This document shows, piece by piece, positions 1 through 32,000 of a stretch of DNA of 32,000 nt. A model generated the notes under the pieces. The model was not told where the DNA came from and did not search any database. It was given only the letters and a program-made list of their open reading frames with translations. The stretch covers positions 2,189 to 34,188 of the forward strand of contig CAJTMG010000021.1 of assembly GCA_910577405.1 (NCBI GenBank), in the 5' to 3' direction. Both the position numbers and the translations under genes were made by a program. Within the stretch, counting starts at the first letter, position 1. Every line of letters starts with the position of its first letter. This stretch comes from an uncultured Oscillibacter sp. GTDB lineage: Bacteria > Bacillota > Clostridia > Oscillospirales > Oscillospiraceae.

Positions 1-2834
1 CCGCCGTCCACTACCGGGCGCGTTTTGGAGAGGACTACTACCTGGAGGTTCAAGCCCACAACGACCCAAAACAGATTTCAGTAAACCGCGAAATCCTCAA
101 AATAGCAAATCAGCTTGGCATCCCTTGTGTTGTAACGACTGACGCACACCACACATGGGAAGAAGACAAGCCATATCAGCTGAAATACGCATTCAACGGA
201 AGCTACAAAGAAGATGGAGAAGCCTATATCGACTGTTTTATTCAAAGCGAACAGGAAGTACGAAACCGCTTGTCCTATCTGGATAAAAGCACCGTGGACG
301 AGCTAATCAGCAACACAGATAACATTGCCAGCCGATGTCAAATGGAGATTCCCCTTTCCGCCCCCATCATGCCGAAGGTAGACACGCCGCCGGAATTTCA
401 AAGCAACATCGATTGGCTTGCATTCCTGTGCAAGGATGGATTCCGCCGGAAACTGAACATTGACTATGAAACCAGGTCTATTTTTGATACTTCCCGGTTT
501 ATGACACGTTTTACATATGACGACAACGGAGAAAAGACCGGAGAAGAGCAATTCCAGTTCTCACAATCAGAAATAGATACTTATTGCGACCGCTATATTT
601 ACGAGCTGAACGCCCTGGACAAGATGGGATTTGTGGATTACATCCTTTTGGTTTACTCCTATGCCAGCGTAGGTAAGCGGCGCGGGATAGCCAGAGGTTC
701 CGGCGGAGGTTCGCTTATCAACTACCTCACGGATATCACCAATATCGACCCAATTGAACACGGCTTATATTTTGAACGTTTCATTGACGTAAGCGCTCTG
801 TCCAAGCTGGAATCCGGAGAAATCACCGCAAAGGAGCTGAAAATTCCTGATATAGACCTGGACTTCTCCAAGGAATCCTGTGAAGAAGTTTTGAAATTCC
901 TCTATCAAAAATACGGAGAGGACAAAGTTGCATCTATTGGAAAGTTTGGGACAAATCAGACCAAGGGCACGATCCGAGACATGTGCAAGGTTCTGGATAT
1001 TGGACTGACTGAAGCTGACAGAATTGCAAAATGTTTTGAAAACTACGAAATAGACGAAGTTGACCGTATGATTTCCGGAGAACTGAAACCGACCGCAAGT
1101 GCAAACGAAGCTATTTCCTGTGTCGAGACCTACCCAGAGCTATTCAAATACGTGAGAAAGCTGACCGGACTGCCAAAATCATTCGGACTTCACGCCTGCG
1201 GAAAAATTGTAGCCACACGAGAGCTGGACTATTTCCTCCCCTCCTGTTACGACTCAAATGGTATCCGGTATCTTCAAGGTGATATGTACGATGTTGAAGA
1301 CATGGGGCTTGTAAAAATCGACGTACTGGGACTCCGGACACTGGATGCCGAGTATGACGCACTTGAGATGTCAGGCGAAAGCGAATCGTTTTTGAATCCG
1401 AAGCAGGACTACTCAGACGGCAAGGTACTGGACATTTTCCGCAAGGGAGACACTGTGGGAATTTTTCAGATGTCCTCCCCCGGCATGAAAAAAACACTGA
1501 AAAACATGAATATCAGTGGAATTGACGATTTATCCGCCGCCAATGCCCTCTTCAGACCTGGGTCTCTTCAATACATTGATAATTACTGCCGCCGTAAAGC
1601 AGGAAAAGAACAGTTTGAATATTTACATCCTGATTTGGAGCCAATCCTGAAAAACACCTATGGGATAATCGTTTTTCAGGAACAGCTGATAGAAATCGGA
1701 CGCATGGCTGGTCTGCACAATCCAGACCAACTCCGCAAGGCGACCGGCAAAAAGAATCCAAAGCTACTGGCGGAAGTACAGCCTGAACTGCGGGAAAAAC
1801 TACTGGTACGCGGATGGAGCGAGGCCCAGTTTGACAAACTCTGGTCAGATATGTTGGAGTTCGCTCGTTATAGCTTTAACAAATCTCACTCTAGTGCATA
1901 CGCTATAATCGCCTACATGACTGCCAAACAAAAAGCCTACTACCCTGCCGAATTCTACTGCGGGCTATGCAACTCTTACATTGGAAAGTCAGACTTTGTA
2001 AAAAACGAGGCCACAGAAATTGTAGGAGACATGATGCGCCACAGAATACAGATAGCCCCGGCCAATTTCAGAAACGACCACCGGCGCTGCAACGTAAAGG
2101 ATGGAAAAGTCATATGGGGTATCCCGCTGATTCGAGACTGCAATATTGCCTTGGGAGAGGAATTATATGCTCTGCGGGATATTGACCAGCCACATTTTTG
2201 GAGAGTTGCCAAAATCCTATGGGAGAAAGGCATGAAGTCCAAATTAGAAATTCTGATAAAACTTGGATTCTTTCATGAGTATGGAACATCCAAAGAGCTT
2301 CTTCGCATTTTAGATATGGCGGTCCTATTCAAGATGGGCGAACGAAAGTTAATCAAAAAATCCGATGTTGCCGGAAGCGATTTTCTCACCGGGATACTCC
2401 AGAAGTATTCGTCCTCTGCCAACACCAAAGGACAAGAGCTTTCCACATATGAGATTTTAGACTGCGGCTCAATTCTGGACAAATGCGAGGACTACATCAA
2501 AACGCTGGATCTTGGAGAGTTTGACGACAAATCCATGATTGCGACTCAGCAGAAATATCTTGGTGCTCTGGCCATACCGACAGGAAAAGAAGAAGACAGA
2601 AAACGGATTTTTGTCAACGCCGTATTTCCCCTGAACCGGAAAAGCGATGGGAAACTGTTTGGATACAAAATACTATACACGTCCATCGGCTCCGGAGTTA
2701 GCAACTCGATGACAATTTTCTGTGAGCGATTTAACAAAACACCAGTTTCATCAGGAGATATTCTTTTATGTAAAGCGTACACAAAGGATAAAAAGGGATA
2801 TTTCAGAATGCTGGATTACGAAAAGGTTTTATAA
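1..2834 (+). CDS. dnaE: Phage DNA polymerase III alpha subunit (DnaE-like), 5'-partial
   Basis: The frame is open from base 3 (AVHYRARFGEDYYLEVQAHND...VVTTDAHH, the end of a PHP domain), so the TTG at 270 in the ORF track is internal. DnaE hallmarks are present: GLHACG, GIFQMSSPGM, IVFQEQ and FNKSHSSAYA. Compare FNKAHAVSYA in the host DnaE at 30098..32000. Confidence 0.9.
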   Translation, partial: AVHYRARFGEDYYLEVQAHNDPKQISVNREILKIANQLGIPCVVTTDAHHTWEEDKPYQLKYAFNGSYKEDGEAYIDCFIQSEQEVRNRLSYLDKSTVDELISNTDNIASRCQMEIPLSAPIMPKVDTPPEFQSNIDWLAFLCKDGFRRKLNIDYETRSIFDTSRFMTRFTYDDNGEKTGEEQFQFSQSEIDTYCDRYIYELNALDKMGFVDYILLVYSYASVGKRRGIARGSGGGSLINYLTDITNIDPIEHGLYFERFIDVSALSKLESGEITAKELKIPDIDLDFSKESCEEVLKFLYQKYGEDKVASIGKFGTNQTKGTIRDMCKVLDIGLTEADRIAKCFENYEIDEVDRMISGELKPTASANEAISCVETYPELFKYVRKLTGLPKSFGLHACGKIVATRELDYFLPSCYDSNGIRYLQGDMYDVEDMGLVKIDVLGLRTLDAEYDALEMSGESESFLNPKQDYSDGKVLDIFRKGDTVGIFQMSSPGMKKTLKNMNISGIDDLSAANALFRPGSLQYIDNYCRRKAGKEQFEYLHPDLEPILKNTYGIIVFQEQLIEIGRMAGLHNPDQLRKATGKKNPKLLAEVQPELREKLLVRGWSEAQFDKLWSDMLEFARYSFNKSHSSAYAIIAYMTAKQKAYYPAEFYCGLCNSYIGKSDFVKNEATEIVGDMMRHRIQIAPANFRNDHRRCNVKDGKVIWGIPLIRDCNIALGEELYALRDIDQPHFWRVAKILWEKGMKSKLEILIKLGFFHEYGTSKELLRILDMAVLFKMGERKLIKKSDVAGSDFLTGILQKYSSSANTKGQELSTYEILDCGSILDKCEDYIKTLDLGEFDDKSMIATQQKYLGALAIPTGKEEDRKRIFVNAVFPLNRKSDGKLFGYKILYTSIGSGVSNSMTIFCERFNKTPVSSGDILLCKAYTKDKKGYFRMLDYEKVL

Positions 2835-2836
2835 GG

Positions 2837-3409
2837 ATGATTTTTATGAACACGAAAAAATTTGACCCGTTGAGCTGGATTGTCACAGCCCTGGTAATTT
2901 TTCTGATTATTTGCACAGCTATTATTTCCATAAATCACAGCAAAACCACAAAAGAAGACACACGGTTTATAAGAAAAGGTAAAATCTGCACACTTGCGAC
3001 AATTGAGGAAGACAGCAAAACATTGGCAAGCGACACGGTAGAGGCTTCCACAGAACCGGACAATCCGTACAAAGAACTTAAACTGACACAAGACGAAAAA
3101 AAGCTGCTTGCCCGCATGGTTTACAGTGAAGCACCGTTTGAAGGACAAGTTGCAGTCGCACAGGTAGCACTGAACCGATACCTGCATGAATCATTTAACG
3201 GAAGCATTTCAGACATCATTTCCGAGCCAGGCCAATTCACCGTAGGAAAAAGATACGGGGACAGCCAGATGGCGGCAGTAGAGACAGCACTTTCAGGTGC
3301 GCCAGTTTTGGATCTGAACACAGATGTAGTATTTTTCTCCACCGGAGGGCTTAAATGCGGAACATATTACAGAACAATTGAAAATCACGTTTTTCGTACT
3401 TATTCTTGA
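2837..3409 (+). CDS. Membrane-anchored SleB-like cell-wall hydrolase (Hydrolase_2 domain)
   Basis: N-terminal TM helix (WIVTALVIFLIICTAIISI), then LLARMVYSEAPFEGQVAVAQVALNRY...EPGQF...VVFF, the pattern I recognise from SleB/CwlJ-type domains. The start is ATG 2837 or ATG 2846. Confidence 0.65.
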   Translation: MIFMNTKKFDPLSWIVTALVIFLIICTAIISINHSKTTKEDTRFIRKGKICTLATIEEDSKTLASDTVEASTEPDNPYKELKLTQDEKKLLARMVYSEAPFEGQVAVAQVALNRYLHESFNGSISDIISEPGQFTVGKRYGDSQMAAVETALSGAPVLDLNTDVVFFSTGGLKCGTYYRTIENHVFRTYS

Positions 3410-3521
3410 TGCAGTCCCCCACTTTTTTCAAGAGTTTTTAAGGGATGGTTAGCAAATCACGAAAAAGTTCCGCAAACAAAATAGAATAAAAATCTATCTG
3501 CAAGGAGGAAATTAAGTATCC

Positions 3522-4151
3522 ATGAAAATCATCAACGCCAGCTTTGAGATTATGACCCCTTTGAATGGAGCAGAAATTCTCAAGCACATTGAAACGGCAG
3601 GCCGCACCTGCTATAAGAGCGAGGACAAAATCACAGCCAGCAGCGCCGAAAAATTTGTAGCCAATATCATAAAGAATGGACATGAGAGTGTTTTGGAGCA
3701 TTTCAGTTTTTCAGTTCGCTTTATCGTGGACCGTGGAGTTTCACACGAACTCGTAAGACACAGGATTGCAAGTTTCAGCCAGGAGTCCACACGCTACTGC
3801 AATTATATCACGGACCGGTTCGGACGTGAACTCACAGTAATCAAGCCATGTTTTCTTGCTGAGGGTACTCCTGCATGGGACACATGGAAAACCGAATGCG
3901 CTTCTGCGGAGGCCGCCTATTTTGAGCTACTGGAACTTGGATGTCAGCCCCAGGAGGCCCGCGCTGTCCTTCCAAACAGCCTGAAAACCGAAGTGATCAT
4001 GACATGCAACCTTCGGGAATGGCGGCACATGCTCAGTCTGCGGACAGGCAAAGCAGCACATCCCCAGATGCGAGAGGTAACCACTCCCCTTTTGGAGAAG
4101 CTGAAGGAATTGATTCCGGTAGTCTTTGACGATATCAAGGTGACATCATGA
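3522..4151 (+). CDS. thyX: Flavin-dependent thymidylate synthase ThyX
   Basis: Exact ThyX signature RHRxxSxxxxSxR in LVRHRIASFSQESTRY. The size (209 aa) is typical. AAGGAGG lies upstream. Confidence 0.9.
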   Translation: MKIINASFEIMTPLNGAEILKHIETAGRTCYKSEDKITASSAEKFVANIIKNGHESVLEHFSFSVRFIVDRGVSHELVRHRIASFSQESTRYCNYITDRFGRELTVIKPCFLAEGTPAWDTWKTECASAEAAYFELLELGCQPQEARAVLPNSLKTEVIMTCNLREWRHMLSLRTGKAAHPQMREVTTPLLEKLKELIPVVFDDIKVTS

Positions 4152-4687
4152 AGATTATATGTATTTCAGGAAAAGCACAGCATGGGAAAGATACCACAGC
4201 AAAATTTCTTCAAGAGCAGTTGGAAAACAATGGCTACAGGGTAAAAATCACGCATTTTGCCGACCATCTGAAGCACATCTGCAAAGACTACTTTGGATGG
4301 GACGGTGTTAAGGACGAAAAAGGCCGCAACATTCTACAGCATATAGGGACAGAAGTCATACGCGAAAGGTCTCCGGACTATTTTGCTGATTACCTTGTGA
4401 ATTTCCTATCCATGTTTTATGACGAATGGGACTATGTGATTATACCGGACTGCCGTTTTTCAAACGAATTTGAAATCTTTACGGCATACGGAATGGACGC
4501 TATCCTCCTGCGGGTAGTGCGCCCTGGATTCCTTTCGCCATTGACACAGGAGCAGCAGGCGCACCCCTCCGAAACCGCTCTGGACAACTACGAGCACGAC
4601 TTTGTAATTGTAAATAGCGGAAGCAAGGCGGAACTTAAATCTTCCATCGGACATTTTACGGAAAATTTCATAAGGAGGGCAGCATGA
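4148..4687 (+). CDS. Phage deoxynucleoside monophosphate kinase-like P-loop protein
   Basis: N-terminal IICISGKAQHGKDT P-loop of the GKDT type seen in phage dNMP kinases. The start ATGA overlaps the thyX stop, with SD AAGGTGA. Confidence 0.6.
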   Translation: MKIICISGKAQHGKDTTAKFLQEQLENNGYRVKITHFADHLKHICKDYFGWDGVKDEKGRNILQHIGTEVIRERSPDYFADYLVNFLSMFYDEWDYVIIPDCRFSNEFEIFTAYGMDAILLRVVRPGFLSPLTQEQQAHPSETALDNYEHDFVIVNSGSKAELKSSIGHFTENFIRRAA

Positions 4688-5247
4688 GACCGCTCACAAT
4701 TTTATTTGACGCCGACGACACAGCTGAAGACCTCCAAAGCAGTTGGATAAGGCTTCTGAACCAGCGATACGGCACATCGGTCACACCTGACGACATCAAG
4801 GACTGGAATATGGCTCTTGCATTTCCCGGACTGACAAAAGACCAGATTTTCGGTGTACTCTCCGAAGAAGCCCTATGGAAAAACATTGACCCAATCCCCG
4901 GAAGTCAGCGTATCCTGCAAAAATGGTTTGACCAAGGTCATAATCTATATATGGTCACAGCCTCCGACTATCGTTCCTGCAAGGCAAAGACGGAACGGAT
5001 ATTAGAAATATTCCCGTTTCTGGATTGGGAACATATAATTTTGGCAAGCAACAAGCAGATGATATGCGGAGATATTCTGATTGACGACGGCGTACACAAT
5101 CTGATTGGCGGCAGTTATTTCAAGATTTTGTTCAGCAGGCCGCACAACAGAGGACTTTCAGTTAAACAATATGGAATCCATCGCGCAGAAACATGGGATG
5201 AAGCCGATGCCCTAGTAACCCGGTACACAAAGGAGATGCGTATATGA
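4684..5247 (+). CDS. HAD-family 5'(3')-deoxyribonucleotidase-like protein (YorS/NT5C-like)
   Basis: HAD motif I DxDxT in ILFDADDT and a later ILIDD motif; 187 aa. SD AAGGAGGG. The gene sits among nucleotide-metabolism genes. Confidence 0.6.
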   Translation: MRPLTILFDADDTAEDLQSSWIRLLNQRYGTSVTPDDIKDWNMALAFPGLTKDQIFGVLSEEALWKNIDPIPGSQRILQKWFDQGHNLYMVTASDYRSCKAKTERILEIFPFLDWEHIILASNKQMICGDILIDDGVHNLIGGSYFKILFSRPHNRGLSVKQYGIHRAETWDEADALVTRYTKEMRI

Positions 5248-7166
5248 TTGTAGTAAAAAGAGACGGAAGAGAAGTTGAATTTGACAGAAACAAGGTCAAG
5301 AACACTGTTATGAAGGCGGCTATAGAGGTTGACAAAAATATAACAATGGAAACAATCTGTCTTGCAGAAACGATTTCTAAAGAAATTACAGATTACGTTG
5401 GCAGGAAGCGCACTGTAGAAGATATTCAGGACGAAGTTGAAGAATATCTGATGGAAAGCAACCGAAAGGACATAGCGCGGGCATATATCATTTACAGAAA
5501 CGAGCGCACGAAGGTCCGGGAACGAAAAGCGGAGCTTGTACAGACGATTCTCAACCGTGCAAATTCTACAATAGATAACCGCTCCAACGCGAATGTAGAT
5601 GAAAAATCGTTTTCTGGACGAGAAAAGGAAGCGTCTTCCGATATTGGAAAGATGATTGCCCTGGACTTTGGAGGGCTTACCACAGACGTTGCAAATGCGC
5701 ATAAAGAGATGTTGATTTACCAGCACGACCTGGAAAAAGCGATTTACGGAATTCACAACTGTCTGAATTTGAACTTCCAAGAAATCTTCAACTATGGATT
5801 CCGGACCAGAAATGGAGATGTACGTCCGCCAACAAGTTTCTCCACTGCCTGCCAGCTTGCAGCGGTTGCATTCCAGTGTCAAAGCCAAGTGCAGTTTGGC
5901 GGAGTTGGAAGCATTCATCTTGACTATGACCTTGCGCCATTTGTAAAGAAGAGCTTCTACAAGCATTACGAGGACGGTTTACGCTACATTGCCCGCTTGA
6001 ATGAGGACGAAATCAAGACCCTGACGGATTTTGCAAAAAACAACGAGCTTTCCGTAGATGACGCAGCTCTCAAAACAGACGAATCCGTATATCAGTATGC
6101 AATGGATATGCTGGAAAAAGAAGGGCACCAAGCCGCGCAAGGCTTATACCACAATCTGAACACGCTGGAATCCCGTCAAGGCTCTCAGGTTCCGTTCACC
6201 AGCATCAATCTTGGACGCGACACCAGTCCAGAAGGCCGCTTGGTTACAAGATGGATTATGGAAGCAAGCATCGATGGTATCGGACACCACCATTTAACAA
6301 GTATTTTCCCGATTTCGATTTTCCAGTATAAGAAGGGCGTCAACGCGGACCCGAACAATAAGAACTACGACCTGAAGCAGCTTGCTCTGGAATCGATGAG
6401 CAAACGTATCTACCCCAATTGGTGCAACGGTGACTGGTCCCAGGCACATGAGGACGAGAACAATCCGGATACATACTTCTCCACGATGGGTTGCAGAACT
6501 CTGGTAGGATTTGACCGGAATGGCCTAGGCTATATCCGTCAGGGTCGAGGAAACAACGTCCCAAATACAATCATTCTCCCGAAACTTGGTATTGAATTTG
6601 GTATCTGTCTTGGAAAACGCACCAGCCCCGACCTGGACGGATTCTGGAAAGCATTTGAAGAAACTTTAAGACTTACAGAGACAGCATTGCTGGAACGCTT
6701 CTCTATTATGGTTCGTCAGTCGCCGAAATCTGCCCCATTTATGTACCAAAACAAGACTATTCAGGACGCAGAGGAATGTAAAGAGAATGTATTTAATGCG
6801 CTGAAGCACAACACGCTTGCCATTGGATATATTGGAATCGCGGAAATGTGCCAAGCGCTTTTTGGCGAAAACCATGCACACAACAAACGAGTACATCAAT
6901 TTGCTCTTTCGGTAGTACGCCGTATCAACGAGTTTGCAGCGGAAGCGTCGGAACGAAATGGACTGAACTTTTCATGCTATGCGTCTCCGGCGGAAAGCCT
7001 GTGTCGGACAGCGCTTATAGAACTGCGGAAACAGTACGGAGTAATTGAAAACGTCACATCCCACGAATACTTGACCAATTCCCACCATGTTCCGGTATGG
7101 GAGCAAGTATCCATTACAGAGAAATTGAACTGCGAAGCTCCATTCTGCAAATATCCGACTGGAGGT
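5244..7166 (+). CDS. nrdD: Anaerobic ribonucleoside-triphosphate reductase NrdD, exon 1
   Basis: ATP-cone N-terminus (VVKRDGREVEFDRNKVKNTVMKA) and a long class III RNR-like core. The ORF is cut by TAA at 7167..7169 before any glycyl-radical motif, and I read that TAA as the first intron bases. Confidence 0.85.
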
Positions 7167-8073
7167 TAACTCGGCTTCCAGTATAAAAAATCCCGTGAAC
7201 TATCAAATGATAGGTGTGCAATTCACATTATATTGTAGCCATAGGAAATGATGGTGAAGAATTGTGCTAACAGGGAACATCTAAACCCATAAGGGCATGA
7301 CAATCCTGTGGTAAGCTATTTGTTGCTAAATACTATAAGAGGTGGTGATTATATTCAAGAAATTTGGAAGGAAATAGAAGAGGCCCCCGCTTACCTTGTG
7401 TCAAATTTTGGAAAAGTGATGACAACACATGGGAACGGAAAGAAGATAATGAAGCAGGGAACAGACAAAGATGGATATAAAAAGATAGCTCTATCTATTG
7501 GGAATGGTAGATATATACACAGAAGAGTCCATAGGCTTGTGGCAACTGCATTTCTGGAGAACAAAAATGAGTTTCCAATTATAAATCATATTGATGGAGA
7601 TGTTACAAACAATAGAGTTGACAACTTAGAATGGTGTAACAATTCACGAAATCAATTGCACAGATACAGAGTGTTACATAAAACATGGGATGCAACAAGA
7701 CTGGGAAGACAGTATACATTCACACCGATAATAGCAAGAAATATTATATCAAAAAAAGAAATTGAATTTGATTGTGTAAACGAATGTGCAAGATACTTTT
7801 GTGTAAGTGATTCTGCAATATTCAACAGATTAAAAGGAAGAGTCAAAAATCCATCTAGCAGTCCAAAATCTCATATCAACAACTGGTATTTTGAAATCGC
7901 AACAAATAGAAACTCTAACGACCATCCGTCAGCAGAAATGCAATAGGAGTAGGGGCAGGGTGAAATTCCCTGCTGGGTGAAAACCCCTTAAATCGAAGCG
8001 CGGGACAAAAAGATATGGTCTATTCCCACTGTCAAATCAGTGTTAAAGTACCGTGAAAACGGGGGTAAAAAAG
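7167..8073 (+). mobile_element. Group I (IA2, T4 td-like) self-splicing intron carrying an HNH homing endonuclease gene
   Basis: P1: exon GGAGGU (7161..7166) pairs with intron GCUUCC (7174..7179), giving U.G at the splice site. The last intron base is G (8073). P4: CAGGG 7271..7275 with UCCUG 7304..7308. P7: GACCAU 7920..7925 with AUGGUC 8015..8020. R-like CUAACGACCAUCC and S-like AAGAUAUGGUCU elements are present. A nested hairpin sits at 7952..7987. Confidence 0.75.
7308..7946 (+). CDS. HNH homing endonuclease (NUMOD4-like N-terminus, HNH core, C-terminal HTH), intron-encoded
   Basis: WKEIEEAPAYLVSNFGKV (NUMOD4-like), NHIDGDVTNNRVDNLEWCNNSRNQLH (HNH) and CARYFCVSDSAIFNRLKG (NUMOD1/IENR-like). 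The GTG at 7308 lies inside the predicted P4 stem. The SD AGAGGTGG at 7338..7345 suggests a start nearer 7353, so the 5' end is uncertain. Confidence 0.85.
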   Translation: MVSYLLLNTIRGGDYIQEIWKEIEEAPAYLVSNFGKVMTTHGNGKKIMKQGTDKDGYKKIALSIGNGRYIHRRVHRLVATAFLENKNEFPIINHIDGDVTNNRVDNLEWCNNSRNQLHRYRVLHKTWDATRLGRQYTFTPIIARNIISKKEIEFDCVNECARYFCVSDSAIFNRLKGRVKNPSSSPKSHINNWYFEIATNRNSNDHPSAEMQ

Positions 8074-8391
8074 TGCATAACTTATATTGAGCTTGACAGC
8101 ACATTTGTCAAGAACACAAAAGCAGTTGAGGACATTATTGACTATGCGTTCAAAGAACTGGATATCCCATACCTTGCCTTTAACTTTCCTATTGACAGTT
8201 GCCTGGATTGCGGGTATCAGGGCGAGTTTAACAACAGTTGTCCGCAATGCGGGAGCAAGAACATTCAGCAGCTTCGCCGGGTAACAGGGTATCTGACGAC
8301 CGACTATCACAATTTCAACGATGGAAAACAGTCCGAGGTAGAGGAACGCGTAAAACACAGCACAAGCATGGAGACAAGGAATGAGTCATGA
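8074..8391 (+). CDS. nrdD: NrdD exon 2 (Zn ribbon plus glycyl-radical domain)
   Basis: CITYIELD..., the Zn ribbon CLDCGYQGEFNNSCPQCG and the glycyl-radical motif RRVTGYL. There is no plausible independent start. The sequence joins in frame to exon 1, giving ...KYPTGG|CITYIELD... Confidence 0.85.
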   Translation, partial: CITYIELDSTFVKNTKAVEDIIDYAFKELDIPYLAFNFPIDSCLDCGYQGEFNNSCPQCGSKNIQQLRRVTGYLTTDYHNFNDGKQSEVEERVKHSTSMETRNES

Positions 8392-8944
8392 CGGCACATT
8401 GGATGCAAAATTCAATCCTCTCTGGCGATACGCCGGAATGCAGTTTGATGACGTAGCAAACGGGGCCGGTCTGGGAGCGGTATTCTTCACGCAATACTGC
8501 CCCCACCGGTGTCCCGGATGTCAAAATCAACAGACGTGGACAAAAGACGGTGGACGCCCCTTCTCACCTTCTGATTTGGAACGATTGATGAACTATTATG
8601 ATGAAGTTCCATTTGCAAGCCGCCTGACAGTTTCCGGAGGCGACCCACTCTCAACGCCAGACCTTGTATATTATCTCGTATCGGAATTCAAGGAACGATT
8701 TCATCACAGAATCGTATGGATTTACACTGGTTTCACTCTGGAAGAACTCTTTTCGCCAGAGATTCCGGAGCAGGAAAGGGTCAAGACAAAGGAAATCCTT
8801 AAATTATGCGACGTTCTGGTAGATGGCCCATATATTCAAAATCAGCGTGACATTACGTTAAAATTCCGTGGTTCCAGCAATCAGCGCATGATTGACATAA
8901 AAAGAACCGCATACAGCGGAAAGATTACATTATATAGGGGGTAG
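8381..8944 (+). CDS. nrdG: Anaerobic RNR activating protein NrdG (radical SAM)
   Basis: CPHRCPGCQN (CX3CX2C) and VSGGDPL. The gene overlaps the nrdD stop by 11 nt. SD GGAGA lies 6 nt upstream. Confidence 0.85.
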   Translation: MSHDGTLDAKFNPLWRYAGMQFDDVANGAGLGAVFFTQYCPHRCPGCQNQQTWTKDGGRPFSPSDLERLMNYYDEVPFASRLTVSGGDPLSTPDLVYYLVSEFKERFHHRIVWIYTGFTLEELFSPEIPEQERVKTKEILKLCDVLVDGPYIQNQRDITLKFRGSSNQRMIDIKRTAYSGKITLYRG

Positions 8945-8948
8945 ACAT

Positions 8949-9272
8949 ATGTATTGGAAGCGTTTTTCCACATGTCCAATCTGCGGTAAGGTTCTGGATG
9001 GTATCACTTTAGATTATTCCTGGCAGTGGCCGTGCAGCAAATGTGCAAAAGATAAGACAGACGTTTTGCATTGCGAACGTGGAACCAAGGTTAAAGCAAT
9101 AGACCTTGATGCTGGATTTAAGTATGATTCTGAACAGGCACACAAGTTTTTAACCAACGGACAAATTTACGAAGTCGACGAACTCAACGTTGGAGGCTGG
9201 ATATCACACATCTGCCTGAAGGAGTTTCCAGGAAGAAAATTCAACACCATACATTTCATCCGGTTTGAATAG
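8949..9272 (+). CDS. Hypothetical Zn-ribbon protein
   Basis: CPICG...CSKC pairs; SD AGGGGG 7 nt upstream of the ATG. Confidence 0.6.
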   Translation: MYWKRFSTCPICGKVLDGITLDYSWQWPCSKCAKDKTDVLHCERGTKVKAIDLDAGFKYDSEQAHKFLTNGQIYEVDELNVGGWISHICLKEFPGRKFNTIHFIRFE

Positions 9273-9281
9273 GAGATTGTT

Positions 9282-9464
9282 ATGATTCAAGTAGATGGAT
9301 ACAAAGCATTTCGAGGCATAATGCGGATAACGCCCAAAAACCCCCACATTCCTCTCCATGAGATTTACGGAGACTGGCTGTACAAACCAGAGCAAGATTG
9401 CTGGTATGGACACGGCCAGAGTTTTGCGGCTGAAATCTGCAAAATCATTACAGACGAAACATAA
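9282..9464 (+). CDS. Hypothetical protein (60 aa)
   Basis: SD AGGAG 6 nt upstream; tight packing with neighbours. Confidence 0.5.
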   Translation: MIQVDGYKAFRGIMRITPKNPHIPLHEIYGDWLYKPEQDCWYGHGQSFAAEICKIITDET

Positions 9465-9526
9465 TGGAATTCCCCAGCAGCTTCCAGAGCAGATAAAAAC
9501 GAAACTAAAAACGGAGGTACGTTTCA

Positions 9527-9790
9527 ATGATCGAAAGCACCGGAATGATTAAAATAGGATTTACTTTTACTAATGAGTTTGGGTATACATTCTCTTCTGA
9601 ATCTCAATTGGAGATATTTGATGGATACGATGAACTTACAGCATTAGGCGAGCAATTTGATACATTTTTAAGACAAATCGGTTATCGTCGCAACGGAACG
9701 ACCGTTTTCATGGAGAGTATCAACGATGAAGAATATGACTTCCTTGCTAATGCCCTGAAAGAATACCGTGAAGGAATGAAAGAGGATTGA
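9527..9790 (+). CDS. Hypothetical protein (87 aa)
   Basis: SD GGAGGT 8 nt upstream of the ATG. Confidence 0.55.
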   Translation: MIESTGMIKIGFTFTNEFGYTFSSESQLEIFDGYDELTALGEQFDTFLRQIGYRRNGTTVFMESINDEEYDFLANALKEYREGMKED

Positions 9791-9793
9791 AAT

Positions 9794-10441
9794 ATGGCTA
9801 TAGTTTATACATGTGACTCCTGCGGAAAGGTTATTAAAGACCCGTATTCTCAAGTGATGAAAGAATTTAACCTTGACAGCAGCTTTGATATGGGCAATGT
9901 ATTTGCAAAGAAAATAAAAAAAGAGATAGGGATTCATCTTTGCCATGATTGCTACAAAGCATTACATCTTATTTCCGAGGGAGCCAAAATGCCTGAACAG
10001 CCTTCAAGCAAGGTAATCAAAGTCAGATACCTGAGCGACGAAATTGAGAAGCTGGAGTACATTGGCGGCAAGTCCGACTGGATTGATCTTCGAGCCGCTG
10101 AGGATGTAATGATGACAAAAGGAGAGTTCACGCTGATTCCTCTGGGAGTAGCAATACAGCTCCCTTCTGGATACGAAGCACATATCATTCCCCGCAGCTC
10201 CACCTACAAGAATTTCGGAATCATTCAGGCCAATCACATGGGATTGATTGACGAAAGCTACTGCGGAGACGACGACCAGTGGTACTTCCCTGCCATAGCC
10301 ATGCGCGACACTATAATTCATATAAACGACCGGGTTTGTCAGTTCCGCATTGCCGAGCACCAGCCTGAACTGACATTTGAGATAGTTGACACGCTGGGTA
10401 ATGAAAACCGTGGCGGCTTAGGGTCTACAGGAGTGAGGTAA
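9794..10441 (+). CDS. dut: dUTPase (YncF/YosS-type) with an N-terminal ~65-aa Zn-ribbon extension
   Basis: The C-terminal 150 aa carry [10 protein letters not shown]...[22 protein letters not shown]...[12 protein letters not shown]...RVCQFRI...NRGGLGSTG. The N-terminus carries CDSCG...CHDC. An internal ATG at 9989 preceded by GAGGGA is an alternative start. Confidence 0.85.
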
Positions 10442-10446
10442 CGAGA

Positions 10447-10797
10447 ATGCAAACCGATAGATATACAACTGTCTTTGAATATCTGCAAAATCTTCCCCAG
10501 CCACTTTTTGAAGCAACGCTTCTTGGCCTGATGGGATTCCCAATGAACGCTGACTGTGAGGAATGGTTTCATAAATGGATGCAGCGTCCCTACACTGACG
10601 TTTTTTCAGAAACTAATTCTCCACTTACAGACAGTGCGCTTACAATTCCCTTGGGCCGCATGTTCACGATGCTCGGAAAAAGGATTTCCGATCTCCCTAT
10701 AGATAAACAGGACAAGCTCAAAAATGCTATGAAAGACTACTGCGAGGTCTGTGACAGTATCAATCAGGACATCGCAACCCAAGAAAAAACAGGATAA
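10447..10797 (+). CDS. Hypothetical protein
   Basis: SD GAGGT upstream; co-oriented and tightly packed. Confidence 0.55.
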   Translation: MQTDRYTTVFEYLQNLPQPLFEATLLGLMGFPMNADCEEWFHKWMQRPYTDVFSETNSPLTDSALTIPLGRMFTMLGKRISDLPIDKQDKLKNAMKDYCEVCDSINQDIATQEKTG

Positions 10798-10816
10798 ATA
10801 ATTTAGAGGTAAAGAA

Positions 10817-11020
10817 ATGGACATAAAGTACCACAGATTTTTGATTGGAACAAAAGAACGCCCAACGGTGTTTCTTATGAAAAGCGGTGATGTCAGCGAG
10901 GATGCCGAGGACGCCCAATTATTTGAAACAATTGATGACGCAAATTCTGAAATTCAGAAATGCGACGAGCCTGAACATTTTAAGCTGTATGGTGTTGAAG
11001 TAATCGTTAAGGGCGTATAA
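10817..11020 (+). CDS. Hypothetical protein (67 aa)
   Basis: SD AGAGGT 6 nt upstream. Confidence 0.55.
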   Translation: MDIKYHRFLIGTKERPTVFLMKSGDVSEDAEDAQLFETIDDANSEIQKCDEPEHFKLYGVEVIVKGV

Positions 11021-11080
11021 AAATAATTTGACGAATGCTCCAACACCACAAAAGATGATTTTATCGAAAGGAATCGCAGC

Positions 11081-11491
11081 ATGACCGCAGAAAATACCTT
11101 GCAGTGGATGATGGACTTTTATCCTGATATATTTCCAACACGGCAACAGTGTCTGGACCATCTGTTTTGCACAATCGGAAATGGATACAAATGGATAAAT
11201 GGCGAATTGGTTTATGAAGATTTTCTCAGCAAACGATACTCAATGAGAGAAAAAATTGAACGGGCTGAGGCGTGGTATGAAGACTTATATAAACAACGGC
11301 GCAGAATTGAACTTGAGTTAGCAAAAAAAGATCCAAATTATACGCCTAACCCAAAGTATTTCAATTCTTGGTCTTCTCCATCCAAGAAATATTCATTTTT
11401 ATATAACTATCCGTCAGACATTAAGCCGGATTGGGCCAAAATCTTAAACGAATGCAAAGAGATGCTTATTGCAGACGGAATTGAGATTTGA
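11081..11491 (+). CDS. Hypothetical protein
   Basis: SD AAAGGA upstream; 136-aa ORF with ordinary composition. Confidence 0.6.
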   Translation: MTAENTLQWMMDFYPDIFPTRQQCLDHLFCTIGNGYKWINGELVYEDFLSKRYSMREKIERAEAWYEDLYKQRRRIELELAKKDPNYTPNPKYFNSWSSPSKKYSFLYNYPSDIKPDWAKILNECKEMLIADGIEI

Positions 11492-11534
11492 AACGGTATA
11501 TATCAGGACAAAACAATAATTTTATTCAGATTTA

Positions 11535-11954
11535 TCACAGAATATCTTCCTTGAAAATTGGGAAAATCGGGAATATGTCATTCCAGTCAAAGATAATCTC
11601 GTCTGCTGAATATTCCGCTCCTTGACAAAGCGTAAACTTCTTGGATGTTTTCTTCAGTTCTTTACAAAGGGATATCACCTCGTCACGCGTGAGATGGGAA
11701 AGCCAGTAATCGTGGACCACGCACTCCAAATCCAACTGAAGCTGTTCCGCAATTGCCTGTGCTTCCCTCTCCATATCATCTCCCTGCTCGATGTCTCCGT
11801 CAAAAATCAGCCCAAAACCCAAGTAGGATTTATTGTTGTCGAAGTCTTCCTGATATTTCTCTTCCAAAGCGCTGACGCCATCCGGGTCAATCTGCATTGC
11901 GGCCTCTGTGACACCCCTGCCAAACAATCTATCTCTTAAAGCACAAATATCCAT
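11535..11954 (-). CDS. Hypothetical acidic protein, the only minus-strand gene in the replication/metabolism block
   Basis: On the minus strand GGAGGTG is followed after 6 nt by ATG at 11954 (MDICALRD...). The TTG at 11975 in the track is therefore probably upstream of the true start. Confidence 0.6.
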   Translation of the reverse strand: MDICALRDRLFGRGVTEAAMQIDPDGVSALEEKYQEDFDNNKSYLGFGLIFDGDIEQGDDMEREAQAIAEQLQLDLECVVHDYWLSHLTRDEVISLCKELKKTSKKFTLCQGAEYSADEIIFDWNDIFPIFPIFKEDIL

Positions 11955-11993
11955 ATTACGCACCTCCAAGCTCAAATTATATTACCATCCTCT

Positions 11994-12024
11994 CCGATTT
12001 TCAACAGTATATTTAGAAAATCGG
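11994..12024. promoter_or_regulatory. Perfect 9-bp inverted repeat (CCGATTTTC N13 GAAAATCGG) in a divergent intergenic region
   Basis: Read directly: 11994..12002 is the reverse complement of 12016..12024. It lies between the divergent starts at 11954 (-) and 12068 (+). It could be an operator or an RNA hairpin. Confidence 0.4.
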
Positions 12025-12067
12025 TAAATCTTGAACATATGTTACTAAAAAAGATTGGAGAAAGTCA

Positions 12068-12655
12068 ATGTTATACTTAGCAATGAACCTTCCTGATATT
12101 ATCATGTTGGACTCAGGAAAGATGGCCTTGTTCCCTGTTCCGCTGACCAAAAAAGGAAACCCTTACAGGATTGGCGATGTTATAGGAATCAAGGAGCCAT
12201 TCAAAAAAATCAGATGTCACATTGACAGATATGAAAACGGCAAGACAATCGACGAAGACAATATTATTGGTGTAAGGTATCGGTTTGACAGTGCTATGGC
12301 CTGGGAGTGTGGAGTGACACCACCTAATAATGAGTTCTACTTATCCACTATCGCAGATGCAGAGCATTGGAGTGCTGCGAGAACCATGCCTGAATTTGCT
12401 GTGCGCCGTCACATTCATATTGTAAAGGCAGAAGAAAAGTCTCTCGAGGAATTTACTGACGAAGATATCTGTCAGATGCACTTGAATTATAACCCTACTG
12501 ATAATCAACAAACCATCATCAAGGAATATCTGCCAGCAAAAAACCACGAGCTTTTTCTGGACTGGTGGAGAAATCACTATAAAGCCACTATGAAAGAATG
12601 CGATACCCCTATGGCGATAGCCCTTTACATAAAACCAGCAGAAACATTGAGGTGA
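12068..12655 (+). CDS. Hypothetical protein, possibly an ASCH/PUA-like phage protein
   Basis: GDVIGIKEPF and HWSAARTMPEFAVRRHIHIVKAEEKSLEEFTDEDI resemble the W-s-a-r-x-MP...R...v...l.eitdeD pattern of phage ASCH-like proteins. This is from memory only. Confidence 0.45.
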   Translation: MLYLAMNLPDIIMLDSGKMALFPVPLTKKGNPYRIGDVIGIKEPFKKIRCHIDRYENGKTIDEDNIIGVRYRFDSAMAWECGVTPPNNEFYLSTIADAEHWSAARTMPEFAVRRHIHIVKAEEKSLEEFTDEDICQMHLNYNPTDNQQTIIKEYLPAKNHELFLDWWRNHYKATMKECDTPMAIALYIKPAETLR

Positions 12656-12657
12656 CT

Positions 12658-12876
12658 ATGAGAGAGTACGGATGCAGAATTCTTTTGGAGCACAAACAAG
12701 CTCAACGCTTTTTGGAGGAAGCAATGCACCCAGATATAGAGGTACTGCGGAGAAGAGACACTTTTCTTGCAAGACTTGATGATGAGTGTCCGATATGGAT
12801 AGAGGGTTCAGAAATTGTAATGGAAATTCCCGATGTGGATGTAACTGCTTTAATGGACTTTGAGGGTACTTTATAA
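12658..12876 (+). CDS. Hypothetical protein (72 aa)
   Basis: SD GAGGTGA just upstream of ATG 12658. The upstream part of the tracked ORF (from 12598) overlaps the previous gene. Confidence 0.5.
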   Translation: MREYGCRILLEHKQAQRFLEEAMHPDIEVLRRRDTFLARLDDECPIWIEGSEIVMEIPDVDVTALMDFEGTL

Positions 12877-13250
12877 TGCGTATTATTATTGCTGGCGGAA
12901 GGGATTTCAACAACTACTCCGAACTGGCTAAAACAATGGATTACCTGCTATCAAATATCACAGACGATATCACAATCGTATGTGGGAAAGCCCGTGGAGC
13001 AGACACGCTTGGAGAGCAATACGTCAAAGAAAAAGGATATGCAATTCTCTACTTCCCTGCTGATTGGAACAAATACGGACGTTCTGCTGGTTTTATCCGT
13101 AATGAACAAATGGCTAAAAACGCTGATGCTCTGGCAGCATTTTGGGATGGCCAGAGCGTTGGAACCAGACACATGATAGAGACGGCCAAGAAAAATAATC
13201 TGCTTGTCCGGATACATCGCTACAAAGCCAAACAAAACAAAGGTGAATGA
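12876..13250 (+). CDS. SLOG-superfamily protein (DUF2493/YspA-like)
   Basis: MRIIIAGGRDF...IVCGKARGADTLGEQY...AFWDGQSVGTRHMI is the characteristic DUF2493 pattern. Confidence 0.75.
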   Translation: MRIIIAGGRDFNNYSELAKTMDYLLSNITDDITIVCGKARGADTLGEQYVKEKGYAILYFPADWNKYGRSAGFIRNEQMAKNADALAAFWDGQSVGTRHMIETAKKNNLLVRIHRYKAKQNKGE

Positions 13251-13259
13251 GATATTGAG

Positions 13260-13664
13260 GTGATGCAGTTGAGTAAAATCGATACATATATTGCTATGCG
13301 AGAATCTGGCATGACATATGAAAGCATTGCACAACAATTTGGAGTCAGCCGCCAAGCAGTATTTGATGCCATCAAGAAAAAATCAAAGCCATACAAAATA
13401 AGTCCTTCTTCTGTAATTTACAGTGGCCTCCGGACCTGGATGAGCAAAAACCGTGTATCCGTATCTAAAATGGAAAGAGAAACTGGTTTACGACTCAGAT
13501 GTGGCTTAAAGGCAGGAACTTTAGACAACGACACCAAGAAAAAGATTGCAGAATATACAAAGTCAAATTATGAAGAACTTTTTTATGATGCAATAAAGGG
13601 CCCAATTGGTGTTTTTAATATCAGTGAAAATAATGTGGACATTATGGAGAGGTGTATAAAATGA
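13260..13664 (+). CDS. Putative HTH DNA-binding protein
   Basis: MRESGMTYESIAQQFGVSRQAVFDAIKK looks like a sigma-r4/resolvase-type HTH. The start is ambiguous (GTG 13260, ATG 13263 or TTG 13269). Confidence 0.5.
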   Translation: MMQLSKIDTYIAMRESGMTYESIAQQFGVSRQAVFDAIKKKSKPYKISPSSVIYSGLRTWMSKNRVSVSKMERETGLRLRCGLKAGTLDNDTKKKIAEYTKSNYEELFYDAIKGPIGVFNISENNVDIMERCIK

Positions 13665-13879
13665 CAATGCAAAACGCACAAGCGGAATACTTTGCGTTTA
13701 TGGGAGACTCTTGCGAATCTGGGCCAGTGCCAAAGCTCAACGAAATTGAGCATAGTATCGAAGAATGTAAGGCAATGCTTGCTCATGCTATCTATCTGAC
13801 TGACAAAAACGAAATCAGCTTTTGGAGACGAATGCTCCAAACATCCAAAGTGCAAAGAAGGGAGCATTTAGCAACCTAA
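13661..13879 (+). CDS. Hypothetical protein (72 aa)
   Basis: SD GGAGAGGTG 6 nt upstream of ATG 13661. Confidence 0.5.
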   Translation: MTMQNAQAEYFAFMGDSCESGPVPKLNEIEHSIEECKAMLAHAIYLTDKNEISFWRRMLQTSKVQRREHLAT

Positions 13880-13990
13880 CTGTTTTGTGATGGCGAGTGG
13901 CGAACAAGTTACACTGAAGCCTTTGCGGATTGTAGGTCAATCTAATGGTAGTCAAGAGGTGTCGGGTATGTTGCTCAATACATACTCTTC

Positions 13991-14728
13991 ATGCACTATT
14001 CAGTCGGTTGGTCTGGCGGAAAAGATAGCACAGCAAGCATTATACTAGCTCATATACACAATGAACCCGTTGATAGTATTGTGTTTGTAGAAGTGATGTT
14101 TGATATAGCAAATGGAATCAGTGGGGAGAACCCACAACATATTGACTTCATAAAGAATAAAGCAATACCATTATTTGAATCATGGGGATATAAAGTTGAT
14201 GTCGTTCATTCTGACCGTGATTTTCTATCCGTATTCAACAGAGTGATTGAAAGACCTACAAAGCATCTTGAACACAAAGGTCTGAAATACGGGTTCCCTC
14301 CAAATGGTCTTTGCTCAATAAAGCGAGACTGTAAAATGAGAGCGATCAAGTCATATTATAAGAACATTGCAGAAGAGTACATTCAGTATGTTGGAATTGC
14401 GGTTGACGAGCCGAAGCGTCTTGCAAGACTCCATAAAACAAAAAACATTTCTCTACTTGAAAAATATGGCCTGACAGAATCTAATGCAATGCAATTATGT
14501 AAAGAATGCGATTTATTAAGTCCAACTTATAAATTATCCAAAAGAGGTGGATGCTGGTTCTGCCCTAATGCAAAGTTGACAGAACACAGAGACATACGAA
14601 ATCGATATCCAGAAGTATGGAAGCAGTACATCAATCTTGAGTGTGAAAAGGTTGCGTTTGATAAATGGAATACGTTTTCAGATAAGACTCTTCACGATAT
14701 AGAGCAAATATTATCAAAAGAAGAATAA
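13991..14728 (+). CDS. PAPS-reductase-family PP-loop protein (IbrA/DndC-like class)
   Basis: PP-loop WSGGKDSTA near the N-terminus and a C-terminal GGCWFCPN Cys pair. No SD lies directly upstream (see the rejected note on the out-of-frame ATG at 13968). Confidence 0.75.
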   Translation: MHYSVGWSGGKDSTASIILAHIHNEPVDSIVFVEVMFDIANGISGENPQHIDFIKNKAIPLFESWGYKVDVVHSDRDFLSVFNRVIERPTKHLEHKGLKYGFPPNGLCSIKRDCKMRAIKSYYKNIAEEYIQYVGIAVDEPKRLARLHKTKNISLLEKYGLTESNAMQLCKECDLLSPTYKLSKRGGCWFCPNAKLTEHRDIRNRYPEVWKQYINLECEKVAFDKWNTFSDKTLHDIEQILSKEE

Positions 14729-14740
14729 AAGGAAGGTTTT

Positions 14741-15115
14741 ATGAAGATTATTGATTTTCTTAAATTGGTAAGAAGTATTCCTTCGCAAAATAGGGCTCCA
14801 GCTATTAGAGATGAGGACTTGGAGACTTTGATTAACCAAATCGACATGGCAAAGGATGATGACCGATATAGCCCATATCCAATTCTTGGGACCAGACCGC
14901 AGCAATACATTCCTCTCGGGCTACTTACGATACACGAGGGACAGGCGTGGAAGAATCATATGCAATCTCTTAGTCAACTGGCAGAAAGAGGTGGGCTGAG
15001 TTGGGCCGAGGCGCTTGCTATTATAGAAGGCAAGAAATGGAAAGACGCAGAACACGATGAAAATACTGCTGAGGTAATTATCAGAAAAATGGTGTCTGAG
15101 TACATGAAAGGCTGA
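14741..15115 (+). CDS. Hypothetical protein
   Basis: SD AAGGAAGG upstream; 124 aa. It contains NHMQSLSQLAERGGLSWAEAL, which I recall as a recurrent phage motif of unknown function. Confidence 0.6.
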   Translation: MKIIDFLKLVRSIPSQNRAPAIRDEDLETLINQIDMAKDDDRYSPYPILGTRPQQYIPLGLLTIHEGQAWKNHMQSLSQLAERGGLSWAEALAIIEGKKWKDAEHDENTAEVIIRKMVSEYMKG

Positions 15116-15122
15116 TTATTGC

Positions 15123-15410
15123 ATGAATCTGAAATTAAAACCATGTCCATTCTGCGGTGGAGCCGGTAGAGTAAGAGCATTCAAAAATGGATACAGGATT
15201 GTTTGTAAAAACTGCGGTTCCACCTCACGTTACTTATTTATTCAGCCGTGGCATGACAGCAAATCAGTTGCTCAGTGTCAAGCTGCAAAAGCATGGAATT
15301 CCCGTATAAAGCAATTTTCCAGTCCTTGTGATTTATGTATGTATAATCCCCCGTCAAGTACAGATGGAAAACCGTGCAGTATGTGTCCCGCAGGCGCAAT
15401 TCACAAATAA
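15123..15410 (+). CDS. Lar-family (restriction alleviation)-like Zn-ribbon protein with an extra C-terminal Cys motif
   Basis: LKPCPFCGG...RIVCKNCG...AAKAWNSR fits the Lar-family pattern. The C-terminus PCDLCMYNPPSSTDGKPCSMCPA recurs in the protein at 20167..20457. Confidence 0.6.
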   Translation: MNLKLKPCPFCGGAGRVRAFKNGYRIVCKNCGSTSRYLFIQPWHDSKSVAQCQAAKAWNSRIKQFSSPCDLCMYNPPSSTDGKPCSMCPAGAIHK

Positions 15411-15423
15411 AAGAAAGGTTAAA

Positions 15424-15603
15424 ATGGTGACAAAAATGGCAGAGTTTTGCAGGAAATGTTTCATCAGTCGTTTAATGCCCAGCAAATATGATATAGACCA
15501 TATTGTAATGAGCGAGGACGAGGACTTTTGCGAAGGATGTATGAAGTGGGGAAAATATGTAGACCACATTGATTGCTCCGAACGCAAAGAAAATAAAGAA
15601 TAA
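15424..15603 (+). CDS. Small Cys-rich protein, paralogue of 19118..19450
   Basis: MAEFCRKCF...YD..HIVMSEDEDFCEGCM...YVDHID aligns with MAELCLKCF...YD..HIVMSKDNEFCEGCM...YVDHID. The start is ATG 15424 (SD AGAAAGG) or ATG 15436. Confidence 0.6.
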   Translation: MVTKMAEFCRKCFISRLMPSKYDIDHIVMSEDEDFCEGCMKWGKYVDHIDCSERKENKE

Positions 15604-15619
15604 AAAAAGGAAGATTGTT

Positions 15620-16123
15620 ATGTATCAGGAACGACGTAGCGTATTTGAAACAAACTCAAGCAGCACACACAGTATTTGCATCACGAAAGACACGAGAGCA
15701 GATCATTCATATCCGAAAAAGTTGGTTTTCCGTTTGGGGGAATTCGGATGGGAGCATGAAGAACTTTTCACGCCGGAAGAGAAGGCTGCATACCTGTATA
15801 CGAGCATCTTATCTCTTCAAACCAAAGAAGAAGCAGAGCGTTCTAAAAACAAAATTTTCGCTGTGCTTGGAGAGGTCGGAATCGACTGCGAATTTGAGCA
15901 AGCGGAGTATTGGGGAGATGGCTGGCTCAGTAATGGCTATGTAGATCATGCTGGCGATGGTGACCATTATGATTTTGTCAATAAAACACTGAATAACCGA
16001 AACAGGCTGTTACGATACCTGTTCAGTGAGCAGAGCTTTGTTCTGACCGGAAATGATAATGACGATTATGGTGTCGGTATTGATGTAGATTACCCGCATG
16101 AGGAATACTACAAGGGAAACTAA
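15620..16123 (+). CDS. Uncharacterised 'FETNSSSTHS' protein 1 (167 aa)
   Basis: SD AAGGAAG upstream of ATG 15620. The N-terminus RRSVFETNSSSTHSI is shared with the next gene. Later motifs are YVDHAGDGDH and VLTGNDND. Confidence 0.7.
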   Translation: MYQERRSVFETNSSSTHSICITKDTRADHSYPKKLVFRLGEFGWEHEELFTPEEKAAYLYTSILSLQTKEEAERSKNKIFAVLGEVGIDCEFEQAEYWGDGWLSNGYVDHAGDGDHYDFVNKTLNNRNRLLRYLFSEQSFVLTGNDNDDYGVGIDVDYPHEEYYKGN

Positions 16124-16143
16124 ATTTCAGGAGGAAAAATCAA

Positions 16144-16422
16144 ATGAAGCAAATCAGAAGAGGTGTCTTTGAGACCAACAGCAGCTCCACTCACAGCATT
16201 ACAATCTGCACGCTGGAAGATTACGAAAAGTTTAAGAGAGGCGAACTTCTCTATGACAGATGGGAGGAAAAACTTGTTCCGGCAGACGCAGAGCATGTTT
16301 CCAGCGGCGACTGTGAGACATACAAGGAATTTGGCAGATATCATGAAACCTATGCTGAAGGATTTAGAACACCAAGTGGTGACGAGATTGTTGCCTTCGG
16401 GTACTATGGCTACGACGGATAA
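16144..16422 (+). CDS. Uncharacterised 'FETNSSSTHS' protein 2 (92 aa)
   Basis: SD AGGAGG 8 nt upstream. The N-terminus RRGVFETNSSSTHSI is identical in motif to protein 1 but uses different codons. Confidence 0.7.
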   Translation: MKQIRRGVFETNSSSTHSITICTLEDYEKFKRGELLYDRWEEKLVPADAEHVSSGDCETYKEFGRYHETYAEGFRTPSGDEIVAFGYYGYDG

Positions 16423-16438
16423 ACGAGGTGGTAGTGAA

Positions 16439-17368
16439 ATGAATCTTCTTGGTACATATCAGAACGGGAACTACACCGTAAAAATTTATAGTGACGGCAC
16501 CAAAATCCGTAAAAACGACCTGGATTTTTTCAAGCCGGAGTTCCCGGAGTCCATGGATATCAAGATTACCAATCAATGCGACAAGTTGTGCAAGTTCTGC
16601 CATGAAGCGTCGGTTCCTGATGGACGGCATGGGGACGTTATGAACCTTCCGTTTCTGGAGACGCTGCATCCATACACAGAACTGGCCATCGGAGGCGGCA
16701 ATCCTTTGTCGCACCCCGACCTGATTCCATTCCTTGAAGGGCTGAAGGAACGCAAGCTGATTCCAAGTATGACGGCCAATCAAACGCATTTCCTGGAGAA
16801 TATTCCTCTGTTATCGATGCTTTCTGAACGCGAACTTCTTTATGGCCTTGGAGTTTCCTTTATTTCAGGCACACCCCAGGATGAATTGAACAGAATGATT
16901 GGCGCACTGGAGAAATTTCCGAACGCAGTAATCCACGTCATTAACGGCATTGTGTCCGTAGAGGAACTGCGTGCGCTCGCTTTCCATGATTTCAAGGTAT
17001 TGATTCTTGGGTACAAGAAATTCCGGCGCGGAGCACATAACTGGGCAGAAGACGAAGAAGAGATTGTATCAAGGCAGCGCAATCTGTACGACGAGCTTCC
17101 CGCCATCATCCAGTCTGGGTGGTTCCATACGGTCAGCTTTGATAACCTGGCCGTCAATCAGTTAGGTGTCCGGCGACTGATGGATAGTGCATCATGGGAA
17201 CGTTTCTATATGGGAGACGACGGCAACTACACGATGTATGTGGACGCTGTAAACCGCGAATATGCAGTCTGCTCGGTATCACAGGTACGGTATCCTCTGA
17301 CGGATAACATCAAGGAAATGTTTGATACGGTTCTAAAAGAGCCAGAAAGGTACAGGGCAGATAAGTAA
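16439..17368 (+). CDS. Radical SAM enzyme of unknown specificity (309 aa)
   Basis: SD GAGGTGG 7 nt upstream of ATG 16439. CX3CX2C in NQCDKLCKFCH. AIGGGNPLSHPDL resembles the SGGDPLSTPDL of the NrdG in this window. Confidence 0.8.
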   Translation: MNLLGTYQNGNYTVKIYSDGTKIRKNDLDFFKPEFPESMDIKITNQCDKLCKFCHEASVPDGRHGDVMNLPFLETLHPYTELAIGGGNPLSHPDLIPFLEGLKERKLIPSMTANQTHFLENIPLLSMLSERELLYGLGVSFISGTPQDELNRMIGALEKFPNAVIHVINGIVSVEELRALAFHDFKVLILGYKKFRRGAHNWAEDEEEIVSRQRNLYDELPAIIQSGWFHTVSFDNLAVNQLGVRRLMDSASWERFYMGDDGNYTMYVDAVNREYAVCSVSQVRYPLTDNIKEMFDTVLKEPERYRADK

Positions 17369-17389
17369 TTCGCTTCAAGAGGAGATAAG

Positions 17390-17761
17390 ATGTCAAAATT
17401 GTTTGTGCTTACATTGATGGTATTCTGCCACATTGTAGACGACTATTATCTGCAAGGAGTTCTTGCATCAATGAAGCAGAAGAACTGGTGGACGCAAAAT
17501 ACTCCGGGAAAATTATACCGGTATGACTATATCGTAGCCCTGGTTATGCACGGGTTTAGCTGGACTTTTATGGTTATGCTTCCCATAGCGGCCTTATACA
17601 GTCTAAATTCACCGTATCTGTTTTATTGGTGTTTTACTCTGAATGTTGCGATACACGCTTTTACTGACAATGTGAAAGCCAATTTGCGAACAATCAATCT
17701 TATTATGGACCAATCGGTACATATTGAGCAAATCATCCTTACATTTTTACTTCTGACTTAA
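17390..17761 (+). CDS. Polytopic membrane protein (DUF3307-like by memory)
   Basis: SD GAGGAG upstream. Three to four hydrophobic helices; HIVDDYYLQG near the N-terminus and HAFTDN near the C-terminus. Confidence 0.6.
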   Translation: MSKLFVLTLMVFCHIVDDYYLQGVLASMKQKNWWTQNTPGKLYRYDYIVALVMHGFSWTFMVMLPIAALYSLNSPYLFYWCFTLNVAIHAFTDNVKANLRTINLIMDQSVHIEQIILTFLLLT

Positions 17762-17780
17762 AAGGTTTGGTGGTGATGTA

Positions 17781-18023
17781 ATGGCAGAATATCATGTAGG
17801 CTGTGGCGCATTTGCAATCTATACGGGCACATTAAACAGCAGAAACAAAAATCTGTGGCAGAACAAAACTGAATGCACAGACGAAGCACTTTGCGCTGTA
17901 AGGGACTATATGGTGCAGGAGCTTCTTGGCGGTATTGACTGCCGTAAAGCCACCTCAAGCGGCTACGAATGGACGCTGAAAGACGGACGCACAGTGGAGC
18001 TTAGAGTCACAATAAAAGATTGA
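17781..18023 (+). CDS. Hypothetical protein (80 aa)
   Basis: SD GGTGGTGA upstream. It starts with ATGGCAGAAT like 19118. Confidence 0.6.
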   Translation: MAEYHVGCGAFAIYTGTLNSRNKNLWQNKTECTDEALCAVRDYMVQELLGGIDCRKATSSGYEWTLKDGRTVELRVTIKD

Positions 18024-18024
18024 C

Positions 18025-18054
18025 TTGATTGTAAACTATTTATTTGGCTATGAT
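18025..18054 (+). promoter_or_regulatory. Candidate sigma-A type promoter
   Basis: TTGATT (18025..18030), an 18-nt spacer, then TATGAT (18049..18054), in the 69-nt gap before the gene at 18093. Confidence 0.3.
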
Positions 18055-18092
18055 ATTGAATTTCCAAAATCCATAATGGAGGTATATCAATA

Positions 18093-18344
18093 ATGGAGTA
18101 TGAAATTGTGAATGTATACGATAGGTTCTATGATGACCAATCAAAACAGAAAAATGCAAAATTGCTTGGGAGATTTCAGTTAATAGAGCAGGTCAAGGAA
18201 AACGAGGAATGGAGCGAACTCTTCATTGGGCGTAATATAGACACTGGGGAACTCTGTCTTATCGAAGGATACGAAGTGCGGTATATCGACAGTGGAACCG
18301 CTTATATTGTCTACCCTCTCAAAAACATCTGTGTGAAGGAATGA
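18093..18344 (+). CDS. Hypothetical protein (83 aa)
   Basis: SD GGAGGT 9 nt upstream. Confidence 0.55.
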   Translation: MEYEIVNVYDRFYDDQSKQKNAKLLGRFQLIEQVKENEEWSELFIGRNIDTGELCLIEGYEVRYIDSGTAYIVYPLKNICVKE

Positions 18345-18544
18345 TTTTTATGAAGGCACAACGAATTAAATTTATCTGCATACCAGATGCGATTATCTTT
18401 GCAGATAGCAGAAAGGAAGCCATTTCTATGATTCACAAAGGAGTGTTCGAAAAATGTAAAAATGTCATCGTATCTCTTAGCAGCGGCGAGCAATTCAATT
18501 TGCATTCTCCGCGAAGCAAAGAATACTTTGGATTGAGGATTTAG
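18341..18544 (+). CDS. Hypothetical protein (start 18341 or 18350)
   Basis: Overlaps the previous stop (ATGA); weak SD. Confidence 0.45.
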   Translation: MIFMKAQRIKFICIPDAIIFADSRKEAISMIHKGVFEKCKNVIVSLSSGEQFNLHSPRSKEYFGLRI

Positions 18545-18576
18545 CTTTATGGGACTTGTAATAGAAATATCTGCGT

Positions 18577-18930
18577 ATGTTGGAGTGTGCATACTCTGGT
18601 GCAAAAATGAACGACGACTTAGAAATCATGTGTCGCCTTTCAAGAGCAATTATTGCATTTAGCTACGACGATATTTTCGCCACTCCCACATGGGAACAGA
18701 TGATGGAATCGTATACGATGAAAGGTAAATCCATTAACAAGAAGTATAACTGCGTTTATGCAGAGGACGGTGATATATACCTGAATCCATTCTTTGGGGA
18801 TTTGTGGGTTGTTGATGGAAAATCGTTCATCAAAATAAATAACGGATATGCTATTGATATTAACGAGCCTGAAGGATTCATCAAAGTAGGTCATATCAAT
18901 GGTGTTGTCAACAAACGAATGAAAGGCTGA
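18577..18930 (+). CDS. Hypothetical protein (start uncertain, 18577 or 18607)
   Basis: Open frame of 117 aa with no strong SD at either ATG. Confidence 0.5.
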   Translation: MLECAYSGAKMNDDLEIMCRLSRAIIAFSYDDIFATPTWEQMMESYTMKGKSINKKYNCVYAEDGDIYLNPFFGDLWVVDGKSFIKINNGYAIDINEPEGFIKVGHINGVVNKRMKG

Positions 18931-18937
18931 TTTTATT

Positions 18938-19093
18938 TTGAAACAGGAATCATGGATTGCTCGAATTATAAATCGACTGTTAGAGCGTCTTGGAATAATC
19001 AAAATGTATGGAATTAGCAAAGAGGATATGTGCAAAGGTGCGCAATCTATTTGCAATAGAAATTGTGATTCTTGCGCATGGAAAAGTGAATGA
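18938..19093 (+). CDS. Possible small Cys-rich ORF (51 aa) below the ORF-track cutoff
   Basis: My own translation from TTG 18938: KQESWIARIINRLLERLGIIKMYGISKEDMCKGAQSICNRNCDSCAWKSE, then stop. It fills an otherwise empty 187-nt gap. GAAAGG lies about 10 nt upstream. Confidence 0.3.
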   Translation: MKQESWIARIINRLLERLGIIKMYGISKEDMCKGAQSICNRNCDSCAWKSE

Positions 19094-19117
19094 AAGGTTA
19101 ATTTGGTGGTGGTATAA

Positions 19118-19450
19118 ATGGCAGAATTGTGTTTGAAATGTTTCCTTGAAACTTGGCGTCCAAACGCATATGACCGTGCCCATATTGTAATGAGCAAAGA
19201 CAATGAGTTTTGCGAAGGATGTATGGATTGCGTTCCGTATGTAGACCATATCGACCCGTCTGATTTGCGGCGCACTCCAACGGTAGCAGACTTTGTTCAG
19301 GTAGTGGTTCCAGAAATAAAGGCTGGGCGTAAAATTGCCTGCACAGAATGCGGTGCCACTTTTGAAGATGATGATTTGGCTTTTGCGCATGAAGTCGGTG
19401 AATGTCCATACTGCCACACACAAGTCAGGGCGCTTTGGATGAGAGAATAA
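19118..19450 (+). CDS. Cys-rich protein, paralogue of 15424..15603 with an extra C-terminal Zn ribbon
   Basis: See 15424..15603. The additional C-terminus carries CTECG...CPYC. SD GGTGGTGG upstream. Confidence 0.65.
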   Translation: MAELCLKCFLETWRPNAYDRAHIVMSKDNEFCEGCMDCVPYVDHIDPSDLRRTPTVADFVQVVVPEIKAGRKIACTECGATFEDDDLAFAHEVGECPYCHTQVRALWMRE

Positions 19451-19463
19451 TTTGGTGACGTGT

Positions 19464-19904
19464 ATGGTAAATGTACTGTTTGATAGGCTGTTGGATATGT
19501 CTGGAATTGATACAAAAGAAGTATGGTGTTGGCCCGACTCACAGCCATTTTCTCTTGAAGATGTTTTGGAACAAAAGAAAATCGGACTCTTAGGGGATAA
19601 AACACCGTATGGAGATACATGGAGGCACCCAGTAAAAGAATCTCGTGATAGAGGATATCATATAGCAAGGATAATTTACTTTATGGAGAATCCGCAAGAA
19701 ATAGATGGAATCGAAGTAGACAATCCTTGTTTTGATAATGGTATTTTACCTGGATGTAAAATTATTGATGGACGGCATAGAGTAGCAGCAGGAATTTTAA
19801 TTGGCTTGAAAACTGTAAAAATTGAATATGGTGGTCGGTCTGATATAGAAGACTACTTAATGGGTATAAGCGAAGAACGACCGGAAGAAATTCTAACTTT
19901 ATAA
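19464..19904 (+). CDS. ParB/Srx-fold (ParB-like nuclease domain) protein
   Basis: IIDGRHRVAAGILIG contains the DGxHR motif of ParB N-terminal/sulfiredoxin-fold domains. ATG 19464 follows TTGGTGA. Confidence 0.7.
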   Translation: MVNVLFDRLLDMSGIDTKEVWCWPDSQPFSLEDVLEQKKIGLLGDKTPYGDTWRHPVKESRDRGYHIARIIYFMENPQEIDGIEVDNPCFDNGILPGCKIIDGRHRVAAGILIGLKTVKIEYGGRSDIEDYLMGISEERPEEILTL

Positions 19905-19928
19905 AAGATTAGTTTGGTGGTGAGAACT

Positions 19929-20129
19929 ATGTTACAAAAGAAAAGTCTGTACTGTTTTGAGTGTGGTAAAACAACACCGCATTCTTATATCGGGAGCAAA
20001 TCAATGTATGAGGGAACTGGTCTTGCCCGTATTATTATGGCCGCTGCTTCATTTGGTATGTCAGAAACATCATGGGCAGACAAGTATTGGCAGTGTGAAG
20101 TTTGCGGTAACATCAAAAGGCATGGTTAA
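19929..20129 (+). CDS. Hypothetical Zn-ribbon protein
   Basis: CFECG...CEVCG pairs flank a hydrophobic stretch (ARIIMAAASFGM). ATG 19929 follows GGTGGTGA. Confidence 0.5.
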   Translation: MLQKKSLYCFECGKTTPHSYIGSKSMYEGTGLARIIMAAASFGMSETSWADKYWQCEVCGNIKRHG

Positions 20130-20166
20130 TAAAATAAAGTTTTCATAAAAAGTAGGAGGTTTTCTA

Positions 20167-20457
20167 ATGAATTGTGGCATATGCAAAAAGACCGATGGAA
20201 TGTGTTACGCAAGCTACCCGCCTCAAGTCAGGTGTACCATTACAGGAAAATATCATCAATATAATGATGAATGCGACGTGCCCGATAAGACTATGGAAAA
20301 GAGGGGTAAGTTAGCTGGATTTCTCACTGAAGAACTTTTGGAAGAAATTCGGCGGAGGCCAGGAGAGTCCGACCCATGTGAATTGTGTGCGTACTATCCT
20401 CCATCCAGTCTGGGCGGGAAACCATGTTCCGTATGTCCTGCTAGTGGGATAAGATAA
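20167..20457 (+). CDS. Cys-rich protein sharing the C-terminal motif of the Lar-like protein
   Basis: SD AGGAGG 7 nt upstream. The C-terminus PCELCAYYPPSSLGGKPCSVCPA matches PCDLCMYNPPSSTDGKPCSMCPA at 15123..15410. Confidence 0.6.
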   Translation: MNCGICKKTDGMCYASYPPQVRCTITGKYHQYNDECDVPDKTMEKRGKLAGFLTEELLEEIRRRPGESDPCELCAYYPPSSLGGKPCSVCPASGIR

Positions 20458-20526
20458 CTTCATCTGTTTCCTTCTGGGACGCAGGGACAGTCTGAATCTA
20501 TTTTGCAGGCGATATGTAAAAGGATA

Positions 20527-20557
20527 CCAGCCGTCGCACGTAATGCAGAACGGCTGG
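20527..20557 (-). terminator. Candidate terminator hairpin for the minus-strand cassette
   Basis: CCAGCCGT (20527..20534) is the reverse complement of ACGGCTGG (20550..20557). On the minus strand the hairpin is followed by TATCCTTTTAC. It lies 43 nt downstream of the stop at 20600. The loop is long (15 nt), so this is a weak call. Confidence 0.3.
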
Positions 20558-20599
20558 CAGACAGACTTTCGCCGAATTTACGGAGTTGGAAACTACTCA

Positions 20600-20872
20600 T
20601 TACTGAGCAGCCGGGCGGACGATCACCCTTTCTTTAATACATTCTGATTTGAAGTAATCCCGTACAGTTCCATGCAATGATCTAGCCGTTTGGTCAAAAA
20701 ATGTATCCATGTCACATTCAGCATCATCACTGGTATGTTCCCGATAATAACAGAATTTGACCGCCTGGATTACTTTGTCGATTTGACCGCATAAATTTTC
20801 GCAACACTTACTTCTATTGGTACAAGAACTTGTCCTTACCTCAGAAGCGTTTGTGGAATTTCTATTGGTCAT
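20600..20872 (-). CDS. Hypothetical Cys-containing protein (90 aa), minus strand
   Basis: Open frame only; the SD is poor (GGGTAA). It is kept because it is co-oriented with the next gene and followed by a hairpin. Confidence 0.35.
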   Translation of the reverse strand: MTNRNSTNASEVRTSSCTNRSKCCENLCGQIDKVIQAVKFCYYREHTSDDAECDMDTFFDQTARSLHGTVRDYFKSECIKERVIVRPAAQ

Positions 20873-21028
20873 GTTTACCCAAGCTGTTACTACACAAATT
20901 GTGTGGATGAGTCATTTCTGCTCACCTCTTACAGTCACCTGCAAGTTCAGACTGTGCCTTCATCCCAGAGGGATGCTCCGTGTCCAGTCGTTAGATATTC
21001 AGTATCTACAAACAAAGCAGACTCTCTA

Positions 21029-21568
21029 TTAAAAAGGCCATTTTGTATATATACTATATGCAAAAAGGAATATTGAAAATGTAAGCATGACAGCAAACAT
21101 AATCCTCCATACAGCGAAAGTTTGAATGCGAGCAAGTAGATTCTTATAAAGAAATTTAGTCTCTTGATCTAAATGCAATTTTAAATTATACTCTTCTCCA
21201 GAAATAAATATTGTACGCCTTTTTAATGTATGATGGGCAATCATTACCGGACGGTTTATCGTTGGGCCTGACATTTCCTTGATTATTTGCTCAATAGCAT
21301 ACAATTGTTCGGAATCTGCAATCTCCATCAATCTGCCACGTTCAAATTGCTGCCAGGATGCAAAGGCAACTAAAACCGAAATAAAAGAAATACAACAACA
21401 TATTATGTCTGGTACATCACCAAAAGAGATTCCCCACAAAATTGATTCAGCTGTAAAAAGTAAAGCTGGTACATTCCAAACTAATTCATTATGAATTTGT
21501 TGCCTGTTTGACAATACTTGATATTGTATCTCAAGAAAACTGACATCTATACCGCTTTTATCGTTCAT
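21029..21568 (-). CDS. Membrane protein (two adjacent N-terminal TM helices plus one C-terminal TM helix), lysogeny-region moron
   Basis: Minus-strand SD AAAGGGA 7 nt upstream of ATG 21568. TM segments: VWNVPALLFTAESILWGISF, IICCCISFISVLVAFASW and FAVWRIMFAVMLTFSIFLFAYSIY. Confidence 0.65.
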   Translation of the reverse strand: MNDKSGIDVSFLEIQYQVLSNRQQIHNELVWNVPALLFTAESILWGISFGDVPDIICCCISFISVLVAFASWQQFERGRLMEIADSEQLYAIEQIIKEMSGPTINRPVMIAHHTLKRRTIFISGEEYNLKLHLDQETKFLYKNLLARIQTFAVWRIMFAVMLTFSIFLFAYSIYTKWPF

Positions 21569-21771
21569 TCTAATGTCCCTTTCTATTTATTGTAACCATC
21601 TATGTAAAAGATTCGTCATAAGAAATCAAAGTAAAATACAATCAGAGTATAACATATTTTTGGATGAAATGCAACATCAATATGGAACATTCACATTTTC
21701 TGGTATATACGCAAAACCTACACTCATATAAAAGCCTTATCGGAAATAGAATATACAGGAGGTGGAGCTAT

Positions 21772-21915
21772 GTGAAAAGGCAAGAGTTAAAATACATCTT
21801 CATAAATCCTAATACACAAGAAGACACAACAAAAGCATTGCAAAAAATTATTGTAGATAAAATATTGCAGCTCGATAACAATCGAAAAATGCAAACAACT
21901 GATCAGGCAACCTAA
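21772..21915 (+). CDS. Small ORF immediately upstream of the phage recombinase (47 aa)
   Basis: AGGAGGTGG 6 nt upstream of GTG 21772. The part of the tracked ORF from 21664 lacks an SD. Confidence 0.45.
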   Translation: MKRQELKYIFINPNTQEDTTKALQKIIVDKILQLDNNRKMQTTDQAT

Positions 21916-22014
21916 ACCCATATGACAGCAATGATAAAAGTCTTTATCTTTGCTGTCATTTATGTTATAATGATTATGGGTATAGGTTGGTTATTGAAAG
22001 GAGAACCAACGAAA

Positions 22015-23523
22015 ATGAGAATAGCCGCATATTGCCGTGTATCAACCGATGAAGAGAAACAGCTTGATAGCTTGGCGAACCAGAAAAATTTTTTTGAAGA
22101 GTATGCAGCAAAGAATGGTCACGTATTAGTACGTTTGTATGCTGATGAGGGCATTTCTGGGACCAGCTTGAAAAAGCGTGACGAGTTTATTAGACTTCTA
22201 TACGATGCCAAACTTGGATTATTTGACATGGTTGTTGTTAAAGACGTATCCAGGCTGGCAAGGAATACAGTAGACTTCCTGCAAAGCATCCGTACACTGA
22301 AAGGACTTGGAATAAATACACTGTTTCTCACTTCAAATATGGACAGCCTTGGTGAATCAGAATTCGTCCTTACGTTATTTGGTGCTATGGCGCAGGAAGA
22401 AAGCGCTAATCTTAGCAAGCGAGTAAAATTTGGCAAAGAAATCAGCGCAAAAAAAGGCAGGGTTCCGCAGAGAGTTTTCGGATATGATAGAATCGACAAC
22501 TTTACTCTCGTTATCAATGAAAAAGAAGCACAGATTGTTCGTGAAATTTACCGTATGTATATTGAAGAAGGGCTTGGATGTCGCAAAATCAGTATTAAAT
22601 TAAACGAATCTGGACATAAAACAAAATTTAATTGTGAATGGAACCCAAGAGGTGTTAGGCGTGTACTAGAAAATCCAATCTATAGTGGACACTATATCAA
22701 TCACAAATATGAAGTTGGAGACTACTTAGTAGGAAAGGTAGTACGTACTCCAGAGGACCAGCACTTTCACCATGATAGGCCAGAATGGGAGATCGTGTCT
22801 CCGGAAACATTTGCAAAAGCACAAAAACAGTTAGAAATGCGTCGAAAACAATATAATACCGGAGAACCATTTATGCAGGCACGATACAGTAGCAAGTACA
22901 TATTTAGCACTCTAATCAAATGTGAACATTGCGGTCGTTCCTTTTCAAGAAAAGTCCACAAATATGTTAATACTTATATATATTGGGTATGTCCAACAAA
23001 TTATCAATACACAGCAGAAAAATGTGATAATAAAACTAAATTAAGAGAGGACATCCTTCTTTCTAAAGTCAAAGAATATCTTGCATCATTGATTCAAGAC
23101 AAAAGCACTTTTGTAAATAAGATAATTGAAGAAATAGAGAAACAAAATCAAACAAAATGCATCAAACATGATGCCTCAGATATAAAAATGAAGCGTAAAC
23201 GTCTCATCGCAAAAAAAGAACGATACCAGGAAATGTACGCAAATGATGTAATGACCATGACCGAACTAAAAGAAAAGACAGCCGCAATTGCAGAAGAGCT
23301 AGAACGGCTTGACTGCTCAATGAAACAATATGCGCAAATGATTGCTTTTCAAAAGAATGGAGAAGATTACATAAGGCGTTATATACAAGATATCGAGCAA
23401 TTCCTAAATATGGAGACAGTAACGAACATAGATATGCGAAAAGTAATAAGTCGTATCACAGTAAACAAAGACAAAACCATAAAAATTGAACTGAAGAAAT
23501 TTGATATCGATGACATACTATAG
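22015..23523 (+). CDS. Large serine recombinase (phage integrase)
   Basis: MRIAAYCRVSTDEEKQLDSLANQ...VVVKDVSRLARN is the resolvase catalytic domain with the Ser in RVST. A recombinase/Zn-ribbon region (CEHCGRSF...WVCP) and a coiled-coil tail follow. SD AAAGGAG precedes ATG 22015. The hydrophobic extension from 21922 is not credible. Confidence 0.9.
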   Translation: MRIAAYCRVSTDEEKQLDSLANQKNFFEEYAAKNGHVLVRLYADEGISGTSLKKRDEFIRLLYDAKLGLFDMVVVKDVSRLARNTVDFLQSIRTLKGLGINTLFLTSNMDSLGESEFVLTLFGAMAQEESANLSKRVKFGKEISAKKGRVPQRVFGYDRIDNFTLVINEKEAQIVREIYRMYIEEGLGCRKISIKLNESGHKTKFNCEWNPRGVRRVLENPIYSGHYINHKYEVGDYLVGKVVRTPEDQHFHHDRPEWEIVSPETFAKAQKQLEMRRKQYNTGEPFMQARYSSKYIFSTLIKCEHCGRSFSRKVHKYVNTYIYWVCPTNYQYTAEKCDNKTKLREDILLSKVKEYLASLIQDKSTFVNKIIEEIEKQNQTKCIKHDASDIKMKRKRLIAKKERYQEMYANDVMTMTELKEKTAAIAEELERLDCSMKQYAQMIAFQKNGEDYIRRYIQDIEQFLNMETVTNIDMRKVISRITVNKDKTIKIELKKFDIDDIL

Positions 23524-23533
23524 AACCTACCTA

Positions 23534-23911
23534 TTTGATGTCAATGACATCCACCACGGCGACAGGCAGGTTGGAACGGCTCATGAGCTGCAAATCCGGC
23601 TCGCCAGTCCGCAGCTCGGAGGAGAAGATTTTCGCGTTTCCTTCACTGCCGAAGAGAATCGCCCGCTTGTCAAAGACGCACAGGCCCTCCACTGTTACCG
23701 GCGCGGGACAGCTCAGATACGCCTGAAGGGTCACAGAGTAGAAAAAGCGCATATCCACCGTGTAGAAGCCCCGATTGAAGCTCACAGGCTCCACGTCTAC
23801 ATACACGTACAGCAGCTTTGCACTGCCGCCCTTTACCGACAGCGCGCGGTTGATGACATCCACATACTGCATTTTCGGATAGAAACGCAGGTCTTCAATG
23901 CAGTCTTTATC
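23534..23911 (-). CDS. Middle segment of an interrupted host ORF (DKDCIEDLRFYP...VAVVDVIDIK)
   Basis: GC-rich coding sequence bounded on the right by the mini-element junction octamer (23904..23911) and on the left by the phage junction. A stop TAG occurs at 23531..23533, in AT-rich junction DNA. Confidence 0.65.
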
Positions 23912-24027
23912 GGAAGACACAGCGCCTTTGATACTTTTGGAAGCGACGGGCAATTCCGCAAAATCATATTGAAGAAAATACGCGGCCATGATATAATCAA
24001 ACCACTTTTTTGGAAAGGAGTGCGGCT

Positions 24028-24354
24028 ATGAAAGCATTTGATACGCGCTATAAACTTCTGGCGGATATGTATCAGGACGAATACTTTCCAGACTTTTTAG
24101 TGGACAAGGTAAAGGCGGAAATTCAGAAGGTAATCATTCTGCTGGAAAGCGGCGAAATTCAGACGGAAGTCATTCAGAAGAAGTTGGACGAGGCGGTTTG
24201 GGCCATCAATGATTTGCAGGCTGAATTCGACAAAAACGGCAGCGAAATTGAAACTGTCGCCCGGGACAGCATCGGAGAAACCGTCAAATATATTCTGGAG
24301 TGGTTCGGTATTCCCATTGATATCGAAGAGGCCGTCCGGGAGCGGGATTGGTAA
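24028..24354 (+). CDS. Hypothetical cytosolic protein (108 aa)
   Basis: SD AAAGGAG 7 nt upstream of ATG 24028. MYQDEYFPDFLVDK...ETVARDSIGE...WFGIPIDIEEAVRERDW looks like a conserved Firmicutes family (possibly DUF5713, from memory and unverified). Confidence 0.55.
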   Translation: MKAFDTRYKLLADMYQDEYFPDFLVDKVKAEIQKVIILLESGEIQTEVIQKKLDEAVWAINDLQAEFDKNGSEIETVARDSIGETVKYILEWFGIPIDIEEAVRERDW

Positions 24355-24475
24355 GTTTTCCAGCAGACAAGGCAGAAAAAAGGGGAATCTGAACGCCGTC
24401 AAAACACGCCTTTCTGTCATGCTTTGCCGGTAACTGTCTGGTCCTGTCTGATTGTTTATTTCCCGCGGAAGTCCG

Positions 24476-24754
24476 TCATATAATGCTTCCGTTTACCGAT
24501 ATAATTTCCTGTCCTGTAATGGCCTTTTCCGCAGTTTCTTGGGCGCGGCTGGCGACGGATTCCGAAGCAGGATTTTTCCGGGCTCTTGTGCAGTCGGCCG
24601 GACAAGAGCCCCAGCCGTCCGATATCGTTACGGACTCTACTTCCACCGGCTTTCCACGGATATAGATCACCTGCAAACCAGTGATTTTTGTGACCGTCAA
24701 AAGCGTCGCCTTTCCGTTCAGAATCTCCACATCCCTGTGAATGCTGATATCCAT
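24476..24754 (-). CDS. Hypothetical protein (92 aa)
   Basis: Minus-strand SD GGGAGGT 9 nt upstream of ATG 24754. Confidence 0.5.
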   Translation of the reverse strand: MDISIHRDVEILNGKATLLTVTKITGLQVIYIRGKPVEVESVTISDGWGSCPADCTRARKNPASESVASRAQETAEKAITGQEIISVNGSII

Positions 24755-24950
24755 TTCTTATCAACCTCCCAAGCCGTTCTATGCTCGCAGAGGCCGTCCT
24801 ATACGCGCTGCACCATGGAAATCTTGCGGCGCAGCGCCCAATAAAATCATTGCAACAGGCCGTCTATCAGCTTTACAAACAAATTCATCCACCGCAATTT
24901 GTAGGATTCCGCAATCTTTTGGAATTTCCTATATTTTCCTGATATACCTA

Positions 24951-24979
24951 TTGAAACCTTCCCTATCAAATGATAAAAT
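24951..24979 (+). promoter_or_regulatory. Candidate strong sigma-A type promoter with extended -10
   Basis: TTGAAA (24951..24956), a 17-nt spacer, then TGaTAAAAT (24971..24979). It points toward the AbrB-like gene and the recombinase. Confidence 0.4.
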
Positions 24980-25183
24980 GAAGAAGCAGGCAAGGTGTCC
25001 TCAGATATGGCGGTCTGTGTGCGTGTCAACCAATCAACCTGACCAGTATGCTCAAGCTGGATCAAGACTATGATTATTCGGCTTTCCAGCAGGGCGGTCT
25101 GGAAAATGGGTCCTGCGGCGGTTTTAATTTCTGTTGAAAATCGGGAAAAAGCATTCTTTATATGCAGAAGGAGGATTCAAAAT

Positions 25184-25366
25184 ATGCCTAATTCCCATGT
25201 GATTCAGTACCTTGACAACGAATGCAGCGTCCAGATTCCCGCAGAGTTTCTGGAGCAGCTCGGCATCCAGGCGGGCGAATGTGTGGAACTTACCTGTCGG
25301 GACGACGCAATCACCCTTGTAAAGGCCGGTTCTCCCGATTCCGGCGCCGGGGACGCGTCTCTTTGA
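25184..25366 (+). CDS. AbrB/SpoVT/MazE-type swapped-hairpin DNA-binding protein (60 aa)
   Basis: SD AAGGAGGA 8 nt upstream of ATG 25184. VQIPAEFLEQLGIQAGECVELTCRDDAITL is the SpoVT-AbrB pattern. Confidence 0.6.
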   Translation: MPNSHVIQYLDNECSVQIPAEFLEQLGIQAGECVELTCRDDAITLVKAGSPDSGAGDASL

Positions 25367-25698
25367 CCGTATCCGCAGCACGGGCAGGGAGGTGAGGCCA
25401 AAGACCGGCGGAACACTTTGCACGCGTCCATAAAAAATAACTATATTTTGTATATGCGACATATTGATAATACTAAAACAATGTGCTGTCATCTTCTTGA
25501 GGGAGGTGAAGCAAATGTTACAGACTATGCTCAGCATCCGAATGAACGACCAGCAGAAACGGGATTTTGACAGCATTTGCAGCGAACCGGGATCGTGTCC
25601 TGCAAGGAGCATTACGAATGAAGGCCAAAACAGATACAAAAGCAGCAACGCCCCCAGCCAAACGAGGTTGGGGGTATTCTTTTTGGAAGGAGGGCCGT

Positions 25699-27195
25699 AT
25701 GTCGGAAAAAGGGAATCTTACGGGACTGCGGGCGTACGCGTATCTGCGGAAATCCCGGATGGAGGAAGGCATGGACACGGAAACGGTGCTCCGGCGTCAT
25801 CGGGAGGCCCTGGAAGAATGCGCGGCGGAGCACGGTTTGTCAATACAGGCGTACTTTCCGGAGGTAGTCAGCGGTGAGAGCCTGTACGCCCGGCCCCAGA
25901 TGCTGCGGCTTCTGGAGGCGGTGGAAAAGGGGGAATGCGGCGCGGTGCTCTGCATGGATTTGGACCGGCTGTCGAGAGGCCGCATGAAGGACCAAGGCAT
26001 GATTCTGGACGCCTTCAAGGACAGCGGGACACTGATCGTGACGCCGGAAAAGATTTATGATTTGTCTGACGAGATCGACGACGAGCTTGCGGAATTCAAG
26101 ACCTTTATGTCCCGCCGGGAATATAAAATCATCAACAAGCGCTTACGGCGGGGACTCCAGCGGTCCATACGGGAGGGCTGTTATATTGCCAACGCGCCCT
26201 ACGGCTACCGCAAAACTGCTGTCGGCCGCCGTCCCACGCTGGAAATCTTCGAGCCGGAGGCAAAATTCGTCCGCGTCATGTTCCAGCTCTACGCCAGCGG
26301 TTACGGCTGCACATCCATTGCGGGACAGGTGAACGCCATGGGAGCGCGGCCACACCGGTCCTCCGCCTTTTCCCGGAACAGTGTGGCGAAGATTCTTCGG
26401 AACCCGGTCTACATCGGAAAAATCGTCTGGGATCAGAAAACCCACGTCAAAAAGAACGCCGGAGGCACGGTAAAGCGTCTCACAATCAGCAATCCGCCGG
26501 AGAAATGGACGGTTGCCGAAGGTCTGCATCCACCCATTATCGAGAAGGAGCTATTTGACCGCGTGCAGGAAATCATAGCGGGACGCTGCCGGCCTGGGAC
26601 GCATGATGGAAGCGTCAGGAATCCGCTGGCAGGGCTGGTACGGTGCGGTATCTGCGGCGGGCCTATGCAGCGGATGACCCTGAAAGGAGAAGCATACCTG
26701 CTGTGTCCCCGGAAGGGGTGCTGTGCGGCGGCAAAATTCACGCTGGCCGAGGGTCGGGTACTGCGGCATTTGGAGGACCTTCTGGCGGGGATGGAACCGG
26801 CGCTGTCTTCAGGCCGTCCGGATTTGCCGCTGCTGGAAACCGCCATATCGGATATCAGCGCCTCCCTGTCTGCCGCCCAACGTCAAAAGATCCGCCTGCA
26901 TGAGCTTCTGGAACTGGGCGAGTACGATTTGCCTACCTACCGGGCACGGATGGAGGCAGTAACGGAAAAGCTGTCGGAACTGGAACGGCAGCGCGAGGAA
27001 GCCCGTCTGCGTTTGGAGCAGGCCCTGCAAAGCCAATCAGAAAAGGTGCAAAGCGTGCTGGACGCCTACAGAACCAGCGATGCGGCACAGAAAAACGCCC
27101 TTCTGCATTCTGTTATTGAGCAGATCACATACTACAAGGAAAAGAAGAGCAGACCCGCCGATTTTCAGCTTGAGTTTATACTGAAACCCGGTTGA
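25699..27195 (+). CDS. Large serine recombinase (SpoIVCA/CisA-like) of the mini-element
   Basis: SD GGAAGGAGGG 4 nt upstream of ATG 25699. AYAYLRKSRMEE...LCMDLDRLSRG is the catalytic domain. A recombinase domain and Zn ribbon (CGICGGPM...LLCPRKGC) and a coiled-coil tail follow. Confidence 0.9.
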   Translation: MSEKGNLTGLRAYAYLRKSRMEEGMDTETVLRRHREALEECAAEHGLSIQAYFPEVVSGESLYARPQMLRLLEAVEKGECGAVLCMDLDRLSRGRMKDQGMILDAFKDSGTLIVTPEKIYDLSDEIDDELAEFKTFMSRREYKIINKRLRRGLQRSIREGCYIANAPYGYRKTAVGRRPTLEIFEPEAKFVRVMFQLYASGYGCTSIAGQVNAMGARPHRSSAFSRNSVAKILRNPVYIGKIVWDQKTHVKKNAGGTVKRLTISNPPEKWTVAEGLHPPIIEKELFDRVQEIIAGRCRPGTHDGSVRNPLAGLVRCGICGGPMQRMTLKGEAYLLCPRKGCCAAAKFTLAEGRVLRHLEDLLAGMEPALSSGRPDLPLLETAISDISASLSAAQRQKIRLHELLELGEYDLPTYRARMEAVTEKLSELERQREEARLRLEQALQSQSEKVQSVLDAYRTSDAAQKNALLHSVIEQITYYKEKKSRPADFQLEFILKPG

Positions 27196-27239
27196 CGCTC
27201 TGCTCTTCCAAAAAGTATTGACGCCGCTGCCTCTTTCTC

Positions 27240-27335
27240 TCGGCAGGAATCATAAATTTTCCTGGTATGGATGCAAACCGCCTCACGGATGCCGCTGAAA
27301 TCCGATACGGGACCGGGCATTACTTTCTCGGGCAT
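27240..27335 (-). CDS. N-terminal segment (32 codons) of the interrupted host ORF
   Basis: Minus-strand SD AGGAGGT 7 nt upstream of ATG 27335. It encodes MPEKVMPGPVSDFSGIREAVCIHTRKIYDSCR and then runs into element DNA. Confidence 0.6.
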
Positions 27336-27438
27336 TGCAATTACCTCCTGAATAAGTAGCTGTGTGAAAGAACAAAGTCCTTTCAATCCAGTGTATGCAG
27401 CGGCGGAGGGTTGGTGAAAGTATAGGACGGCGGAAAAG

Positions 27439-27489
27439 AACGCGGCTTTCCCATAACCGGAAGCAGTCAAAGGAAAGCCGCGTTTTTTC
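27439..27489. terminator. Stem-loop terminator between the DUF3048 gene and the interrupted ORF
   Basis: AACGCGGCTTTCC (27439..27451) is the perfect complement of GGAAAGCCGCGTT (27472..27484). TTTTTT follows on the + strand and CTTTTCC follows on the - strand. It lies 20 nt downstream of the minus-strand stop at 27509. Confidence 0.5.
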
Positions 27490-27508
27490 TGTTGTTTCTA
27501 TGCTATAT

Positions 27509-28594
27509 TCACTGATAACTCAGGCTTCCGGTTTTGGGCGAGATAAAGCAGACGTAGCTGTTGCCCTTTCCCATTGCCAGCGGCCGGCCGTTCTGGAGGG
27601 TATAGACAAGCGGATCGTCTCTTCCATTTCGTTCCCAGAAAATCGGAATTGCCTTACCGCCGCAGAAATAGGTACCGTCGCCGCCCTTGATGGTCTGGAC
27701 CCGCAGACGGCCCTCAGAATCCAGGATCTGCATGGAGGTCTCCAGCACCAGAAGATTCACTGTGCTGACCTGCTGACCGTTGCCGCCGTCCACATGAGCC
27801 TCTCCGTACTGGCTGGCCTGATAGGTTTTGCTAGCGGGGTCGTAGTCAAAGAGTCCGGTTTTGTAATTGGAGAATTTCACAGTCACCTGCTCCGCCGTCT
27901 CGCCGTTTTCCGGGGTTCCGTCCTCTGCAAACGCCTGTAAATAGTGGTACGTCCCGGGATGCTCCAATTCAAAACCGCTCCGGCCCAGATATTCCTGAAT
28001 CTTCTCTCCGGAGGTAACCAGGCTGTGCTCGTAACCGTTGTTCCGTTTCCTGTCCGGGTCTCGCCAGAAGATTTTCGCGTCCTCGCCGCCCCGCACGCCG
28101 TCCATGTTATCCACGCGCCATTTTCGGATATCTGTGTAAGCCTCCTGACTGCCCCCGGCATGGACCAGCAGCGCGTCATGACCCAGGGCCAGCTCGATAT
28201 AATAGGGCCGGGTGGAACGGACGCTCCCCAGAAGTTCCACGCCCTCCAGAGACTGATAGACCGCCAGCATCCGGGTAATGCCCCCCTCCGCCGGGACCTC
28301 ATAAATCACGTCCGCCTGGGAAATGCCTATCTGCGGCTGGGCCTTTTTGATATTGTTCAGCATCACCGCTACGGGCCGTTTTGCCATTTCCTCCGGCTCA
28401 ATGGGCAGACCCGTCAGAGGATTGGTGCCCGCAGGGACGTAAGGCTCCGGCTCTGGTTCCGGCTCCGGTACTGGCAGCGGCTCCGGAGCCTCCACTGGCG
28501 GCGGCTCTTCCACCGGAGGCAGCTCCTCCTTTTTGCCGCAGGCCGTCAGGACCACCAGCAGCGCCGCCATCAGGAACACCAATACTCTTTTCAT
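27509..28594 (-). CDS. DUF3048-family lipoprotein (YerB-like)
   Basis: Lipobox LVVLTAC, a Pro/Glu-rich linker, then NPLTGL...RPVAVMLNN...QADVIYEVPAEGGITRMLAV, typical of DUF3048. Confidence 0.75.
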   Translation of the reverse strand: MKRVLVFLMAALLVVLTACGKKEELPPVEEPPPVEAPEPLPVPEPEPEPEPYVPAGTNPLTGLPIEPEEMAKRPVAVMLNNIKKAQPQIGISQADVIYEVPAEGGITRMLAVYQSLEGVELLGSVRSTRPYYIELALGHDALLVHAGGSQEAYTDIRKWRVDNMDGVRGGEDAKIFWRDPDRKRNNGYEHSLVTSGEKIQEYLGRSGFELEHPGTYHYLQAFAEDGTPENGETAEQVTVKFSNYKTGLFDYDPASKTYQASQYGEAHVDGGNGQQVSTVNLLVLETSMQILDSEGRLRVQTIKGGDGTYFCGGKAIPIFWERNGRDDPLVYTLQNGRPLAMGKGNSYVCFISPKTGSLSYQ

Positions 28595-28893
28595 CGTACA
28601 CCCGCCTTTCCGCAGTTCTTATCTGTTATGATACCAACCCCCGCCGGTATCGTCAAGCCGCTTTCTGACAATTTCCATCAAATTTCGCGTTTGGCGGACA
28701 AAGGGCTTGTGCTTTCTATAAAAAGGGCGTATAATAGGAATGATATTCCCGCAAAAGAATGGATGCCCTCTTCATGCTGTGCAATGACAGAAACCAGTAA
28801 CTATCCAACGTCTTTTACAGCTTCCAGCGCCTCCGCACTCCGGATAAATACAAAATTTTTCATTCCTAACTCAGATAAGGGGGGACCGACTTT

Positions 28894-29412
28894 ATGCCTG
28901 GTTTTATACAGGACCAGCTTGAGATTAAATTTCTGATACTCTACATTGCCGCCCGGGTGATTGAGCCTATCCCTTTTGATACCATGCTGGATCTGACAAT
29001 GTGCGATGACGCCATTGACTATTTCGATTTCTCCGCCTGTCTCGCTGACCTGGTAAAGACCCAGCATCTGCGGTTAGAGAAGGATTTGTATGCCATCACG
29101 GAAAAAGGCCGCCGGAACAGCGCCATCTGCGAGACGAGCCTGCCGTACTCGGTGCGGCTGCGGTGCGACCGGAACCTTTCAGAGTGGAACCGGAAGCTGC
29201 GGCGGCGGAATCAGGTACGGGCGGTGACGGAAAAGCGCGCCAATGGGACATATACCCTGCGGCTCTCTCTGGACGACGACATCGGCAGCGTGATGGATCT
29301 GCGGCTGATGATTGTCCATGAGGAGCTGGCCAAGACCCTGGCAGCGCGCTTTCGAAGAGAACCGGAAAAGCTGTACAACAGTATCCTGAGCCTGCTTCTG
29401 CAAGAAGAATAA
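28894..29412 (+). CDS. DUF4364-family protein
   Basis: SD AAGGGGGG upstream. The N-terminal QLEIKFLILYIAARV...PIPFDTMLDL pattern matches my memory of DUF4364. Confidence 0.55.
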   Translation: MPGFIQDQLEIKFLILYIAARVIEPIPFDTMLDLTMCDDAIDYFDFSACLADLVKTQHLRLEKDLYAITEKGRRNSAICETSLPYSVRLRCDRNLSEWNRKLRRRNQVRAVTEKRANGTYTLRLSLDDDIGSVMDLRLMIVHEELAKTLAARFRREPEKLYNSILSLLLQEE

Positions 29413-29443
29413 GAGAGATATGAACAAGCCGGAAGGAGAAGCT

Positions 29444-30028
29444 ATGATGAAGAAATGTATGCCGATGGTATTCCTGACGCTGATCTGTGTGGGGTGCCTT
29501 TGGCTGATGACGCCCCGCCCGGAGCTTCTGGAGAACGACGCTCCCCAGGAAGACAGCATCATGATTCCCGATGCTCAGGTTCCTCTGGCCGAAGCTCCCG
29601 CAAGCTCTGCCGAGGACCCCTACGCCCAGTTTTCCGACAGTCAGCTCAATACCCTCCGGGAGGTGCTGGACCTGGTGAACGACGCCCGGGAAGCCGCCGG
29701 AGTGGACGCGCTGGCTCTGGACCCTGCCCTCTGCGGCGCGGCACAGCTCCGGTCCGGGGAATGCGTGAGCAAGTTCAGCCACACCCGGCCCGACGGCTCC
29801 AGCTACAAGAGCGCCATTTCAGAGGCCGGCGTCTCCTGCGGGTACACCGGTGAAAACGCCGCTACCGGGCAGTCCAGCGCGAAACAGGTGGTGGACTCCT
29901 GGCTGAATTCGGAGGGACACCGGGCCAATATTCTCAACAGCAATTATACCCGGCTTGGCGTCGGCTTTGCCCCCAATACCGGGAATCACTACCAGGGCTA
30001 CGCGTGGGTGCAGCTCTTTGCTGATTAA
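29444..30028 (+). CDS. Secreted CAP/SCP-domain protein (YkwD-like)
   Basis: SD GGAAGGAGAA precedes ATG 29444. A signal/TM segment (MPMVFLTLICVGCLWL) is followed by NDAREAAGV..L..D..L...A..R........FSHTRPDG...GEN...G......VVDSWLNSEGHRANIL...YTRLGVG. Confidence 0.75.
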   Translation: MMKKCMPMVFLTLICVGCLWLMTPRPELLENDAPQEDSIMIPDAQVPLAEAPASSAEDPYAQFSDSQLNTLREVLDLVNDAREAAGVDALALDPALCGAAQLRSGECVSKFSHTRPDGSSYKSAISEAGVSCGYTGENAATGQSSAKQVVDSWLNSEGHRANILNSNYTRLGVGFAPNTGNHYQGYAWVQLFAD

Positions 30029-30041
30029 ACCGATGAAACTG

Positions 30042-30087
30042 AAAAAATCGGGAATCCTCCTGAAAAGAAGGGTTCCCGATATTTTTA
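30042..30087. terminator. Bidirectional intrinsic terminator between convergent genes
   Basis: AAAAAA, then ATCGGGAATCC (30047..30057), a 12-nt loop and GGGTTCCCGAT (30070..30080, one G.U pair), then ATTTTTA. Confidence 0.6.
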
Positions 30088-30097
30088 TGCACATTTT

Positions 30098-32000
30098 TCA
30101 GCGAATGACCACGTTTTCCTTTCCCAGGGTTTCCTCCGCCTCCTGGATCAGGGCTTTATGGAGAAGGACATGGGTTTTGATGACCTTCCGGGTATCCGCC
30201 ATGACCATCTTGACCAAGGTGCCGCCGGGGAACATTTTGAAGACCAGCTTCATATGCCGCAGGGTTGGGTCCTCCTCCGACGGAAATTTCAGGAAGAGCG
30301 TCTCCCCCTGTACCCGCTTATTGCCATTGGATACAGGAGCGGCGGGCAGATTCTGCTGGCTGTCCAATGGCAGAACCTCGTCGCACATCAGCTGGGGCGG
30401 CTTGTCGTCCCGTACCGAAAGGCGTCCCCGGACCAGCAAGGCGCTGCCGGCCTGCAAGTACGCCGAACAGGTATCCAGAGTCCGGCTGAAGCAGATCATT
30501 TCTATTGTCGCGGCGTCGTCCTCCAAAGAGACGTAGGCCATCAGGGAATTATTCCGGGTAGTCCGTGTCTTCACCGTCGCCGCCACCGCGCCAAAGGTTA
30601 CCCTCTGTCCGTCGGCAAAGCGTCCGCTCTCCAGGCCGCCCTTGATCTCGCTGATGGACGGCAGTTTCATCCTCCGCAGATCGTCCCGGTAGGAGTCCAT
30701 GGGATGTCCGGAGAGGTAAAGGCCGGTTGTTTCCTTCTCCATAGCCATGCGCTCATTCAGGCTGAATTCTGGCAGATCGGGCATAGAAATTTCCGCGTGT
30801 TTCGCTGGCACGCCGTCCATGGAAAAGAAATCCATCTGGCCCTCCAGGTTCTGTTTCTGTCGTCCGGAGGCGTCAGCAAGTACCCGCTCGCAGACCGCCA
30901 GAAGCTGTGCCCGCCGCGCCCCGGTGCCGTCGAACGCTCCTGCCCGTATCAGATTTTCCACCGCCCGCCGGTTCATATCCGTACCCGTCAAACGCTGGCA
31001 GAAGTCATAGAAGGACGCAAAGGGGCCTTTTTCCCGCTCCCTGACCATGGCCCGGATAAAGCCCCGGCCGATGCTCTTGATGGCTGCCAGCCCGAAACGG
31101 ATGCCCTCCGGTTCCACCGTAAAGCCGTCCTCAGAATGGTTCACGTCCGGCGGCAGAAGGGGGATTCCGCAGTCCCGGCACTCGCTGATATAACCGGCCA
31201 CTTTCTCCGTATTATCCAGCACGCTGGTCAGAGCCGCCGCCATGTACTCCCTGGGATAGTGGCACTTGAACCAGGCCGTCTGATACACCAGGACTGCATA
31301 GCTGACCGCGTGGGCCTTGTTGAACGCGTACTCAGCAAAATCGTAGATCTTCTCGTAAATAATTTTCGCCGCAGTCTCCGGAACCCCGTTGGCGATGCAG
31401 CCGGAGATATGCCGATCCGGGTCGCCGTGAAGGAAGGGCGTCCGTTCCCGTTCGATCTCGTCCGCGTGCTTCTTGCTCATGGCCCGCCGCACCATATCCG
31501 CCTGTCCCAGGGAGTAGCCCGCAAGCTGCTGGAAAATCTGGAGGACCTGCTCCTGATAGACAATACAGCCGTAGGTATTGGACAAAATAGGTTCCAGCTT
31601 TGGATGGTCGTAGCGGACCATAGCAGGATTTTTGGCGCACTCCAGGAATTGGTTGATGGAATCCATAGGCCCGGGCCGGTAGAGGGCGATGATGGCCGTC
31701 AGGTCCTCGATGCTTTTGGGCTGAAGTCCCACACAAACGCCGGTCATGCCTGTGGACTCCATCTGGAACACGCCGGAGGTCCTTCCCGCGGAGAGCATTT
31801 TGTAAGTTTCCGGGTCCCCTGCCGGGATGTCCTCCAGACGGAAGCCCGGTTCCTCAGCCTGCACGGTCTTCACCGCGTTGTCCAGAATGGTCAGGTTCCG
31901 CAGGGCCAGGAAGTCCATTTTCAGCAGGCCCAGACGTTCCAGCGTGTTTTTCTCATACTGGCAGACCAACACATCGTCATTCTTGGACAGGGGCACGTAC
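30098..32000 (-). CDS. dnaE: Host DNA polymerase III alpha subunit DnaE, 3' part (the 5' end is beyond the window)
   Basis: GVFQMESTGM, IVYQEQ, FNKAHAVSYA, a helix-hairpin-helix region and a C-terminal OB-fold-like tail; GC-rich codon usage. Confidence 0.9.
   Translation of the reverse strand, partial: YVPLSKNDDVLVCQYEKNTLERLGLLKMDFLALRNLTILDNAVKTVQAEEPGFRLEDIPAGDPETYKMLSAGRTSGVFQMESTGMTGVCVGLQPKSIEDLTAIIALYRPGPMDSINQFLECAKNPAMVRYDHPKLEPILSNTYGCIVYQEQVLQIFQQLAGYSLGQADMVRRAMSKKHADEIERERTPFLHGDPDRHISGCIANGVPETAAKIIYEKIYDFAEYAFNKAHAVSYAVLVYQTAWFKCHYPREYMAAALTSVLDNTEKVAGYISECRDCGIPLLPPDVNHSEDGFTVEPEGIRFGLAAIKSIGRGFIRAMVREREKGPFASFYDFCQRLTGTDMNRRAVENLIRAGAFDGTGARRAQLLAVCERVLADASGRQKQNLEGQMDFFSMDGVPAKHAEISMPDLPEFSLNERMAMEKETTGLYLSGHPMDSYRDDLRRMKLPSISEIKGGLESGRFADGQRVTFGAVAATVKTRTTRNNSLMAYVSLEDDAATIEMICFSRTLDTCSAYLQAGSALLVRGRLSVRDDKPPQLMCDEVLPLDSQQNLPAAPVSNGNKRVQGETLFLKFPSEEDPTLRHMKLVFKMFPGGTLVKMVMADTRKVIKTHVLLHKALIQEAEETLGKENVVIR

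Follow-up and report, generated by a model that had tools for sequence, protein, structure and literature searches.

What might two proteins that have only a short N-terminal peptide in common be doing beside a radical SAM (rSAM) enzyme? The question is raised by four genes (g1 to g4; Table 1) in the window, the whole 32,000-nucleotide stretch of uncultured Oscillibacter sp. DNA that was analysed. For the tagged superfamily to which the first two products belong, and for its partner rSAM enzyme, there is no Pfam or NCBIfam family model, solved structure or literature on function, and the occurrence of an invariant decapeptide on otherwise unrelated proteins, beside a single radical enzyme, leads one to expect radical SAM chemistry of a new kind acting on proteins.

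A two-component module

A preliminary description of the locus had reported four tightly packed genes, each with a Shine-Dalgarno (SD) site. This holds: all four are on the forward strand, the intergenic gaps are 20 (g1-g2), 16 (g2-g3) and 21 nt (g3-g4), and AGGAAG, AGGAGG, GAGGTGG or GAGGAG lies ahead of the four starts. The motifs that it listed (CDKLCKFC, GGGNPLSHPDL, HIVDD as an HxxDD motif, and HAFTD) were likewise all found as given. A DNA search of the region against GenBank phages gave no match.

Table 1. Genes and motifs of the locus (coordinates are those of the window).
Feature	Position	Strand	Description	Basis
g1	15620..16123	+	167-aa FETNSSS-tagged protein, g1 type (class 0), folded alpha/beta domain	ORF and SD site
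g1 N-terminal tag, R5 to I19	15632..15676	+	RRSVFETNSSSTHSI	Alignment of g1-type sequences and class representatives
g2	16144..16422	+	92-aa FETNSSS-tagged protein, g2 type (class 1)	ORF and SD site
g2 N-terminal tag	16156..16200	+	RRGVFETNSSSTHSI	Class alignment, g1/g2 BLASTP, codon comparison
g3	16439..17368 (ATG at 16439)	+	309-aa single-cluster rSAM enzyme	phrog_16999 match
CxxxCxxC cluster-binding motif of g3 (CDKLCKFC)	16577..16600	+		Read from sequence; invariant in homologues
g4	17390..17761	+	123-aa DUF3307-like polytopic membrane protein	Sub-threshold Pfam DUF3307, phrog_2470

The module was defined as a protein with [FY]-E-T-N-S-S-S-x-H in about its first 20 residues, encoded no more than 3 kb from a g3-family rSAM gene on the same strand. 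The window locus fits this definition, with the tagged genes g1 and g2 lying 315 and 16 nt upstream of g3 on the same strand. In other genomes the linkage is tight: a tagged gene lies within 3 kb on the same strand, mostly directly upstream, in 153 of 164 rSAM-carrying loci (93%), with a median gap to the rSAM gene of 14 nt and 42 cases in which the two overlap or abut. The class usually found next to the rSAM gene is the g2 type (85 of 144 upstream cases). With g1 as the seed, 80 viral loci were compared, and the rSAM gene adjoins in all except four, namely three cut loci and one (L027) that gave no rSAM match. With the rSAM as the seed, phmmer detected a tagged neighbour in 65 of 80 genome loci, and motif search added six more. 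Roughly 7% of rSAM loci have no tagged gene, and some of these look chromosomal in context. Where tagged partners are present they number one to three, and the gene sets vary, with g1 and g2 together in 72 loci, a class 2 gene alone in 32, g1 alone in 27 and g2 alone in 9.

No other gene is kept in this way. The next commonest neighbour family occurs in 15 of 88 loci, and none occurs in more. The preliminary description had spoken of a four-gene cassette, and here it has to be narrowed: relatives of g4 were found in 3 of 168 loci, 4.4-5 kb away from the rSAM gene, and such a relative is missing beside an rSAM gene whose product is 76% identical. The product of g4 scores 21.7 bits against Pfam DUF3307 (PF11750; cut-off 23; profile positions 1-106 of 127) and matches phrog_2470, “membrane protein”, at 6.6e-12. 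It is probably co-transcribed with g1-g3, and it is a mere neighbour, outside the conserved module; the four-gene operon was accordingly rejected as a conserved unit. That unit is one or more FETNSSS-tagged proteins plus one single-cluster rSAM enzyme, a two-component module of large phages. The carriers include Lak megaphages, many gut and rumen phages of 100-190 kb, one Salmonella phage and cultured Microcystis phages. Its usual surroundings are genes for replication and nucleotide metabolism, and it lies away from structural genes.

Two of the carriers offer tractable systems. In the cultured Microcystis phage Ma-LMM01 the pair is gp130 and gp128, gp130 being tagged and encoded two genes upstream of gp128; these, like phrog_28997 and phrog_16999, belong to the same families as g1 and g3, and they supply names only, with no tested function. 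In gp146c of Salmonella phage Arash, a g1-type domain (residues 5-141, 35 bits) and an rSAM domain (residues 171-451, 93 bits) form a single chain, which retains the tag at its N-terminus with Ala in place of the tag Glu. No relatives of this fusion were found in IMG/VR, and gp146c goes undiscussed in the Arash paper (PMC10585845). Literature searches on the tag motif, DUF3307 and the Ma-LMM01 Fe-S oxidoreductase returned nothing relevant.

The tag and its carriers

BLASTP aligns g1 and g2 over residues 1-21 only, with 17 of the 21 identical; the N-terminal peptide of g2 is GVFETNSSSTHSITICTLEDYEK, and the two have M-x-x-x-R-x-x-V-FETNSSSTHS-I in common. Over all partners the consensus is M-x-x-[IV]-R-x-x-[VI]-[FY]-E-T-N-S-S-S-x-H-[ST]. 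An alignment of 52 g1-type sequences shows no variation at R5, F9, E10, T11, N12, S13, S14, S15 and H17, and in 15 representatives from across the classes the same positions are invariant except S15, which is nearly so. The view that the two proteins share only this peptide therefore stands, with one correction: the motif was said to be preceded by RR, and R5 alone is invariant. A twin-arginine signal was rejected for the same reason, the second Arg not being conserved. The tag precedes at least 12 unrelated C-terminal classes, always at the extreme N-terminus; it begins within a few residues of Met1, and the motif itself occupies residues ~9-18.

That the motif is written in different codons in g1 and g2, and is thus selected, had been proposed from these two genes, whose FETNSSSTHS 30-mers differ at 9 of 30 bases. 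The wider sample bears this out: 210 instances of the tag are encoded by 160 distinct DNA 30-mers, and each Ser position uses all six Ser codons, from which it follows that the tag is under selection at the protein level, as judged from codon usage. The E-T-N-S-S of the tag also fits the bacterial N-glycosylation sequon, D/E-x-N-x-S/T; this reading was set aside, there being no glycosyltransferase, nor any other third gene, linked to the module.

The superfamily is large, with 4,332 clusters at 50% identity when counted with a g1 profile against the representative library, and its members range from 90 to 320 aa. They had been placed outside any characterised family, and there they stay. Neither g1 nor g2 has a family in Pfam, NCBIfam or PADLOC, nor, in Pfam, do 15 proteins chosen to represent the other tag classes; none of the 1,226 homologues of g1 has a name, and its PHROG match is to a family of unknown function (phrog_28997, 3.6e-23). 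The AF2 model of g1 is confident (pLDDT 87, pTM 0.85), its sole disordered part being the first 12 residues (pLDDT <50). Foldseek found no structural match for it in the PDB (best E 0.48) and a single one in BFVD, an uncharacterised phage protein, and a g1 profile run against PDB sequences gave nothing meaningful (best E 0.65). No known family was found for the tagged proteins and their linkage to rSAM genes is tight, so that on this part the original hypothesis withstands the check proposed with it.

Alignment of the g1 type gives conserved residues (W44, K55/A56/Y58, D109-H110, T143-G-N-D-N147, Y158 and K165) that look like an active or binding site of its own. The His/Asp-rich motifs to which attention had been drawn in g1 survive in part: D109-H110 of YVDHAGDGDH and the T-G-N-D-N of LTGNDND are conserved, the rest is not. 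FETNSSS, GNDN and DxxH resemble the blocks of SGNH hydrolases, but the likeness was discarded: conservation does not extend to the DxxH positions, and the fold search gave no match. Proteins of the g2 type consist of the tag, a short tail and little else, and end in a conserved VAFGxYGxD. Tagged matches of only 35-74 aa raised the possibility of short RiPP-like peptides; these look like truncated g2-type genes, and the one checked lies on an error-prone, frameshifted contig.

The radical SAM enzyme

Among the PHROG families, g3 matches phrog_16999 (“Fe-S oxidoreductase”, 1e-45). Its score against Pfam Radical_SAM (PF04055) is 22.5 bits, below the gathering cut-off of 29.5, and many of its homologues carry a precomputed PF04055 match. 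More than 7,182 homologues were found, and the rSAM family comprises more than 7,000 clusters at 90%. Likeness to known rSAM enzymes at the sequence level is limited to the generic core: searches of Pfam, NCBIfam and PADLOC gave only generic rSAM matches (ScmE, MoaA, HxsC, viperin), all far below cut-offs, and those of Pfam gave no RRE, SPASM or Fer4_12 domain. C47, C51 and C54 of CxxxCxxC are invariant in 46 homologues; this motif binds the single [4Fe-4S] cluster, and outside it no Cys is conserved, unlike in SPASM/twitch enzymes, whose C-terminal Cys bind one or two auxiliary [4Fe-4S] clusters. Also conserved are G85-G86-G87-N-P89, which provides a GGE-type SAM-binding motif, and, to a high degree, an N-terminal three-stranded sheet (G5, N9, D19-G-T-K22, R24).

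The AF2 model of g3 (pLDDT 90.9) has the alternating beta and alpha elements of a partial TIM barrel. All nine Foldseek matches at E <= 0.001 are rSAM enzymes, led by SuiB (1.6e-7; TM 0.55-0.61), BlsE (2.2e-5), SpeY (7.2e-5) and AbmM. The earlier label of activase/QueE-like was too specific: QueE ranks fifteenth by structure (E 6.5e-3), and glycyl-radical features are lacking.

What the enzyme may do with the tag

Our tentative preference, which may well prove right and agrees with one of the two ideas in the preliminary description, is that the rSAM enzyme makes contact with the N-terminal tag and, most probably, goes on to modify it. The flexible tag of each partner would enter the rSAM barrel at its open side, where the N-terminal sheet of g3 could pair with it as a beta-strand; the 5'-deoxyadenosyl radical would then take hydrogen from a tag residue (Ser, Thr, His or Asn), and the resulting post-translational modification would be needed for the work of the partner's variable C-terminal domain. 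Formylglycine-type oxidation of Ser and an intramolecular cross-link are candidate modifications. We infer both the contact and the modification from observations that favour them: the linkage, the lack of any other conserved gene, the tag as the sole universal feature of the partners and its selection at the protein level, the Arash fusion, the conserved sheet of g3, and the peptide-modifying SuiB as its best structural neighbour. The disorder of the first 12 residues of g1 is what would be expected if this segment takes on its structure upon binding a partner.

The closest functional parallels would be anaerobic sulfatase-maturating enzymes (anSMEs) with sulfatases, and activases with glycyl-radical enzymes. 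In anSMEs of the AtsB/ChuR type an rSAM gene lies beside its protein target or targets, several targets may be served by one maturase, and the modified site, a short invariant motif that includes Ser and lies close to the N-terminus, yields a catalytic residue. The present module has the same arrangement, and modification of its tag would likewise create a catalytic residue. However, anSMEs have two auxiliary clusters in a SPASM domain, and g3 has three conserved Cys only and matches no anSME model in NCBIfam; the target motif of sulfatases is C/S-x-P-x-R rather than FETNSSSxHS; and of the partners here, 90-320 aa in length, the g1 type, the sole type whose structure was searched, matches no PDB fold, that of the sulfatases included. 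Activases such as PflA and NrdG (with PFL, NrdD and GrcA) resemble g3 in being small, single-cluster rSAM enzymes, with phage-encoded examples, and they act directly on a folded partner, as is proposed here. Their glycyl-radical site is C-terminal, however, and the tag N-terminal; the tagged partners showed no glycyl-radical motif, and neither g1 nor g2 matches Gly_radical in Pfam. NrdD and NrdG are themselves encoded in the window and match the Gly_radical and activase families in Pfam, NrdG by way of the activase-type family Fer4_12; g3 does not match this family, nor any activase model in NCBIfam.

The best structural neighbours of g3 fall in a third group, that of the peptide-modifying SPASM/twitch rSAMs (SuiB, PqqE) and their relatives that modify sugars or nucleosides (BlsE, SpeY, AbmM). 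RiPP maturases are similarly encoded beside several precursors with a common conserved segment; g3, however, has no auxiliary-cluster Cys, and it is accompanied by folded proteins rather than short peptides. The His-Xaa-Ser system (HxsA-D, TIGR03977) is also an uncharacterised rSAM defined by context, with a His- and Ser-containing target; g3 scores 17 bits against HxsC (cut-off 268), and its partners carry one copy of the tag in place of an H-x-S repeat.

Several observations count against tag modification. Overlap is common among g1-rSAM gene pairs and points to a stoichiometric complex; the g1 type has its active-site-like residues; g3 is without auxiliary clusters, unlike the known rSAMs that oxidise proteins or peptides; a minority of rSAM loci has no tagged gene; and the tag Glu is replaced in Arash, where the fusion itself argues against the partner as a substrate, fusion of enzyme and partner being more usual for subunits. 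A bolder form of the proposal is speculative, and we hold it possible but rather doubtful: the tagged proteins would be a large unrecognised phage class, from gut megaphages to cyanophages, whose activity in the replication phase depends on a residue or cross-link set in the N-terminal decapeptide by a minimal rSAM maturase without auxiliary clusters, a protein-derived cofactor or radical site of a new kind.

Another possibility, which we would not expect to be correct but take seriously, is that the tagged proteins are subunits or adaptors: the peptide would dock on the rSAM and complete its active site, and the C-terminal domains would bind varied small-molecule, nucleotide or nucleic-acid substrates for the rSAM to transform. 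A single chain in Arash, gene pairs that often overlap or are translationally coupled, binding-site-like residues in the g1-type domain and a setting amid replication and nucleotide-metabolism genes would all suit such an arrangement. One would expect an essential subunit to be universal, however, and no partner class is; one rSAM goes with up to three different partners, and the g2 type has hardly anything beyond its tag and tail. The disorder of the tag in the g1 monomer model fits substrate and subunit alike. Either outcome would be of value, as a new post-translational modification or as a new build of composite radical enzyme, and function would follow for a common block of phage “dark matter” in replication modules.

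It seems improbable that tagged proteins and rSAM are consecutive, physically independent enzymes of one pathway, such as nucleotide or DNA modification, with the motif as a common catalytic or ligand-binding loop. A role in DNA or nucleotide modification as such, the other idea in the preliminary description, is neither favoured nor contradicted by the findings. The DNA-metabolism neighbours speak for the pathway reading, including a cysteine desulfurase, DNA methylase or PP-loop ATPase in about 10 of 88 neighbourhoods and, in the window, an SspD-like PP-loop gene 0.9 kb upstream of g1. Yet no third gene is kept with the pair, the motif falls in the least ordered part of the g1 model, and a catalytic loop at one fixed N-terminal position on so many unrelated C-terminal sequences would be unusual.

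T4 internal proteins carry a capsid-targeting N-terminal sequence, and tandem paralogues with only a short N-terminal peptide in common show the same pattern. That the tag has nothing to do with the rSAM and serves as a signal for sorting or processing, such as capsid targeting or secretion, is nevertheless very improbable given the rSAM adjacency and the Arash fusion, the position of the module away from structural genes, a single conserved Arg and hence no twin-arginine signal, and the permissive Arash virion proteome of 116 proteins, from which Gp146 is absent and in which Gp143 and Gp149 are present (PMC10585845, Table 2).

The conserved unit

The block of four genes in the window encodes two paralogues, g1 and g2, that share an invariant N-terminal FETNSSSTHS-type peptide (the “tag”), a radical SAM (rSAM) enzyme, g3, and a membrane protein, g4. 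Its tight spacing on one strand, noted in the preliminary description, is confirmed, with gaps of 20, 16 and 21 nt and a purine-rich Shine-Dalgarno site before every start; no convincing promoter or terminator was found within the block, and the next sizeable gap in the window, with promoter-like sites, follows 18023.

Features of the window
Feature	Position	Strand	Product
Split NrdD	5244-8391		641-aa and 112-aa ORFs
HNH/NUMOD4 homing endonuclease	7308-7946
NrdG	8381-8944
PP-loop ATPase (SGGKDS)	13991-14728
Small Cys-rich ORF	15405-15603 (with upstream DNA)
g1, tagged protein	15620-16123	+	167 aa
g2, tagged protein	16144-16422	+	92 aa
g3, rSAM enzyme	16439-17368	+	309 aa
g4, membrane protein	17390-17761	+	123 aa
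Small Cys-rich ORF	19084-19450 (with upstream DNA)
Large serine recombinase	21922-23523
Large serine recombinase	25567-27195

A tagged gene and an rSAM gene are found together from whichever side the search is begun. Among 80 IMG/VR loci seeded with the g1 profile, a g3 homologue adjoins the tagged gene in all but four, three of them cut at a contig end and the fourth (L027) without an rSAM match. When all ORFs of 88 loci were clustered into families, two were near-universal, the tagged (88/88, 170 proteins) and the rSAM (83/88), the third-commonest occurring in 15; in 80 GTDB genome loci seeded with the rSAM profile, phmmer found a tagged neighbour in 65 and a motif search added six. Pooled, 153 of 164 rSAM-bearing loci have a same-strand tagged gene no more than 3 kb away, upstream in 144 (median gap 14 nt; 42 overlap or abut the rSAM gene and 79 lie 1-30 nt away) and only downstream in eight. 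The co-occurrence search proposed earlier thus links these two families, but not g4, a borderline match to the DUF3307 / phrog_2470 membrane protein: relatives of g4 were present in 3 of 168 loci, at distances of 4.4-5 kb from the rSAM gene, and none was found beside the 76%-identical rSAM of locus L172. The four-gene cassette originally described therefore gives way to a smaller conserved unit, the tagged protein gene or genes plus the rSAM gene (the “module”).

The pair is also present in GenBank phages searched by tblastn: all 15 Lak megaphage records and the nine records of the Microcystis phage Ma-LMM01 / MaMV-DC group, so the module is not confined to anaerobes. The tagged protein of Ma-LMM01 is gp130 (MLSIQVRQGVFETNSSSTHS...FFYKGN), encoded two genes upstream of gp128, which carries the annotation “Fe-S oxidoreductase.” In Salmonella phage Arash the two parts are fused in a 476-aa protein, gp146c (OQ632216.1; 3491-4921 of locus L171), residues 5-141 matching the g1 profile (35 bits), with the W, DH and GNDN positions retained and IRYGFATNSSSSHS as the tag, and residues 171-451 the rSAM profile (93 bits); from these matches its GenBank label, “methyltransferase,” looks wrong. 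Such a fusion argues for physical cooperation between tagged part and rSAM. The Arash virion proteome (116 proteins) includes Gp143 and Gp149 and lacks Gp146 (PMC10585845, Table 2).

The tag and its carriers

Comparison of the sequence after residue 24 divides 284 collected tagged ORFs into 12 classes: the g1 type (typically ~177 aa, 113 loci), the g2 type (~123 aa, 89 loci), a Cys-rich class (~201 aa, 32 loci) and nine small classes of varied length, with few loci each. Gene sets per locus include g1 with g2 (72), class 2 alone (32), g1 alone (27) and g2 alone (9). Only R5, F9, E10, T11, N12, S13, S14 and H17 are invariant across class representatives, with S15 nearly so, and Pfam finds no domain in any class; what is universal is the tag, and no C-terminal domain is.

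Two observations about g1 and g2 have held up: their alignment is limited to residues 1-21 (17/21 identical), and the 30-mers encoding FETNSSSTHS differ at 9 of 30 bases. The selection then proposed is also borne out, the 210 exact FETNSSSxHS instances using 160 different DNA 30-mers, with both AGY and TCN codons at each Ser position; judged by codon choice, therefore, purifying selection on the tag is long-standing and acts on the peptide rather than the DNA. The “RR” said to precede the motif reduces in the family to its first Arg, and of the His/Asp-rich stretches of g1 the D-H and T-G-N-D-N residues are conserved and the remainder is not. The top matches of a motif-profile search, short “proteins” of 35-74 aa, appear to be g2-type genes cut short; the one traced, a 48-aa gene call, is truncated because its contig (L169, ENA opera_contig_97334, a 245-kb phage contig from a hybrid assembly) is frameshifted many times across the tagged genes and rSAM, and frameshifts probably lie behind many others in the protein database.

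The tagged superfamily is, as first suspected, outside every described family. Neither g1 nor g2 matches Pfam or NCBIfam, a PDB sequence search with the g1 profile gave no match, and both are assigned to phrog_28997 (unknown function), g2 through residues 3-22 only. All 1,226 g1 homologues are unnamed or “hypothetical”; when all 1.84 billion representatives were scanned with HMMER, 4,332 clusters matched at E <= 0.001, and among the 150 best, proteins of 124-200 aa, the match starts almost without exception in the first few residues. The g1 AF2 model (pLDDT 87, pTM 0.85; residues 1-12 below 50) matches no PDB structure (best E 0.48, TM <= 0.27) and, in BFVD, a single uncharacterised phage protein. 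A literature search found no paper mentioning the motif.

The enzyme and possible roles of the tag

Motifs CDKLCKFC and GGGNP, and a model (pLDDT 90.9) closest to SuiB (E 1.6e-7), BlsE, SpeY, AbmM, PqqE and QueE, place g3 in the radical SAM superfamily, in agreement with the preliminary description. Sequence similarity to solved structures is confined to the generic core, and g3 lacks what defines the SPASM/twitch, activase and anSME groups. Cysteine conservation in its family is limited to C47, C51 and C54, hence no auxiliary cluster; residues 3-25 form an N-terminal three-stranded sheet with invariant G5, N9, D19-G-T-K22 and R24. One homologue, a 679-aa ORF in a Lachnospiraceae MAG contig (JAMPFE010000163.1; 292-2331 of locus L166), has an intein inside CxxxCxxC (CDMECKF / C...LVHN / CHEGSS); inteins tend to be inserted where important genes are most conserved.

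A single-cluster rSAM is thus almost obligately coupled in the genome, and occasionally fused, to proteins defined solely by an invariant decapeptide at their very N-terminus, and we infer that it recognises the tag. The reading favoured, with somewhat less than even confidence, is that the tag is its substrate: the enzyme would abstract a hydrogen from a tag residue (Ser, Thr, His or Asn), and the resulting oxidation or cross-link would mature the partner. It is favoured because the tag alone is universal, several unrelated partners occur per enzyme, and the tag is at a free N-terminus and disordered in the monomer model. anSME matures sulfatases and activases mature glycyl-radical enzymes; tag maturation would follow the same logic. 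In the main rival reading, appreciably less probable, the tagged proteins act as subunits or adaptors, with the N-terminal peptide filling out the enzyme's active site; the Arash fusion, the overlapping genes and the conserved residues of g1's own domain favour it. That tagged proteins and rSAM are independent enzymes of a pathway is improbable, and that the tag is a sorting signal very improbable indeed. An rSAM with dedicated protein partners is of a kind already known, and the tagged superfamily is undescribed; there is a real, though well under even, chance that a new protein modification or cofactor lies behind the module.

Surroundings of the module

By gene content the window is a replication and nucleotide-metabolism region of a phage or prophage, with DNA polymerase III alpha, ThyX, dNMP kinase, NT5C, Lar, a split NrdD, NrdG, an SspD-like PP-loop ATPase and, further right, two large serine recombinases (each Resolvase + Recombinase + Zn_ribbon_recom), which suggest that in the right third the phage region ends or a second mobile element is present. 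The longer ORF of NrdD (anaerobic ribonucleotide reductase) carries the ATP-cone and NRDD profile positions 2-470, and the shorter one positions 471-562 and the glycyl-radical domain; the homing-endonuclease gene lies between them. The PP-loop ATPase, 0.9 kb upstream of g1, matches PADLOC SspD (phosphorothioation ATP pyrophosphatase; 4.3e-12) and has no Pfam match at E <= 0.01.

In related loci the module's neighbours include polymerases or primase, RNA or DNA ligases, Thg1 and NAD-salvage genes, with a cysteine desulfurase or PP-loop ATPase in ~10 of 88; no neighbour type is consistent from locus to locus. In some related phages (L005-L008) the module is followed directly by genes for a cysteine desulfurase, a DNA methylase and a PAPS-reductase-like protein. 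In L172 (281-3688) NAD synthase, DNA ligase, isochorismatase-family and PRPP-synthetase-like genes, possibly a NAD-salvage block, lie just upstream of a g2-type gene, with neither a g1-type nor a DUF3307 gene nearby. The hosts assigned to carrier contigs are Bacillota, Bacteroidota, Mycoplasmatota, Patescibacteria and Planctomycetota MAGs and a small number of isolates, among them Eubacterium plexicaudatum ASF492; these assignments are soft because phage contigs get binned.

The 3.7-kb segment holding g1-g4 is flanked by two small Cys-rich paralogous ORFs (54% identical) and their upstream DNA, which is 75-80% identical just 5' of each at a spacing of ~3,682 nt; the pair may mark the edge of a module or be what is left of an old segmental duplication.

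Follow-up and report, generated by a model that had tools for sequence, protein, structure and literature searches.

A conserved gene of Oscillibacter-like Oscillospiraceae, encoding a protein of 276 amino acids, is divided into three pieces with two unrelated mobile elements between them. In the 32,000-nucleotide stretch of DNA analysed here (the window), a 3,328-bp mini-element is inserted at codon 32/33 and a large prophage-like element is inserted at codon 152/153. The initial annotation had proposed that one host reading frame was cut into at least three pieces by two serine-recombinase elements; orthologues in which both the join and the continuation of the protein are seen confirm this proposal. 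The following parts of the gene were located:

27349..27344, minus strand: ribosome-binding site AGGAGG, preceding the ATG at 27335
27240..27335, minus strand: piece 1, codons 1-32 (MPEKV...YDSCR), MPEKVMPGPVSDFSGIREAVCIHTRKIYDSCR, placed by the ATG at 27335 and the orthologue alignment
23550..23911, minus strand: piece 2, codons 33-152 plus GA (the first two bases of codon 153), placed by orthologues and the sister contig L089

The third piece falls beyond the window, which holds codons 1-152 and the GA of codon 153. The AGGAGG accounts for the good Shine-Dalgarno sequence and ATG reported earlier at 27335. Pieces 27335..27240 and 23911..23550 of the minus strand fuse in frame, and the frame that restarts at 23911 reads DKDCIEDLRFYP...PVAVVDVIDIK*, with its stop codon at 23533..23531. 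The frame had been said to resume 3328 bp further on, which agrees exactly with the spacing of the GA cores described below. The two elements do share one gene as claimed, but the host-gene stretch separating them measures 362 bp and not about 380 bp.

Database comparison of the joined 158-amino acid protein returned 3,858 protein matches, the best of which show 80-93% identity at 97-100% query coverage. The DSCR|DKDC join, chosen beforehand as the point on which the proposal should be tested, is spanned by the orthologues, and its sequence (DSCRDKDCIEDLRF) is invariant among those aligned. Orthologues without an interruption are 274-277 amino acids long and read ...AVVE|AVDPIVLD... where the window copy reads ...AVVD VIDIK*. 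Since they continue for about 120 residues past the point at which the window copy turns into phage DNA, VIDIK is not the natural end of the protein and the phage lies inside the gene. In silico removal of each element at its GA yields the exact codons of intact orthologues at both sites.

An independent contig of the same lineage (L089) matches window positions 23550..29156 at 99.3% identity, including the small element; the phage is absent from it and the gene continues to 276 amino acids. An assembly chimera or a chance in-frame match could in principle imitate a split gene, but there is next to no probability of either. L089 carries the small element together with both its junctions, the junction codons are common to dozens of contigs from other samples, and the join recreates an invariant motif. 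This explanation was refuted on these three grounds, and nothing was found in its favour.

The small element comprises the following features:

23912..27239: small gene-intervening element, 3,328 bp, 52.7% GC (host flank 56.9%), delimited by comparison with intact attB and recurring in L089
27215..27262, minus strand: attL, crossover GA at 27239..27238, from comparison with intact attB in L001, L005 and L006
23887..23934, minus strand: attR, crossover GA at 23911..23910, from comparison with intact attB
25699..27195, plus strand: LSR1, large serine recombinase of 498 amino acids, 3' end toward attL (Pfam)
25181..25366, plus strand: AbrB/MazE-like small protein, 61 amino acids (Pfam MazE_antitoxin 2.4e-05; NCBIfam AbrB domain)
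24476..24754, minus strand: orf92, 92 amino acids, no Pfam match
24010..24354, plus strand: DUF5713 protein, 114 amino acids (Pfam DUF5713 9.2e-38)

The cores at 27239..27238 and 23911..23910 are spaced 3,328 bp apart, and at the junction attL and attR agree in register at GA alone. Reconstruction of attP gives an imperfect inverted repeat of 23 bp that surrounds GA, in which 16 of 23 positions match by hand count. LSR1 contains Resolvase (5.5e-19), Recombinase (PF07508, 2.2e-25) and Zn_ribbon_recom (PF13408, 3.6e-05) domains, the zinc ribbon scoring 24.5 bits, slightly below the 25.3-bit cut-off. The cargo appears decayed and includes antitoxin-like fragments, that at 25464..25566 among them. 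In L093, L094 and L097, an orf92 homologue (36-47% identity) precedes the LSR1 relative by about 3 kb, and orf92 might conceivably be a candidate directionality factor. Profile searches and comparison with the neighbourhoods of LSR1 relatives revealed no recognisable directionality factor in the small element. Earlier the element had been called remnant-like, a description that suits its cargo but not its recombinase and att sites, which are intact.

These features bear on the idea that a larger element left the 3.3-kb one behind as an immobile fossil and that this lineage has lost the gene for good, a reading we consider improbable. The tiny size of the element, its antitoxin-like leftovers and the lack of a recognisable directionality factor would suit a fossil, as would the changes that separate its cargo from that of L089, which are only or mostly non-synonymous (DUF5713 one synonymous and two non-synonymous; orf92 none and two). 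The recombinase argues otherwise, being full length with all three domains and differing from its L089 counterpart by four synonymous and three conservative changes. Both att sites have kept the GA core, the attP repeat is preserved, and the gene pieces, promoter and ribosome-binding site are all intact. Furthermore, elements of 2.9-3.3 kb with intact recombinases recur in L138 and at the second site of L108, where the cargo is unrelated (a lipoprotein-like ORF and an aldehyde dehydrogenase, respectively).

The second interruption is of a different kind:

1..23549: right arm of a large prophage-like element, 42% GC, extending past the left window end (PHROGs)
23531..23551, minus strand: host/phage junction, crossover GA at 23551..23550, followed by phage arm TGTCATTGACATCAAATAG, from comparison with L089
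22015..23523, plus strand: LSR2, large serine recombinase of 502 amino acids, 3' end toward the junction (Pfam)

At this junction L089 reads GTGGTGGA|AGCCGTGGACCCC and the window reads GTGGTGGA|TGTCATTGAC; the phage arm TGTCATTGACATCAAATAG encodes the false ending D-VIDIK*. LSR2 contains Resolvase (2.2e-32), Recombinase (PF07508, 2.2e-19) and Zn_ribbon_recom (PF13408, 4.1e-12) domains. PHROGs analysis of the visible 23.5-kb arm identified a DNA polymerase (4e-175), NrdD (8e-153), NrdG, thymidylate synthase, dUTPase, an HNH endonuclease and PAPS reductase and no virion genes, and the visible arm has no close relative in INPHARED. Of the full phage named in the initial annotation, the window displays this one arm.

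Each interruption had been described as bordered by its own, unrelated large serine recombinase. Results agree with this description, as LSR1 and LSR2 each carry three Pfam domains and share only about 27% identity. Both have the attributes of large serine recombinases (catalytic domain, Recombinase domain with zinc ribbon, att sites with a 2-bp core), and the serine motif Y-x-R-x-S is present as YLRKS in LSR1 and YCRVS in LSR2. Against the XisF model the two scored 97 and 139 bits relative to a cut-off of 375, a likeness at family level only. About 50 of 72 LSR1 relatives from metagenomes (57-99% identity) adjoin the same gene, cut at R32|D33 (codon 32/33). Relatives of LSR2 with 46-70% identity are found at the same codon as LSR2 in L091, L104, L106-109, L161 and L162, and relatives at codon ~152-155 also occur in L113, L127, L140, L151 and L159. 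Overall, dozens of further metagenome contigs have a relative of one lineage or the other inserted at one of these two codons, in either orientation, and both sites are filled in at least 11 other contigs falling into about four recombinase-identity groups. By these comparisons of sequence, each recombinase is a member of a lineage dedicated to its own site.

The orientation of insertion tracks the central dinucleotide beside the recombinase-proximal arm, GA versus TC. After the conserved arm TATAAgGCGCTATATCTTcC comes TC in 21 loci inserted one way round and GA in 22 listed loci inserted the other way, and the LSR2-relative elements of L161 and L162 lie in opposite orientations.

In an effort to characterize the interrupted gene, its upstream region, neighbours and protein family were evaluated. 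The region upstream of the coding sequence holds two features:

27390..27416, minus strand: sigma-K-like promoter of the split gene, CAC-N16-CATACACT, conserved upstream of orthologues
27365..27385, minus strand: 5'UTR hairpin TGAAAGGAC..TTCTTTCA in the promoter-RBS interval, conserved across loci, with a 9-bp stem on folding

The pattern AC-N16-17-CATAnnnT was found in 78 of 80 orthologous upstream regions versus 0.9 expected from shuffles, with a spacer of 16 in 57 loci, and the consensus upstream of the orthologues is CAC-N16-CATAcAcT. The spoIIIAA promoters of the same genomes are of sigma-E type, (G/T)CATA-N14-16-CATAgAgT, with a -35 element unlike that of the split gene. The hairpin displays apparent compensatory variants among loci; an Rfam search gave no match. 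In L001-L004 the orthologue is immediately followed by the spoIIIA operon, which is within about 3 kb of the gene in about 35 of 80 genomes, and a cwlD-like amidase gene lies downstream of the split gene in L089. The host protein family comprises 1,416 clusters at 50% identity, and profile and fold searches with the host protein returned no Pfam or NCBIfam family and no fold relative in the PDB. Its proposed spore role therefore rests on promoter type and neighbouring genes. From these we infer that the split gene belongs to the late sporulation genes of the mother cell (sigma-K class), and its product is probably a cysteine-rich spore-envelope protein. A sporulation link, which the initial annotation had drawn by analogy only, is supported by the predicted promoter, by its difference from the spoIIIAA promoters and by the spoIIIA and cwlD-like neighbours. 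To our knowledge, spores have seldom been reported in cultured Oscillibacter, which weighs against the sporulation reading.

Selection on the host gene was considered next to its interruption. Comparison of piece 2 with intact orthologues gives a dN/dS of 0.008-0.08, and comparison with the doubly interrupted L091 gives 0.025, values reflecting purifying selection largely older than the insertions, the post-insertion counts being tiny. Since the split of the window from L089, both of which have the small element, the C-piece has accumulated three synonymous and no non-synonymous changes, again very small counts. The host-gene copies of about 50 interrupted loci lack stop codons and frameshifts, and in L158 and L159, the only loci with a fragmented LSR1 and an assessable C-terminal piece, the target gene is fragmented too. 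The dN/dS values, the post-divergence changes and the joint fragmentation support the view that the split gene has been kept functional.

We consider it fairly probable that this is a split late sporulation gene which is rebuilt when each element is excised in the mother cell by its own recombinase. By analogy with skin/sigK and SPbeta/spsM, the terminally differentiated mother cell would be where each recombinase, together with a putative directionality factor, removes its own element and the gene is rebuilt, while both elements stay on the forespore chromosome. Expression of the split gene would take two independent excisions. The recombinases may alternatively use conserved sequences within a gene dispensable for growth, a safe harbour from which excision is uncoupled from sporulation; carriers would then make no gene product until an element leaves by chance, for example upon phage induction. 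Such a reading is possible, though on the unlikely side. Motif scans of the small element and the visible phage arm found no sigma-E- or sigma-K-type promoter, which favours the safe harbour while leaving room for mother-cell control. A CGAACAT(T)TGT motif resembling a LexA box stands before many LSR1 relatives and suggests SOS rather than developmental control. Both sites are also polymorphic, L089 being without the phage and many close orthologues being intact. Against it stand the very low dN/dS and the roughly 50 interrupted loci without stops or frameshifts, and the experimentally studied large serine recombinase elements in mother-cell sporulation genes are all developmentally excised (PMC4191935, PMC5025042, PMC5595907). 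Neither the small element nor the visible phage arm yielded a directionality factor. The SPbeta recombinase is constitutive, and sporulation controls just its small directionality factor (PMC4191935, PMC5499854), an arrangement shared by skinCd; an analogous factor could lie outside the window.

A stronger form of developmental excision, which we put forward tentatively, is a two-key lock in which a late spore-envelope gene is expressed only after two independent, site-dedicated recombinases have cleared their elements in the mother cell. If true, no domesticated gene-intervening elements smaller than these 3-kb ones would be known, and, as they have no conserved second gene, their directionality factor would have to come in trans or a new mechanism would be at work. 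Both recombinase lineages would have tracked the gene across the family, switching orientation by merely complementing the central dinucleotide (GA to TC).

The kind of system is known; the target gene is new, and so are the two dedicated recombinase lineages. Its likeness to the architecture of skin and SPbeta, noted at the outset, is upheld by the unrelated large serine recombinase at the edge of each interruption. Like skin, which interrupts sigK (SpoIVCA in B. subtilis; skinCd with CD1231 and the directionality factor CD1234 in C. difficile), the small element lacks virion genes, lies inside a coding sequence with the recombinase beside one att site, and on precise excision, here in silico only, restores the frame. 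Unlike skin, it interrupts an uncharacterised gene, and no directionality factor and no sigma-E-controlled gene was found in it. At 3.3 kb it is also much smaller than skinCd (14.6 kb) and skinBs (~48 kb). The prophage-like element resembles SPbeta in spsM (SprA/SprB), a large temperate-phage-like element with its own replication and nucleotide-metabolism genes integrated inside a gene by a large serine recombinase; the likeness seen is a functional one and consists of DNA polymerase, ribonucleotide reductase and thymidylate synthase in one visible arm. The SPbeta target is a late sigma-K-class spore-envelope gene, as the window target would be, but the window gene also holds a second, unrelated element. 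The heterocyst elements of cyanobacteria (in fdxN with XisF, a large serine recombinase like LSR1 and LSR2, and in nifD and hupL) likewise interrupt genes needed only in a terminally differentiated cell, although the phylum, cell type and genes are different. Several elements within one gene have been described in cyanobacteria. Recombinase-bearing elements in other sporulation genes include gin in gerE (B. cereus; GirC/GirX), yin in yabG (C. botulinum), vfbin in spoVFB and vrin in spoVR, of which gin shows that non-phage elements can interrupt sporulation genes (PMC5595907, PMC10747680, PMC4191935). Whereas gin spans 28.6 kb with three recombinases, the small element has one recombinase in 3.3 kb, and in contrast to all four, a single gene here has two dedicated insertion points, both recurrent.

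For recombinase biology, the two insertions provide natural large serine recombinases of two families, with attB and attP sites defined, and a natural demonstration, useful for recombinase engineering, that insertion polarity is set by the central dinucleotide alone. The 2.9-3.3-kb elements, consisting of a recombinase and unrelated cargo, have no obvious partner gene, which raises the question of what controls their directionality. The findings mark a strongly conserved family of uncharacterised proteins as likely late components of the spore and extend the skin/SPbeta phenomenon to the abundant, poorly studied gut Oscillospiraceae, in which sporulation is largely cryptic.

The target gene is read on the minus strand, where an ATG at 27335, preceded by AGGAGG at 27349..27344, opens MPEKVMPGPVSDFSGIREAVCIHTRKIYDSCR and then runs into unrelated sequence. 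The frame is picked up again at 23911 as DKDCIEDLRFYP...PVAVVDVIDIK and stops at 23533..23531. A database search with the joined 158-aa protein gave 3,858 protein hits; the top ones share 80-93% identity with it over 97-100% of the query. Intact orthologues are 274-277 aa long. The segment DSCRDKDCIEDLRF spans the proposed join and is invariant among the orthologues aligned, which bears out the proposal of the initial annotation that one host ORF is cut by foreign DNA and resumes in frame. At the other end, the window reads ...AVV-DVIDIK against ...AVVE-AVDPIVLD... in the orthologues, which go on for about 120 residues beyond the point of divergence; the protein does not naturally end at VIDIK. 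Since the orthologues both span the join and extend past VIDIK, neither of the two results named as refutations of the finding (no protein across the join, or a natural end at VIDIK) was obtained.

Features of the interrupted region (coordinates, strand, description)
27509..31996, host flank: DUF3048 (minus), DUF4364 (plus), CAP-family secreted protein (plus), DnaE-type polymerase (minus)
27335..27240, minus, piece 1 of the target gene (codons 1-32)
27239..27238, GA of the small-element attL, ...TGCCGA-GA-GAAAGAGGCAG, by intact-gene comparison
25699..27195, plus, LSR1, recombinase of the small element (first site, codon 32/33)
25464..25700, plus, small-element cargo, candidate frameshifted ribbon-helix-helix antitoxin fragment, read by eye
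25181..25366, plus, small-element cargo, AbrB/MazE-like gene (Pfam/NCBIfam)
Further small-element cargo: DUF5713 gene (Pfam); orf92, a 92-aa ORF of no known family
23911..23910, GA of the small-element attR, ...GTCTTCC-GA-TAAAGACTGC, by intact-gene comparison
23911..23550, minus, piece 2 of the target gene (from codon 33)
23551..23550, GA of the host/phage junction, GTGGTG-GA/TGTCATTGAC, by sequence comparison
22015..23523, plus, LSR2, recombinase of the large prophage-like element (second site, codon ~152/153)

Junctions were placed by comparing the window with the intact genes of loci L001, L005 and L006. In-register identity between attL and attR of the small element, which measures 3,328 bp, is limited to the GA, and joining at this GA gives TGC CGA GAT AAA GAC, the exact orthologue sequence. 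The reconstructed attP, GTATCAAAGGCGCTGTGTCTTCC-GA-GAAAGAGGCAGCGGCGTCAATAC, forms a 23-bp imperfect inverted repeat (16/23 positions by our own count), and such a repeat is a hallmark of serine-integrase attP sites. Over window positions 23550..29156 a sister contig from a metagenome, L089, agrees at 99.3% identity, and it carries the 3.3-kb element in the identical place; an assembly artefact is ruled out by this independent contig. L089 has no phage, and its gene reads on GTGGTGGA-AGCCGTGGACCCC... to a 276-aa product with a cysteine-rich tail at its end, followed by a cwlD-like amidase gene. Being complete at its C-terminal side, the L089 gene shows the appearance of the third piece that the window lacks. 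Outside the window, the distal prophage arm is predicted to be followed by GA-AGCCGTGGACCCCATCGT... (codons 153-276) and the cwlD-like gene as in L089. The phage insertion is polymorphic, and the small element is present in both sampled members of the lineage. On the evidence of the orthologues, the exact junctions and L089, the architecture is real and was correctly read at the outset.

Repeats were also observed near the phage junctions. Window positions 23495..23551 contain a recombinase-arm-like sequence in direct repeat, the second copy of which codes for the final LSR2 codons. Just inside the phage-side junction of L007 (897-986) and L008 (about 10457-10546) lies a related 90-bp segment, in which a 54-bp spacer accompanies two 18-bp, recombinase-arm-like inverted repeats. 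Reverse-complemented, the L008 segment matches that of L007 at 100% identity. The phage DNA past the segment matches in direct orientation, at 97%, and the host genes are only 71.5% identical. The segment resembles either a short invertible stretch or an additional attP-like site.

Each interruption carries its own large serine recombinase, as first described; both recombinases have Resolvase, Recombinase and Zn-ribbon domains (Pfam) and share only about 27% identity. The GC content is 52.7% in the small element, 42% in window positions 1..23549 and 56.9% in the host flank. The short ORF at 25464..25700, MLQTMLSIRMNDQQKRDFDSICSE..., when judged by eye, starts like a RelB/DinJ-type antitoxin and changes frame some 25 codons in; this ORF and the AbrB/MazE-like gene suggest that toxin-antitoxin modules have decayed in the small element. 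Positions 1..23549 code for DNA polymerase, NrdD, NrdG, thymidylate synthase, dUTPase, HNH endonuclease and PAPS reductase (PHROGs), a gene content that identifies the stretch as a large-phage arm for replication and nucleotide metabolism. PHROGs identified no virion genes in the window part of the element, and it is plausible that this 23.5-kb arm belongs to a full phage. INPHARED gave no close relative (best LSR2 match 44% identical, DNA matches to at most 7% of the query), and Rfam gave only a chance miRNA match over 23000..28000.

Searching metagenomes with LSR1 gave 72 loci at 40-99% identity, and in about 50 of them a target-gene piece directly follows the recombinase gene, always cut at R32/D33. 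At 21 loci of window-like orientation the conserved recombinase-proximal arm TATAAgGCGCTATATCTTcC leads into TC and then piece 1 in reverse complement, whereas at the 22 loci listed in the opposite orientation this arm leads into GA and then CAAAGACTGC, with which piece 2 begins. Insertion orientation therefore follows the central dinucleotide, consistent with serine integrases in vitro, where this dinucleotide sets orientation. Relatives of LSR2, at 46-70% identity, occupy codon ~152-155 in L091, L104, L106-109, L113, L127, L140, L151, L159, L161 and L162; the elements of L161 and L162 are oppositely oriented, again with arm-TC and arm-GA. Both recombinase types occur within one target gene in at least 11 contigs, which form about four groups by recombinase identity. 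The second-site element of L108 is only 3.26 kb long and encodes an aldehyde dehydrogenase and the recombinase, and the first-site element of L138 measures 2.9 kb.

Several database proteins of 205 aa (P0113-P0118, P0120) are Oscillibacter-like over their N-terminal two-thirds, and their residues ~120-155 and read-through tail are identical to the L108 gene copy (7674..8078) that hosts the aldehyde-dehydrogenase/LSR2-type mini-element. It seems that this mini-element took adjoining target-gene DNA along when it moved; homologous recombination is suggested as its route of spread. In L101, an N-terminal piece (7534..7635, minus) beside the recombinase is accompanied by a near-full second copy (11139..11906, minus; residues 25-276, 64% identical) on the side where the element should not be; either paralogy or a rearrangement may explain this copy.

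The target-gene family comprises 1,416 clusters at 50% identity and occurs in at least 598 species genomes. The best 80 of these, ordered by match quality and all with intact genes (hence no measure of the interrupted fraction), are nearly all labelled Oscillospiraceae or unclassified Clostridia and include Oscillibacter, Dysosmobacter, Vescimonas, Flavonifractor and Bengtsoniella. Pfam and NCBIfam gave no family for the joined protein or ten distant members, source names read only 'hypothetical protein', and a PDB sequence-profile search found no relative. An AlphaFold model built from 66 diverse sequences reached pLDDT 83 (18 close sequences gave an unusable 45), and Foldseek with the former against the PDB returned no credible match (best E 0.02, TM <0.2) and no functional lead. 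The cysteine-rich C-terminus suggests that the protein may be coat-like.

The spoIIIAA-AH genes lie directly downstream of the target gene in L001-L004, and spoIIIAA is within about 3 kb in roughly 35 of the 80 genomes. The motif AC-N16-17-CATAnnnT was found in 78 of 80 upstream regions (shuffle expectation 0.9), with the consensus tttCACc-N16-GCATAcAcTGG, which fits the sigma-K consensus of Bacillus and Clostridium (AC-16/17-CATAnnnTA). Promoters of spoIIIAA, a sigma-E target in model organisms, read (G/T)CATA-N14-16-CATAgAgT in the same genomes, the sigma-E pattern; the two classes can therefore be told apart, and that of the target gene is the late one. The sigma-K-type promoter, its contrast with spoIIIA, and the spoIIIA and cwlD-like neighbours are evidence for a link to sporulation. 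The most constant neighbour is DUF4364 (about 60 of 80 genomes). A conserved 5'UTR hairpin, TGAAAG..CTTTCA (27365..27385, minus), lies between promoter and RBS at about 76 orthologous loci, with apparent compensatory variants TGAAGGCGG..CCGCCTTC and TGGAAGGGG..CCCCTTC; it had no Rfam match and might serve to stabilise the mRNA or as a site for a regulator.

Measured against intact orthologues, the window pieces have a dN/dS of 0.008-0.08; the value is 0.025 when the L091 copy, itself doubly interrupted, is the reference. Shared ancestry of the window and L091 insertions was rejected because their small elements are oppositely oriented; the insertions are therefore independent, and the low dN/dS between them is no proof of post-insertion selection. 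Most of the selection measured may predate insertion. Changes since the window and L089 separated, both with the small element, are small in number, yet in the expected direction.

Substitutions between the window and L089 (synonymous; non-synonymous)
Target gene, C-piece: 3; 0
LSR1: 4; 3 (conservative)
Host DUF3048 gene: 5; 0
Cargo DUF5713: 1; 2
Cargo orf92: 0; 2

No frame breaks occur in about 50 interrupted copies. L158 and L159, the only loci with fragmented LSR1 where LSR1 and the adjacent C-terminal piece can both be assessed, combine it with a broken target gene. The main rival explanation is that the elements simply integrate site-specifically into a gene that is dispensable, uncoupled from development; we consider it possible and rather doubtful. 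As regards excision control, motif scans of the small element and the visible phage arm detected no promoter of sigma-E- or sigma-K-like type. The small elements of L108, L138 and the window have no ORF in common that would single it out as a directionality factor, and weak homologues of orf92 lie near just three other LSR1 genes. In SPbeta and skinCd a small factor alone is under sporulation control, the recombinase being constitutive (PMC4191935, PMC5025042); a missing promoter before the recombinase is therefore not decisive here.

Upstream of the LSR1-family RBS in L103, L104, L106, L108, L126, L130, L133, L135 and L142, a GC-rich hairpin of terminator type precedes CGAACAT(T/A)TGT, a motif similar to a half-site of the Firmicute LexA (Cheo) box that hints at SOS control of these relatives. 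The window's small element lacks this motif and has a hairpin CCCCCAGCC..GGTTGGGGG with a T-run directly before the recombinase RBS.

Gene-interrupting recombinase elements are an already known kind of system. Compared with skin, SPbeta, vfbin, vrin, gin and yin, the target gene, the two dedicated insertion points with their recombinase lineages, the recurrent double occupancy and the very small size of some elements are new here. We regard reconstitution in skin/SPbeta fashion as the most likely mechanism, with moderate confidence: two excisions would be needed, and removal of both elements would rebuild a late mother-cell gene.

Follow-up and report, generated by a model that had tools for sequence, protein, structure and literature searches.

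In an uncultured Oscillibacter sp., a gene that is conserved among spore-forming gut bacteria and codes for a protein of about 275 aa is interrupted at codon 33 by a 3.3-kb element that carries a large serine recombinase (LSR) and whose precise deletion restores the reading frame. We read this element as the remnant of a temperate phage that, in the manner of the skin and gin elements, is probably cut out in sporulation to rebuild the gene, and we put the probability of this reading at roughly 0.7. Gene-intervening elements of the skin/gin kind are already known, whereas the target gene and the host family are new. The window, that is, the whole stretch analysed, comprises 32,000 nt (GCA_910577405.1, CAJTMG010000021.1, positions 2,189-34,188, forward strand), and all coordinates refer to it.

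A host gene interrupted at two codons

1..23549, + strand: right-hand part of a large prophage; the prophage cuts codon 153 and extends past the window's left edge
22015..23523, + strand: LSR of this prophage (502 aa), which shares 27% identity with the LSR of the mini-element
23550..23911, - strand: host gene middle fragment, codon 33 into codon 153 (tblastn; beginning at 23550, it aligns at 99.5% with a same-species contig that has no prophage)
23912..27239: mini-element, 3328 bp including one TC copy (junction arithmetic, same-species contigs and related-locus junctions)
27240..27335, - strand: host gene codons 1-32, MPEKVMPGPVSDFSGIREAVCIHTRKIYDSCR

Two octamer copies, TCTTTATC at 23904-23911 and TCTTTCTC at 27232-27239, are spaced 3328 bp apart, and deletion of 23912-27239 (3328 bp, one unit) fuses codon 32 to codon 33 of the host gene, giving a continuous minus-strand ORF that reads MPEKVMPG...DSCR up to the joint and DKDCIEDL... 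beyond it. This offset and the restored frame had been proposed in the initial annotation and are borne out by homology: the joined product matches 3858 proteins, and the full-length matches (~275 aa) run through ...DSCRDKDCIEDLRFYP... unbroken. The empty-site alleles in relatives on which the proposal depended are found among these homologues and in the related loci L045-L049 and L059, and the sequence joined in silico is the same as these uninterrupted alleles, so precise excision would reconstitute an intact ORF at this point.

The octamer by itself is weak evidence, and it is the homology of the joined product that lifts the case above chance. The octamer TCTTTNTC is common (three copies on the + strand and five on the - strand of the window, eight in all) and inverted repeats of similar strength arise by chance, which could be taken to mean that the pair is coincidental and that the ORF pieces belong to separate, unrelated genes beside an ordinary recombinase island. 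The probability of such a coincidence is practically nil: it is ruled out by the thousands of homologues that continue uninterrupted over the junction and by the recurrence of the same break point, with homologous recombinases, in ~40 species.

The host protein belongs to a family of 1258 clusters at 50% identity, for which no relative was found in Pfam, NCBIfam, PHROG or PDB. The initial annotation joined codon 32 in frame to the ORF ending at 23534, but the gene does not naturally end there: host sequence ceases at 23550, inside codon 153, at the start of the large prophage, and the final third of the gene falls outside the window. The prophage stands out in GC content (~40% vs ~57%), has PHROG matches to a phage DNA polymerase and a radical-SAM protein, and carries polymerase III alpha as well as ThyX- and NrdD/NrdG-like ORFs (by reading of the ORFs). 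It is polymorphic, in that none of the other contigs listed for the species has it, and a 62%-identical homologue of its LSR occupies the same host codon in L004. Because the prophage interrupts codon 153, excision of the mini-element alone would leave the gene incomplete in the window genome.

The recombinase family and its attachment sites

23910..23911: crossover TC at the C-terminal-side junction; it reads GA in gene sense and supplies bases 1 and 2 of codon 33 (related-locus comparison and free attP)
23912..23940, + strand: element arm (attP half-site) GGAAGACACAGCGCCTTTGATACTTTTGG (family arm match; inverted repeat with the other end)
25699..27195, + strand: LSR, 498 aa (Pfam Resolvase and Recombinase; PHROG 95)
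27208..27237, - strand: second element arm GAAAGAGGCAGCGGCGTCAATACTTTTTGG, matching the first at 21/29 positions with one gap (manual alignment)
27238..27239: crossover TC at the N-terminal-side junction (related-locus comparison and free attP)

The N-terminal catalytic domain of the LSR, with its nucleophilic serine, is well recognised (PF00239, E=6.9e-19, 68.8 bits vs a cut-off of 23.3), with a YLRKSR motif at residues 14-19 that is kept in relatives. It is accompanied by a Recombinase domain (PF07508, E=2e-25, 89.2 bits) and a weak Zn_ribbon_recom match slightly below its cut-off (24.4 vs 25.3 bits). A CxxC...C..CC pattern is visible in the protein sequence, and the protein matches the PHROG 95 integrase at E=6e-103. 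Its 44 relatives, at 50-72% identity, come from 44 species-level Oscillospiraceae genomes. A fragment of the same host gene stands beside the LSR in 39/44 loci, and every junction that could be read breaks the gene at one and the same codon; at these loci the homologous recombinases are therefore not flanked by unrelated sequence, and the annotation's view of a serine-recombinase element with frame-restoring precise excision is upheld.

Within 23912-27239, PHROG matches comprise only the integrase and weak AbrB-like matches, and phage structural, lysis and replication genes are absent. Tail-like, lysis-like and terminase genes are carried by the related loci L027, L030 and L070, the last of which is a full prophage that occupies the same host site and has the same LSR together with a small partner gene, orf92. 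The ancestry is therefore phage, whereas the window copy is not a prophage, and the earlier description of a decayed or reduced element kept for excision holds.

In all related loci with a readable junction, the two junction types share just the dinucleotide GA (gene sense; TC on the + strand), and the family arm consensus GGAAGATATAGCGyCTTwTA lies beside this GA at both. The octamer core that had been proposed is thereby corrected: only TC is common across loci, and TCTTT reflects half-site resemblance. The flanks, described as otherwise unrelated, are in fact related: the termini 23912-23940 and 27208-27237 form ~29-bp imperfect inverted repeats, in which we see both arms of an attP with a symmetric layout. 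Other inverted repeats of like strength arise by chance in the region.

The layout arm-TC-arm or arm-GA-arm also occurs unintegrated, as free attP of both polarities, in L027 and L030 (~40-kb phage contigs), where it adjoins lysis-like and tail-like genes that were identified by reading the ORFs. The att sites of an LSR element are thus represented: a 2-bp crossover between imperfect inverted-repeat half-sites, an intact attB in relatives, an intact attP in L027/L030, and attL and attR as hybrids of the two. Both insertion orientations are mixed across the LSR tree. Cleavage presumably takes place at the GA/TC. Because the crossover is this 2-bp GA/TC with ~29-bp arms, we predict that repair yields the T variant of the junction, TGCCGAGATAAAGACTGC, which encodes Asp33.

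LSR divergence correlates with host-gene divergence (Mantel r=0.73, 0/2000 permutations), while the LSR is far more diverged than the host gene in some pairs, for example the window lineage vs L006 and L008, and inheritance is therefore not purely vertical.

orf92, promoter motifs and the proposed excision in the mother cell

23969-23997: sigma-70-like promoter before the DUF5713 gene
24028..24354, + strand: DUF5713 gene, lineage-specific cargo (Pfam PF18977, E=9e-38)
24476..24754, - strand: orf92, 92 aa, candidate recombination directionality factor (HMM matches in related loci)
24776..24802, - strand: sigmaE-type promoter-like motif ATAGGACGGCCTCTGCGAGCATAGAAC upstream of orf92 (strict regex)
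24951..24979, + strand: sigma-70-like promoter that precedes both the AbrB-like gene and the LSR (consensus match: TTGAAA, 17-nt spacer, TAAAAT, with TG)
25184..25366, + strand: AbrB/MazE-like protein, 60 aa, lineage-specific cargo or local regulator (PF04014 E=6e-5; TIGR01439 weak)
25650..25675, + strand: terminator-like hairpin and T-run, 24 nt upstream of the LSR start
27390..27416, - strand: CACCAACCCTCCGCCGCTGCATACACT, promoter-like motif of sigmaK type that belongs to the host gene (consensus resemblance)

Of the cargo, orf92 alone is conserved together with the LSR. Its HMM matches in the window and in 28/44 related loci, always on the strand opposite to (divergent from) the recombinase, and the smallest elements, L036 (2.7 kb) and L072 (LSR and orf92 alone), still have it. 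The orf92 family comprises 115 protein clusters without a Pfam family, shows no detectable similarity to known proteins or solved structures, and gives a predicted model of moderate quality (pLDDT 73). As the only co-conserved gene, orf92 is the best candidate for a directionality factor; the initial annotation had favoured the 25184 (AbrB-like) and 25515 ORFs for this role, but neither is conserved in the related elements (44 loci). Likewise, no DUF5713 homologue was found in these 44 loci. A type II toxin-antitoxin module was considered for the AbrB-like gene and rejected, because the AbrB/MazE match to PF04014 lies just under the family cut-off and no toxin family appears among the neighbouring ORFs. 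Terminator-like sites in the region are not more numerous than expected from shuffling, and the terminator-like hairpin right before the LSR start counts against our main reading.

Promoters of sigmaE and sigmaK in C. difficile have a CATA-type -10 in common and differ in the -35 (ATA vs AC) (PMC3789822), and our sigma-factor assignments are resemblances to this C. difficile consensus. The strict regex ATAGGACA-N11-15-CATA finds 17 matches within 1.06 Mb; each lies on the strand that carries orf92, with 15 falling in orf92 upstream regions and two lacking a matched orf92 start. The orf92 motif, ATA...CATA, matches the published sigmaE description and may reflect sigmaE control. For the host gene, 18/18 sequences with a recognisable start (~13 distinct) have CAC-N16-CATA-N3-T/G at a distance of 46-74 nt before it, and the motif has 45 matches overall in 1.21 Mb. 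From this conserved sigmaK-type motif and from neighbour genes that include the spoIIIA operon, yunB and Amidase_3, we infer a role of the host gene in sporulation.

On the reading that we prefer, Oscillospiraceae temperate phages would integrate via the LSR at a GA in codon 33 of the ~275-codon gene, and the remnant would retain two ~29-bp attP arms, the LSR, orf92 and lineage-specific cargo (DUF5713 and the AbrB-like protein). The LSR would be produced at a low level from the housekeeping-type promoter, and orf92 would be transcribed in the mother cell during sporulation from the sigmaE-type promoter. Acting as a recombination directionality factor, orf92 would then direct the LSR to recombine attL x attR, so that the element departs as a circle, the junction TGCCGA-GA-TAAAGAC restores Arg32-Asp33, and the rebuilt gene is transcribed from its sigmaK-type promoter. 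The forespore (germ-line) copy would stay interrupted, and the element would therefore be inherited. In the window genome, the independent LSR prophage would also have to exit codon 153 before a full-length protein could be made.

The mini-element block is 99.2-99.5% identical in same-species contigs and is present in every such contig listed, of 22 read through a neighbouring gene. Neither a same-species empty site nor an excised circle was found in the assemblies; one would expect this result if only terminal mother cells excised the element, but an element that does not excise would give it too. Its presence in every same-species contig read speaks against the alternative that the element is excisable but leaves in growing cells, upon stress or phage-type induction or as a phase-variation-like switch, since dividing cells would lose the non-replicating circle. 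Among the relatives there are indeed prophages that look inducible and encode cI/cro-like and LexA-like repressors, orf92 of the prophage L070 sits in an early operon directly past a cro-like gene, and the sigma factors are assigned from motifs alone. The mini-element, however, has no repressor or lytic genes and yet retains orf92 with its own CATA-type promoter, and the sigmaK-type motif is conserved at the host gene; we accordingly consider excision outside sporulation unlikely.

Still less probable, in our judgement, is a dead remnant that no longer excises, with the host gene inactive in the species and the intact-looking parts not yet decayed. The att arms of the window element, set against the family consensus, and its orf92 are among the most diverged of the family, the prophage breaks the gene a second time, the LSR of L043 is broken, and same-species empty sites are missing from the assemblies. 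Because its arms are so diverged and the C-terminus of its orf92 is atypical, the window copy could be weakened. Against a dead remnant stands the purifying selection on both the split gene and the LSR: dN/dS is well under 1 between carrier species (split gene, 0.03-0.29; LSR, 0.06-0.20; all species compared carry the interruption). The 24 C-side junctions yielded 22 C-terminal fragments, each of full length and free of stops, and 42/44 LSR genes are intact. The two window arms, moreover, have changed in parallel, with CAGCG and ATACTTTTGG in both, and this parallel change suggests that LSR binding is still selected for.

Known intervening elements and wider relevance

A close parallel to the proposed developmental excision of the mini-element is skinCd of C. 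difficile, in which the LSR CD1231 is constitutive and the directionality factor CD1234, controlled by sigmaE/SpoIIID, confines excision to the mother cell (PMC5025042). Both are LSR elements in a mother-cell gene (sigK in skinCd), although here that role of the gene is predicted, and the layout is analogous, in that a sigma-70-like promoter precedes the LSR operon and orf92 has a sigmaE-type motif in front of it. In contrast to skinCd, the target here is a 275-aa uncharacterised protein rather than sigK, the host belongs to the Oscillospiraceae, and the element is 3.3 kb in size, has no phage-like genes and is predicted from its sequence to excise. By its protein clusters, orf92 forms a family of its own.

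In Bacillus cereus ATCC 10987, gerE is interrupted by the gin element, for which the LSR GirC and the small GirX are necessary and sufficient and whose att sites form an imperfect inverted repeat about a short shared core with predicted dinucleotide cleavage (PMC5595907). The gin element is likewise a non-prophage gene-intervening element with an LSR and a small extra factor, but it spans 28.6 kb with three recombinase genes as against 3.3 kb and one here, where phage ancestry is directly visible in relatives and the family-wide shared core is just 2 bp. In B. subtilis, SPbeta, a large prophage with a terminal LSR (SprA/SprB), is active, splits the late mother-cell gene spsM and leaves during sporulation (PMC4191935, PMC5499854). 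It is the best analogue for the prophage at 1-23549, which we know from sequence alone; gene and att sites differ, and spsM does not hold two independent LSR elements.

Among deposited phages, the closest LSRs are those of Thermoanaerobacterium phage THSA-485A, C. perfringens PhiS63 and C. tetani phiCT (36-41% identity over 96-98% of the length). These clostridial integrases differ from ours in their low identity, att sites and target genes, and belong to full phages; PhiS63 and the C. tetani phages are sigK-intervening prophages. The NCBIfam XisF model matches the LSR at E=1e-27 with a score of 96.8, far under the 375-bit cut-off, and the LSR is therefore not an XisF equivalog. The cyanobacterial fdxN element resembles the present one in being developmentally excised by an LSR in a terminally differentiating cell, whereas the phylum and the developmental programme differ.

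If our reading is right, an uncharacterised and widespread host protein family is likely a late mother-cell product in gut Oscillospiraceae, which to our knowledge are hard to culture and in which sporulation has been little studied by experiment. The mini-versions of 2.7-3.3 kb, with an LSR, one small ORF and two ~29-bp arms, offer a small natural case for directionality-factor tests and a compact candidate for an orthogonal LSR/att/directionality-factor tool set, as attB, attP, attL and attR are readable from public data. With full phages, intermediates and mini-elements together at one codon, the decay of a phage into a host module can be viewed under way, and the presence of two independent elements in one gene makes one ask how the cell would coordinate both excisions.

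A broader and more doubtful interpretation, which we offer tentatively, is that LSR and orf92 constitute a developmental module kept by the host that goes beyond skin, with a flipping near-palindromic attP core, two landing codons for unrelated LSRs and permuted att sites. The 2-bp core of a near-perfect attP palindrome would then have been flipped repeatedly, so that the same codon is used in either orientation, and at least two unrelated LSR systems would land in one gene (codons 33 and 153), implying two programmed excisions per protein. In L014, L072 and L073, with permuted att sites, a ~4.4-kb circle of host DNA bearing the rebuilt gene would leave while the recombinase stays chromosomal.

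Crossover and junctions of the mini-element

The initial annotation proposed that precise deletion of a 3328-bp unit bounded by a TCTTTnTC octamer restores a reading frame, and the window sequence bears this out: TCTTTATC (23904-23911) and TCTTTCTC (27232-27239) are offset by 3328 bp, and removal of one unit fuses two minus-strand frames into a joined ORF (MPEKVMPG...IYDSCR continuing into DKDCIEDLRFYP...). The host gene, of ~275 codons, is interrupted by the mini-element in codon 33 and by a prophage in codon 153. The octamer itself is commonplace, with eight copies in the window, both strands counted; what decides the matter is homology. A total of 3858 relatives match the joined product, and those of full length (~275 aa, e.g. 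the homologues P0012, P0019, P0061 and P0100) are uninterrupted across the junction, so the empty-site alleles predicted for relatives exist. The features of the mini-element and its host-gene flanks are as follows.

23912-27239: mini-element, with attP half-sites (arms) at 23912-23940 and 27208-27237
23910-11 and 27238-39, + strand: crossover TC (GA in gene sense), from junction comparison
24476-24754, - strand: orf92, a 92-aa ORF
24802-24776, - strand: window copy of the orf92 upstream motif (ATA...CATA pattern)
24951-24979, + strand: sigma-70-like promoter upstream of the AbrB-like gene and the recombinase
25650-25675, + strand: terminator-like hairpin just before the recombinase start
25699-27195, + strand: large serine recombinase
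27416-27390, - strand: window copy of the host-gene upstream motif (CAC-N16-CATA-N3-T/G)

In gene sense, comparison of related loci gives TGC-CGN-GA-[GGAAGATATAGCGyCTTwTA...] for the N-terminal junction and [...TAwAAGrCGCTATATCTTCC]-GA-TAAR-GAC for the C-terminal one. Both junction types share nothing but GA, which is therefore the only shared core; the octamer, earlier taken for the core, is rejected on this comparison in favour of the 2-bp GA, and its TCTTT stems from the likeness of the attB and attP half-sites (AAAGA) beside the core. The element ends are the paired arms of an almost symmetric attP. Those of the window fit the family pattern, yet are among the most diverged, and a manual alignment of the two has one gap and 21 of 29 positions in agreement. 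The terminal inverted repeat that they form (I1) is detectable in the window alone, but is no stronger there than chance pairs in the region, and its significance derives from the family comparison. Excision would be predicted to leave an attB junction ...TATGATTCCTGCCGA-GA-TAAAGACTGCATTGAAG... in the chromosome and an attP junction CCAAAAAGTATTGACGCCGCTGCCTCTTTC-TC-GGAAGACACAGCGCCTTTGATACTTTTGG on the excised element.

Unintegrated attP sites occur in two of the related loci, namely L027 (7440-7540; ...TATAAGGCGCTATATCTTCC-TC-GGAAGATATTACGTCTTATAA) and L030 (2250-2350; ...AAAAGTGCTAAGTCTTCC-GA-GAAAGAATTAGCACTTTATAA), which between them show the core in either polarity with respect to the recombinase gene. 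Each lies on a ~40-kb contig and adjoins holin-, endolysin- and tail-fibre-like ORFs, as read by eye from translations, without a family search. A further locus, L070, is a full prophage integrated at the same codon, with cI/cro-like regulators, DnaB, ParB and TerL. From these phage-like contigs and this prophage it follows that the mini-element is related to active temperate phages and is a reduced form.

A recombinase family of the Oscillospiraceae

Scanning the mini-element recombinase against one genome per species returned 44 loci (L001-L044; recombinase 50-72% identity), all from Oscillospiraceae (Flavonifractor, Oscillibacter, Intestinimonas, Lawsonibacter and Pseudoflavonifractor); carriers that can be cultured include Flavonifractor sp. 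An82, F. hominis and Lawsonibacter hominis (loci L018, L020 and L031). Unrelated sequence beside such homologues had been named as grounds for abandoning the excision proposal; what is found in 39 of the 44 is a piece of this host gene, 30-60 bp from the recombinase 3′ end, and the same codon is broken at every readable junction. Of the other five, L027 and L030 are the loci with free attP, L003 stops at a contig edge, L002 has an arm, then TC, then unidentified sequence, and L039 gives a weak match only, at a contig end.

The recombinase lies either beside the N-terminal fragment and antisense to it, or beside the C-terminal fragment and in sense, and the recombinase tree shows the two orientations interspersed, which implies repeated polarity switches of a near-palindromic attP. 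The two insertion orientations agree with the two polarities that the core takes in free attP, and a switch might proceed by inversion of the 2-bp core within the near-palindromic site. Three assemblies, L014 (6001-11906), L072 (3985-10261) and L073, are permuted, with the C-terminal fragment upstream of the N-terminal one, in the order [arm-GA-C-fragment]-prfC-DUF4364-[N-fragment-GA-arm]-recombinase-orf92. From this order, attL x attR recombination would release a ~4.4-kb circle of host DNA with the rebuilt gene, and the recombinase would stay in the chromosome. Separately, L070 (3302-6706) comes from a close relative whose DnaE/DUF4364/DUF3048 flank is the same, and there the split gene and its prophage are inverted relative to DUF3048; the C-terminal fragment is convergent with DUF3048, 45 bp away. 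L043 (6001-7154) carries its recombinase gene in pieces of 237 and 143 aa, and this copy of ~5.1 kb is possibly immobilised.

The only cargo of the window with homologues in related elements is orf92. Its profile matches 28/44 loci, always divergent from the recombinase at a distance of 0.1-5.5 kb, and it is kept in the smallest elements (L036, 2.67 kb; L072, recombinase and orf92 alone); in prophage L070 it comes after the cro-like gene. The family is small (115 clusters, 'hypothetical' in source names), Pfam and PHROG searches returned no family, and the structural model (pLDDT 72.9) had no fold match in the PDB, which is uninformative because directionality factors are structurally diverse (PMC12286644). 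Because it is the sole window cargo conserved in related elements, we propose orf92 as the directionality factor. It takes the place of the small proteins that the initial annotation had put forward for this role, the AbrB-like protein (25184) and the 25515 ORF, which are rejected: neither they nor DUF5713 are conserved in any related element among the 44 loci. The 25515 ORF (25515-25700) is probably a gene remnant, judging from its sequence; it overlaps the terminator-like hairpin and is absent from gene predictions on identical same-species contigs. It starts like a ribbon-helix-helix protein of the RelB/DinJ type (MLSIRMNDQQKRDFDSICSE...), and the pattern is then lost. A toxin–antitoxin role for the AbrB/MazE-like gene was discarded, a toxin partner not being found, and an Rfam search of the non-coding stretch for structured RNA found nothing. 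The 2.67-kb L036 element, from an Oscillibacter MAG, holds a ribosomal protein L19 (rplS)-like ORF (5064-5402) between an att arm and orf92.

Maintenance and putative promoters of the split gene system

In comparisons between species that all have the interruption, the split gene shows a dN/dS of 0.03-0.29 and the recombinase one of 0.06-0.20, with similar dS in most pairs. The 24 C-side junctions yielded 22 C-terminal fragments, every one of full length, and 42/44 recombinase genes are intact. Recombinase and host-gene divergence are correlated (Mantel r=0.73, 0/2000 permutations), and exceptions, for example the window lineage versus L006 and L008, imply replacement. Within the species, the element is carried at 10/10 distinct places listed among 22 contigs read, which were reached via the neighbouring DUF3048 protein. 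No same-species empty site was found among these or in an exact-junction scan of metagenome contigs, whose single match was 88% identical and so belongs to another species. That the mini-element is a dead remnant, no longer excising, is improbable, the main argument against it being that a split gene whose pieces stay intact has to be put together again somewhere.

The mini-element is probably a system of the type known from skin, SPbeta/spsM, gin and yin. The protein that it interrupts belongs to a large family (1258 clusters at 50% identity; all homologues 'hypothetical' in source names). It has no match in Pfam, NCBIfam or PHROGs even at permissive E-values; sequence comparison with the PDB yielded nothing above noise, and the AlphaFold2 model (pLDDT 81.6), confident and beta-rich with a Cys-rich tail, found no PDB fold (TM <0.2, nothing at E<=0.001). 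Its gene neighbours include the spoIIIA operon (L045-47), yunB (L072) and Amidase_3 (L051), and it may plausibly act late in the mother cell, perhaps in the spore envelope.

The orf92 homologues are preceded by ATAGGACA-N11-15-CATAnnnn, which in its strict form has 17 matches in 1.06 Mb, every one on the orf92 strand; 15 fall in orf92 upstream regions and two (L017, L040) are unmatched to an orf92 start. The host-gene motif CAC-N16-CATA-N3-T/G stands 46-74 nt before the start in 18/18 sequences with a recognisable start (~13 distinct), among 45 matches overall in 1.21 Mb. Promoters of the sigmaE and sigmaK type in C. difficile have a common CATA-type -10 and differ at -35, ATA for sigmaE versus AC for sigmaK (PMC3789822); from the motifs themselves we infer a sigmaE-type assignment for orf92 and a sigmaK-type one for the host gene. 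In skinCd, the recombinase is constitutive and the directionality factor is under sigmaE/SpoIIID control (PMC5025042), a layout that the promoters here mirror at the level of motifs. The searchable literature contained no report of this host gene as a target or of such elements in Oscillospiraceae, and the closest deposited phage integrases are <=41% identical to the mini-element recombinase. Notable features of the system are its small size, its family breadth and the double interruption.

The prophage at codon 153

The window product stops at residue 158 (...AVVDVIDIK), where intact relatives go on with AVVEAVDPIVLD... for ~120 residues more. Positions 1-23549 have ~40% GC versus ~57% to the right and carry phage genes, with PHROG matches to a PolIII-alpha-like DNA polymerase and a radical-SAM enzyme, and ThyX-, NrdD/NrdG- and dUTPase-like ORFs read by eye from translations. 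The block closes with a large serine recombinase of its own (22015-23523), which shares only 27% identity with that of the mini-element. The C-terminal third of the host gene is outside the window, the host/phage junction being 23549/23550; prophage-free same-species contigs are 99.2-99.5% identical to the window from 23550 onward and hold the rest of the gene, as a 259-aa ORF ending ...CCCCT. The prophage is polymorphic: among the same-species contigs listed, only those of the L050/L062 type have it.

Codon 153 is targeted repeatedly: in L004 a 62%-identical recombinase occupies this position, the gene in L022 is cut here as well, and many metagenomic host-gene homologues end at residues 153-158. 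Further homologues (P0001/L058, P0113-P0118, P0027 and L056) are truncated at residues ~153-168 and have differing foreign tails, which suggests that several distinct elements use this region as an insertion hot spot. Inside the prophage, at 5244-8391, an HNH-type endonuclease ORF (7308-7946) stands between an NrdD-like ORF (5244-7169) and a C-terminal glycyl-radical piece (8053-8391); from the translations, the phage anaerobic ribonucleotide reductase appears to be split, as by insertion of an intron or homing endonuclease.
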